In this document: in pieces, positions 1 to 34,623 of the stretch
How the letters are laid out: every line of letters starts with the position of its first letter
Position numbering within the stretch: the first letter of the stretch is position 1
Assembly (NCBI GenBank): GCA_018221175.1
Contig: JAAOYE010000077.1
Location: forward strand, 1-34,623
Direction: 5' to 3'
Source: Candidatus Woesearchaeota archaeon
Lineage (GTDB): Archaea; Nanobdellota; Nanobdellia; Woesearchaeales; BM511
Length of the DNA: 34,623 nucleotides
The notes under the pieces: generated by a model
The model's input: only the letters and a program-made list of their open reading frames with translations
What the model was told of the DNA's origin: nothing
The model's database searches: none
Made by a program: the position numbers and the translations under genes

Positions 1-470
1 AATGGCTGTGGAATTTGAGGTACTGCTGCTGTAATCATGATTTTATCATATGGCGCTTTTTCTTTGTATCCTTTTGAGCCGTCGGCGTGGATTACTTCGA
101 CGTTTTCTATTTTCGCTTTTTTTAGGTTTGACTTTGCAAAATCTGCCAGTTCTTTTATTCTTTCAACACAGTAAACCTTTTTGCAAAGCCTTGAAAGTAT
201 TGCAGCGTTGTAGCCTGAGCCTGCCCCTATTTCCAAGACTTTGTGATTTGGTTTAGCTTCCAAGAATTTTAGCATCAGCATCACGGTTGTAGGCTGAGAA
301 ATAGTCTGCTCATGTCCAATTGGAAGAGGATAATCTCCGTAAGCTTCATTTTCATATTCTTTTAGTATGAAATCTTCTCTTCTTGTCTTTTCAAAAGCAT
401 CTAAGAGTCTTTTATCTGTAATCATCCCTGTTTTTTCCCAGTAATTTAAAAGTCCGATGTTGCTTTCCAT
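1..470 (-). CDS. pcm: Protein-L-isoaspartate O-methyltransferase (PIMT); C-terminus cut by window edge
   Basis: Absent from the ORF track because it runs off the window. My translation from ATG 470-468 gives MESNIGLLNYWEKTGMITDKRLLDAFEKTRREDFILKEYENEAYGDYPLPIGHEQTISQPTTVMLMLKFLEAKPNHKVLEIGAGSGYNAAILSRL... The GHxQTISxP and VLEIGxGSGY (SAM motif I) signatures are those of PIMT. Confidence 0.85.
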   Translation of the reverse strand, partial: MESNIGLLNYWEKTGMITDKRLLDAFEKTRREDFILKEYENEAYGDYPLPIGHEQTISQPTTVMLMLKFLEAKPNHKVLEIGAGSGYNAAILSRLCKKVYCVERIKELADFAKSNLKKAKIENVEVIHADGSKGYKEKAPYDKIMITAAVPQIPQP

Positions 471-515
471 AAGGAGGGGGTAATATCTTTTTAATTAAAT
501 GAGTTTCGTAGAAAA

Positions 516-524
516 CTTTAAATA
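516..524 (+). promoter_or_regulatory. TATA-like box (CTTTAAATA inside AAACTTTAAATA) for the 549 gene
   Basis: Lies about 24 nt upstream of ATG 549 with no SD between, a leaderless-type layout. The same AAACTTTAWA motif recurs upstream of 10033. Confidence 0.35.
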
Positions 525-548
525 CCATCCAAGAGTAAAGAAGCTTAA

Positions 549-2015
549 ATGGCATACATCCATTATTTTAGAGAAATCACAGCAAACGATGTGGACAAAG
601 TAGGTGTCAAAGGGGTTAACATCGCATCGCTTTCTCCACACGTAAAGGTTCCGCCAGGATTTGTTATATCTACAAAAGCATACATAGATTTCTTACAAAA
701 AGCAAAGCTTAAGAAAAAAATAGAGACAGCGCTTCAAAAACTGGACTTTAAAAACACTCAAAAAGTTGCCAACCAAATCCAAAAGGTAATTGTCGAGGCA
801 AAGATGCCAGTTGAAATCTCAGAAGAGATACTCGAAGCTTACGAGGCATTGTGGTTTGACTCAAAAGGCGCAGACAACCTCATCGAAGAGACAAAAGAGG
901 CAAATGTTAGTGTAAGGTCAAGCTATGTTAAAGAGAAGAAAATTGAAGGGTTGTCACAGCTTACTTTTTTAAATATTGAAGGAAAAGAAAGGCTGATAAA
1001 AGCAATAAAAGTCTGCTATGCAGCGCAGTTCACAGCACAAAACATAGAGGCAAACAAGAATCTGGATGGGATGGCAATAGTTGTGCAAAAAATGGTTGAC
1101 GCTCAAAAATCAGTCCAGTCATTTTCATACAATCCAAACAATAATGACTCTTCAGTTCTTTTTATCGAGGCAATATTTGGTCTTGGAGAAGGATTTACGC
1201 TTAGAGACACAGTATTTGATGTATATACTGTTGATAAAAAGAATTTGGATATTAAAGATATGTTAGTGGCTGAGCAGTCCAAAAAACGCGTTCTTGATCC
1301 TGAGACTAAAAAGACAATATCTATTCTTTTAAAGGATTCTGGGAAAAAACAAAAGCTTAACGATATTGAAGTAAGAGAGGTTGCGAGGCTTACTAAGAAA
1401 ATCGCAACGCTTTTTGACTCTGAGCAAAGAGTTGAGATCGCTATTAAAGGCGAAGAGTTCTTTGTTTTGCAGTCAAAGAAGGTTAGCGGGAAAATTTCAG
1501 TTGAAGAGCCAGAGGATGTAAAAATTCAAGAGTTTGACACAGAAAAAACAGAAGAAGTGGCAGACTCAGATGTTGAAATAGTTGCTCCAAAAGAGGACTA
1601 CCTTGAAACTCTTTCAGATGAAGTTACAGATTTACAGGCGCCTTTAGAAAAGGATGAAAAAGTAAGCTTTGATGAGGAAGAAGAACCCAGGGTTGAAGTA
1701 GAAAAACAAGAAGTGCCTCAAGAGGATAAAATAGATTTAACCTTTTTTGAAGAAGACAAGACTGACGACGACTTTAAGATAAGAGACGAACCAGAGCCCA
1801 AACCTTTTTTAGAAGAAGGCGAAGAATTTGAAGAAAGTCCTGCACAAGAAGAACAAAGCAGCGAAACTGATAGTGCAGATAAATCAGAACCTGAAGAAGA
1901 AAGTGATGACTCTATTTTCTCATCATTTAAGTCTGGCGACGATGACCAAGAAGAGGATGATGAGCAAGAAGAAGAAAAAGACGAATCTCCTTTTGACAGG
2001 TTTGGGACAGAGTGA
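549..2015 (+). CDS. PEP-utilising enzyme N-terminal (PPDK_N, ATP-grasp) domain protein with a long acidic C-terminal tail; no phosphohistidine or PEP-binding domains
   Basis: The N-terminal ~320 aa align by eye to the PEP synthase/PPDK nucleotide-binding domain (VGVKGVNIASL, VPPGFVISTKAY, VSVRSS, VVQKMV, GLGEGF, FFVLQSKKV). The last ~165 aa are E/D/K-rich low complexity. Confidence 0.7.
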   Translation: MAYIHYFREITANDVDKVGVKGVNIASLSPHVKVPPGFVISTKAYIDFLQKAKLKKKIETALQKLDFKNTQKVANQIQKVIVEAKMPVEISEEILEAYEALWFDSKGADNLIEETKEANVSVRSSYVKEKKIEGLSQLTFLNIEGKERLIKAIKVCYAAQFTAQNIEANKNLDGMAIVVQKMVDAQKSVQSFSYNPNNNDSSVLFIEAIFGLGEGFTLRDTVFDVYTVDKKNLDIKDMLVAEQSKKRVLDPETKKTISILLKDSGKKQKLNDIEVREVARLTKKIATLFDSEQRVEIAIKGEEFFVLQSKKVSGKISVEEPEDVKIQEFDTEKTEEVADSDVEIVAPKEDYLETLSDEVTDLQAPLEKDEKVSFDEEEEPRVEVEKQEVPQEDKIDLTFFEEDKTDDDFKIRDEPEPKPFLEEGEEFEESPAQEEQSSETDSADKSEPEEESDDSIFSSFKSGDDDQEEDDEQEEEKDESPFDRFGTE

Positions 2016-2058
2016 GTTTACAGAAAAATATAAATATAAATAAAATTTTTACTTTAAA

Positions 2059-2358
2059 ATGATGAAACTTGACAACATTGTTCTACACGAAGGAGGCATG
2101 AAATGCTTGATTAATTATGAAATGAAGGTTTTGATAAAACAGGCAGCTCCAGGTTATCATTTTTATGGCTTAGGAAAACATGCAGGTAGAAGCGAAAAAG
2201 CAAATCAGCCAATTCCAAGAAATAGTCTAAAGAAAATAAAAGCACCAAGAAATTTTGAAGAAAGATTAAGAATGTTTAGAGAACAGTATAGGTCTTATGA
2301 AAATATGCTTGACAGAAATCATGGATTAAAAAAAACTATAATAAAATCATATCAATAA
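2059..2358 (+). CDS. Hypothetical protein (99 aa)
   Basis: ORF with an AT-rich TATA-like stretch (2025-2045) about 20 nt upstream. No recognisable motif. Its stop abuts the trm11 stop. Confidence 0.4.
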   Translation: MMKLDNIVLHEGGMKCLINYEMKVLIKQAAPGYHFYGLGKHAGRSEKANQPIPRNSLKKIKAPRNFEERLRMFREQYRSYENMLDRNHGLKKTIIKSYQ

Positions 2359-3288
2359 TCATTTCTCTAATAAAACAATCTTCTTAGTAAGACTCTTATG
2401 AATATAATGGGTGAATTCTAGTTTTGTTTTCCATTTCCCAAGGAGCTTTTTGTAATTTATGAAGTCTGGAAATATTACTACAGATGTGTTTGTGACAATG
2501 TATGCTTTTTCTAAAAATTCTTTGTAAAGAGTTTCTAGGTTTTTATCTGCTTTTGAACTTTTTCCGTAAGGAAGGTCGGTTACAATGCAGTCAAACTCGC
2601 CTTTGATATTTATTGCATCCTCAAAGTTTAAATCATATCTTTTTATTTTGTAATGTTCTAGGTTAATCTGGCAGCGCCTAAGATTAGCAGCTTCTATGTC
2701 ATATCCAACAATATCAAAACCCATAACTCCTGCTTCAATTAAGATTCCACCAGAACCGCAGAAAGGATCCAAAAGCTTTCCTTTTATTTTCCCAGTGAGG
2801 TTAATGCAGGCACGTGCAAGTCTTGGGTCAAGTGAGGTTGGGTGAAGCTCTGGGCGAAGATGAGCTTTTCTATTAAGAAAGTCTTTTTTGTTTTCAAAGA
2901 TTAATCTGCCGCAAATTATTTTATCTTTAGTTTTGAATATTTTTATCTTTGTCTTCGCGTTTTTCAAATCAACCTTTGGATTTTTTAGATTGTTCCAGAT
3001 TATTGAAGAAAGCTTTTTCACGTCAAAATTGTCTGCTTTTAATGAAAATGAATTTTTATACACGCTTTTCCAGTCAAATTCATTCATAGACTCTTCCAAA
3101 TCTTTTGTTTTTTCAAACAAAAACTCATAAATTTCATTAGTATAAGCAAGTCTATTAGAATAATCCTTGTCAGTATCAATTATTAACAAATTATCAACTA
3201 ACTTAAAATCATCAGTATCACATAATCTTAAGACTTCTTGTTTAGATAGCTCTAAATTTTCTTTTGATAAAACGAATATTTGTTTCAT
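2359..3288 (-). CDS. trm11: THUMP-domain tRNA (guanine-N2)-methyltransferase, Trm11/Trm-G10 type
   Basis: LDPFCGSGGILIEAG (SAM motif I) and DLPYG (motif IV, DPPY-like), preceded by HPTSLDPRLARACINL and an N-terminal THUMP-like region. This matches the archaeal Trm-G10 layout. Confidence 0.8.
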   Translation of the reverse strand: MKQIFVLSKENLELSKQEVLRLCDTDDFKLVDNLLIIDTDKDYSNRLAYTNEIYEFLFEKTKDLEESMNEFDWKSVYKNSFSLKADNFDVKKLSSIIWNNLKNPKVDLKNAKTKIKIFKTKDKIICGRLIFENKKDFLNRKAHLRPELHPTSLDPRLARACINLTGKIKGKLLDPFCGSGGILIEAGVMGFDIVGYDIEAANLRRCQINLEHYKIKRYDLNFEDAINIKGEFDCIVTDLPYGKSSKADKNLETLYKEFLEKAYIVTNTSVVIFPDFINYKKLLGKWKTKLEFTHYIHKSLTKKIVLLEK

Positions 3289-3342
3289 AATAAATCCGGT
3301 ATTTAGATAATATTTTTATATTCTCTCTAATTCTCAAAAAAT

Positions 3343-3657
3343 ATGGCAGCTAGAGGCAGACCTGTTTATTCAAGGGTAAGACAAAACATTGTAGACATAC
3401 TCTATTTTCTAAAAAAAGGATATGGGTATCAGATACATAAGATTTACAAACAAATATTTGATTCTGTTTCATCAGAAGTTGTATACTATCATCTAAAAAA
3501 AGGGGTTTCTTTAGAAGAGTTTGAAGTTGTAGAATCAAAAGATGAAAAAGGACATTTTTCATGGGGAAACACAGTAAAAAAACATTATTACAAGCTTGGA
3601 CAAAATGCTAAACCAACAATGAATAAAAAAGTAAAAAAATATTTAGAAAAAATTTAA
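3343..3657 (+). CDS. Small winged-helix (PadR-like) DNA-binding protein, putative
   Basis: 104 aa. VRQNIVDILYFLKKGYGYQIHKIYKQI...VYYHLKKG resembles a wHTH recognition helix plus wing. Assignment is by pattern only. Confidence 0.45.
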   Translation: MAARGRPVYSRVRQNIVDILYFLKKGYGYQIHKIYKQIFDSVSSEVVYYHLKKGVSLEEFEVVESKDEKGHFSWGNTVKKHYYKLGQNAKPTMNKKVKKYLEKI

Positions 3658-4151
3658 AATTCGTCTTCGTCCTCAGGTTCTTCGTCTTCACGCCTGATTA
3701 CTTTTACTGCGTCAATTTTTAGGGTGATTGGGATAGGAACTGCAGCTTCTAGAAGCTCTAAAACAACTTCCTCTTTTAGCTGGTCAACACGAGTAATCTT
3801 TGCCTTCTCCCGCTTGAATGGCCCACTAATAATTTCTGCAATATCATTTTTTTGAATGTTCACGTCTCTTTTGACCTGTTCAAGCATGTGCTCAATCTCG
3901 TTGTATTCAACTTCTTTTGGCAAGATTCCTCTAGCATATGGAATCCCAAACGCTGCTTGTTCAGCCTCGACTCTGTTGTCAGCTTCTAAAAAGATGTATC
4001 CCCTCATACCATGCGGCTTAATAACACTATACACAGGCATTTTTTTCTTTTCGATATTGCTTGTAAGAAAGCCAAGCACCTGATCTTCTCTGTTAGCAGT
4101 TGTTCGAAGCGCAAAAATCTTTGTTGATATACCCTTTTTATCCTCTTCCAT
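3654..4151 (-). CDS. spt5: Transcription elongation factor Spt5 (archaeal NusG)
   Basis: NGN domain (IFALRTTANREDQV...GYIFLEA) plus KOW (IAEIISGPFKREKAKITRVD). SD-like GGGGGAAGT upstream of the ATG. Canonical position downstream of secE. Confidence 0.9.
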   Translation of the reverse strand: MEEDKKGISTKIFALRTTANREDQVLGFLTSNIEKKKMPVYSVIKPHGMRGYIFLEADNRVEAEQAAFGIPYARGILPKEVEYNEIEHMLEQVKRDVNIQKNDIAEIISGPFKREKAKITRVDQLKEEVVLELLEAAVPIPITLKIDAVKVIRREDEEPEDEDEF

Positions 4152-4163
4152 TCTTACTTCCCC

Positions 4164-4331
4164 CTAAAACAATAACTCCTTTCCAATTGTAAGTATAAAT
4201 CCAATAAGTCCAATTACTAAGATGCCAAGACCTGATACTTTGACAATCGTCTTGAACTCAAAAGCATCAGGCTTTTTTGTGACTCTAAGCACTCTTCTGC
4301 ATTCCCCGACAAATTCTTTAAATCTACCCAT
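4164..4331 (-). CDS. secE: Preprotein translocase subunit SecE / Sec61-gamma (55 aa)
   Basis: Below the ORF-track size cut-off. My translation: MGRFKEFVGECRRVLRVTKKPDAFEFKTIVKVSGLGILVIGLIGFILTIGKELLF. It has a basic N-terminus plus a single TM helix and sits in the conserved slot between ftsZ and spt5. Confidence 0.8.
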   Translation of the reverse strand: MGRFKEFVGECRRVLRVTKKPDAFEFKTIVKVSGLGILVIGLIGFILTIGKELLF

Positions 4332-4336
4332 ATTAA

Positions 4337-5464
4337 TCAATCTACAAATTCTATTCCTAGCTCGTTTTCAATCTCGTGTTTTCTAATGTTTGAATGAGTC
4401 TTTAGCCCGCCAAATATCTGGCTGCTTTTAACCCCTGTTACTATTAGCATTGTTCTAATTGAGCCTTCGAGGTCTTCTGAGATTTGCGCTCCCCAAATAA
4501 TCCTTGCGTCTGGATCAAGTTTTTCACTGATTGTCTCAACAACATTTCTTGCCTCATCAAGTGTCATGTCAGTCCCGCCAGAAACATTAATCAATGCGCC
4601 GTTAGCGCCTTCGATGTCAACATCAAGCAAGGGGTTTTGAATAGCTTTTTCAACGGCTTCAACAGCCCTGTTTTCAGTGTCTGATTCCCCAACACCTATA
4701 AGTGCGACTCCGCCGTTGCCCATGACTGCTCTGATGTCTGCAAAGTCCAGGTTTACAAGTCCTGCTTTTGTTACAAGCTCTGCGATTCCTTTGACTGCGT
4801 TTGTTAGTATCTCATCAGCAACCTTAAATGCTGTGTGAAGCGGCAAATCCGGTGCGAGTTCTAATAATTTATCATTTGGGATTACGATTAGGGTGTCTAC
4901 AAGTGATTCAAGCTTTTCAAGGCCAAGCATAGCATTTTCATACCTTCTTTGACCTTCCATTTCAAACGGAGTTGTGACGATTGCAACTGTGAGCGCGCCG
5001 AGCTTTTTGGAAACTTCGGCAACTACTGGTGCGCTGCCTGTACCTGTTCCTCCGCCAAGACCGCAAGTTATAAAGACCATGTCAGCGCCAGACAAAGCTT
5101 TTTTAATGTCTCCTTCAGATTCTCTTGCAGCATCTTCCCCTATTTTTGGAATAGAGCCTGCTCCAAGTCCTTGTGTTATATCTTTTCCAAGAAGAATCTT
5201 TTTGTCAGCAGTAGTGTAAAGCAAGTCTTGTGCGTCAGTGTTAAGTCCGACTGTTTCTGCTCCAAAGATTCCAACCTCTGAAATCCTGTTTATTGTGTTG
5301 TTTCCACCGCCGCCGGTACCAACGACTTTAATTGTTGCTTTTTGCTTTTTTAACAATTCTTCCAGTTCTTCATCTAGAACGTTTCTTGGTCCAGCTGTTT
5401 GTATGTCAATTGAGCCAGAATTCTCTGCTCCTCTTTGTTCAACGTCTTTAATCATTGTATCCAT
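4337..5464 (-). CDS. ftsZ: Cell division GTPase FtsZ
   Basis: GTGGGGNN and the [10 protein letters not shown] tubulin signature. I prefer ATG 5464, with GGTGAGGT 6 nt upstream, over the TTG at 5482 used by the track. Confidence 0.95.
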
Positions 5465-5523
5465 GTTGCCTACCTCACCCAAATCGTATAAATATTTGAG
5501 TTAGTCGTAGTATTTAAACTTTT

Positions 5524-6189
5524 TTACTTTTTCTCAGTAGTCTTTTTGCTTACAAAATCGATTGTTTTGATTGTTGGAATGATCTCTTTTAGTTTGTTTA
5601 TAACAGTCATGTTTACCTGCGGTGGAATGTCCATTTCAATTATTACCTTGCTTTCTTTAACTGTTACTTTTGGAGCTTTTGTGCCAAATGTTAGTTGCAG
5701 GTATGATTCTACCTGTTTTTTTATATCTGTGACTTTTTTGCCTGCAGTTATTTCATATATCAAGTCTTTTCCACTAAGTGGATGGTTGAAATCTACAAGG
5801 ACTCTTCCTCCACTAACGCTTCTGACAATGCCTGGTAAGTTGTCGATTTGAACTTCAAGACCGACAAAGACTTGGATCCCCTGCTTTTTGAAAACATTTG
5901 CAGGCACAAGTCTGATTAACTGTGCATTTTTCTTTCCAAAAGCGTCTTCTGCTTTTAGGTTGAGTACAAACTCTTTTCCTTCATCTTTACTGATTAATTC
6001 TTTGTCTATTCCAGGAAGTATTTGGTTTTGACCTATGCATATAATTATATGTCCATAATCAGCGTTTGGATTGTGGATTTTCTCTTTTTTTGCCACTTCT
6101 TCGCTAGTTGTGTCAAATACCTGTCCTGTCTCTTCAATTGTTCCCGTGTAGTCAACTTCTACAAAGTCACCTGTCTTTATCTTTCCCAT
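5524..6189 (-). CDS. Long-type archaeal FKBP peptidyl-prolyl isomerase (FKBP26/SlyD-like)
   Basis: MGKIKTGDFVEVDYTGT...GRVLVDFNHPLSGKDL closely resembles methanogen FKBP26. The start is set at ATG 6189, because the track extension to 6288 overlaps cmk and adds non-homologous residues. Confidence 0.85.
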   Translation of the reverse strand: MGKIKTGDFVEVDYTGTIEETGQVFDTTSEEVAKKEKIHNPNADYGHIIICIGQNQILPGIDKELISKDEGKEFVLNLKAEDAFGKKNAQLIRLVPANVFKKQGIQVFVGLEVQIDNLPGIVRSVSGGRVLVDFNHPLSGKDLIYEITAGKKVTDIKKQVESYLQLTFGTKAPKVTVKESKVIIEMDIPPQVNMTVINKLKEIIPTIKTIDFVSKKTTEKK

Positions 6190-6271
6190 TTTTCTTCTTA
6201 CATCTACCTCGAATTTAATAATGGTAGAAATATAGAAAAAAGTATTTTGGTTTGATTTATAAACGTTACGG

Positions 6272-6811
6272 TTAGTTTTTCTCTGCAAAGTCTACAATTT
6301 CTTGTGCTACTTCTTTTGCAGATTTATTTGTTGTATCAATTACTAAGTCATAGTTTGATTTGTCATGATGGTTGAGTTTATAGTATTCTTTGTATCTTTT
6401 AATCTCAGAGCGTTTTCTTTCTTCCACTTTTTTTAGCAGGTCGTCAAAATCCTTAAAATCTTCATCTTCTCTGTTTTCTTTATCGTTCCATATTCTTTTT
6501 GCTGCAATCACATTACTAACATCAAGATACACTTTTATTGAGTTTGGTATAAAATGCCATCCAAGTCTCGCGTCTATTACAAAGTTTTCTTCTGTTGTTC
6601 CTAACCGCGCTTGTTTTTCATCAAGCTCTTTGTCAACCCAGTCTTCTTTTTCTGCAATTTTTGAAAGTTGGTTTAAATTCATATCATGCTCAAGTGCTAT
6701 GTCTCTCATCAAGTCCCCTGTTGAATGATGTCTAATCTTCAAACTGTCTGCAACAAACTTTGCCACTGTTGACTTCCCAGCTCCAAGAGCACCACTAATT
6801 GTTATAATCAT
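6272..6811 (-). CDS. cmk: Archaeal-type cytidylate kinase (P-loop NMP kinase)
   Basis: MIITISGALGAGKSTVAK P-loop. Length (~180 aa) and overall pattern fit archaeal Cmk; an adenylate-kinase-like alternative is not excluded. Confidence 0.7.
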   Translation of the reverse strand: MIITISGALGAGKSTVAKFVADSLKIRHHSTGDLMRDIALEHDMNLNQLSKIAEKEDWVDKELDEKQARLGTTEENFVIDARLGWHFIPNSIKVYLDVSNVIAAKRIWNDKENREDEDFKDFDDLLKKVEERKRSEIKRYKEYYKLNHHDKSNYDLVIDTTNKSAKEVAQEIVDFAEKN

Positions 6812-6867
6812 GTTAAATACTTTTTTTTATATTGTTTAAATAGGTTTTGGAATGCGGTAATTCTACT

Positions 6868-7137
6868 TTATCCTAATTGCATATTTAACATAGGCAAATT
6901 ACCATTATACATATTTCTATAATCTTCTAAATACTTTTTTTCCAGTATTGCTAATCCAACATCAACTGGTTCAATAGTAAAATATGAAAACTCTTTAGAA
7001 AAAGAATGTTCACTTAATCTTCTTGCTAATGATAAGGACCTCCCAATATATATTAAGATTTTATTTTTATCATATAATCTATATATGCCACTTTTTTTTG
7101 GAATCACATTTATTAGCTCAATAGGGAAGCTTTTCAT
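6868..7137 (-). CDS. Minimal GIY-YIG nuclease domain protein (89 aa)
   Basis: SGIYRLYDKNKILIYIGRS (GIY, 10 residues, YIG), followed by the conserved Arg (ARRLSEH), Glu (LEKKYLEDY) and Asn (YNGN). Confidence 0.75.
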   Translation of the reverse strand: MKSFPIELINVIPKKSGIYRLYDKNKILIYIGRSLSLARRLSEHSFSKEFSYFTIEPVDVGLAILEKKYLEDYRNMYNGNLPMLNMQLG

Positions 7138-7517
7138 TTCCTTTCAACATTGATTTGAAAATATCGTCCAATTCTTTGGTCTGATTTTTCTATAGGTACC
7201 CATTCCCCTTCAATATTTTCAGGTTTTAGATGATATTGATCAAACCAACTTTTTGGAGTTATTTGAAATCTATCTGATTTTGGATGCAGATTTAATTTGA
7301 AAGGATTTACATCAGGCATTAAAGCAGTATCTTTTGTAAATGCGAAATTTATTTTTATGAAATTTCTATCATTCTCTGGAGCAGACAAATAACAAAACTT
7401 ATTTTCCCTAAGATTAAACTTTTTAACAAAGTTCACATTAAAAGAAATTCTACCCGCTTTGTGAATTGTTATTAATTCATTACCTGAAAATCTGGGATTA
7501 CTATACCATTCAACCAT
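7134..7517 (-). CDS. Hypothetical protein, possible AbrB/SpoVT-like double-repeat DNA binder, translationally coupled to the GIY-YIG gene
   Basis: 127 aa. GGAGG lies 8 nt upstream of the ATG, and there is a 4-nt ATGA overlap with the downstream GIY-YIG ORF. ITIHKAGRISFNVNFVKKFNL and RFQITPKSWFDQYHL look like two swapped-hairpin-type repeats, but the fold call is weak. Confidence 0.55.
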   Translation of the reverse strand: MVEWYSNPRFSGNELITIHKAGRISFNVNFVKKFNLRENKFCYLSAPENDRNFIKINFAFTKDTALMPDVNPFKLNLHPKSDRFQITPKSWFDQYHLKPENIEGEWVPIEKSDQRIGRYFQINVERK

Positions 7518-7565
7518 TTTTTAAACCTCCTAAACACGCTTATTAACATTTAAATACTTAAATAA

Positions 7566-7573
7566 TATATAAA
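7566..7573 (-). promoter_or_regulatory. TATA box (minus-sense AAAGATTTATATATTA) for the 7517 operon
   Basis: TTTATATA with an A-rich BRE-like 5-prime flank, about 49 nt upstream of ATG 7517. This leaves room for a short SD-bearing leader. Confidence 0.4.
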
Positions 7574-7755
7574 TCTTTCTATAAAGCTTAAAAATATTAT
7601 AATTCTCATTTTTTAACTTTTAATATATTTTATCTTATTCATATTATCATACGTTACTTTTATAAACAAAATCATTTTTCTAAGCATAAACTGGTAGCTT
7701 AAAGGTCTGTGTGACTGAATAGGCATCCAACGCAAATAAGCGGGAGATAGATAAA

Positions 7756-7944
7756 ATGGCTAAGAAAAGCCTAAATAATATTAAATTAAGTAATAGTGTT
7801 AATCAATATGATGGATTCTATCATCTTAAATTTAGTTTAGTTTCAACAATTAAATTAAGACTTTCTCACTGGACATTTGTGGTCGTGACATTTATAAATA
7901 AGTCTTTTATATTGTTTCAAAGAAAAGTTAGCGATTTAAGATGA
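7756..7944 (+). CDS. Small hypothetical ORF (62 aa) coupled to the LAGLIDADG gene
   Basis: GGGAG lies 9 nt upstream of the ATG, and there is an ATGA overlap with the 7941 start. The sequence is uninformative and the AT-rich context makes a chance ORF possible. Confidence 0.3.
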   Translation: MAKKSLNNIKLSNSVNQYDGFYHLKFSLVSTIKLRLSHWTFVVVTFINKSFILFQRKVSDLR

Positions 7945-9191
7945 AAAAAATAATTCAACCAAAAGATTGGCAAAAAATACTAATTGGTATTAGGAAAAAA
8001 AATAATTACAGTCAAACAACTCTTGCAAAAGAGTTAAAATTATCAAGAAATTCAGTAAGCAGATTTGAAGCATTGCAAAGATTTCCAAATAAAGAATCTA
8101 AAGAAAAAATCGTAAACTATCTAATATTAAAAAATTATAATATTAATGAATTGATAAATAAAGGAACTAATTATTCTAATGAATATAAAACCAGAAGAAT
8201 CAAATCAGAATTAAACTTAAAGCTTTCAGAAAAACTAGCAGAATTAATAGGAATAATTCTTGGTGATGGTGAAATTAGAAGTGATGGGACTATTAGGATC
8301 TCATTTGATCCTAAAAAAGATGTTAACTATATTGATAGAAGAGTAATAGCATTAATTCAATCTATCTTAGGAAATAAAGTTTATTTTGAAAGTGAAAAAC
8401 GAATCTCATTTGGAAATATAAGTTTTATGAGGTACTTGAAAAGTATCGGGCTTCCTTCTGGAAGCAAATTTGAAAACAATATCAAAATTCCTTCTTTATT
8501 TTTTAAAAATAATAAATATCTCTGTGCAGTACTGAGAGGATTGTTTGATACAGATGGATACTTTGGTTATCTAAATGGTTCCTTAGAGCTAATGCTTGGA
8601 AGATTCTCAGAAAAATCTGTAAACCTTGTTAATGATATTTCACTAGCTTTGAAAAAATTAAATATTAAACACAAAATAATTACTTCAAATGACGGTCAAT
8701 TTAAAGTAAGATTAACAGATAAATTAGAAATAATTCGGTTTTTCTCAATTATTGGCTCGTCTAATCTGAGAAACATTGTTCGATTTCTTTTATGGAGAAT
8801 AAATAAATACGAAGCAAAAATCGAAATTGAAGGATTTCATAACTTATTATTAAAAGCAAAAAAAATAGATAAAAACATTGAAAATATTTCTTTTCCATTC
8901 TTATGGAATCAAAATAACAAGCAGTTTAAAAAATACATAAAAGAAGATGAAATTGAAATTAAAGGCTCAAAATTAAGAGATAACTATTCATGGTCAAAAA
9001 TAGTTAAAGAGTTAATTAATAAGAGAGGTCAAGAATCAATTGCTAATCATTTCAAAATCACAAAAAGAAGTGTGAGAAAATGGAGAGAAGGAAGTAGAAC
9101 TCCTTCTAAAAAATACATCTTAAGTTTATTAAAGATGTCGGAGGAAAATAAAATGAAAATAAACAAGTATAAGGTGATAAAAAATGGCTAA
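7941..9191 (+). CDS. Free-standing LAGLIDADG-type homing endonuclease flanked by N- and C-terminal HTH segments
   Basis: Two LAGLIDADG motifs: LAELIGIILGDGEI (nt 8235-8276) and LRGLFDTDGYFG (nt 8532-8567). XRE-like HTH YSQTTLAKELKLSRNSVSRFE near the N-terminus and IANHFKITKRSVRKWREG near the C-terminus. The stop overlaps rpl11 codons 2-3. Confidence 0.8.
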   Translation: MKKIIQPKDWQKILIGIRKKNNYSQTTLAKELKLSRNSVSRFEALQRFPNKESKEKIVNYLILKNYNINELINKGTNYSNEYKTRRIKSELNLKLSEKLAELIGIILGDGEIRSDGTIRISFDPKKDVNYIDRRVIALIQSILGNKVYFESEKRISFGNISFMRYLKSIGLPSGSKFENNIKIPSLFFKNNKYLCAVLRGLFDTDGYFGYLNGSLELMLGRFSEKSVNLVNDISLALKKLNIKHKIITSNDGQFKVRLTDKLEIIRFFSIIGSSNLRNIVRFLLWRINKYEAKIEIEGFHNLLLKAKKIDKNIENISFPFLWNQNNKQFKKYIKEDEIEIKGSKLRDNYSWSKIVKELINKRGQESIANHFKITKRSVRKWREGSRTPSKKYILSLLKMSEENKMKINKYKVIKNG

Positions 9192-9969
9192 AGAAACAGT
9201 CAAAGTACAGATTGAGGGTGGAAAAGCTACCGCTGCGCCTCCTTTAGGTCCCGCATTTTAATAATATTAGGCGAAAGGACCCCTAAAGATTAATATTGGC
9301 GATGTTGTAAACCAAATCAACGAGAAAACAAAAGAGCTTGCAGGAATGCAGGTTCCTGTTTCTGTTATCATTGACACAGACACAAAAGAATTTGAAATAA
9401 AGGTAGGCACTCCGCCAGCATCAGCACTAATCAAACAGGAAGCAGGTGTTAAAAAAGGAGCAGGAAACCCATTAACAGAAAAAGTAGCTGACCTTAAAAT
9501 CGAGCAAATCATCAAGGTTGCAAAGATGAAAGAAACATCACTTCTAGGAAAAACCCTAAAAGACAAAGGCAAAGAAATCATAGGAACATGTCAGTCAATG
9601 GGCATCCTGGTTGAAGGAAAACCAGTTCCAGAAACACTAAAAGATGTTGATACAGGAATGTATGACGAGAAGTTCGCGTCTGGAAAAACAGAGCTTTCAG
9701 TTGAAGAACTAAAACAGCAAGAAGAAGATAGGATAAGGATGCAGGAAGAAATCGAGGCAAAGCGCGCAGAGTACGAAGCCAAAGCTAAAGACATCATTGC
9801 TCAGATGAAAGACAAAGACAGAAAAGAAATAGAAGCAAAGATGAAAGAAGAAGAGCTTCCACAAGCAATAATCAATGAAATGCTTCCAGAAGAAGCAGCT
9901 GTGCCTATTGAAGGAGAAGAAGCACCAGAAGCAGAAGAAGTTCCTAAAGAAGAAGAAAAGCCTGAGTAA
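9184..9969 (+). CDS. rpl11: Ribosomal protein uL11, interrupted by an 18-nt in-frame stop-containing insert (proposed exons 9184-9257 and 9276-9969), with a long charged C-terminal extension
   Basis: AGGTGA lies 5 nt upstream of ATG 9184. Exon 1 encodes MAKETVKVQIEGGKATAAPPLGPA, followed by TAA, TAA and TAG. The same frame resumes with GPLKINIGDVVNQINEKTKELAGMQVPVSVIIDTDTKEFEIKVGTPPASALIK... The track shows only the 9346 Met fragment. Confidence 0.85.
9258..9275 (+). other. Candidate bulge-helix-bulge mini-intron in rpl11 mRNA (TTAATAATATTAGGCGAA)
   Basis: Sits between two 3-nt bulges (TTT 9256-9258, AAA 9274-9276) that are separated by helix CGCA/GGCG and closed by helices GGTCC/GGACC and TAA/TTA. 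Removing it restores Ala-Leu-Gly and the reading frame. Confidence 0.55.
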
Positions 9970-9973
9970 AGGC

Positions 9974-9992
9974 TTTTTCTTTTATTTTTTTT
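9974..9992 (+). terminator. Oligo-T tract downstream of rpl11
   Basis: TTTTTCTTTTATTTTTTTT lies immediately after the TAA stop. Archaeal terminators are typically T-runs. Confidence 0.45.
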
Positions 9993-10032
9993 ATCACCAT
10001 AAACTTTATAAGCACATTTTGTACAGAAATAT

Positions 10033-11664
10033 GTGAAAATGCCAGACAGTTTATTGTTTAGCCTTGTGGGTGGACTTGGTTTATTAATATATGGAATTCA
10101 TCTTATGGGTGTTGGTCTTCAAAAGTATGCTGGAGACAGGATGCGGGAAATTCTTTCAAAAGTAATTTCAAATAGATTCAAAGGCATCCTTGTTGGTGCA
10201 GGAGTCACAGGCATAATCCAAAGCTCGTCAGCAACAAGCGTGATGGCAGTAGGATTTGTCTCAGCAGGATTAATGACGCTTGCACAAGCAATCGCAGTGA
10301 TATTTGGCGCAAACATAGGTACTACTATAACAGGCCAGCTAATAGCATTCAAACTCACAAAATATGCGCTTCCAATAATCGCAATTGGTGCAGGCATGTT
10401 TTTCTTTGCAAAAGCAGACAAAAAAAGAGACCTTGGAGAAGCAATACTTGGATTTGGAATATTATTTCTAGGACTTAACCTTATGACAGGCTCTACCAAG
10501 TTTTTAGCAAACTACCCATTTGTTCAGGAAGCTTTCATCACCTTTTCTCATAATCCTTTTTTAGGAGTGCTTGTTGGCTTTGCAATGACACTTTTGATAC
10601 AGTCAAGCAGTGCAACAATAGGCATTTTAATCGCACTGGCATCTACAGGCCTAGTAGACCTTTCAGCAGCGATTCCAATAATCATGGGAGACAATATCGG
10701 AACATGCACAACAGCACTTCTTGCAAGCATTACATCAAACATACACGCAAAGAGAACAGCGATGTCACATCTGATGTTCAATGTTTTTGGAACAATAATA
10801 GGTCTTATCATGATGCCACTTTACTTAATTTATATACCCTTGACATCGTCAGATCTCGCACGCCAAGTTGCAAATACCCATACAGCATTCAATATACTTA
10901 ATGTTATAATTTTCTTGCCTGCAATTCCTTTGTTTGTGAAGGTCTTAGAAAAGTTGATGCCTGCAAAGACGCATGAACAAAGAGGACCAGTACATCTGGA
11001 AAGAAAACTCCTAAAAACACCATCAATTGCAATAAAGTCAGCAACGCTGGAAATGCTTAGAATGACTGGCATTGTAAAAGAAATGATAAAGCTTGCCATG
11101 ACTGATTTTTTTGAAGGGAAAATAACATCAAAAGACAAAGTGTTAGAAATGGAAGACACTGTTGACGAACTTCAAAATGAGATATCAGACTATCTTATCA
11201 GCATGACACAGCAGGAACTTGACAGAAAAGACTCAACAAGGCTTCCAGCACTTTTGCACATAGTAAACGACCTCGAAAGAATTGGCGACCACGCAGAAAA
11301 CTTAGTAGAACTGACTGAAAGAAAAATTAACAGAGATCTGCCTTTTTCAAAGCACGCCATGAAAGAGATGAGAATAATGTATGACCTTGTCATGGCAATG
11401 ATAAAAGACATAGAGCAGACATTAAGAACTGATTCTTTGATTGCAGCTAAAAGAGCGCATAGAAAAGAGGATTTGATTAATGAGCTTCAGCGAAAATACA
11501 AAAACGCACACATTGTAAGGCTTGAAAAAGGAAAGTGCAACATCCGCTCAGGAGTTGTTTTTATTGATCTTATAAAAAACTTTGAAAAAATTGGAGATCA
11601 CTTAACAAATATTGCTGATGCAAAGCTTGGCTCGCTTGCTCCAAATAATGTTAGAAATCCTTAG
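10033..11664 (+). CDS. Na/Pi cotransporter family protein with C-terminal PhoU-like repeats
   Basis: Duplicated QSSSATS...GANIGTT and QSSSATI...GDNIGTC motifs in the membrane half. The helical C-terminus carries two (E/D)RIGDH-type PhoU repeats (ERIGDHAEN, EKIGDHLTN). The start is GTG 10033 or ATG 10039, and the TATA-like AAACTTTATAAG lies at 10001-10012. Confidence 0.85.
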   Translation: MKMPDSLLFSLVGGLGLLIYGIHLMGVGLQKYAGDRMREILSKVISNRFKGILVGAGVTGIIQSSSATSVMAVGFVSAGLMTLAQAIAVIFGANIGTTITGQLIAFKLTKYALPIIAIGAGMFFFAKADKKRDLGEAILGFGILFLGLNLMTGSTKFLANYPFVQEAFITFSHNPFLGVLVGFAMTLLIQSSSATIGILIALASTGLVDLSAAIPIIMGDNIGTCTTALLASITSNIHAKRTAMSHLMFNVFGTIIGLIMMPLYLIYIPLTSSDLARQVANTHTAFNILNVIIFLPAIPLFVKVLEKLMPAKTHEQRGPVHLERKLLKTPSIAIKSATLEMLRMTGIVKEMIKLAMTDFFEGKITSKDKVLEMEDTVDELQNEISDYLISMTQQELDRKDSTRLPALLHIVNDLERIGDHAENLVELTERKINRDLPFSKHAMKEMRIMYDLVMAMIKDIEQTLRTDSLIAAKRAHRKEDLINELQRKYKNAHIVRLEKGKCNIRSGVVFIDLIKNFEKIGDHLTNIADAKLGSLAPNNVRNP

Positions 11665-12391
11665 TTTTCTTCCAATCAACATCTAATTCTTCCAATATAT
11701 CCACGACTTTTTGCTTATGCTCTCCAAGCCCTTTCCAGTCAACAATTACTAACTCTGACTTTGGAACAGTCCGCTCCATAGCTTTTCTTAATTTAACCAC
11801 GTCCAAACTTTTCAAGCTGTACTTTGGGCAAACATGACTAATAGCGATATCACTCTTCAATATTATTTTTTTAAAATTAGGCGTGTGATGAAGACCGCCA
11901 ATACCAACAGCACTCTTATAACCTTTTACTTCAGTACTTATAATCTCCTTTATCACATCAGCAATAACTTTGCCAGCATCTTCTCTTATCCATTCATTTT
12001 CACTGCTTCCAATCTCAATAAACATGCACGGCTTAGAAACAAACGGCCCGTGATGGGTGCATTCTAAAATTACTTCAAAACCTTCCAACTTTTTATTCTC
12101 AAGCAGCTTCATCGCTTTTTTTAAAAGATTCGCAGGAGCAACACAAACCTCGCCATCCTTGCCGCCAAACTTTGCTTCTCCCCAATTCCCAGGGGTATGA
12201 ACACTAAGCGACGCCACCCCAGACTTTGCCTGATGTTTTGTAGCAAAAATCAAGATGTCTGCATCTACTTCTTTGTCAATATTTTCTGCAAAGATAGTTT
12301 CATCATCAATGACAATAACATCATCAAGAAACTTCTTTATATTCATCCCAGCAGGGTCTTTTTTAGAAACAATAACTGCAAATTTCATCAT
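11651..12391 (-). CDS. dtdA: D-aminoacyl-tRNA deacylase, archaeal DTD2 type
   Basis: MKFAVIVSKKDPAGMNI N-terminus and the ECTHHGP motif are typical of DtdA. There is an ATGA overlap with the upstream debranching-enzyme gene. Confidence 0.8.
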   Translation of the reverse strand: MMKFAVIVSKKDPAGMNIKKFLDDVIVIDDETIFAENIDKEVDADILIFATKHQAKSGVASLSVHTPGNWGEAKFGGKDGEVCVAPANLLKKAMKLLENKKLEGFEVILECTHHGPFVSKPCMFIEIGSSENEWIREDAGKVIADVIKEIISTEVKGYKSAVGIGGLHHTPNFKKIILKSDIAISHVCPKYSLKSLDVVKLRKAMERTVPKSELVIVDWKGLGEHKQKVVDILEELDVDWKKTKDF

Positions 12392-14208
12392 CCAAAAAGC
12401 TCATTTATCATTGCAACATAAGTTGAAGAACTCCATGCCTGAGAGATTGAACCTTCAGCTCTTTGCTCTTTTGCACTCGAGAGTTCGGAAGCACATCCTA
12501 TTGCTCCCAGCCTTAAGATGTCCTCGGTGCTAGCCTTAACTATGTCTTTTATGTATCTTGAAAAAAGTCGCCTATCAACTTTGTGCAGACACATTGCAGC
12601 AATGTTATTTACAAAGTACCATGAGTCACCCCTGTGATAGCTTCTGTCTTCCATTCCAGTGTACTCATCCAAGAATAGAGGGTTTGTTTTGTCAATTGTA
12701 GAAACGCCGCCCCACTTAAGCCAAAGTGCAAAAAGGGTGTTTCTAAAAACCTGCTTCCATTCTTTTCTTTTCAAAAGTTCTGGATATATATAGTATGCCA
12801 AAAAAACATTTGGTCTTATGGTAGGATCATTATGTCCGTCATACAAAGTTCCATTATTGAAAAACAAGGACCTCACTTTTTTTCTCATTTCTTTTTCCAA
12901 AGCTTCATACCTTGTAAAGTCAGGGTCATCGATATACAAACAAAGGTCTTTTGCGACTTTTAGCATGTTTAGGGTGAGTGCCTGTATTTCAATTCTCGCG
13001 CCGTCTCTTGGGTCATTTCCAACATCTGTATCCATCCAAGTCTCTTTTTTTCTGTTAATAGTTAGGTTTTTTCGCACATAATATCTCAAGATTTTTTCAA
13101 TAGAGTCTTTTAATCTTGATGTAACTACAGAGATTTCGCCATCATTCCAGTAATTTGAGAGCTGCTTTTTTCTTTGAAGAGAGTAAAACACGTCTCCAAA
13201 ACTTTTGAAAACCCAGCCGACACCATCGGCTGTGCCAAGCGCTGAAAAAGGAGTTTTGTTTGGAGTTCTTCCATCAGCAAGGATTTTTGAGGTTTGGCGC
13301 AAAAGAATATTTTTTACCAGGTCATGTCTTTTTTCATTAATCAATCCACCAAGAGAAATCGCCTCATCCCTTGCCCATATCTGAAAAAACCATGGAAGAC
13401 CAGCATAAAAACCTTTTAGGCCGTCTATTTCTACATACAGGTCGTCAAGTGCTTTTATACTGCATTTGTAGGCAGTTTTTATCTTTCTTGAGATTTTTTT
13501 CTTTCTAAAAAGAATGATTAATTCTTTTTCCTTTTGGCTTTTTAAGTGATGATGGCTGTAGTAGATATAATTTGCTTCATTCATTGCCTCTTCCTTGCTT
13601 TTTGAAACACTAATTGATATACGGCAGTTTCCTTTAATCTGAAACAATAATGCTTCATATATAGGAAAGCTAAAAGGAGCGCTTTTTCTTTTCTCATCAA
13701 AGCGAAACCTGTAATCTTTGTATCTGTTAAGTTTTTTTATAGGCGCATCTGATTTTATGGCCAGGTAGCGGACAAATTCCTTGCCTTTTTTAAATTTGAC
13801 AATAACAAAGTTGTTTTCTTCACTTATAGTGTATTTTTGGCCTTGTGTTGCAAAATCATGAATGTATCTTATGTCAAGTGTCAATAATGCGTTTCCTTTG
13901 TAGTTGTCAACTTCATACATCAGCGAGTTGTTGTAAAAAAACAATTTCTCGCTTGCTTTGCCATGCTTTTTTTCAATGCCCCACAAATGATATTTTATTA
14001 GGCTTGGAACCTGGCTAATAGACAATGTATCAACGCTTTTTAGAAGGTCCCAGGCTTTTTTTTGCATTTCAAGTGTGCAAAGACCTCTGTATTTTGTGTC
14101 TTTATGGTCTAAAAAGTACCCTCCTTTCTTGTTTGTGAGCAGGAAGTTTGGCTCTATAACTTCTTCTTCGATTTTTTCTTCTTGAATATCATATATTACG
14201 CGCGCCAT
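12388..14208 (-). CDS. Glycogen debranching enzyme, archaeal amylo-alpha-1,6-glucosidase type (GDE_C)
   Basis: GLPWFFQIWARDEAISL (WF..(W/F)GRD-like block), ETWMDT, RDGARIEIQAL, YHRGDSWYF and SQAWSSS blocks are characteristic of the (alpha/alpha)6 GDE family. Confidence 0.8.
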   Translation of the reverse strand: MARVIYDIQEEKIEEEVIEPNFLLTNKKGGYFLDHKDTKYRGLCTLEMQKKAWDLLKSVDTLSISQVPSLIKYHLWGIEKKHGKASEKLFFYNNSLMYEVDNYKGNALLTLDIRYIHDFATQGQKYTISEENNFVIVKFKKGKEFVRYLAIKSDAPIKKLNRYKDYRFRFDEKRKSAPFSFPIYEALLFQIKGNCRISISVSKSKEEAMNEANYIYYSHHHLKSQKEKELIILFRKKKISRKIKTAYKCSIKALDDLYVEIDGLKGFYAGLPWFFQIWARDEAISLGGLINEKRHDLVKNILLRQTSKILADGRTPNKTPFSALGTADGVGWVFKSFGDVFYSLQRKKQLSNYWNDGEISVVTSRLKDSIEKILRYYVRKNLTINRKKETWMDTDVGNDPRDGARIEIQALTLNMLKVAKDLCLYIDDPDFTRYEALEKEMRKKVRSLFFNNGTLYDGHNDPTIRPNVFLAYYIYPELLKRKEWKQVFRNTLFALWLKWGGVSTIDKTNPLFLDEYTGMEDRSYHRGDSWYFVNNIAAMCLHKVDRRLFSRYIKDIVKASTEDILRLGAIGCASELSSAKEQRAEGSISQAWSSSTYVAMINELFG

Positions 14209-14214
14209 TTTAAT

Positions 14215-15207
14215 TTATTGATGTACCTGTGATTTATCCCCTAAATCTAGTTTAATATTTAAAGCCTTTTTTTCAAATTTTACCTTTGCATTATTTCCGA
14301 TTAATGAATCTGTTAACATGGCATTTTTTATTGCTGTGTTTTCTCCTATAATTGAGTTTGATATATGTGAGTCAACTACTTTTGAGCCTTTAGCAATAGA
14401 TACATATGGTCCGATAACTGAGTTTTCAATTTCAACATCATCCTCTATAAAAACAGGCGGGCGGATTATATCATCCTTTTGATGGGTGCTTTTTATATGG
14501 CCATGCTCAAGCAAGTATTTGTTTGTCTTGAGAAGGTTTTCTTTTTTTCCAGTATCAAGCCACGCGTCAACAACATTTGCCTTTAATTTGACGCCTTCTT
14601 CTACCATTAAAGCCATGGCATCTGCAAGCCTGTACTCTCCTTTTGATGTCATTTTTTCTTTTTGTATTTTTTCTAAAAATCTAAACATAACTTTTGCGTC
14701 TTTGAAATAATAAAGTCCGATGATAGCAAGGTCTGACTTTGGATTATCTGGTTTTTCTTCAATTCCTTTTATTATTTTGTTTTCAACCTCAAGTATGCCA
14801 AATCTCTTTGGATCATCTGTTTTTGAGGCCCACACAATGCCCTGGGCATCTCCAATGTTGTCTATATCTTTTTTTATGTCAGTAATGAATAATGTGTCAT
14901 TAAAACAAATAATTACGTCATCATCTATCTTGTTGTTTGCAAGGTATAAAGCATGGCCGTCTCCAAGAAGCTCTGTTTGTTTTAAGTATGTTGTTTTCAA
15001 CTCATAGCTTTTTTTTATATATTCTTTTATCTGGTCTTCCATCTCGCTTACAATAAGCAAGAATTCATTTACATTAAGAGGGCTTAAAAACTCGATGATG
15101 TGTCCAAGTATTGGTTTTCCAGCCACATGAAGCAAAGGTTTTGGCTTTGAGTATGTGTGCGGCCTAAGTCTTGTACCTTTTCCAGCAAGCGGAATTATTG
15201 CTTTAAT
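14215..15207 (-). CDS. Sugar-1-phosphate nucleotidylyltransferase (NDP-glucose pyrophosphorylase-like) with a left-handed beta-helix C-terminus; apparent ATT start
   Basis: The track ORF starts at TTG 15135 and lacks the nucleotide-binding loop. The same frame upstream encodes KAIIPLAGKGTRLRPHTYSKPKPLLHVAGKP, with no ATG, GTG or TTG before an in-frame TAA (15232-15234). ATT at 15207-15205 lies 7 nt after GGGGAGAGGGG and would give MKAIIPLAGKGTRL. Confidence 0.75.
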   Translation of the reverse strand: MKAIIPLAGKGTRLRPHTYSKPKPLLHVAGKPILGHIIEFLSPLNVNEFLLIVSEMEDQIKEYIKKSYELKTTYLKQTELLGDGHALYLANNKIDDDVIICFNDTLFITDIKKDIDNIGDAQGIVWASKTDDPKRFGILEVENKIIKGIEEKPDNPKSDLAIIGLYYFKDAKVMFRFLEKIQKEKMTSKGEYRLADAMALMVEEGVKLKANVVDAWLDTGKKENLLKTNKYLLEHGHIKSTHQKDDIIRPPVFIEDDVEIENSVIGPYVSIAKGSKVVDSHISNSIIGENTAIKNAMLTDSLIGNNAKVKFEKKALNIKLDLGDKSQVHQ

Positions 15208-15278
15208 TTTTTTGCCCCTCTCCCCTATTAGTTAATAATTTAGATTTACTTTTGATTTATAAAACTGATGGTTTATTG

Positions 15279-16247
15279 TTAATCTTCTCCCCGATAAAAC
15301 TTTGCAGCGTTTTCTGGCGTTATCGTGTTTATGATTGTTCCAGTCGTGTATTCAAACCCTGCCCATTTTGCAAGCCGGGGAAGTATCTCAATTCTAAAAT
15401 GAAAGTCATGGTCAAAAGATCTTGAAATCTTATAGACTATGTTGTACGCAGGGTAATTAAGCTTGTTTAGGGTGCCAAGCAGTGATTTTAATAACTTTGC
15501 AAGAGAAATAATCTCTTCTTCACAAAGCTCTGTTAAGGAATGATGGCATTTCTTTGGCAAAATCCAGCACTCCAATGGAAATCTTGATGCGTAAGGCGCA
15601 AACGCAATAAAATTTTCATCTTGAAAAACGCTTCTCTCACTCTCTTTTTCTGAATCAATTATCTTGCAATAAGGACATCCACCAATGATTTTTCTCTGTT
15701 TTCTAACAGCAGTAAATTCATCTCTGATTTCTGTTGGCAAAAGATTGTATGCAACAAGCTGGTGGTGGGCATGAGAAAGCGATGCTCCAGCTTCGCCTCC
15801 CCTGTTTTTAAAAACAGCAACGTACTCCGCCCCTTTTTTATAGTTGTCATTAATCCGTCTGTTAATCATCCTGATGATTTCTACAATATAATATTCATCC
15901 AAATCCTCCATTTCCTTTCCGTGGTCAGGGGTTTCAATAACCACTTCGTGCTCGCCAACACTATCGCCAAACGTGTAGAACTCATTGTCTGTTCTTATCT
16001 CTTTGTTTGCTCCTGGAGCTGCTGCTTTGTACTTGTTCCAAATAGCTCTCACAACCCATTTGTCATCTCTTTTTATCTCTTCAATCACGCCAGGTATCAT
16101 GTGCTCGTTTCCAGGGCAAAAAGGGCATTTTTCTTTTGGGCTGACTTCTTTATCATGCTTTGAAGAAAATTCCATGGGTCTTTTGCTGCGTTCAGTAGCT
16201 ATAATTACCCATTTGTCCAAAATATAATCTTTTCTTATTTGAGGCAT
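15279..16247 (-). CDS. galT: GalT-family (HIT-like) hexose-1-phosphate nucleotidyltransferase or NDP-glucose phosphorylase
   Basis: CPFCPGNEH zinc motif and SHAHHQL (HxHxQ) active site. Start taken at ATG 16247, 1 nt after the glycogen synthase stop, with GGGGGA as SD. Confidence 0.8.
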   Translation of the reverse strand: MPQIRKDYILDKWVIIATERSKRPMEFSSKHDKEVSPKEKCPFCPGNEHMIPGVIEEIKRDDKWVVRAIWNKYKAAAPGANKEIRTDNEFYTFGDSVGEHEVVIETPDHGKEMEDLDEYYIVEIIRMINRRINDNYKKGAEYVAVFKNRGGEAGASLSHAHHQLVAYNLLPTEIRDEFTAVRKQRKIIGGCPYCKIIDSEKESERSVFQDENFIAFAPYASRFPLECWILPKKCHHSLTELCEEEIISLAKLLKSLLGTLNKLNYPAYNIVYKISRSFDHDFHFRIEILPRLAKWAGFEYTTGTIINTITPENAAKFYRGED

Positions 16248-16248
16248 C

Positions 16249-18033
16249 TTATCCCCCTGAGTCAATTGCCTTATTGTGTGCTTCGATATAATTATTTACA
16301 AGAATCGTCCAGTCTGCAAGAAGTGAGAGTTCTTTTGCAGCAATCTTTTGATTCACCCTTTGAGTTTTGTTCATGGATGCAAATGTGTGAAGTATTTCTG
16401 CAAACTCATGAATAACTTCTCCTTCATCTTTTTGAAATCTTTCCAGAACATAAATTCCTTTGCCTTTTTCTTTGGATACCTTTTTTATGAATCTGCCAAA
16501 CCCAGCAAAGTCAGTGGTGATTGCAGGAACGCCAAGCGCGGAGCATTCAAGAGGAGTGTATCCCCATGGCTCATAGTAGCTTGGAAAAACACCTAGGTGG
16601 CAGCCTGAAATTGCTTCATAGTATTTGAGGTTTAGTATTCCATCAGACTCGGCAATGTATGTTGGATAATAAATAACTTTTACTTTGTCTTCTTCTAAAT
16701 TCAAAAGACCCTCACTTTTAAAAGCTTGAATAATGGTGTCATTTCCATCAGCAACCAGATTGTGCGTGCTAAACGGGGGGACATCTCCCTGTTTTAGAAA
16801 ACTTTGCACATGCTTTTTTATAGAGAGTAAAAAGTTTTTAGATAGTAAGCTATCAATTTTGGGAACTTCACCTGAGGCAAGGTCTCGTATTAGCCTGGTT
16901 TTTACAGTATCATTTTGGTTTTCAACATCTTTTTTGATTTCTTGAAATATGTTTTTGTTTTGAAGCACGCTTGTTCTTATGCCGTGCGTTGCGTTTGGAA
17001 CAAAGAAAAACGAGAAAATCGTTTTTTTTGATTCTTCTTTTTTCATTCTCCTGTTAAGCTCTCCAAGTGCTTTTATATAGATATCAATGCCTTTGTTTCG
17101 AAACTCTGGCCTGCCAATTATCATAAAGTTTAGGCTTTGCTCAAGGTCGATATTGTAGTAGGGGTTAAAATAGTATGACAAGAAATCCCTGATGACTTCT
17201 CTTGTGCCTTGGTGTTTTACTGATGTTTCTTCAAATGTCGGGAATTTTTGTATGTCAAGACCGTTTAGTACAAGAACACCAGGCTTTTTTTCAAGAATTT
17301 TCTCTGCTTCATAACCTGTTGTTTCTGATACTGTTGTAAAAACATCGCAGTTTTGAGCGCATGCTTTTTCTGTTGTGTACTTGTCTACGACCCTATATTT
17401 TTTTGCCATTGCAGGCGCATCGATGCCTTCAAGCATAGCATAAAGATCTTCTCCGCTGCCAGATATAGCCCTGCCCAGCATTGTTGCGTGTGTTGTAAAT
17501 ACTGATCTCACATTTGAATTGTTGAGCTTTAAATATAATAATGCTATTCCAGCAAGCCATTCATGGTAGTGTCCTACTATTTTTCGCGAGCCAAATTTTT
17601 CTCCAATTTTTTGCAGGAGTTTTCCAACGCACCATGCCCAAATCATTGGTTCTGTATAGTCCCAGGCGGCAAATAGTGTGTCAACTCCAAAGTTGTCCCA
17701 TAATTCTTTTTTTATGCCGTCTTGCCAATCCATGCATTTTTTAAAGTCAATTAGTATTACTTTTGGCCTTCCTTCAATTAGCCACTCACCGTATATGCAT
17801 TCAACTCCTTCATTTCTTAGTGCGTCAAATATATCTGTGTATTCGTCTGGCGCTGGCATCTGTTCCATTGCAATATCTGCTTTTTCTGGGTAGTATGGTC
17901 CAATAGCTGTATAGTCGTTGTATCTTTCCATCATAACAGCTGCTTTTGAAGATAGAACTGTGTATATTCCTCCTACCTTATTGCATACTTCGTATGAAAC
18001 TTCAAATAATTTGTCTGCTTTTGGTTTTATCAT
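16249..18033 (-). CDS. Glycogen synthase, GT3 (eukaryote-like) family
   Basis: LFEVSYEVCNKVGGIYTVLSSKA...IGPYY is the hallmark GT3 N-terminus. Start set at ATG 18033-18031, which overlaps the upstream stop (TAATG). The track extension to 18120 lies inside the upstream gene. Confidence 0.85.
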   Translation of the reverse strand: MIKPKADKLFEVSYEVCNKVGGIYTVLSSKAAVMMERYNDYTAIGPYYPEKADIAMEQMPAPDEYTDIFDALRNEGVECIYGEWLIEGRPKVILIDFKKCMDWQDGIKKELWDNFGVDTLFAAWDYTEPMIWAWCVGKLLQKIGEKFGSRKIVGHYHEWLAGIALLYLKLNNSNVRSVFTTHATMLGRAISGSGEDLYAMLEGIDAPAMAKKYRVVDKYTTEKACAQNCDVFTTVSETTGYEAEKILEKKPGVLVLNGLDIQKFPTFEETSVKHQGTREVIRDFLSYYFNPYYNIDLEQSLNFMIIGRPEFRNKGIDIYIKALGELNRRMKKEESKKTIFSFFFVPNATHGIRTSVLQNKNIFQEIKKDVENQNDTVKTRLIRDLASGEVPKIDSLLSKNFLLSIKKHVQSFLKQGDVPPFSTHNLVADGNDTIIQAFKSEGLLNLEEDKVKVIYYPTYIAESDGILNLKYYEAISGCHLGVFPSYYEPWGYTPLECSALGVPAITTDFAGFGRFIKKVSKEKGKGIYVLERFQKDEGEVIHEFAEILHTFASMNKTQRVNQKIAAKELSLLADWTILVNNYIEAHNKAIDSGG

Positions 18034-18884
18034 TAGAATCCCATTTTTAGTAGTAAGGCGGCAACTATCCCAACTACAATCCCAATAAGCAGTCCAAACA
18101 AAAATTCTTTTTTCATGCATTCAAAGAATTTTGGACAAAAGTGTCTTGCGTCCCCTGCTTGTTTTGCTACTTGCGTGGCTGTCTGTGGTTGGGTGCCTAG
18201 TGTGGCATCTGTGCTCACTGCCGGTTTTTGTTCTGGTGGCGCAGTTTCTGCTGCAGATGGCTGTGTTGCTTCTGTGGGCTGAGCAGGTTCTTGAGGAGTG
18301 CTTTGTTCTTTTGTTTGTTCCAGTGGAGCCTGGCTTTGTTCCCCTTGATTTTCTATGGGTTGTTGTTCTGGCGGTGCCCCTTCCTGTTTAGGTTGTTCTT
18401 GTGGCTGCTCAACTGTTGGTTGTTGGGCTGTCTCTGTTTGTTCATGAGGTCCATCTGAAGGCTGAGCAGAATCTGGCGCTGTTGATGTTTCAGTTGAAGA
18501 TTGTTCTGTCTGTACTGGTTCTCCTCCAGCGGCGCTTTTAGCTTCGCCATTTTGTTCTGGTGGTGCTTCTGTTGCAGCTACGGGTTGGACATCTACAGGA
18601 GGCTTTTCTAAAGCGTCTCCAGCGCCTAAGCTGTCAAGCTTTTCCTTTACAGCTTGCGCTATCTCAGATATCTCTTTTTTGTCAGAAATATTTGCTGCCA
18701 ATTCTTCATCTTTTAATACTTCCTTAATCCAGTCAGAATAATCGTTTCGAGTATCTGTAAGATGGCTTTTTGCTGTCTCCTCATTTGCAGAGTCAATTAG
18801 TGCATCGTATAGCTCTTTTAGGTCCATGACCTTTTTATCCCCTAAATAAAAACTGTTATGGTCTTCTGCTCTTGTTAGTTCCAT
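18033..18884 (-). CDS. Unknown-function protein: conserved ~80-aa N-domain, ~165-aa P/Q/E/T-rich spacer, C-terminal TM anchor
   Basis: GAGGT lies 9 nt upstream of the ATG. The N-domain is paralogous to the next gene. Spacer DNA (about 18134-18632) is locally GC-rich, with APPEQ three times. The C-terminus is CPKFFECMKKEFLFGLLIGIVVGIVAALLLKMGF. Confidence 0.7.
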   Translation of the reverse strand: MELTRAEDHNSFYLGDKKVMDLKELYDALIDSANEETAKSHLTDTRNDYSDWIKEVLKDEELAANISDKKEISEIAQAVKEKLDSLGAGDALEKPPVDVQPVAATEAPPEQNGEAKSAAGGEPVQTEQSSTETSTAPDSAQPSDGPHEQTETAQQPTVEQPQEQPKQEGAPPEQQPIENQGEQSQAPLEQTKEQSTPQEPAQPTEATQPSAAETAPPEQKPAVSTDATLGTQPQTATQVAKQAGDARHFCPKFFECMKKEFLFGLLIGIVVGIVAALLLKMGF

Positions 18885-18885
18885 T

Positions 18886-19194
18886 TTATTTACCTCTTTT
18901 TTTCACTATGTGTTTTAAGATTATTATCTGAGTCTTCATAGGTTCTGTAGTTTTTTCTAATTCTTTTGCCAAAGATGGCTCTTCAAACACTTCCTTTACC
19001 CAGTTTGCAAAGTCATTCTTATCTTCATTCACATGATGAAAGAAGACTGCATCACTAATATCATCAAGTGCATCTGCAAGACCTATTAGGCTTTTGATGG
19101 CTTTTCCTTCTACTGTATAGAAAAATTTTTCTGGATTTGAAACTTTTAACTTGGTCTTTTTCGATTTCTTTTTCACAGTTTTTTTCTTTGACAT
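18886..19194 (-). CDS. Unknown-function small protein, paralog of the N-domain of the 18033-18884 gene
   Basis: GAGGTGA lies 5 nt upstream of ATG 19194. Shared pattern with its neighbour: FY..(x)K...L.DAL.D...(x)H...ND(F/Y)..W(V/I)KEV....LA. Lys-rich N-terminus. Confidence 0.65.
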   Translation of the reverse strand: MSKKKTVKKKSKKTKLKVSNPEKFFYTVEGKAIKSLIGLADALDDISDAVFFHHVNEDKNDFANWVKEVFEEPSLAKELEKTTEPMKTQIIILKHIVKKRGK

Positions 19195-19253
19195 TAATTT
19201 CACCTCTTCTTCCCACAGGAGCTTTTTTCCCTGAAAGGTTATTTATCTGTTGA

Positions 19254-20537
19254 TTATGAAACATGGTCAAGCACAAGGCTTGAAGGCCTCTCACTTATTT
19301 CAAAGGGCTTTTTTAATTTCGTGTTTTTGGCACTAGCAATTTTATTGATTTGTGCCTTTTCTTTAAGTCTGATTATGATATCATTTAGCACGTTCATGAA
19401 GTTAATGTATGAGTCGTACGGGCTGTCATACGGATTGAAATACTTATGAACATCGCCGTCTGCAAACCATTTTGTGCACATATAGTAAAAATGGTCGCTT
19501 GTGGTAAGCAGCTCCCAATCTTTTATAAGATTCTCATCTCCTGACTGCTTTACAACCTCACCAATCAAATAAAGCTCTTTTGAGGCTGCACGCTGCATCC
19601 CATTTCCAAGCCAGGCAGTAAGATCGCGCTCAACATCTGCCCAGCTGATAAAATTGTGGATGTCAAGCTCAGCCTTTGGCTCATATTTTTTTATGACTTC
19701 TGATGGCAGCAAAAACTCATTGTCATGGTGCTTTAGGATTTCCCAAGGCATCTTCTTTAAAAAATCAAAGATACCAGTATCTTCCCACTGGTGTTCTCCA
19801 AGAGTTTCATAATCCATGAAAAGATTGACTACTTCTCCATTTCCATTATTATTTGACACCCAGTCAGCAAATTTTTCTGATGTCAAGGGCCATCCTTCCC
19901 ATCCTTTGTTTGAAAACCTAAATGCTATATCATCTGAAAGCTTGTAGTTTTTTAGCATCAGCTTTAGTTTTTTGCAGGTCTTTGGGGTGTATAAAAAGTT
20001 TGGGCTTCTCCAGTCTAGGATGTGGTCTGCGCCCTCTGCAAGTATCGCATCGTATCCCATCTTTTCAACATGAAAAGCAAGCTCATTGTTGTAGACTAGC
20101 TCTGTGTTTCTAAATATTGTAGGAGTAAAGTTAAATAGCTCTTTCATCTTGTATTTGTGCTTTTTTACCTGCCTTTTAAACTCATCTTTGTCATACAAAA
20201 ATGCTAGGGAATGGTAGTATGTTTCGTTTAAAAACTCAACTTTGCCAGTCTTTGCAAGCTCTTTAAAAGAGTCCAGCACTTCTGGGGTGTACTTTTCAAA
20301 CTGCTCAATAGCAGTGCCTGATATTGAAAAAGCAACTTTGAATTTTCCATCAGTATTATTGATTAAATCCAAAAGTATTTTGTTTGCCGGCAAATAGCAT
20401 TTTTTGGCTACCTTTTCACATACTTCCCTGTTTTTCTTCTCATCAAAATAATCATGGCTATGACCTATGTCAAACACCCTGTACTTTTTTATTCTAAAAG
20501 GCTGATGAACCTGAAAATAAATGCAAACACTAACCAT
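19254..20537 (-). CDS. Glycoside hydrolase family 57 (alpha-amylase / alpha-glucan-acting enzyme)
   Basis: YFQVHQPFRIKKY N-terminal block and MDYETLGEHQWE block are typical of GH57. Start set at ATG 20537, 1 nt after the upstream TAG. Confidence 0.8.
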   Translation of the reverse strand: MVSVCIYFQVHQPFRIKKYRVFDIGHSHDYFDEKKNREVCEKVAKKCYLPANKILLDLINNTDGKFKVAFSISGTAIEQFEKYTPEVLDSFKELAKTGKVEFLNETYYHSLAFLYDKDEFKRQVKKHKYKMKELFNFTPTIFRNTELVYNNELAFHVEKMGYDAILAEGADHILDWRSPNFLYTPKTCKKLKLMLKNYKLSDDIAFRFSNKGWEGWPLTSEKFADWVSNNNGNGEVVNLFMDYETLGEHQWEDTGIFDFLKKMPWEILKHHDNEFLLPSEVIKKYEPKAELDIHNFISWADVERDLTAWLGNGMQRAASKELYLIGEVVKQSGDENLIKDWELLTTSDHFYYMCTKWFADGDVHKYFNPYDSPYDSYINFMNVLNDIIIRLKEKAQINKIASAKNTKLKKPFEISERPSSLVLDHVS

Positions 20538-20538
20538 A

Positions 20539-21777
20539 CTATGAGACACCCCCTGCATAACTAATTGCGTGATTATAAGCATCAATGACTTTCTTTGCCG
20601 GAACGTCCAAGTTGAAATTGTCTGCTTCAACAAGCGAATTGTCCCTTAATTCATTGTATAAATTCCTATATTTTAGAGAGCCCACAATCTTGTTTGTCAT
20701 CTCGTCAATATCCCAAAAGTCAACTTTTAAAACGTTTGTAAGGACCTCTGATGCCCCAGAATTTTTTGATAAAATTACTGGTGTCCCGTTTTTTATTGAT
20801 TCAATTGCAGTAAGTCCAAATGGCTCTGAAACAGACGGCATCACAAACAAGTCTGCCATTTTGTAAGCGTCATGGACTTCTTTCCCTTTCAAAAATCCAG
20901 TAAATACCATGTTGTTTGTTATTTCCATCTCCGCGCTTTTTTCTATCATCCAGGCAAGCATGTCTCCAGATCCTGCCACTACAAACTTGGTGTTGGGAAC
21001 GTAGGCTAGGACTTTTTTGGCAGTCTGCAAAAAGTAGTCAGGGCCTTTTTGAAGCGTTACCCTGCCTAAAAACAATACTATTTTGTCATGGTCTGACATC
21101 TTTGAGGTGTAATCTCCTTGGTAGTGCGGATTTTCAGGGTCTATTCCCCAATGAACCACTTTTATCTTTTTTGGGTCTATCATATACTGGTTGATTATGT
21201 TTTGCTTGGTGTAGTTGCTATTTGCAATAACAAGGTCTGCTTCTTTTAGCCCTTCAAATTCTTTATGGCTAATATGATAGTTTGGGTTATTTCCAGTTCT
21301 GTCAAATTCTGTTGCATGGATATGGCACACTAGCGGTTTTCCAGAAACTTTTTTTGCGTTAATTCCCGCCCTGTACGCCATCCAGTCATGCGCATGAATA
21401 ACATCATGTCCTTCCTGCTCAGCTATTACCTTTGCGATTTCTGAAAACCTCTGTACTTCTGAGTGAAGATCTTCTCCATATGCTACGTCTCCTTTTGTTC
21501 CAAGTATTTTATATCTTCTCATGTAGTCTGCGTATGACTCAGATGTGTTATAGGCAAGAAGCGGAGAGTCGACTGTTCTAATCTTTACGTTTTTCAAGTA
21601 GTTGTTTGTTCCAAGAAGATTTACAAATTCTGCCTCTGCGCCTTCTGGCGCTTTTGGCATTACAAAGGTGACTTTGATTCCTTGTCTTGAAAGCCCTTTT
21701 GTTAGGTCGTAGCATGCAGTCCCAAGACCACCGCTTTTAAACGGTGGGAATTCCCATCCAAACATCAAGACTTTCAT
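20539..21777 (-). CDS. GT-B glycosyltransferase (GT4/GT5), glycogen/starch-synthase-like
   Basis: MKVLMFGWEFPPFKSGGLGTACYDL (K-x-GGLG motif as in GlgA-type synthases) and C-terminal E-x7-E-like PSVSEPFGLTAIES. SD AGAGGA lies upstream. Confidence 0.75.
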   Translation of the reverse strand: MKVLMFGWEFPPFKSGGLGTACYDLTKGLSRQGIKVTFVMPKAPEGAEAEFVNLLGTNNYLKNVKIRTVDSPLLAYNTSESYADYMRRYKILGTKGDVAYGEDLHSEVQRFSEIAKVIAEQEGHDVIHAHDWMAYRAGINAKKVSGKPLVCHIHATEFDRTGNNPNYHISHKEFEGLKEADLVIANSNYTKQNIINQYMIDPKKIKVVHWGIDPENPHYQGDYTSKMSDHDKIVLFLGRVTLQKGPDYFLQTAKKVLAYVPNTKFVVAGSGDMLAWMIEKSAEMEITNNMVFTGFLKGKEVHDAYKMADLFVMPSVSEPFGLTAIESIKNGTPVILSKNSGASEVLTNVLKVDFWDIDEMTNKIVGSLKYRNLYNELRDNSLVEADNFNLDVPAKKVIDAYNHAISYAGGVS

Positions 21778-22013
21778 AGATTATTTCCTCTTATTTTATT
21801 GTGTATACTATCCTCTAGTTTTACAGCCCATACTTTAGAATAAACTGTTGTTTTTTTCATACCTCTTTTTCCTCAATTGAAAGTATAATAAAAAAGGATA
21901 GAGATTTATATATAAAACTTTAGGTTTTTCGTCATTAAACAAAGACAAAAAAGAAAGTAATAAATTAATTAATTTAATAAATATCTTATTATAATAAATT
22001 AATAAGACAAAAA

Positions 22014-22021
22014 ATTTATAT
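22014..22021 (+). promoter_or_regulatory. TATA box TTTATATA for the 22047 operon
   Basis: Ends 25 nt upstream of ATG 22047 and has an A-rich 5-prime flank. No SD, which suggests a leaderless transcript. Confidence 0.45.
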
Positions 22022-22046
22022 ATTACCTGTCGCCAAGATAATAAAT

Positions 22047-22706
22047 ATGGAGCTAGACATGTTCTTTTCAGAGTCCAAATGGAACATCTTATCAGAGCTG
22101 TCAAAAGCTCCAAAATCACCAATTGAACTCTCAAAAATATTCAATACAACCGTTGCAAATATCTCCCAGCAATTAAGGCTCATGGAAGCGCTTGGAATAG
22201 TAGCAAAGACCAAGATTTCAAATTCAAAAAAAGGCAAGCCAAGAACACAATACTTCATCAAAGATGACATCTATTATATGGTTAGGCTTGGAAAAAACTT
22301 TGCAACAAAAAAATCAATAAAGCCAGAACCACATAGCGCATACATCTTCAATGTCTTTTCAAAAATAGAACAAAAAGACCACTACTGCTTTTTCAAATTT
22401 TTTTGGAACAATTCAAAAATATTATCAAACTCATCAATAGGCCTATACAAAAACACAGACAAAACAATAGAGTTTTTTATAATAACAGAAGACATAGAAA
22501 AAGCAAGAAAAACACTTTCAAATCAAGAAGTAAAACAGTTTTCTGGCAAAGCAAGAAAAGTTATATGCTGGTCTCACAACAAATTTGAAATAGACAATGG
22601 GCTTGGCTCAAACGACCCGCATTTTATGAACATGATAAAAGAAAGCACCATCTTGCTTGATAAAACACGCTGCTTGGAAAAGTACATGGAGGCAGTAAAA
22701 AAATGA
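22047..22706 (+). CDS. ArsR/wHTH-type transcriptional regulator with an unknown C-terminal domain
   Basis: WNILSELSKAPKSPIELSKIFNTTVANISQQLRLMEALGIV is an ArsR-like HTH. The remaining ~140 aa are unassigned. Confidence 0.6.
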   Translation: MELDMFFSESKWNILSELSKAPKSPIELSKIFNTTVANISQQLRLMEALGIVAKTKISNSKKGKPRTQYFIKDDIYYMVRLGKNFATKKSIKPEPHSAYIFNVFSKIEQKDHYCFFKFFWNNSKILSNSSIGLYKNTDKTIEFFIITEDIEKARKTLSNQEVKQFSGKARKVICWSHNKFEIDNGLGSNDPHFMNMIKESTILLDKTRCLEKYMEAVKK

Positions 22707-23044
22707 ACAGGCTCTCAAAAATCATAAGCGATTTATCCTTTGAAGAACTCAAATTAATCCAAAAAGATTTGGTTGAAGGCAACATAGAAAAATTAATAAA
22801 TAAAAGGATTAACCACTACGAAGAAGGGGGAAAAACAATTTGTCCTATATGCCACACAAATATTATAGATACACAATCAGATGGATTCACTCTCCTTTTT
22901 GGTCCAAAGGACTTTCGGCGCAAAGCAACTTTTTGTGCAACAGACTGTCTTGACTACTTTGTAAAAAACTTAAAAAACCTAAGCGAGGAAAAAGTCAAAA
23001 AAGGTGAAATTTATGGTACTAGCAGAGATGACAAGGATATTTGA
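22703..23044 (+). CDS. Small Zn-binding protein with a TRASH/MYM-like C-x2-C...FC-x3-C...F motif
   Basis: CPICHTNIIDTQSDGFTLLFGPKDFRRKATFCATDCLDYF. ATGA overlap with the upstream regulator, and GGAGG lies 10 nt upstream. Confidence 0.5.
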   Translation: MNRLSKIISDLSFEELKLIQKDLVEGNIEKLINKRINHYEEGGKTICPICHTNIIDTQSDGFTLLFGPKDFRRKATFCATDCLDYFVKNLKNLSEEKVKKGEIYGTSRDDKDI

Positions 23045-23309
23045 ACGAAGAAGAACAGAATTGTATGATTTACTGGACCAAAGAAAAGAAGAGCTAAAGC
23101 CAGAAGTACAGCACCAAATGTATGGGGCAATGAACGAAATAGACATATTTTTAAAAACAATTGAGTACTACAAGCAAAAAGAGATGGACTCGGAGATACA
23201 AAACGCAGTCCTTGTCGGGCCAATGATAAGAGAAGGGATGGTCACAAAAATCATGGGCACACTAAACAAGCGAGTAAAGGGAATCAAGCATCGAAAAAAA
23301 AGAAAATAA
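23013..23309 (+). CDS. Hypothetical helical protein (98 aa) with a basic tail
   Basis: AGGTGA lies 5 nt upstream of ATG 23013, and the ORF overlaps the end of the previous gene. No recognisable motif. Confidence 0.45.
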   Translation: MVLAEMTRIFERRRTELYDLLDQRKEELKPEVQHQMYGAMNEIDIFLKTIEYYKQKEMDSEIQNAVLVGPMIREGMVTKIMGTLNKRVKGIKHRKKRK

Positions 23310-23326
23310 AAAAAAGGGGTGGGAAA

Positions 23327-23449
23327 ATGGAAGATTCTAAAAAACTGACTAAAAAAGTTGAAACTATAACATACGAAAAAATAAAAGAACTCACTAATGG
23401 ACCAAAAAAACAGTATGACATAAGAGAAGTGCTGTCCCTCTTTCGATAA
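23327..23449 (+). CDS. Small hypothetical ORF (40 aa)
   Basis: Not in the track. GGGGTGGG lies 4 nt upstream of the ATG. Sequence: MEDSKKLTKKVETITYEKIKELTNGPKKQYDIREVLSLFR. Confidence 0.3.
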   Translation: MEDSKKLTKKVETITYEKIKELTNGPKKQYDIREVLSLFR

Positions 23450-23484
23450 GCCCTAATTCTTAAAAAAAAGAGGGGAACAATAAG

Positions 23485-26235
23485 TTGACATACTACAACA
23501 AGCACATCAACGAAATCTTTACAGAACTCTCCACATCAGAACACGGCCTAGGAAAAAGAGAGGCAAACAGGCGTCTAAAATCAAACGGGCCAAATGAGAT
23601 AGCAAAAAAAAAGCAGTTTGACATTCTAAAAAGCATATTCTCCCAGTTCACAGACCTTCTCATAGTAATTTTGCTTATAGCTGCGATTATTTCCTTGCTT
23701 CTTGGAGAAAGAACAGACGCGATTGTCATAATCATAATTGTAGCCATCAATTCTCTTATCGGATTTTTGCAGGAGTTTAAAGCCTCAAAATCAATAGAAG
23801 CCCTCCAAAAGCTGGTAACTCCGACTGCCAGGATAATCCGGGATGGAAAAGAAATAGAAGTGTCTGCAAAAGATGTTGTAACAGGAGACATAGTAATTCT
23901 TGAAGAAGGAGACAAGATACCAGCAGACGCAAGAATAATACAGGAAAACGAGCTTAGAACAGATGAATCATCACTTACAGGAGAAAGCATCCCCCAAAGA
24001 AAACAGGCAAACATAATCTCAAAACAAGACATAGTTTGCGCAGACCAAAAAAACATGGTGTTTATGGGTACAAACATAACACATGGCAACGGTCATGCAA
24101 TAGTTACAGCAACAGGAAAAGAAACAGAGTTTGGAAAAATCGCTAGTTTGACAAAGGAAATACAAGAGGAAAAAAGCCCGCTTCAAAAAGAAGTAGCATA
24201 TATCGGCAAATTCACAGCAAAAGCAACAGCAATAATCGGGTTTTTAGTCATTTTAACAGGGCTTTTCATTGGCGAAGGATTTTTTAAAATGTTCTTTTTC
24301 GCTGTAAGCCTTGCAATAGCAGTTGTACCAGAAGGCCTCCCAACAACCTTGACGATATCGCTTGCTATAGGGGTTCAGCGGATGGCAAAGAAAAATGCAA
24401 TTATACGAAAGCTTCAGTCTGTAGAAACTCTTGGCTCTACAACCGTGATTTGCTCTGACAAGACAGGAACACTCACAAAAAACGAGATGACAGTTGTAAA
24501 GATTTTCGCAAACAACAAATTCATCAGGGTCTCAGGAGTAGGATACGAGCCAAAAGGAGATTTTTTTGATGAGAACAAGAAAATTGAAAGCATAAAAAAT
24601 TATGAGGCTCTTTTTAAAACAGCAGTCCTATGCAACAACGCAGCACTATCAGAGCCTGAAGGAAACAGGACGACATGGGGAATTATAGGGGACCCAACAG
24701 AAGCAGCTCTTCTTGTGGCAGCAAAAAAAGCAGGCTTTGATAAAAATGAAATGATGGATGATTACAAAAGACTACATGAAATGCCTTTTGATTCTGAAAA
24801 GAAATGGATGATTACAATAAATGAGTACAAAGGAAAAAACCATGCTTATTTGAAAGGAGCTCCTGGGGAAGTTATGGATTTGTGCGATAAAATAATGATT
24901 AATGGAAAGCTTCACAGGCTGACAAAAAGACTTAGAGAAGAAATAATCGAACTTGAGACCTCGATGGGTTCTGAGGCGCTTCGAGTGCTAGGCTTTGCAT
25001 ACAGAGAAGTTGATGATGACTTTTCGCATAGGAATGTGGAAAAAGAATTCGTGTTTTTGGGAATGATGGGAATGATGGACCCACCCAGACCAGATGTGAA
25101 GGAAGCTGTCAAGCAGTGCATGGATGCAGGAATAAGGATTAATATAATCACTGGAGACTTTGGTGAGACAGCTAGGGCAATAGCAAAGCAGGTTGGGATA
25201 GCTGATGACAATACACAGGTAATAACTGGTGAAGAGCTTGAAAAGATTGATGAGACCAGACTTACTGAGATACTAAAAAATGAGGTGATATTTGCAAGAG
25301 TTTCACCAGAGCACAAGCTGAGAATTGTGACTGTTTTGCAGGAGATGGGAGAAGTAGTAGCAGTAACAGGAGACGGTGTAAACGATGCGCCATCGCTTAA
25401 AAAAGCAGATATCGGAGTTGCCATGGGCATTTCAGGCACAGATGTATCTAGAGAGTCAAGCGACATGATTTTATCAGATGATAGTTTTACAACAATAATT
25501 TCTGCAGTTGAGCATGGCAGAAGAATCTATGACAATCTGAAAAAATTAATATTTTATATTTTTACAGGGATTACTGGCGAGCTTTTCACAGTGCTTTTCG
25601 CACTTATTTTTGGGTTCATGTTCAAACTGCCTTTGCCAATACTAGCAATACAAATACTGCTAATTGACTTAGGCGCAGAAATACTGCCTTCTTTAGCACT
25701 GGCTTTGGAGCCAGAAGAAAAAGGGATAATGCAAAGGCAGCCAAGGCAAAAAAAATACAGGATAATCAACAAAGGGATGCTCACACGCCTTGTTGTTCTA
25801 GGATGGATAATTTCAATTGGAGCAATATTCTTGTTTGTAAAAACCTTGATTTTAGGCGGGTGGGTGCCAGGACAAATTGTTGACACACACTCAGCGCTTT
25901 ATGCAAAGGCTACAACAATGGTGTTTGCAACTATTATAATATTTCAGATGTTTAACGCATTTAACTCAAAAACACAAAAAGAAAGCCTGTTTAAGACAAA
26001 CATATTAAAAAATCCATATTTGATTTTTTCTGTGATTTTATCCACACTAATGATATTTTCCTTCACCTATTTTTCATTCTTTAACACAGCACTTCACACA
26101 ACAAGACTAACACTTCTTGAATGGGGCCAAATTATTCTCATCTCTTCATCAATACTAATCTTTGAAGAAATACGAAAATTCTTTTTGAGAAATAAACCAG
26201 TAGCTCCCTTAAACAAGCCTTTTATAAATAAATAA
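23485..26235 (+). CDS. P-type ATPase, P2 (SERCA/Ca2+-ATPase-like) cation pump
   Basis: VPEGLP (TM4), ICSDKTGTLT and TGDGVNDAPSLKKADIGVAMG. TTG start supported by AGAGGGGA 8 nt upstream. Confidence 0.9.
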   Translation: MTYYNKHINEIFTELSTSEHGLGKREANRRLKSNGPNEIAKKKQFDILKSIFSQFTDLLIVILLIAAIISLLLGERTDAIVIIIIVAINSLIGFLQEFKASKSIEALQKLVTPTARIIRDGKEIEVSAKDVVTGDIVILEEGDKIPADARIIQENELRTDESSLTGESIPQRKQANIISKQDIVCADQKNMVFMGTNITHGNGHAIVTATGKETEFGKIASLTKEIQEEKSPLQKEVAYIGKFTAKATAIIGFLVILTGLFIGEGFFKMFFFAVSLAIAVVPEGLPTTLTISLAIGVQRMAKKNAIIRKLQSVETLGSTTVICSDKTGTLTKNEMTVVKIFANNKFIRVSGVGYEPKGDFFDENKKIESIKNYEALFKTAVLCNNAALSEPEGNRTTWGIIGDPTEAALLVAAKKAGFDKNEMMDDYKRLHEMPFDSEKKWMITINEYKGKNHAYLKGAPGEVMDLCDKIMINGKLHRLTKRLREEIIELETSMGSEALRVLGFAYREVDDDFSHRNVEKEFVFLGMMGMMDPPRPDVKEAVKQCMDAGIRINIITGDFGETARAIAKQVGIADDNTQVITGEELEKIDETRLTEILKNEVIFARVSPEHKLRIVTVLQEMGEVVAVTGDGVNDAPSLKKADIGVAMGISGTDVSRESSDMILSDDSFTTIISAVEHGRRIYDNLKKLIFYIFTGITGELFTVLFALIFGFMFKLPLPILAIQILLIDLGAEILPSLALALEPEEKGIMQRQPRQKKYRIINKGMLTRLVVLGWIISIGAIFLFVKTLILGGWVPGQIVDTHSALYAKATTMVFATIIIFQMFNAFNSKTQKESLFKTNILKNPYLIFSVILSTLMIFSFTYFSFFNTALHTTRLTLLEWGQIILISSSILIFEEIRKFFLRNKPVAPLNKPFINK

Positions 26236-26251
26236 TAATTTCTCAGAGTTT

Positions 26252-27925
26252 ATGCCAAAAAAAGAATATTACAAAGAGATAATATCAATATTAAAAGAGA
26301 AGAAACTCTCAAAAGAAGAGATAGCAAAACTAAAAATAAAGCTGTGCAAAAAGCACAAATGCAGAAAAATCCCAACAGACATCCAGGTTCTTCTAAATGC
26401 GAGCGTGGAGGATTTGAAAAAACTAAAGCTTGTAACAAAGCCAACAAGAACTATTTCTGGTGTGGCAGTCGTAGCTATAATGTCACAGCCTTTTGAATGT
26501 CCTCACGGCAAATGCATGATGTGCCCATCAAACGTAACTTTAGGGATTCCTCAAAGCTACACAGGAAATGAGCCTGCAACCATGAGGGGGCTTAGAAATA
26601 AATTTGATTCTTACCTGCAGGTATTTAACAGGCTTGAGCAATATGTTGCACTTGGCCAAAACTTTGAAAAAGTCGAGCTAATAATTATGGGCGGGACCTT
26701 TCTTTCATTTTTAGATAAATACAAGCAGGATTTTATCAAATACGCGTTTAAGGCGCTAAATGACTTTTCAGACATGTTTTTTGATAATGGCAGATTTAAT
26801 GTCATTAGGTTTAGAGAGTTTTTTGAGCTTCCAGGAGACATACAGGACGAGAAAAGAGGAGACAGGATTAGAAAGAAGATTAAGGATATGAAAGGAAAAT
26901 GCGAGTTATTTGCTGAGCAGATAAAAAACGACAAGAAATCCAAAGTAAAATGTGTTGGCCTTACAATAGAGACACGTCCAGACTTTGGATATTTAAAACA
27001 TGGAAATGAGATGCTTTCTTTGGGCGCAACAAGGGTAGAGATTGGAGTTCAAAGCGTCTATGACGACGTCCTTGAAAAGATTTGTAGGGGCCACACAGTT
27101 TCCGATTCTAAAAAATCGATTAAAGAGCTGAAGGATTTAGGATTCAAGCTCAATTTTCATTATATGCCAGGACTTCCAGGAGTGGACGAGAAAAAGGATT
27201 TAGAGGGAATGAAAAAACTGTTTTTAGACCTTGACTTTAGACCTGACATGCTAAAAATATATCCAGCAATGGTAATGCCAAAAACAAAGCTTTACGATGA
27301 GTGGAAAGCTGGAAAGTTTAGGCCAATAACAACAAAAAAAGCAATGAAGCTGATTAAAGAATTCAAAAAACACATTCCGTCATATGTGCGTGTAATGAGG
27401 GTGCAAAGAGATATTCCAACAAAAGTTATAGCAGCTGGTGTTGACAAGACAAATCTTAGGCAGTTAATTGAGGAGGAGGGTCATGAGTGCAATTGTATAA
27501 GATGTAGGGAGGTAGGGCATATTTATGCAAAAAAAGGCAAAAAGCCAAAAGAAGTAGAGATAAGAGTGCATGAATATGATGCGTCGGATGGAAAAGAGTT
27601 TTTCATATCTGCAGAGGACTTCAAGCAAAACATATTGGTTGGCTTTGCACGCTTAAGATTTCCAGCGCAATGCCTTAGAAAAGAGATAACTAAAGACAGT
27701 GCGCTTGTAAGAGAGGTTCATGTCTATGGAACAGCCACAAGTATTGGTGAAGAAGGGAAGGTGCAGCACAAAGGATGGGGAAGAAAGCTGCTCAAAAAAG
27801 CTGAAGATGTTGCAAAAAAACACAAAAAGAAAAAAGTGATAGTGATTTCAGGCGTTGGGGTTCGCGAGTACTACAAAAAGTTTGGATATAAACTAGAAGG
27901 ACCTTACATGACAAAAAAGATTTAA
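26252..27925 (+). CDS. elp3: Elp3-type radical SAM / GNAT tRNA uridine-34 modification enzyme
   Basis: SGVAVVAIMSQPFECPHGKCMMCPS radical-SAM cluster region and a C-terminal GNAT (HKGWGRKLLKKAE). Length and order match archaeal Elp3. Confidence 0.9.
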   Translation: MPKKEYYKEIISILKEKKLSKEEIAKLKIKLCKKHKCRKIPTDIQVLLNASVEDLKKLKLVTKPTRTISGVAVVAIMSQPFECPHGKCMMCPSNVTLGIPQSYTGNEPATMRGLRNKFDSYLQVFNRLEQYVALGQNFEKVELIIMGGTFLSFLDKYKQDFIKYAFKALNDFSDMFFDNGRFNVIRFREFFELPGDIQDEKRGDRIRKKIKDMKGKCELFAEQIKNDKKSKVKCVGLTIETRPDFGYLKHGNEMLSLGATRVEIGVQSVYDDVLEKICRGHTVSDSKKSIKELKDLGFKLNFHYMPGLPGVDEKKDLEGMKKLFLDLDFRPDMLKIYPAMVMPKTKLYDEWKAGKFRPITTKKAMKLIKEFKKHIPSYVRVMRVQRDIPTKVIAAGVDKTNLRQLIEEEGHECNCIRCREVGHIYAKKGKKPKEVEIRVHEYDASDGKEFFISAEDFKQNILVGFARLRFPAQCLRKEITKDSALVREVHVYGTATSIGEEGKVQHKGWGRKLLKKAEDVAKKHKKKKVIVISGVGVREYYKKFGYKLEGPYMTKKI

Positions 27926-27950
27926 TAATAGCTGTTTTTTCTAAGGATTT

Positions 27951-28898
27951 ATGCCAAAAGAAATACCAAAGTCCGAACATATAGAAATAAAACCAGGGTT
28001 TGAGAAAAGATATAGGGCTTTATGTTCTGATTATGACGAGTTTATGAAATACTCGCTTTCATTTCTTAGACGTTCAATTAGAGTTAACACTCTAAAAGCT
28101 GAAGTTTCTGATGTGAAAAAAAGGCTTGAGAAAAAAGGATGGATATTAACTAGTATTCCATGGTGCAAAGAAGGCTTTTGGCTAGATCATGTTGAAGGCA
28201 GGCGAGATATCGGAAACACAGAAGAGCACATGCTAGGTTACATCTATGTTCAGGGGGCAGCATCAATGCTCCCGCCACTGGTGCTTGAACCAAAACCAGG
28301 AGAAAGAACACTTGACATGTGCGCAAGTCCTGGCTCAAAATCATCTCAGATGGCTGCCATGATGAAAGATACAGGAGTGCTTGTATGCAATGACTACAAA
28401 GGGATGAGGGCAAGACCTCTGGGGATTAATCTTCAGAGGATGGGAAGTACAAACACAATAGTTTCGTTGATGGAAGGACAAAGGATAAAAGATATGGAGT
28501 TTGACAAAATACTTGTTGACGCACCTTGCAGCGGGACTGGAACCATTCGAAAGAGCTTAAAGACGCTTAGAATGTACAATGAAAACATGGTAAAAAGGCT
28601 GTCTGCAACGCAAAGACAGCTGATTGACAGAGCATTTAATCTTCTAAAACCAGGCGGTGTAATGGTGTATTCGACATGCACGCTTGAACCGCATGAAAAC
28701 GAAGCAGTTGTTAGCTGCTTGCTTGATAAGTATCCAAATGCAAAAGTGATGCCAATAAAAATATCCATTGAAAGAAGAGATCCAATTTTGGAGTTTGAAG
28801 GTGACAAATACAACCCACAAGTAAAGGATGCTCTAAGAATCTGGCCACAAGACAACGACACAGAAGGATTCTTTGTTTGTAAGATTAAGAAGGATTAA
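27951..28898 (+). CDS. NOL1/NOP2/Sun-family RNA cytosine-C5 methyltransferase
   Basis: DMCASPGSKS (motif I), DAPCSGTGTIRK (motif IV, PC) and YSTCTLEPHENE (motif VI, TC). Confidence 0.85.
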   Translation: MPKEIPKSEHIEIKPGFEKRYRALCSDYDEFMKYSLSFLRRSIRVNTLKAEVSDVKKRLEKKGWILTSIPWCKEGFWLDHVEGRRDIGNTEEHMLGYIYVQGAASMLPPLVLEPKPGERTLDMCASPGSKSSQMAAMMKDTGVLVCNDYKGMRARPLGINLQRMGSTNTIVSLMEGQRIKDMEFDKILVDAPCSGTGTIRKSLKTLRMYNENMVKRLSATQRQLIDRAFNLLKPGGVMVYSTCTLEPHENEAVVSCLLDKYPNAKVMPIKISIERRDPILEFEGDKYNPQVKDALRIWPQDNDTEGFFVCKIKKD

Positions 28899-29230
28899 TC
28901 CACTGCTATGTCTTTATTTTTAGGTTTATACCAAGCAGCATATGCAGTGGTATCTCCATATAAAACTTGAAATAAAATTAGATTTGGATGCCTTTTTTCA
29001 TGTTCCTCTAATTCTTTTTTATCTTCAACATCTTCAACATAGAAAGTTGTATGATTATTGTATCCACTCTCCATTATTATGCTTGGCCACTTATTAAAAT
29101 CTGAGCGTAACAAACTTTCTTCTAAACTCATTTCACATTCATCTGTAAAATGAAATACTGCTCTTCTTAAGTCACCATTGCTCGAAGCAATATATACTAC
29201 AGAATCCAAATCCACTTGGCCTCCTTCCAC
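28895..29230 (-). CDS. Hypothetical protein (111 aa, GTG start)
   Basis: ORF with protein-like composition and no recognisable motif. It overlaps the NSUN stop by 4 nt in convergent orientation. Confidence 0.4.
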   Translation of the reverse strand: MEGGQVDLDSVVYIASSNGDLRRAVFHFTDECEMSLEESLLRSDFNKWPSIIMESGYNNHTTFYVEDVEDKKELEEHEKRHPNLILFQVLYGDTTAYAAWYKPKNKDIAVD

Positions 29231-29358
29231 TTTTCATCTCCAAAGCTCTTAAACCATATTTATTGGTAAAACAACTATATTAATGTTGTGAATTCTTTGA
29301 GCTAGGTCAACAAACAACTTTAAAAGACATTGAGATTATTAAAAAAGCTGTTAAATAG

Positions 29359-29574
29359 CTACGCTATAACTCCAACTTTAAACTTCTTGTTTTTCTTTGC
29401 AGGCAAAATCTCATATTTTTTTATTCCCTGCTTTTTTGCCCAACCTTCTGCAGCTTCTTTTGTCTTGAAAGTTTTGGGCCCTTTTTTCTTGCCGTCGTCA
29501 CCTTTAAAGAAGTTAATATGCTTTTGGCTGGTTGAAAGCCCGTATCTTCTTTTTGTTCTAGTGTAAATCTTCAT
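29359..29574 (-). CDS. Hypothetical small basic protein (71 aa)
   Basis: Lys-rich ORF. The opposite-strand ORF in the track looks like a hydrophobic shadow. No SD and no recognisable family. Confidence 0.4.
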   Translation of the reverse strand: MKIYTRTKRRYGLSTSQKHINFFKGDDGKKKGPKTFKTKEAAEGWAKKQGIKKYEILPAKKNKKFKVGVIA

Positions 29575-29697
29575 AATACATAGAGGAGAAAATAGTTCAT
29601 TATTAAAGGTTTTGGAAATTTTCTAAGAAAATTTACAAAGCCTTGACAAATTCTTTGTCTTTGGTTGCGATTATAAAAAAATAAGAAAAAGTCCTGT

Positions 29698-29946
29698 TTA
29701 GTGGACCTTAGCATCAATTTTTTGAGGCGTTGAAGTTGTGAGTTCAGGCGCAACTTTTATTTCTGGCTCTTCTTTTAGCTTGTACACCCCTCTTTGTCTG
29801 TCTTTTAGCTCTGCTTGCTTGGAATCATTCCAGTTTTCAATAATAGAATAATATCCAACTACACGGCTCATACCATAAACATTTGCAGAAAAACAATTTG
29901 TGCATCTGGCTTTTTCGTGGCTTTTTTCGCTTGTCTTTTTTGTCAT
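29698..29946 (-). CDS. Stand-alone NrdD C-terminal (glycyl-radical) domain-like mini-protein (82 aa)
   Basis: CTNCFSANVYGMSRVVGYYSIIENWNDSKQAELKDRQ matches the class III ribonucleotide reductase C-terminus (CxxC...(S/T)R(I/V)xGY...(W/F)NxGKxxExxxR). GAGAGGT lies 7 nt upstream of the ATG. Confidence 0.65.
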   Translation of the reverse strand: MTKKTSEKSHEKARCTNCFSANVYGMSRVVGYYSIIENWNDSKQAELKDRQRGVYKLKEEPEIKVAPELTTSTPQKIDAKVH

Positions 29947-30003
29947 AGGGATACCTCTCTCTTTTTATAATCATCTCTTCAATTACTCTCTAGAACCACC
30001 AAA

Positions 30004-30023
30004 AACCACAAGATGTTGTGGTT
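30004..30023 (-). terminator. Hairpin plus T-run downstream of the coiled-coil gene
   Basis: AACCACAA (30004-30011) pairs with TTGTGGTT (30016-30023) around a 4-nt loop. On the minus strand the stem is followed by TTTGG. Confidence 0.35.
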
Positions 30024-30131
30024 GGACCCATGTTCTTATAACAAATTTAGTAGAACTACTCCTTTATATATTTTTTGTTGAAGCAGTATATAACTTTAAG
30101 GATATATTTTGAAAAAGAATGATTAAAACTT

Positions 30132-31016
30132 CTATTTTCCACTTTGCATGATAAGAAGGTCTTCTGTTGTGAGCTTTTTGCCTTTTTTTATCTTTTCTTC
30201 GACTTCTTCTGTTTTTTCTTTAAGGCTTTTCTTGACTTTCTTCTCTTTTTTCTCCTTGACTTTTTTCTCAAACTTTTTAAGATCTGACCTGATTTTGGCC
30301 ATTTCGTCAAGCTTTTCCTTTAATTTATTATTAATTTTTGTGTATTCATCCTTTTCCTTTATGAATACGTTAAGCAAATTCTTTTCTTCTTTTTTTAGAT
30401 CGTCAATCTTTTTTGAAACTTTTATCATATCTTCATGCAAATTTTGGCTTTCATCTGCGTCTTTTTGAACAGACTTATGAACAATGTTTGCCTCTTTACG
30501 AAGAGTTCTTACATCTCTTTGAGTTTCTCTTAGCTTTTCAAACACGTCTCCAGTGTCTTTTACGTTGCCAAGCTTCTTTTTTAAGGTGTTGATTTCTTTC
30601 ATGAGCTTTTGCTCTTTTTCAAAACCCATGCCTTCAGTCTCTATTTTGTACTCTATGTCCTCAATTTCCTTTTTGAGTCGCTTAGGGGACTCTCTTCTAT
30701 CTCCTTTTTTTAAAATCGCGTCCTTTTTAGCCTGAAGCTCTTTTAGAAATGCTACTTTGCCTTTTATTTTGGAATTTAGAATCTGCCTTTTTTCTTTGCC
30801 GTCTTTTACAGACCTAGTTTTTTCATCTCTTTGCTTTTTTAGCTGCTTTACTTTTGAGATGAGGTCAACTATCTCTTTGCCTGCTTCCTTTTTCTTTGTA
30901 AAAGTAACTTCCTTTTTAGAATTAGATTTGTTCATCTCCTCTTTTAAAGGAGTTGTTTCTTCTGTTAGTCTATCTAAAGCGTCTATTAGCTTCTTTTTTT
31001 CCAAGTCATTTGGCAT
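30132..31016 (-). CDS. Archaeal coiled-coil protein (COG1340-like)
   Basis: About 294 aa of K/E-rich heptad-like sequence throughout. Size and composition fit the conserved archaeal coiled-coil family. ATG 31016 is preferred over TTG 31028. Confidence 0.55.
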   Translation of the reverse strand: MPNDLEKKKLIDALDRLTEETTPLKEEMNKSNSKKEVTFTKKKEAGKEIVDLISKVKQLKKQRDEKTRSVKDGKEKRQILNSKIKGKVAFLKELQAKKDAILKKGDRRESPKRLKKEIEDIEYKIETEGMGFEKEQKLMKEINTLKKKLGNVKDTGDVFEKLRETQRDVRTLRKEANIVHKSVQKDADESQNLHEDMIKVSKKIDDLKKEEKNLLNVFIKEKDEYTKINNKLKEKLDEMAKIRSDLKKFEKKVKEKKEKKVKKSLKEKTEEVEEKIKKGKKLTTEDLLIMQSGK

Positions 31017-31091
31017 CGTTGTTCTCAACCTGCTATTAGTAAGAGATTAAAACCAAAAAATAACAAAAAATGGTTTATTTTTAAGGATGGC

Positions 31092-31415
31092 TTATCCAAA
31101 CAGTGCGCCTAGGCCTGCTGCAGCCTCTTCTTCCTTTTTCTCTTCTTTTACTTCTTCCTTTTTAGCTTCTGCTTTTGCTGGAGCTTCTCCTTGGGCTGCC
31201 TCAGCGCTTGCTGCGACTGGTGCTGCTGATGGAGCTGCAACTGCTGCTTTTTCAATAGCTTCGTCGATATTCACGTCGTCTAGTGCTGCAACTAGTGCTT
31301 TTATTCTTGCTGCGTCTGTTTTGACGCCTGCAGCTTCAAGCACTTTTTTCACGTGCGCTTCATCAACTTTTTTGCCAGCTTTGTGCAAAAGCATTGCTGC
31401 GTATACATATTCCAT
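31092..31415 (-). CDS. rpl12: Ribosomal stalk protein P1 (archaeal L12)
   Basis: [31 protein letters not shown]..., an Ala/Glu-rich hinge, and the conserved C-terminal GLGALFG. Confidence 0.95.
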
Positions 31416-31444
31416 TTTTTTGGGTTCCTCCATAATCATTCAAA

Positions 31445-32515
31445 TTATGCTTCAAGATTGGCAGATGAATCGCCACCCTCATTGTCTTTTTTATCTTCTG
31501 ATGGTGGTGATTGTACTTCCGGTTCATCGGCACTAGCAGTTTCACTGCTTTGTGTTGGTGTCTTTTCTTTTTCTTCTTTTGAAGTTTCTTCTTTAGCGTT
31601 TTCTTTTTGTTCTTCTGCTTCCGGTTTTTCCTCAAGCTTTTCTTCAGGTTTAGGCTCTTCTTTTACACTTTCTGGCACCAATGCTTTTAGGCTTTGCATT
31701 TGTGACTCTGCCTTTGCAAGGATGCTCGGAATTGTTTTGTCTGCTAAAATGTTTTGGGAAACCGAAAGAATTGTAGCCTCAAACTCTGCTTTTGTAATCA
31801 AGACTTCTGTTGTTAAATCATTGTATATTCCTGCTTCCATTGCAAGATTAAACGACCATCTGTGACCATTTAAAATATTATTTATGTACTCATCCTCGTT
31901 GATGTTAAGGGTTTCTTTTGTGAAAATCTCTCCATCTTCAATCGTTGCTGTTAGGTCAAGGCCTATTTCCATTGGCTCAATTCCAAGTCTTTGGAGAATC
32001 GCAGCGACATTTGCCGGGATTTCTTCTCCTTCCTTGACGACAATTGCTTCTTCTTTAATTGCGACTTTCCCAGCGTCAATACCTGCTTTTATTCCAATAG
32101 CTCCAAGTTCTCCGATAACCGGTCCTGGTGCAAACGGTGTTGGCCCTGCCTCAACAACTATGTCTTTTGGAGCGATTTGTCCTGCTTTTGCAGGTGCTGA
32201 AGATTTGTTTTTTTCAAGGTTTTTAAAAAGCTTGAAAGGGTTTTCTTTTGTAAATATTAGTGCTGGCTGTCCTTTTAGATATGGAATTATTTTTTCAAGG
32301 CCTTTTTTGTCTGCTTTTTCTAAAGCGAGTTTTAGAAGCCTTTTCTTTGTCATCTTTAGGACTACTTCATCTTTTCTAAGTTGCGTTCTCATGGTTTGAA
32401 GTTGCGGTGTTGGCATGCCTTCCATGTTCACAGCTCCAACTATTGGGTACTCTTGTGCTAGTTTTGCAAAGTCGTTCACTATTTGCTTTTTTGCTTGATT
32501 TACTTTTGCTGCCAT
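31445..32515 (-). CDS. rpl10: Ribosomal stalk protein uL10 (P0)
   Basis: MAAKVNQAKKQIVNDFAKLAQEYPIVGAVNMEGMPTPQLQTMR...APAKAGQIAPKDIVVEAGPTPFAPGP... ATG 32515 lies 1 nt after the rpl1 stop. Confidence 0.95.
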   Translation of the reverse strand: MAAKVNQAKKQIVNDFAKLAQEYPIVGAVNMEGMPTPQLQTMRTQLRKDEVVLKMTKKRLLKLALEKADKKGLEKIIPYLKGQPALIFTKENPFKLFKNLEKNKSSAPAKAGQIAPKDIVVEAGPTPFAPGPVIGELGAIGIKAGIDAGKVAIKEEAIVVKEGEEIPANVAAILQRLGIEPMEIGLDLTATIEDGEIFTKETLNINEDEYINNILNGHRWSFNLAMEAGIYNDLTTEVLITKAEFEATILSVSQNILADKTIPSILAKAESQMQSLKALVPESVKEEPKPEEKLEEKPEAEEQKENAKEETSKEEKEKTPTQSSETASADEPEVQSPPSEDKKDNEGGDSSANLEA

Positions 32516-32516
32516 T

Positions 32517-33170
32517 TTATTCAATTTTTACTGGTTTTCCCATAGTATATTTTAAAAATGCTGTTTTGATATTGTTTTGTTCTGATGGAAGGTGATGTAC
32601 TAGTTGACTGTAAGCTGTTTTGATATTGTCAATAACTTCCTTTTCGTTCTGCTCCTGGTTTCCTACAGTTATTTGAACAATTGGCTGTGTCTTTGCCTGA
32701 AGCCTAATAGTTTTTTGAAGCCTTTCATAAATTGGTTTTAGAGTTGCTTTTGGAGGAACAACGCATCCTGCTTTTGGGTTTGGCATCTTGCCTTTTGGTC
32801 CAAGTACCTTACCAAAGACTTGTGCTACCTGTGGCATGATGTTTGCCTGAGCTATAAAGTAATCATATTCCTTTACAAGCTTTTTTAGAAGTTTTTTGTC
32901 GTCTTGGTATTTTTTAAAGTCTGATTGCGCGATTACAAAATCGCAAACTTTTTGAGCTTCTTCCATTAGTTCTGGTGCTGCAAACGCGCAGATTTTGACA
33001 TCTTTGCCGTTTGAAAAGTGAAGACTTGTAAAAAAATCCACCTGGTGCTCTGCTCTTTTTAAGTCTAAATCTTTTAGAACAAAGATAGCGTCTACTTTCT
33101 GATTAAAATTCCTTTTCTTAGAATCCTTTTTGATATTTTCTAATGCTTGTTTTATTGTTTTATCGTCCAT
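32517..33170 (-). CDS. rpl1: Ribosomal protein uL1
   Basis: MDDKTIKQALENIKKDSKKRNFNQKVDAIF...GKMPNPKAGCVVPP. GGAGGG lies 8 nt upstream of ATG 33170, so the track extension to 33212 is rejected. Confidence 0.95.
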   Translation of the reverse strand: MDDKTIKQALENIKKDSKKRNFNQKVDAIFVLKDLDLKRAEHQVDFFTSLHFSNGKDVKICAFAAPELMEEAQKVCDFVIAQSDFKKYQDDKKLLKKLVKEYDYFIAQANIMPQVAQVFGKVLGPKGKMPNPKAGCVVPPKATLKPIYERLQKTIRLQAKTQPIVQITVGNQEQNEKEVIDNIKTAYSQLVHHLPSEQNNIKTAFLKYTMGKPVKIE

Positions 33171-33251
33171 TTTGTCTACCCTCCTACTCGCAAATGTTTT
33201 GCAGTAGTCCACCGGGATTACTAATATCCTTTCAGAAACTTGATTTGATTT

Positions 33252-33269
33252 AAAAACCTAACGGTTTTT
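33252..33269 (-). terminator. Hairpin with T-run after the Zn-ribbon gene
   Basis: AAAAACC (33252-33258) pairs with GGTTTTT (33263-33269) around a 4-nt loop, a few nt downstream of the TAG at 33275. Confidence 0.35.
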
Positions 33270-33274
33270 TCACT

Positions 33275-33451
33275 CTATGTTCTGTCTCCAATATCATTAG
33301 TGACGATCACATCTTGTTTATCATTTAGATAAACTGGCTTTTTGCATCGACTGCATTTAAAGAATATAGTTGGGGCGTCATCTACTGTTATAATTTTTTC
33401 AACATTGCTGCAGTGAGGGCACCTCTTTTTTATAGCACCATAAATCCCCAT
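33275..33451 (-). CDS. Small zinc-ribbon protein (58 aa), unassigned
   Basis: Not in the track. My translation: MGIYGAIKKRCPHCSNVEKIITVDDAPTIFFKCSRCKKPVYLNDKQDVIVTNDIGDRT (CxxC, 18 residues, CxxC). Confidence 0.5.
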   Translation of the reverse strand: MGIYGAIKKRCPHCSNVEKIITVDDAPTIFFKCSRCKKPVYLNDKQDVIVTNDIGDRT

Positions 33452-33654
33452 CAAAAAGTAGTATGTTGTCCTACTTTTTAAGCTTTGCTATATATAATTA
33501 AAACCGGGTTATCTCATTAAAATGTGTCTTTAAGAATAAAAGAAATCTTATTTCTTCTCCATACAACAAAATTAGAAATTTTGAGCATTCCGAAGAAGTT
33601 TCACTTCTTCTCCATGTACTAAAAAATCAAAGATTTTGGGTACAGAAAAAAAGT

Positions 33655-33825
33655 CTACTTTTTTTCCATGTATTTACACTTGCCGCATGTGCTTCTGTCC
33701 TTGTGGTCTGCCATGAATGTTCCTGGCCCGCACTTTGGGCAGCTCCTGTTTTTGGCTTTTCCGCCTTCATAAATTGTGTGGATTTGATATCCTGGTTTTT
33801 TTTGCTGCTGTTTGTCATCACTCAT
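33655..33825 (-). CDS. rps27ae: Ribosomal protein eS31 (S27ae)
   Basis: Not in the track. My translation: [60 protein letters not shown] overlap with the rps24e stop, and the canonical S24e-S27ae pairing. Confidence 0.9.
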
Positions 33826-34289
33826 TTTTCTTCAACTTTCTTATCTTGAGACTCTTCTTTTGGTTCTTCCTGCGCAGGTTTTTCCTCAACAGGATCCTCC
33901 TCTTCTTGTGGTTTCGGTTTTTCGGTACTAGCAGCTTCGCTGCTTTGTTCTTCGCCACCTTCTCCTTCAGGTGCAGGAACTGGCTTTACTTCTTCTTTTT
34001 CTTCTTTAGGTGCATCCACATGTTTGTCAAGCAGTTGCTTGTCTTCAAACATCTCCATAGTTTTTTTGTCTTTGTAGACGTGGGCAATGATCTTTGAAGA
34101 TGAAGTTCCAAACTGCGGGTAAATGTGCCTAATTGACACAGCATCCTTACTTGCCCCTAACTTTTTGGCTACATCTTTTACAACAACTGATCTTTTTGGG
34201 GTTGTCTTTTCTGAAGAATTATACATCATAGTAACTCTTTTTCTTTTCAAAAGAGGTATGTCTTTTTCTTTAATAACGTCAAGCTTCAC
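33822..34289 (-). CDS. rps24e: Ribosomal protein eS24 with an acidic C-terminal extension
   Basis: [36 protein letters not shown]...[26 protein letters not shown]. The GTG start immediately follows the spt4 stop. The last ~60 aa are an E/P/K-rich tail. Confidence 0.9.
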
Positions 34290-34475
34290 TTATCTCACCT
34301 TAATAGCATATTCTCCTTTTGCCTTAAAACCCATGACTTTTGCTATCTCTGATCTTTCTGGGTCAAGGACTGATACTTTTCCCTGGAAATTTGTAGAAAA
34401 CTGATTTTTTTTGCAGATTGGACACTCATCGCCTTCAATCATTATCTTGCATGTCTTGCACACTTTTTTGCTCAT
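34290..34475 (-). CDS. spt4: Transcription elongation factor Spt4 (RpoE double-prime)
   Basis: MSKKVCKTCKIMIEGDECPICKKNQFSTNFQGKVSVLDPERSEIAKVMGF: a Zn-ribbon plus the conserved SEIAK block. Confidence 0.9.
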   Translation of the reverse strand: MSKKVCKTCKIMIEGDECPICKKNQFSTNFQGKVSVLDPERSEIAKVMGFKAKGEYAIKVR

Positions 34476-34623
34476 TTTTTCTCCTCTTTTTTAGCTGGCT
34501 TTGCCTTCTTTTTCTCAGCTAGTTCCTGTATCCATTCAAGCTTTCCAAGGCTGTCTTGTCTCATGGTAAGCCCGATTTTTGGGTTGTCAACTTCTTTGTA
34601 GCTAACTGCAATAATCCTTGCTC
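34472..34623 (-). CDS. rpoE: RNA polymerase subunit E-prime (Rpo7) C-terminal S1 domain; N-terminus outside the window
   Basis: My translation: ...ARIIAVSYKEVDNPKIGLTMRQDSLGKLEWIQELAEKKKAKPAKKEEKK. ATGA overlap with spt4, and the canonical rpoE-spt4 pairing. Confidence 0.8.
   Translation of the reverse strand, partial: ARIIAVSYKEVDNPKIGLTMRQDSLGKLEWIQELAEKKKAKPAKKEEKK

Follow-up and report, generated by a model that had tools for sequence, protein, structure and literature searches.

Why is the rpl11 gene of a Candidatus Woesearchaeota archaeon, encoding ribosomal protein L11, interrupted within its coding sequence by 18 nt, and is this interruption connected with the endonuclease gene that runs into its start? 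We addressed these questions in one stretch of 34,623 nt (GCA_018221175.1, JAAOYE010000077.1:1-34623), hereafter the window, for which an initial annotation had proposed that a free-standing endonuclease and an ORF-less mini-intron form a two-part mobile unit aimed at rpl11. The gene and its insert comprise the following features.

9184..9257, + strand: rpl11 exon 1, 74 nt, MAKETVKVQIEGGKATAAPPLGPA plus TT of Leu25 (read from the sequence)
9258..9275, + strand: candidate bulge-helix-bulge (BHB)-type mini-intron, 18 nt, TTAATAATATTAGGCGAA (frame restoration; homologous inserts in five other loci)
9247-9251/9277-9281: predicted outer exon helix of the BHB
9252-9255/9270-9273: predicted central helix of the BHB
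9256-9258 and 9274-9276: predicted 3-nt bulges of the BHB
9259-9262/9266-9269: predicted hairpin inside the intron
9276..9969, + strand: rpl11 exon 2 with a Glu/Lys-rich C-terminal tail of ~100 aa

Read without splicing, rpl11 yields PPLGPAF followed by two stops and then resumes. Removal of 9258-9275 gives an uninterrupted L11 of 255 aa in which PPLGPALGP is regained, Ribosomal_L11_N matches over positions 1-58/58 (E 1.6e-22) and Ribosomal_L11 is likewise matched over its full length. Counting the window, six loci have homologous inserts at the same position, with lengths of 16, 17, 18 (the window), 21, 23 and 24 nt. Exon 1 measures 74 nt in all six. The insert length is not a multiple of three in four of them, and removal by the BHB rule restores the frame and GPALGP in 6/6.

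A BHB consists of two 3-nt bulges on opposite strands, a 4-bp helix between them, and flanking helices. Cleavage falls between bulge nucleotides 2 and 3 (PMC2738675); the splice points of the rpl11 inserts lie between the same two nucleotides and so match known BHB introns. When the six sequences were aligned, 96% of the cells in the predicted structure paired and five pairs showed compensatory change, with 28-48% pairing in slid controls; the covariation includes exon wobble bases paired with intron bases. Minimum-energy folds contained the BHB motif in loci L166, L001 and L167 (with a central helix of 3 bp in L166) and a relaxed bulge-helix-loop form in L004, L091 and the window. The window form is relaxed because an A·G mismatch takes the place of the fourth central pair and the AU-only hairpin is missing from the minimum-energy fold. 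These comparisons argue that the 18-nt insert is a BHB-type intron, probably spliced from the mRNA in vivo. The 34.6-kb window contains no gene for a splicing endonuclease or for RtcB, and Rfam and tRNA scans of it found nothing. Splicing endonucleases of DPANN archaea that have an extra loop have been tied to disrupted tRNA genes (PMC5829648).

The gene upstream of rpl11 encodes a protein with the following features.

7941..9191, + strand: free-standing HTH-LAGLIDADG-HTH endonuclease gene (ORF of 416 aa; Pfam HTH_3 and LAGLIDADG_3 above cut-off)
7965..8132, + strand: N-terminal XRE/Cro-type helix-turn-helix (HTH), residues 9-64 (Pfam HTH_3 at 17-49; model helices)
8229..8810, + strand: double LAGLIDADG nuclease core, residues 97-290 (motif conservation; secondary structure in the AF2 model)
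8235-8276, + strand: LAGLIDADG motif 1, LAELIGIILGDGEI, residues 99-112, with Asp109 at 8265-8267
8532-8567, + strand: LAGLIDADG motif 2, LRGLFDTDGYFG, residues 198-209, with Asp205 at 8553-8555
8991..9170, + strand: C-terminal HTH, residues 351-410 (HTH_28 below cut-off; HTH matches in other members; model helices)

The initial annotation had described two LAGLIDADG motifs in this ORF, an XRE-like HTH in front of them, an HTH-like segment behind them and no intein blocks, and each part of that description held. Pfam matched HTH_3 at residues 17-49 (E 2.6e-7) and LAGLIDADG_3 at residues 194-272 (E 1e-8), both above cut-off. For the C-terminal segment of the window protein, the match to HTH_28 at residues 353-382 scored 21.9 bits, under the 25-bit cut-off; the same segment of other family members gave stronger matches to HTH_23 (2e-6) and a YdaS/Cro-like model (3e-6), with CI/Cro models matching too. 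Some 50 full-length homologues were found in DPANN archaea. Across 37 family members, LAGLIDADG_3 was present in 37/37 and HTH_3 in 35/37; G108-D109-G110 was conserved at 90% or more, and R199, G200, F202, D203, T204, D205 and G206 were invariant. The homologue alignment also contains a short subfamily (~350 aa) without the C-terminal HTH. Searched against the PDB, the family profile matched HTH structures of the Cro/C1, MBF1 and HipB types.

Structure prediction agreed with the profile searches. The AF2 model (pLDDT 93, pTM 0.80) places helices at residues 9-21, 25-32, 36-43 and 51-64 in the N-terminal HTH and at 351-362, 364-371, 375-383 and 390-402 in the C-terminal HTH. Between them the order helix-strand-strand-helix-strand-strand-helix occurs two times, and an Asp closes each LAGLIDADG helix. 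The best Foldseek matches were the TliVMA intein endonuclease, I-Tsp061I (TM 0.70) and I-DmoI (~0.67, over the whole target), and the Foldseek probability was 1.00 for I-Tsp061I, I-DmoI, PI-SceI, I-AniI and I-OnuI. The product of ORF 7941-9191 is thereby confirmed, at the level of the model, as a two-motif single-chain LAGLIDADG fold between HTH domains, with its catalytic residues conserved. LAGLIDADG homing endonucleases make a metal-dependent cut at a specific site of ~20 bp and leave 4-nt 3' overhangs; this protein would presumably cleave DNA in the same manner. An intein endonuclease is ruled out, since Hint blocks are lacking: a Pfam search found no Hint/intein domain, and NCBIfam intein-protein models matched only residues 132-289, the LAGLIDADG region, at 18-24 bits against cut-offs of at least 780. 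An intron-encoded endonuclease is ruled out as well, the insert being much too short for an ORF.

The two genes are tightly interlocked. The endonuclease stop, TAA at 9189-9191, overlaps codons 2-3 of rpl11, whose ATG lies at 9184-9186, and the ribosome-binding site falls within the endonuclease gene, both as first annotated and as read again from the sequence.

9173-9178, + strand: Shine-Dalgarno-like GGTGAT for rpl11, 5 nt ahead of the ATG and within the final codons of the endonuclease gene

L166 and L004 have an aaggtga motif at the corresponding place. In 16/16 loci with downstream DNA visible, the endonuclease gene ends between -78 and +26 nt from the rpl11 start. The genes upstream of it vary (Spt5, CMP kinase, TrmB or hypothetical); relatives that lack the endonuclease frequently have Spt5 next to rpl11, at 5-300 nt. 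The endonuclease gene is absent from all 69 related rpl11 loci whose upstream sequence extends for 1.4 kb or more, and the positive loci are dispersed over the L11 tree. Among 1.84 billion representatives, only ~14 clusters (50% identity) were found at E<1e-100. The L11 proteins of L167 and L090 are 92% identical and their endonucleases only 51%, the closest relative of the L167 enzyme being that of L004 (68%), with the L11s of these two loci 64% identical. Overall, endonuclease and L11 identities are correlated (r=0.83), so that vertical inheritance may account for much of the pattern. Loci cluster by site state in the endonuclease tree, where the clade of intron loci has only 36% bootstrap support, and exon 1 of L167 is closer to its host relatives than to the nearest endonuclease donor. 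A phage collection gave no match to the endonuclease, and the matches in IMG/VR contigs were distant, confined to the LAGLIDADG core and no more than 34% identical over most alignments; with no close relative in either collection, a virus- or plasmid-borne element is unsupported. The best reading of this distribution is that the endonuclease gene represents a sporadic, site-specific selfish insertion directly 5' of rpl11.

If the enzyme recognizes the uninterrupted rpl11 sequence, as the initial annotation had suggested, the state of the following site should depend on its presence.

9238..9285, unstranded: putative endonuclease DNA target (codons ~19-28, PPLGPALGPL), assigned by association and split here by the intron

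Of the 16 endonuclease-positive loci, 15 lacked an intact site, six because of the intron and nine because of substitutions. The endonuclease gene directly precedes rpl11 in all six loci found with the insert, and none of the 69 related endonuclease-free rpl11 loci has the insert, so that the two are not independently distributed. The contig survey comprised the best 80 full-length matches, a selection that filters out interrupted rpl11 genes, and an L11 protein-level search was added: the 120 closest L11 protein clusters included only two verifiably interrupted genes, both endonuclease-positive; a further candidate, P0216, lies on a contig of 1.4 kb. The proposed two-part unit thus survives as a linkage, seen at every intron locus, but not as an obligatory one, since the intron is absent from 10 of the 16 endonuclease-positive loci.

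In nine of those ten intron-less loci we found replacements at residues 21-24, exactly at the insertion codons: GSSL three times, GPQL twice, and GTSL, GNSL, LAQTL and LAQSL in one locus each. Rare residues at 22-25 occurred in 9/10 intron-less endonuclease-positive loci versus 3/69 endonuclease-free loci (Fisher p ~1e-8 with kinship ignored; because the loci are phylogenetically related, such p-values overstate their independence). GPALGP was retained in 66 of the 69 endonuclease-free loci, controls that were ranked by similarity to a GPAL-containing query, which favours uninterrupted genes, and that are therefore not a random sample. That substitutions in intron-less carriers fall exactly at the insertion codons strengthens the case, and we infer that the GPALGP-coding site of rpl11 is the endonuclease target.

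We consider it probable that an active free-standing homing endonuclease is aimed at the conserved rpl11 site and that its carriers have two routes to immunity, of which the mini-intron is one; the system would be an archaeal analogue of phage MobA/gene 60. The enzyme would be a monomeric two-motif LAGLIDADG protein whose DNA contacts are widened by its XRE-type and Cro/homeodomain-like HTH domains; its gene usually overlaps the rpl11 start and supplies the rpl11 ribosome-binding site. The target would be the almost invariant PPLGPALGP-coding segment, ~55-95 bp downstream of the endonuclease stop, and carrier genomes would survive through the loss of this site from their DNA. By the first route, in the window and five other loci, a mini-intron of 16-24 nt would split the Leu25 codon (TT-A), fold into a BHB together with the flanking Gly-Pro codons, and be excised from the mRNA by the tRNA-splicing endonuclease and RtcB ligase, so that the L11 protein would remain wild type. 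By the second route, in the other loci, protection would come from otherwise very rare replacements at residues 21-24. The element would spread when a naive allele is cut and repaired from an endonuclease-positive donor; such repair would transfer both the endonuclease gene and the adjoining immune 5' end of rpl11.

Could the enzyme, real and possibly mobile, have its target elsewhere, in the Spt5-rpl11 spacer or at an unlinked locus, with the intron and the substitutions merely hitch-hiking or marking lineages? We think this unlikely. Free-standing endonucleases such as T4 Seg and Mob do often cut at a distance from their own insertion point, and L168 has the endonuclease gene, an intact GPALGP and no intron (rare residues Q14 and S18 lie 18-30 nt upstream). 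The grouping of loci by site state in the endonuclease tree is also what linkage would produce, and the control set is biased, its members related. However, at least six different disruptions (the intron, GSSL, GTSL/GNSL, GPQL and LAQ[ST]L) hit the same two to four codons, which lie in the most conserved stretch of L11. Rare residues are enriched ~22-fold at residues 17-32 versus 1-5-fold in other 16-residue windows of the protein. Even the close hosts L088, L090 and L167, with L11s 84-92% identical, have three different disruptions. Moreover, residues 12-27 match the consensus in five of the six loci with the intron; the sixth, L167, has one rare residue, Met21. Such consensus codons fit protection at the DNA level, not drift.

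That the protein is instead a domesticated, non-cutting, LAGLIDADG-derived DNA-binding regulator of rpl11 or of its own operon seems to us highly unlikely, despite features that would suit one. The core is flanked by HTH domains on both sides, the N-terminal one resembles phage and toxin-antitoxin repressors, and the gene has a fixed place with translational coupling to an essential gene. Among the structural matches of the model was also WhiA, a bacterial transcription factor with a LAGLIDADG scaffold and a C-terminal HTH. In contrast to WhiA, which has lost the catalytic acidic residues and is universal in its clade, the rpl11 endonuclease is sporadic, keeps both catalytic Asp within motifs that are invariant or nearly so, and has no match to the Pfam LAGLIDADG_WhiA model (E 0.35). 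On the retained residues and the missing match, a WhiA-like regulator is ruled out as a family assignment. In addition, 69/69 close relatives manage without the gene, and a beneficial regulator would be expected to preserve a nearby binding site rather than coincide with its destruction.

Finally, it is extremely improbable that the insert is no intron at all and unrelated to the endonuclease gene, for although the window BHB is imperfect and T4 gene 60 offers a precedent for bypassing instead of splicing, homologous arrangements with covarying helices at an identical position in six independent assemblies rule out chance, assembly error or a pseudogene, rpl11 is essential and single-copy here, Leu25 and the frame are restored for six lengths only at BHB-rule positions, and translational bypassing is ruled out because an Ala-to-Ala bypass would cost most loci their Leu25 and, in L167, would resume ahead of a UGA.

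How does an rpl11-directed homing endonuclease compare with known systems? Like I-Tsp061I and I-DmoI, it has a single-chain two-motif LAGLIDADG core, an archaeal host and a tie to BHB-type introns in translation genes. Those enzymes, of ~180-200 aa, are encoded inside long rRNA introns; the rpl11 enzyme is free-standing, 416 aa long, extended by an N-terminal XRE HTH and a second, C-terminal HTH, only 16-20% identical to them in sequence, and located outside a 16-24-nt ORF-less intron of a protein-coding gene.

In collaborative or intronless homing of phages, as with F-CphI and the psbA intron, MobE and nrdA, or SegF, a free-standing endonuclease gene adjoins its target gene; alleles without the intron or variant are cut, the carrier is shielded by an ORF-less intron or by polymorphisms, and flanking markers are co-converted. 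The rpl11 loci share the adjoining enzyme gene and the ORF-less intron or polymorphisms of the carrier, whereas the phage systems employ group I introns and enzymes of the GIY-YIG, HNH or Endo VII-like types. None of these phage systems is known to involve a ribosomal protein gene or a BHB intron from archaea. F-CphI is described in PMC6083498.

In T4-like phages, MobA and the 50-nt bypass insert of gene 60 form one mobile cassette in which the insert blocks self-cleavage (bioRxiv 10.1101/2022.08.31.505936, which cites Bonocora et al. 2011). There, as here, a free-standing endonuclease lies beside a short non-coding insert in a highly conserved coding sequence. The phage insert breaks the recognition site, shields its carrier and leaves the protein sequence intact, a protection that we presume for rpl11; the two parts travel together, and some lineages have lost one of them. 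MobA, however, is an HNH nicking enzyme of phages whose insert is skipped by the ribosome. The rpl11 enzyme is a LAGLIDADG protein of cellular archaea, its insert is structured like a BHB intron removed by RNA splicing, and many carriers have amino-acid substitutions in place of an insert. On a broader claim our confidence is evenly balanced: attack by a dual-HTH LAGLIDADG enzyme on the GPALGP segment, whose coding sequence ranks with the most conserved in biology, may have driven both the smallest known mRNA introns (16-24 nt, with an exon helix made of repeated Gly-Pro codons) and 'forbidden' replacements in the L11 N-terminal domain, which would make these loci a cellular archaeal counterpart of MobA/gene 60 and a concrete route to intron origin.

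The cbf5 pre-mRNA intron of Crenarchaeota resembles the rpl11 insert in being of BHB type in an archaeal protein-coding gene, in its splice between the second and third bulge nucleotides and in its lineage-specific presence or absence, and as of 2009 cbf5 was the sole archaeal protein gene with confirmed splicing (PMC2738675). It is unlinked to an endonuclease gene, unlike the rpl11 inserts, which occur in DPANN archaea and take their outer helix from repeated exon Gly-Pro codons.

A literature search found no report of a BHB intron in rpl11 or of an endonuclease family adjacent to it. If our reading is true, the rpl11 insert is the first BHB intron of an archaeal ribosomal-protein mRNA to be supported by comparison, and the shortest such intron. 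Its link to a homing endonuclease suggests why the intron exists, namely to shield the target site, and this idea can be tested. The pairing of endonuclease and protective insert, known from phages whose ribosomes bypass the insert, would then extend to cellular archaea that splice it from RNA. Amino-acid replacement in a ribosomal motif that otherwise hardly varies appears to be driven by a selfish nuclease. The enzyme, a compact LAGLIDADG scaffold naturally extended by HTH domains, may interest meganuclease engineers, its predicted target being found in most archaea and similar in bacteria.

There is also a consequence for annotation. Gene callers at present truncate intron-bearing rpl11 genes: in the source annotations these start at the internal Met49 and retain only the C-terminal Pfam domain. 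A different kind of truncation was seen in the L11 protein P0209, which is cut by a contig end.

Profile searches and a structural model indicate that the gene directly upstream of rpl11 encodes a genuine LAGLIDADG enzyme, with a two-domain core flanked by HTH domains.

7941..9191, + strand: endonuclease gene, an ORF of 416 aa

In Pfam, the protein matched LAGLIDADG_3 at residues 194-272 (E 1e-8) and HTH_3 at residues 17-49 (E 2.6e-7), with a sub-threshold HTH_28 at residues 353-382. The two LAGLIDADG motifs lie exactly where the initial annotation had placed them, at nt 8235-8276 and 8532-8567. Its statement that intein blocks are absent also held: no Hint or intein model of Pfam matched the endonuclease, and the intein-containing-protein models of NCBIfam matched the nuclease core alone, with scores far under the cut-off. 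A database search returned 223 relatives; about 50 of them, from generically named MAGs of Woesearchaeota, Nanoarchaeota, Aenigmarchaeota and Micrarchaeota, align over most of the query with 33-68% identity. When motif conservation was scored on an alignment of 37 homologues, G108-D109-G110 of motif 1 were at least 90% conserved and R199, G200, F202, D203, T204, D205 and G206 of motif 2 were invariant. Thus, both metal-binding Asp residues are under selection.

With the same alignment as input, AlphaFold2 produced a model with a mean pLDDT of 93 and a pTM of 0.80, in which the secondary structures follow the canonical order and an Asp closes each LAGLIDADG helix. A Foldseek search of this model against the PDB retrieved the archaeal intron-encoded I-Tsp061I (TM 0.70 over the target), I-DmoI (TM about 0.67) and the TliVMA intein endonuclease among LAGLIDADG matches, and also PI-SceI, I-AniI, I-OnuI and WhiA. 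Scanned member by member, all 37 proteins contained LAGLIDADG_3 and 35 contained HTH_3; at residues 7-64 the family profile matches HTH structures of the Cro/C1, MBF1 and HipB type. The C-terminal domain of several members matched HTH_23 (2e-6), YdaS/Cro-like (3e-6) or CI/Cro models, and the alignment revealed a subfamily of ~350 aa that lacks the C-terminal HTH. The profile search and structure prediction that the initial annotation had named as a check thus recovered the two-domain LAGLIDADG fold together with HTH domains.

As first described, the endonuclease stop codon (TAA, 9189-9191) lies inside codons 2-3 of rpl11, whose ATG is at 9184, and a Shine-Dalgarno-like GGTGAT (9173-9178) precedes rpl11 within the last endonuclease codons. 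We retrieved DNA around 17 distinct family members, one of which (L171) meets a contig edge at the gene end. In all 16 remaining loci, which have downstream sequence, the end of the endonuclease gene falls between -78 and +26 nt from the rpl11 start codon. The gene on its upstream side varies (Spt5, CMP kinase, TrmB, DUF2283 or hypothetical), and in endonuclease-free relatives Spt5 commonly adjoins rpl11 across a spacer of 5-300 nt. Therefore, the endonuclease gene looks like an insertion into the Spt5-rpl11 spacer. At one locus, L167 (1435-2802), the endonuclease ORF lacks its own stop codon and runs on in frame through the 25 codons of L11 exon 1 to a UAG just inside the intron, so that the protein tail is the L11 N-terminal peptide. 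Judged from its sequence, the homologous protein P0006 shows the same stop loss and read-through.

The window rpl11 reads ...GGKATAAPPLGPAF followed by two stops, losing continuity at an insert. Deletion of 9258-9275 (18 nt) yields a continuous 255-aa L11 with the Ribosomal_L11_N domain in full (1-58/58, E 1.6e-22) and a Ribosomal_L11 match. Inserts occur at six distinct loci, in each case directly after nt 74 of rpl11.

Inserts in rpl11
window: 18 nt
L166: 21 nt
L004: 16 nt
L091: 17 nt
L001: 23 nt
L167: 24 nt

Since four of the six lengths are not multiples of three, rpl11 would be frameshifted if the insert were kept in the mRNA. The six inserts have a common fold, with an outer helix formed by the two Gly-Pro codon pairs (GGNCC...GGNCC), a 4-bp central helix joining the Pro wobble base and Ala codon to the intron, two 3-nt bulges, and an intron hairpin of variable length. 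With ViennaRNA, this bulge-helix-bulge (BHB) was the minimum-energy fold in L166 (in a register whose central helix has 3 bp), L001 and L167; the three shortest inserts, including that of the window, adopted a relaxed bulge-helix-loop version. The relaxation in the window comes from an A·G mismatch at the fourth central pair and from a hairpin made of AU pairs only. Across the six-sequence alignment, standard pairs occupy 96% of cells, as against 28-48% with slid partners, and compensatory changes occur at five pairs; one of these joins an exon wobble base to an intron base, as C-G in four loci and A-U in two. BHB introns known so far are cut between bulge nucleotides two and three (PMC2738675). 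Applied to our loci, this rule removes the inserted bases exactly and regenerates GCN-TTA-GGN (Ala-Leu-Gly) in 6/6. On these sequence grounds the insert in rpl11 is a conserved mini-intron of the BHB type, predicted to be spliced. Disrupted tRNA genes have been linked to DPANN splicing endonucleases with an extra loop (PMC5829648); our literature searches found no description of an rpl11 intron.

In public gene calls, the intron-bearing rpl11 genes begin at Met49, an internal codon, and contain the C-terminal Pfam domain alone (L001 7417-8046; L004 1608-2225; L166 4415-5068; L167 2893-3534; window 9346-9969). These genomes therefore apparently encode a truncated L11. The truncation is an artefact of annotation, which BHB-aware gene calling would correct.

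For comparison, we scanned GTDB species representatives with an L11 alignment and took the 80 best rpl11 loci, a similarity-ranked and phylogenetically structured set in which all genes are uninterrupted. No endonuclease homologue was present in the fetched flanks of these 80 loci, of which 69 have at least 1.4 kb upstream, room enough for the endonuclease gene. GPALGP is encoded in 66 of the 69. The ten loci that carry the endonuclease without an intron have the following residues at these codons.

Site states of intron-less carriers
GSSL: L003, L086, L088
GPQL: L089, L090
GTSL: L172
GNSL: L173
LAQTL: L169
LAQSL: L170
GPAL intact: L168

Counting as rare any residue with a frequency below 3% among endonuclease-free loci, we found rare residues at L11 positions 22-25 in 9/10 intron-less carriers versus 3/69 controls (Fisher p about 1e-8, phylogeny ignored). 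Over residues 17-32, carriers averaged 2.0 rare residues per locus versus 0.09 in controls, a ratio far above the 1-5-fold seen in other 16-residue windows of L11. The consensus at residues 12-27 is intact in five of the six intron-bearing loci; the exception, L167, has one rare residue, Met21. The exception at the core site is L168 (3001-4704), which alone among the endonuclease-positive loci encodes an uninterrupted consensus GPALGP. Upstream of the site by 18-30 nt, the L11 of L168 contains the rare residues Gln14 (GGQ versus GGK) and Ser18, which might fall inside the footprint of an HTH domain.

At the protein level, the N-terminal domain was absent from four of the 120 closest L11 clusters: those of the window and L166, one contig-end artefact and one on a 1.4-kb contig. 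The verified interruptions are the first two, and the intron is thus seen only alongside the endonuclease gene. Taken together, these comparisons indicate that endonuclease presence and the state of the rpl11 site are strongly associated. The co-occurrence survey suggested in the initial annotation gave the same picture, as the insert was seen only with the endonuclease gene and the 69 controls with enough upstream sequence lack both. Of the two-part mobile unit proposed there, the pairing of the insert with the endonuclease gene stood, but the insert is not obligatory: ten carriers have no intron, nine of them being substituted instead. The endonuclease-free locus L058 (3501-3974), with Spt5 45 nt upstream of rpl11, encodes GPQL as do L089 and L090, and this variant may be left over from an endonuclease gene since lost; L029, also endonuclease-free, has GPSL and is a similar case.

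In an L11 tree with the site masked, carriers are interspersed among endonuclease-free loci. L088, L090 and L167 have L11 proteins 84-92% identical, three different site states, and endonucleases 51-62% identical to one another. The nearest endonuclease to that of L167 is that of L004 (68%), though L11 identity is 64%. Loci sharing a site state fall together in the endonuclease tree: one clade, weakly supported (bootstrap 36%), unites the five intron-bearing loci whose endonuclease gene is complete, and a separate one contains the short GPQL forms. Overall, endonuclease and L11 identities correlate at r = 0.83. A cautious reading is a mixed history of vertical descent, loss and occasional transfer. 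The family is rare, with about 14 clusters (50% identity) at E<1e-100 among 1.84 billion representatives, and searches of phage and viral collections did not find it.

These findings are explained most economically by a free-standing homing endonuclease that would target the rpl11 segment coding for GPALGP, 55-95 bp away from the enzyme's own gene. Immunity of carriers would come from disruption of that site, either by the mini-intron or by substitutions, the mini-intron being the route that costs the L11 protein nothing. The intron would be one of two alternative solutions to immunity rather than an obligatory partner. Since the ribosome-binding site of rpl11 lies in the endonuclease gene, which also overlaps the rpl11 start, an imprecise loss of the gene would damage an essential one, and we infer that this may aid the element's persistence. 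The observation made in the initial annotation is confirmed, and both computational checks suggested there support its interpretation, with the amendment on the intron's role.

Collaborative and intronless homing is exemplified by F-CphI/psbA, MobE and SegF, whose logic the rpl11 system would share. In T4-like phages, protection against a neighbouring endonuclease comes from a 50-nt insert in a conserved gene for topoisomerase (bioRxiv 10.1101/2022.08.31.505936). The logic of this MobA/gene 60 cassette is the same as that inferred here from sequence for the endonuclease and the rpl11 mini-intron. The proposed rpl11 system is new in combining four features: its hosts are cellular archaea, its target is a ribosomal-protein gene, its LAGLIDADG enzyme is extended by two HTH domains, and its protective insert is a BHB mini-intron predicted to be spliced from RNA.

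A sister family of ~500 aa (L092 3243-5775 and L093 160-2727) has the HTH-LAGLIDADG-HTH architecture plus an extra N-terminal domain. It is 27-30% identical, keeps the catalytic motifs, and is not beside rpl11; instead, at both loci the gene lies tail-to-tail with topoisomerase VI subunit A, with a 3' overlap of ~50 nt and subunit B beyond. The sister family may represent a second lineage of endonucleases specific to one gene.

Elsewhere, the contig is an ordinary archaeal chromosome of DPANN type, with genes for FtsZ, FKBP, CMP kinase, glycogen metabolism, a P-type ATPase, Elp3 and RsmB. In the window, the Spt5-rpl11-rpl1-rpl10 cluster conserved in archaea is dispersed, and a Na/Pi cotransporter-PhoU gene comes next after rpl11.

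3654-4151, - strand: Spt5, 5 kb upstream of rpl11, on the opposite strand
31445-33212, - strand: rpl10 and rpl1, 22 kb downstream of rpl11, on the opposite strand

Past its two standard domains, the L11 of this lineage carries a Glu/Lys/Ala-rich C-terminal tail of ~100 aa (9650-9969 in the window); homologues measure 235-278 aa versus about 160. Between the CMP kinase and endonuclease genes sit an 88-aa GIY-YIG-only ORF (6868-7137, - strand; Pfam E 9.6e-7) and, overlapping it, a 127-aa ORF without a family match (7134-7517, - strand), a pair that may be a further small nuclease or mobile gene.

Follow-up and report, generated by a model that had tools for sequence, protein, structure and literature searches.

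How GT3-type glycogen synthases of archaea are primed, regulated, and organized is an acknowledged open question, and the archaeal enzymes themselves are uncharacterized (Chem Rev 2024, PMC11046441). The window analyzed in this study, a stretch of 34,623 nucleotides from a Candidatus Woesearchaeota archaeon (contig JAAOYE010000077.1), holds a glycogen operon in which two genes, here called gene A and gene B, stand directly upstream of a gene for such a synthase. What these two proteins are, and what they do among the glycogen enzymes, is the question addressed here. The original prediction held that they share a domain dedicated to alpha-glucan metabolism, with one soluble copy and one copy held at the membrane on a flexible tether, and that they might serve as scaffold, primer, or localization factor for the synthase.

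Results

The operon around genes A and B

The operon is encoded on the minus strand. Its GT4/GT5-like glycosyltransferase (20539–21777; matches to Glycos_transf_1, Glyco_transf_4, and Glyco_transf_5) is the first gene of a conserved GT4–GH57–DUF5752 triad. The best solved relatives of this enzyme are GlgA of Pyrococcus abyssi and the maltose-1-phosphate synthase GlgM, and no TreT-specific family was found among the Pfam matches listed. A GH57 enzyme (19254–20537; PF03065, E 6.2e-80) lies directly upstream of gene A (18886–19194, 102 aa), which is followed by gene B (18033–18884, 283 aa) and by the GT3-type glycogen synthase (16249–18033, 594 aa; Pfam Glycogen_syn PF05693, E 2.9e-154). Downstream, Pfam and NCBIfam searches identified a GalT-like nucleotidyltransferase (15279–16265), a sugar-1-phosphate nucleotidyltransferase (14215–15135), and a GDE_C amylo-1,6-glucosidase (12388–14208), all on the minus strand; this block (12388–16265) is syntenic in the orthologous locus L001 and in many more loci. 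Divergently, on the plus strand, an ArsR/Lrs14-type winged-helix regulator (22047–22706; HTH_5 and Lrs14 matches) stands beside a cysteine-rich protein of 113 aa (22703–23044). The two are kept beside the GT4 gene in 9 to 10 related loci and are probably the operon's own regulators (22047–23044).

Both genes of the pair are preceded by a Shine-Dalgarno sequence, as predicted: AGAGGT upstream of gene B and GAGGTG directly 5' of the ATG of gene A at 19194. This ATG is the likelier start of gene A, because the alternative GTG at 19203 sits within the GAGGTG itself. A single base separates the stop of gene A from the ATG of gene B. The predicted junction with the synthase gene was read from the sequence as TAATG (18031–18035, minus strand), in which the last A of the gene B stop codon TAA (18035–18033) is also the first base of the GT3 ATG (18033–18031).

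The common domain is DUF5752/OrfY

The similarity between the two proteins was recovered by BLASTP (E 2e-6, 36% identity over 39 aa). With gene B and its close orthologues excluded to keep the comparison non-circular, a profile of 81 family members matched residues 5–85 of gene B (18630–18872, minus strand) with 55.7 bits and an E-value of 2e-19. Both proteins carry the core motif of the family, namely F in strand 1, H(H)V, 4–6 residues, ND[FY]..W, and then L; in gene B the conserved stretch reads SHL..T.RNDYSDWIKEV. Across the family the columns F25, N60, D61, W65, and L75 are invariant, and L39, H54, V55, F62, A63, and N64 are nearly so.

The common domain is the catalogued DUF5752 (PF19027)/OrfY, which bears out the suspicion that it belonged to an existing DUF. 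The profile search returned 294 proteins, most of them with precomputed PF19027 matches and some named 'DUF5752 family protein', and the family profile matched the sole solved relative, OrfY of Thermoproteus tenax (PDB 4CSO), on two repeats (E 7e-8). Neither gene A nor gene B reaches the PF19027 gathering threshold of 23 bits: gene A falls just short (22.5 bits, E 8.2e-5), and gene B gave no match to Pfam. The PF19027 model has 208 positions, spans two repeats, and is matched at positions 53–81 and 132–188; gene A stays below the threshold because such a model gives a single repeat only about half the score. The two-repeat Pfam model thus under-detects the single-repeat proteins examined here.

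The AlphaFold2 model of gene A (mean pLDDT 82.8) led to the same family. The top Foldseek matches were 4cso_A, B, and D (probability 0.99–1.00), followed by matches of ≤0.13, so that 4CSO was the sole confident match; the superposition with OrfY covered 80 columns with an rmsd of 3.1 Å (probability 1.0). Judged by its sequence, the gene B domain presumably has the same fold as 4CSO. The two tandem repeats per chain seen in OrfY and in the Pfam model are absent in A and B, which have one repeat each, and the two repeats of the pair come from two adjacent genes. For a natural two-repeat protein (P0006), the predicted structure reached a pTM of only 0.54 and aligned to 4CSO over one repeat only, leaving a pairing of the domains unsupported.

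The recognizable features of three other identities were looked for and not found: a glycogenin of family GT8 (no glycosyltransferase family match, a helical fold, and no conserved tyrosine column), a carbohydrate-binding module (no Pfam CBM match and no CBM among the Foldseek matches), and a known transcription factor (no HTH family match and no confident Foldseek match except OrfY).

Gene A encodes a soluble, basic protein that consists of a lysine-rich, disordered N-terminal tail (aa 1–20, net charge +10), the OrfY/DUF5752 domain, and a C-terminal helix, TQIIILKHIVKK. The N-terminal extensions of A-type proteins have a median charge of +7 and about 24 residues (50 loci measured), and are K/A/P-rich and histone-H1-like.

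Linker and tail anchor of gene B

In gene B, the N-terminal region (aa 1–90) is acidic, with a net charge of −11. A charge complementarity between a basic A and an acidic B is not general in the family, since the median for the tail-anchored domains is a charge of −1.

The domain is followed by a linker of 157 residues (aa 91–247; 18144–18614, minus strand) rich in Q, P, A, E, and T (17, 15, 15, 13, and 11%, respectively), with a net charge of −19. The predicted APPEQ repeats are found at aa 107, 170, and 215; a 5-mer present three times was reached in 21 of 20,000 shuffles, and Tandem Repeats Finder detected no tandem repeat in the linker DNA. The GC content of the linker is indeed high (0.507 vs. 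0.362 for the window). At codon position 3, GC is only 0.24, so this richness reflects the amino acid composition and not a foreign origin. Orthologous linkers range from 11 to 268 aa and differ in composition, and therefore only the tether role of this region appears to be conserved.

A juxtamembrane motif, HFCPKFFECMKKEF (aa 248–261; 18102–18143, minus strand), connects the linker to the C-terminal helix. It is kept as RHFCP[KR]FF[ED]CMKKEF in the close orthologues P0005, P0015, P0020, P0025, P0068, P0101, and P0104, and looser cysteine-containing variants are found in L002, L003, L013, L023, L061, and L081. Hydropathy predicts a transmembrane helix, LFGLLIGIVVGIVAALLL (aa 262–279; 18048–18101, minus strand; 19-residue peak of 2.99), which has the form of a G-x3-G-x3-G-x3-A glycine zipper and is followed by just four residues (KMGF). 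The first 60 residues contain no hydrophobic segment, and since their hydropathy maximum is only 0.09, gene B has no signal peptide. Gene B thus has the predicted tail-anchored layout: its one hydrophobic helix lies within about 30 residues of the C-terminus, and it has neither a signal peptide nor a second membrane segment. By the logic of this topology, the N-terminal domain should be on the cytoplasmic face. The zipper is common in the family: G...G...[GAS] was found in 32 of 38 distinct tail-anchored members, which have a median of 0 residues beyond the helix, compared to 1 of 111 control ORFs ending in a C-terminal hydrophobic stretch.

Distribution and gene order in relatives

DUF5752 comprises about 4,800 cluster representatives (50% identity), many of them in DPANN archaea, and several copies can be present in one locus or one protein. 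It is also fused to KaiC-like and HerA-like ATPases, forms part of giant membrane proteins, and is found in Bacteroidales and Chloroflexi loci without glucan genes. The domain is accordingly not restricted to glucan genes and may be a general module, and the claim that it is dedicated to alpha-glucan metabolism has to be given up.

The expected proximity of homologues to GH57 and glycosyltransferase genes was evident. A GH57 gene lies directly upstream of the DUF5752 gene in 48 of 80 species-level loci, and a separate metagenome scan gave 8 of 10 loci, 7 of these also with GT4; in three metagenome loci checked, the next gene was GH15. The tail-anchored copy directly precedes GT3 in only 9 of 80 loci (first count), and in other lineages GH15, glucokinase, or MinD takes that slot instead of GT3. 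The constant partner of DUF5752 is GT4–GH57, not GT3. Of the expected neighborhood, then, the GT4–GH57 linkage stood, and GT3 as a constant neighbor did not.

The order GT4, GH57, and soluble basic DUF5752 was found in 60 loci, one of these soluble first-position members being recognized by eye and not by the profile. A tail-anchored DUF5752 comes next in 32 of the 60, so that the predicted pairing of a soluble and a tail-anchored copy recurs. An archaeal MinD-type ATPase is present in 8 of the 60 loci, neither a tail anchor nor MinD in 20, and both together in none. By a hand calculation uncorrected for shared ancestry, the chance of this alternation is about 1 to 3 in 1,000; as the loci come from related genomes, they cannot be counted as independent events. 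Locus L001 shows the same order as the window, with GT4, GH57, A-like, B-like, GT3, and GalT, and its B-like gene and GT3 overlap by 4 nt. In L088, the A-like gene and GT3 flank a MinD gene, which overlaps the start of GT3 and thereby occupies the slot of gene B.

In 8 loci, a MinD-type gene directly follows a DUF5752 gene or is flanked by such genes, in some cases with overlapping reading frames. MinD-type ATPases are encoded in the related loci L015, L019, L041, L042, L067, L082/L083, and L088. These proteins have the KGGVGKTT motif and match the ParA/CbiA/BcsQ families (Pfam CBP_BcsQ, 33.3 bits; threshold 21.3). Their closest structures are the archaeal MinD proteins 1HYQ, 1G3Q, and 1ION, and in most copies the terminal tail is basic and partly amphipathic. 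No MinD-type gene or other deviant Walker-A ATPase was found in the 34.6-kb window.

One locus (L051) encodes a natural fusion of 501 aa, in which GH57 (E 4.5e-83) is followed by DUF5752. In 45 of 50 cases, a first-position domain had its nearest relative among the first-position domains of other loci; for tail-anchored domains, the nearest relative was another tail-anchored domain in 22 of 31. By these sequence relationships, A and B are old paralogues, each of which has its own orthologues in many genomes.

Discussion

Our hypothesis is that A and B form a non-catalytic adaptor pair that would place glucan enzymes at the membrane by binding them, a proposal to which we give an even chance. 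Both would be accessory proteins of a DPANN-type glycogen operon, based on OrfY/DUF5752. Gene A would provide a soluble, basic single-domain protein working with the GT4–GH57 enzyme pair, and gene B, its old paralogue, would present DUF5752 on the cytoplasmic membrane face via a long, flexible, acidic tether. The glycine-zipper helix of gene B probably packs against copies of itself or against a partner in the membrane. Together, the two proteins may recruit the GT4, GH57, and downstream GT3 enzymes to the membrane or organize them there; the DUF5752 domain would physically bind GH57, GT4, or GT3, and A and B would presumably contact each other, with a consequence for glycogen synthesis. In lineages without a tail-anchored copy, the archaeal MinD-type ATPase in the same slot would supply attachment or positioning. 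The predicted scaffold or localization role is consistent with these data because of the GH57 fusion, the replacement of the tail-anchored copy by MinD, and the conserved glycine zipper. A wider form of the hypothesis is offered only tentatively: DPANN and some other archaea might arrange glycogen synthesis spatially by a dedicated DUF5752 adaptor module, which would couple GT4–GH57(–GT3), or the growing glycogen granule, to either of two interchangeable attachment devices. One, represented in the window, would be a flexibly tethered tail anchor with an oligomerizing glycine zipper, and the other a MinD-type ATPase.

The GH57 fusion could be read differently. It places the domain at the C-terminus of GH57, the usual position of a binding module, and DUF5752 might be a glucan-binding module, with A as a detachable carbohydrate-binding domain of GH57 and B tethering glycogen granules to the membrane in a Stbd1-like manner. 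Multiple copies per locus or protein, the tight linkage to glucan genes, and the polar/aromatic motif H..(4–6)..NDF.NW, in which N60, D61, and W65 are invariant and H54 and N64 nearly so, would agree with this. Carbohydrate-binding modules are nearly always beta-sandwiches, however, and the small helical fold gave no Pfam or Foldseek match to any of them. The domain is also common in proteins and loci without a glucan link, and the replacement of the tail-anchored copy by MinD is left unexplained. We regard this reading as rather unlikely.

That replacement bears directly on a further explanation, which we consider unlikely: DUF5752 as a partner or regulator of P-loop ATPases, in the manner of ParB, MinE, or McdB. 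The target of A and B would then be a MinD-type ATPase whose gene lies elsewhere in the genome, and the glucan link would reflect the positioning of a cargo, for example glycogen granules. The tail-anchored copy and MinD never occur together in a locus, so that B looks more like a substitute for MinD than like its partner, and the 34.6-kb window has no MinD-type gene. On the other side stand the 8 loci in which MinD-type and DUF5752 genes adjoin, some with overlapping frames, the fusions to KaiC-like and HerA-like ATPases, and the basic N-terminal peptides, which are typical ATPase-stimulating elements of ParA/MinD partners.

The same basic tails, histone-H1-like and with a median charge of +7, would suit transcription regulators, in which A binds DNA via its lysine-rich tail and the membrane-tethered B sequesters or releases A on a signal. 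HerA-like and KaiC/RecA-like ATPase fusions are compatible with nucleic acid binding, and in 4CSO the molecule was deposited under the name 'ORFY PROTEIN, TRANSCRIPTION FACTOR', a label for which our literature search found no supporting paper. Neither Pfam nor Foldseek detected a helix-turn-helix or any other DNA-binding fold that is known, a conserved winged-helix regulator is already present beside GT4 in the operon and its relatives, and a GH57 fusion and frequent tail anchoring would be unusual for transcription factors; this makes the explanation quite unlikely.

Eukaryotic GT3 synthases need glycogenin, and an archaeal primer protein is an open question (PMC11046441). The predicted primer, with B or A self-glucosylated and passing a primer on to the GT3 synthase, is highly improbable: gene B is translationally coupled to GT3 and its linker is rich in threonine and serine, but A and B have no signature of GT8 or any other glycosyltransferase, the fold is a helical domain of roughly 80 residues, no tyrosine is conserved family-wide (A has F where B has Y, NDF/NDY), the linker is conserved neither in sequence nor in length, and most loci with the pair do not adjoin GT3.

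This study identifies a conserved non-catalytic pair inside a glycogen operon, ties it to its only solved relative, OrfY, and provides three testable functional clues, namely the GH57 fusion, the alternation of tail anchor and MinD, and the glycine-zipper helix. If the localization hypothesis is true, cells with very small genomes would have a new way to organize the synthesis of a storage polymer. If its wider form is true as well, no earlier description would exist of a system that positions or tethers a storage polysaccharide in prokaryotes, and a domain family with several thousand clusters would gain a function.

Comparison with known systems

Glycogenin (GT8) resembles the pair solely as a small protein encoded or acting beside a GT3 synthase. 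It is defined by a GT-A fold, a DxD motif, and a conserved acceptor tyrosine, whereas A and B have no GT8 fold, catalytic motif, or conserved acceptor tyrosine.

The mammalian protein Stbd1 (genethonin-1) has an N-terminal membrane anchor and binds glycogen via a CBM20 beta-sandwich. As in gene B, a globular domain facing the cytoplasm is joined by a flexible region to a membrane anchor, and membrane tethering of glycogen metabolism would be common to both. In gene B, however, the anchor is C-terminal and the domain helical.

ParA/MinD-type ATPases position cargo, as McdA/McdB do for carboxysomes and archaeal MinD4 does for archaella and chemosensory arrays. In the related loci, a MinD-type ATPase likewise lies beside small, partly disordered, charged adaptors and cargo genes, whereas the window has a fixed tail anchor in place of the ATPase. 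We know of no ParA/MinD-type positioning described for glycogen enzymes or granules.

In the bacterial cellulose synthase operon, the MinD/ParA-type BcsQ, soluble partners, and a single-pass anchor (BcsR/BcsE/BcsF) organize and localize the synthase. The likeness is that of a synthase operon with a MinD/ParA-type ATPase, small partners, and a membrane anchor, and the MinD proteins of related loci match CBP_BcsQ. The differences are that DUF5752 has no sequence relation to BcsR, BcsE, or BcsF, that the product there is a secreted polymer and here intracellular glycogen, and that the window is without a MinD gene.

OrfY of Thermoproteus tenax (4CSO), the founding member of PF19027, shares the domain, the fold, and the H..NDF..W motif with A and B. 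Its two repeats lie in one soluble chain of 216 aa, whereas A and B have one repeat each, split over two genes, and in gene B a long linker leads to a tail anchor. OrfY stands in a trehalose context, the pair among glycogen genes (GH57 and GT3). Kouril et al. are said to have reported in 2008 that orfY is co-transcribed with the GT4 enzyme TreT, and because of this co-transcription the link to GT4 would be common to OrfY and the pair described here.

Family and fold of the shared domain

Genes A and B, the adjacent minus-strand genes of the glycogen operon, belong to the OrfY/DUF5752 family, as judged by profile, motif, and fold; the original prediction had suspected an already catalogued DUF, and this proved right. 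The two proteins matched each other by BLASTP (E 2e-6), and residues 5-85 of B matched a family profile with 55.7 bits (E 2e-19). As the 81 family members behind this profile included neither B nor its orthologues, the similarity is neither chance nor circular, and the two proteins have a domain in common, as predicted.

Against the Pfam model of DUF5752 (PF19027), A scored 22.5 bits, just below the 23-bit threshold, and B gave no match in the Pfam scan. This is because the model, with its 208 positions, spans two copies of the A/B unit; the matches lie at 53-81 and 132-188 of the model. With a profile made of A, B, and three relatives, 294 proteins were recovered from a word-indexed database, most of them already annotated with PF19027 and several named "DUF5752 family protein". 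An exhaustive search with the same five-sequence profile gave 4,822 cluster representatives (E ≤ 0.001). None of the NCBIfam models matches A or B.

A larger family profile found one match among solved structures, 4CSO ("OrfY from Thermoproteus tenax", E 7e-8), which covers two repeats (residues 25-88 and 132-190). The AlphaFold2 model of A (pLDDT 82.8) is disordered at residues 1-15 and continues with two short strands and five helices. Compared with the PDB, it matched 4CSO (probability 1.0, 26% identity, rmsd 3.1 Å), and no second convincing match was found; among solved structures, the predicted fold of A is matched by OrfY only. In the model of a two-repeat family protein (P0006), each repeat was confident and the overall pTM was 0.54. 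Foldseek aligned only its second repeat with 4CSO, and a fixed A:B-like interface gained no support. When an artificial A+B fusion was aligned by MAFFT, the B-type sequences all fell on its first half.

A phage or defence origin was considered and rejected. The matches were weak, namely of A to phrog_8250 (E 3.6e-4), a virus protein family of unknown function, and of B to PADLOC PDC-S05 (E 0.006). Among IMG/VR viral contigs, no relative of A was confirmed.

Operon layout and surroundings

The operon is tightly packed, lies entirely on the minus strand, and runs, in the direction of transcription, from a GT4/GT5-like glycosyltransferase (20539-21777; Glycos_transf_1, Glyco_transf_4, and Glyco_transf_5 matches) through GH57 (19254-20537; PF03065, E 6e-80), A (18886-19194, 102 aa), B (18033-18884, 283 aa), the GT3 glycogen synthase (16249-18033; PF05693, E 2.9e-154), a GalT-like nucleotidyltransferase (15279-16265), and a sugar-1-phosphate nucleotidyltransferase (14215-15135) to a GDE_C amylo-1,6-glucosidase (12388-14208). 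GAGGTG precedes A and AGAGGT precedes B. A single base separates the stop codon of A from the ATG of B, and the TAA of B has one base in common with the ATG of GT3 (TAATG at 18031-18035), the overlap that the original prediction had described. The mechanically called GT3 frame starts 87 bases further upstream, with an ATG at 18120, which makes it overlap the tail of B (18034-18120, minus strand). More plausible is the start at 18033: on L001, the nearest orthologous contig, the orthologue is a protein of 593 aa, and in the shorter frame the Pfam match sets in at residue 11. The GT4 gene was also considered as TreT; this was rejected, since GlgA and GlgM are the solved structures most closely related to it and the matches listed included no TreT-specific family.

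An ArsR/Lrs14-type regulator and a 113-aa cysteine-rich protein (22047-23044, plus strand) are divergent from the operon. This pair is kept beside GT4 in 9 to 10 related loci, and the cysteines of the 113-aa protein (CPIC...CATDC) have, by eye, a zinc-ribbon or TRASH-type look. Other genes of the window are archaeal (FtsZ, archaeal-type D-aminoacyl-tRNA deacylase, Elp3, and FKBP26), and the closest named relatives of A are from Candidatus Woesearchaeota. In a 416-aa frame (7941-9191, plus strand), an HTH_3 match occurs together with a LAGLIDADG_3 domain; the frame resembles a free-standing gene of the homing-endonuclease type. The sole match of a 488-aa protein (549-2015, plus strand) was the PPDK_N (AMP/ATP-binding) domain of pyruvate phosphate dikinase.

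The window was found in a sediment metagenome, with ~97% identical relatives in marine metagenomes. The only run containing all of it (X1) is labelled metagenomic RNA-Seq; since depth is flat along the single 33-kb contig obtained, the run behaves like DNA, and co-transcription could not be read from it. A related strain (~97% identical, run X3) has one inserted base at the A/B junction (window 18883) and lacks 16 bases shortly before A (19206), around the predicted Shine-Dalgarno sequence and an alternative GTG. Both changes leave the frames of A and B intact as annotated.

Conservation of the pair

A one-genome-per-species scan, in which open reading frames were called and searched with the enzymes of the window and the domain profile, gave 80 loci; Woesearchaeota and Nanoarchaeota contributed most of them, and a few came from Patescibacteria, Chloroflexi, and Bacteroidales. 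In 48 of the 80 loci, GH57 directly preceded a DUF5752 gene. Tandem DUF5752 genes were likewise present in 48/80, and a C-terminal membrane helix in 33/80. In the 50 loci with a run from GH57 into DUF5752 genes, the first gene always encoded a soluble protein, and this protein carried a basic N-terminal extension (median charge +7 over ~24 residues). For 45 of 50 first-position domains, the most similar domain occupied the first position in another genome, and for 22 of 31 tail-anchored domains it was another tail-anchored one; identity within a locus did not exceed identity between loci. A and B thus descend from an old duplication and form separate orthologous lines.

In a separate metagenome scan, 8 of 10 loci had DUF5752 after GH57, and in 7 of these GT4 lay upstream; GH15 came next in all three loci checked. 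In other loci, a glucokinase or sugar kinase lay downstream of the domain genes. With GT4 and GH57 recurring and the downstream genes varying, the constant partner is GT4-GH57. The predicted coupling to the synthase describes the gene order of the window correctly, but adjacency to GT3 is limited to some lineages.

Linker, juxtamembrane motif, and tail helix of B

The long spacer foreseen in B was found at residues 91-247. It is rich in Q, P, A, E, and T, has a net charge of -19, and contains APPEQ three times; a 5-mer occurred three times in 21 of 20,000 shuffles. No tandem DNA repeat was found in it. Its GC content (0.51, compared to 0.36 for the window) is unevenly distributed over codon positions 1, 2, and 3 (0.75, 0.54, and 0.24, respectively). 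The excess at the first two positions makes it a by-product of amino-acid composition, and a foreign origin was rejected in view of the low value at the third. On L001, where the gene order is identical to that of the window, the B-like protein agrees with B in its N-domain and tail (SRHFCPKFFECMKKEF and helix), and the linker between them is short and K/E-rich. By this comparison, the putative tether is variable and both its ends are conserved.

The C-terminus of B reads HFCPKFFECMKKEF, an 18-residue hydrophobic helix (window 18048-18101), and KMGF. As B has no N-terminal hydrophobic segment that could serve as a signal peptide and only four residues follow the helix, the predicted tail anchor is the only plausible topology; topology rules would place domain and linker on the cytoplasmic side. 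Just before the helix, at 18102-18143, close orthologues keep the motif RHFCP[KR]FF[ED]CMKKEF with one histidine and two cysteines, and more distant ones have looser cysteine-containing variants. The motif could form a metal or redox site in an oligomer.

A glycine zipper (G-x3-G-x3-[G/A/S]) was present in 32 of 38 distinct tails compared to 1 of 111 control frames with a C-terminal hydrophobic stretch. A [D/E]-F motif stands before many of the tail helices, and cysteines before some. Helix-helix packing is the usual role of glycine zippers. Given the conserved zipper, B probably associates with itself or with a membrane partner, and its helix is, to judge from the residues, not a generic anchor.

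GH57 fusion and MinD-type ATPases

On a 317-kb contig of an uncultured archaeon, a single 501-aa chain (L051:8813-10318) consists of GH57 (E 4.5e-83) followed by a C-terminal DUF5752 domain. This fusion argues that the first-position protein may work physically with GH57.

In eight loci, an archaeal MinD-type ATPase gene lies directly after or between the DUF5752 genes (among them L088:6367-7182, L015:7498-8274, L019:8839-9615, L041:10353-11159, L042:10549-11301, L067:10317-11114, and L082:6290-7060). The proteins have a KGGVGKTT motif and match the AAA_31, CbiA, ParA, and BcsQ families; their closest structures are 1HYQ, 1G3Q, and 1ION (E 6e-33). In L088, MinD is flanked by the A-like gene and by GT3, whose start it overlaps; this is exactly the slot of B in the window. 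Among 60 GH57-DUF5752 loci, 32 had a tail-anchored copy, eight had MinD, and none had both, an outcome expected by chance in ~1 to 3 of 1,000 cases by a hand calculation that ignores shared ancestry. Most of the MinD proteins have basic, partly amphipathic C-terminal tails. Such tails resemble the membrane-targeting helices of MinD proteins.

Proposed function

Our reading, held with about as much belief as doubt, is that A and B form a non-catalytic adaptor pair; its partners, an A-B contact, and the physiological effect are what we infer. A would work with GH57 and GT4. The role of B would be to present its copy of the domain at the membrane, where an oligomerising helix would hold the flexible acidic tether. 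Glucan enzymes might thereby be concentrated at the membrane, and in other lineages MinD may do the job of B.

The predicted linkage to glucan genes holds for the loci with GH57 upstream, but the domain also occurs in ATPase fusions, and the Bacteroidales and Chloroflexi copies had no glucan neighbours in the scanned loci. Many of the best 150 of the 4,822 representatives contain two or three copies. Twenty longer proteins were compared with Pfam; four are KaiC-type ATPase fusions (P0130, P0133, P0164, and P0165), two are large HerA/DUF87 ATPases with CarboxypepD_reg repeats (P0123 and P0153), and most others have uncharacterised N-terminal parts, acidic and coiled-coil-like in those read. Some giant membrane proteins (L030:10004-20230, 3408 aa; L052:9983-13585) likewise carry the domain at their cytoplasmic N-terminus, just before the first membrane helix. 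Taken together, DUF5752 looks like a general adaptor or recognition module, of which particular subfamilies would have been recruited to the GT4-GH57 cluster. A module that itself binds glucan appears unlikely. The ATPase fusions and MinD neighbours speak for the domain as a partner for P-loop ATPases, a view that we regard as rather improbable.

A role as transcription regulator would agree with the label "transcription factor" given by the depositors of 4CSO. The literature searched contained no mention of DUF5752, PF19027, OrfY with Thermoproteus tenax or trehalose, or 4CSO, so that the label has no visible support, and we think such a role quite improbable. The orfY gene is reportedly co-transcribed with treT, which encodes a GT4 enzyme. 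The glycogenin-like primer of the original prediction is hardly credible and is disfavoured, as A and B lack a glycosyltransferase signature and neither a tyrosine nor the linker is conserved.

Comparison with known systems

As the family is catalogued, A and B do not represent a new kind of domain. We found no descriptions of the tail-anchored subfamily, the GH57 fusion, the alternation with MinD, or the glycine zipper. In contrast to the Pfam archetype, A and B have one repeat each, the two repeats are split over two genes, and one copy is tail-anchored. The closest functional analogies are seen in the BcsQ/R/E/F accessory module of cellulose synthase, in Stbd1, and in ParA/MinD adaptor pairs, which indicate a possible likeness in working and not membership.
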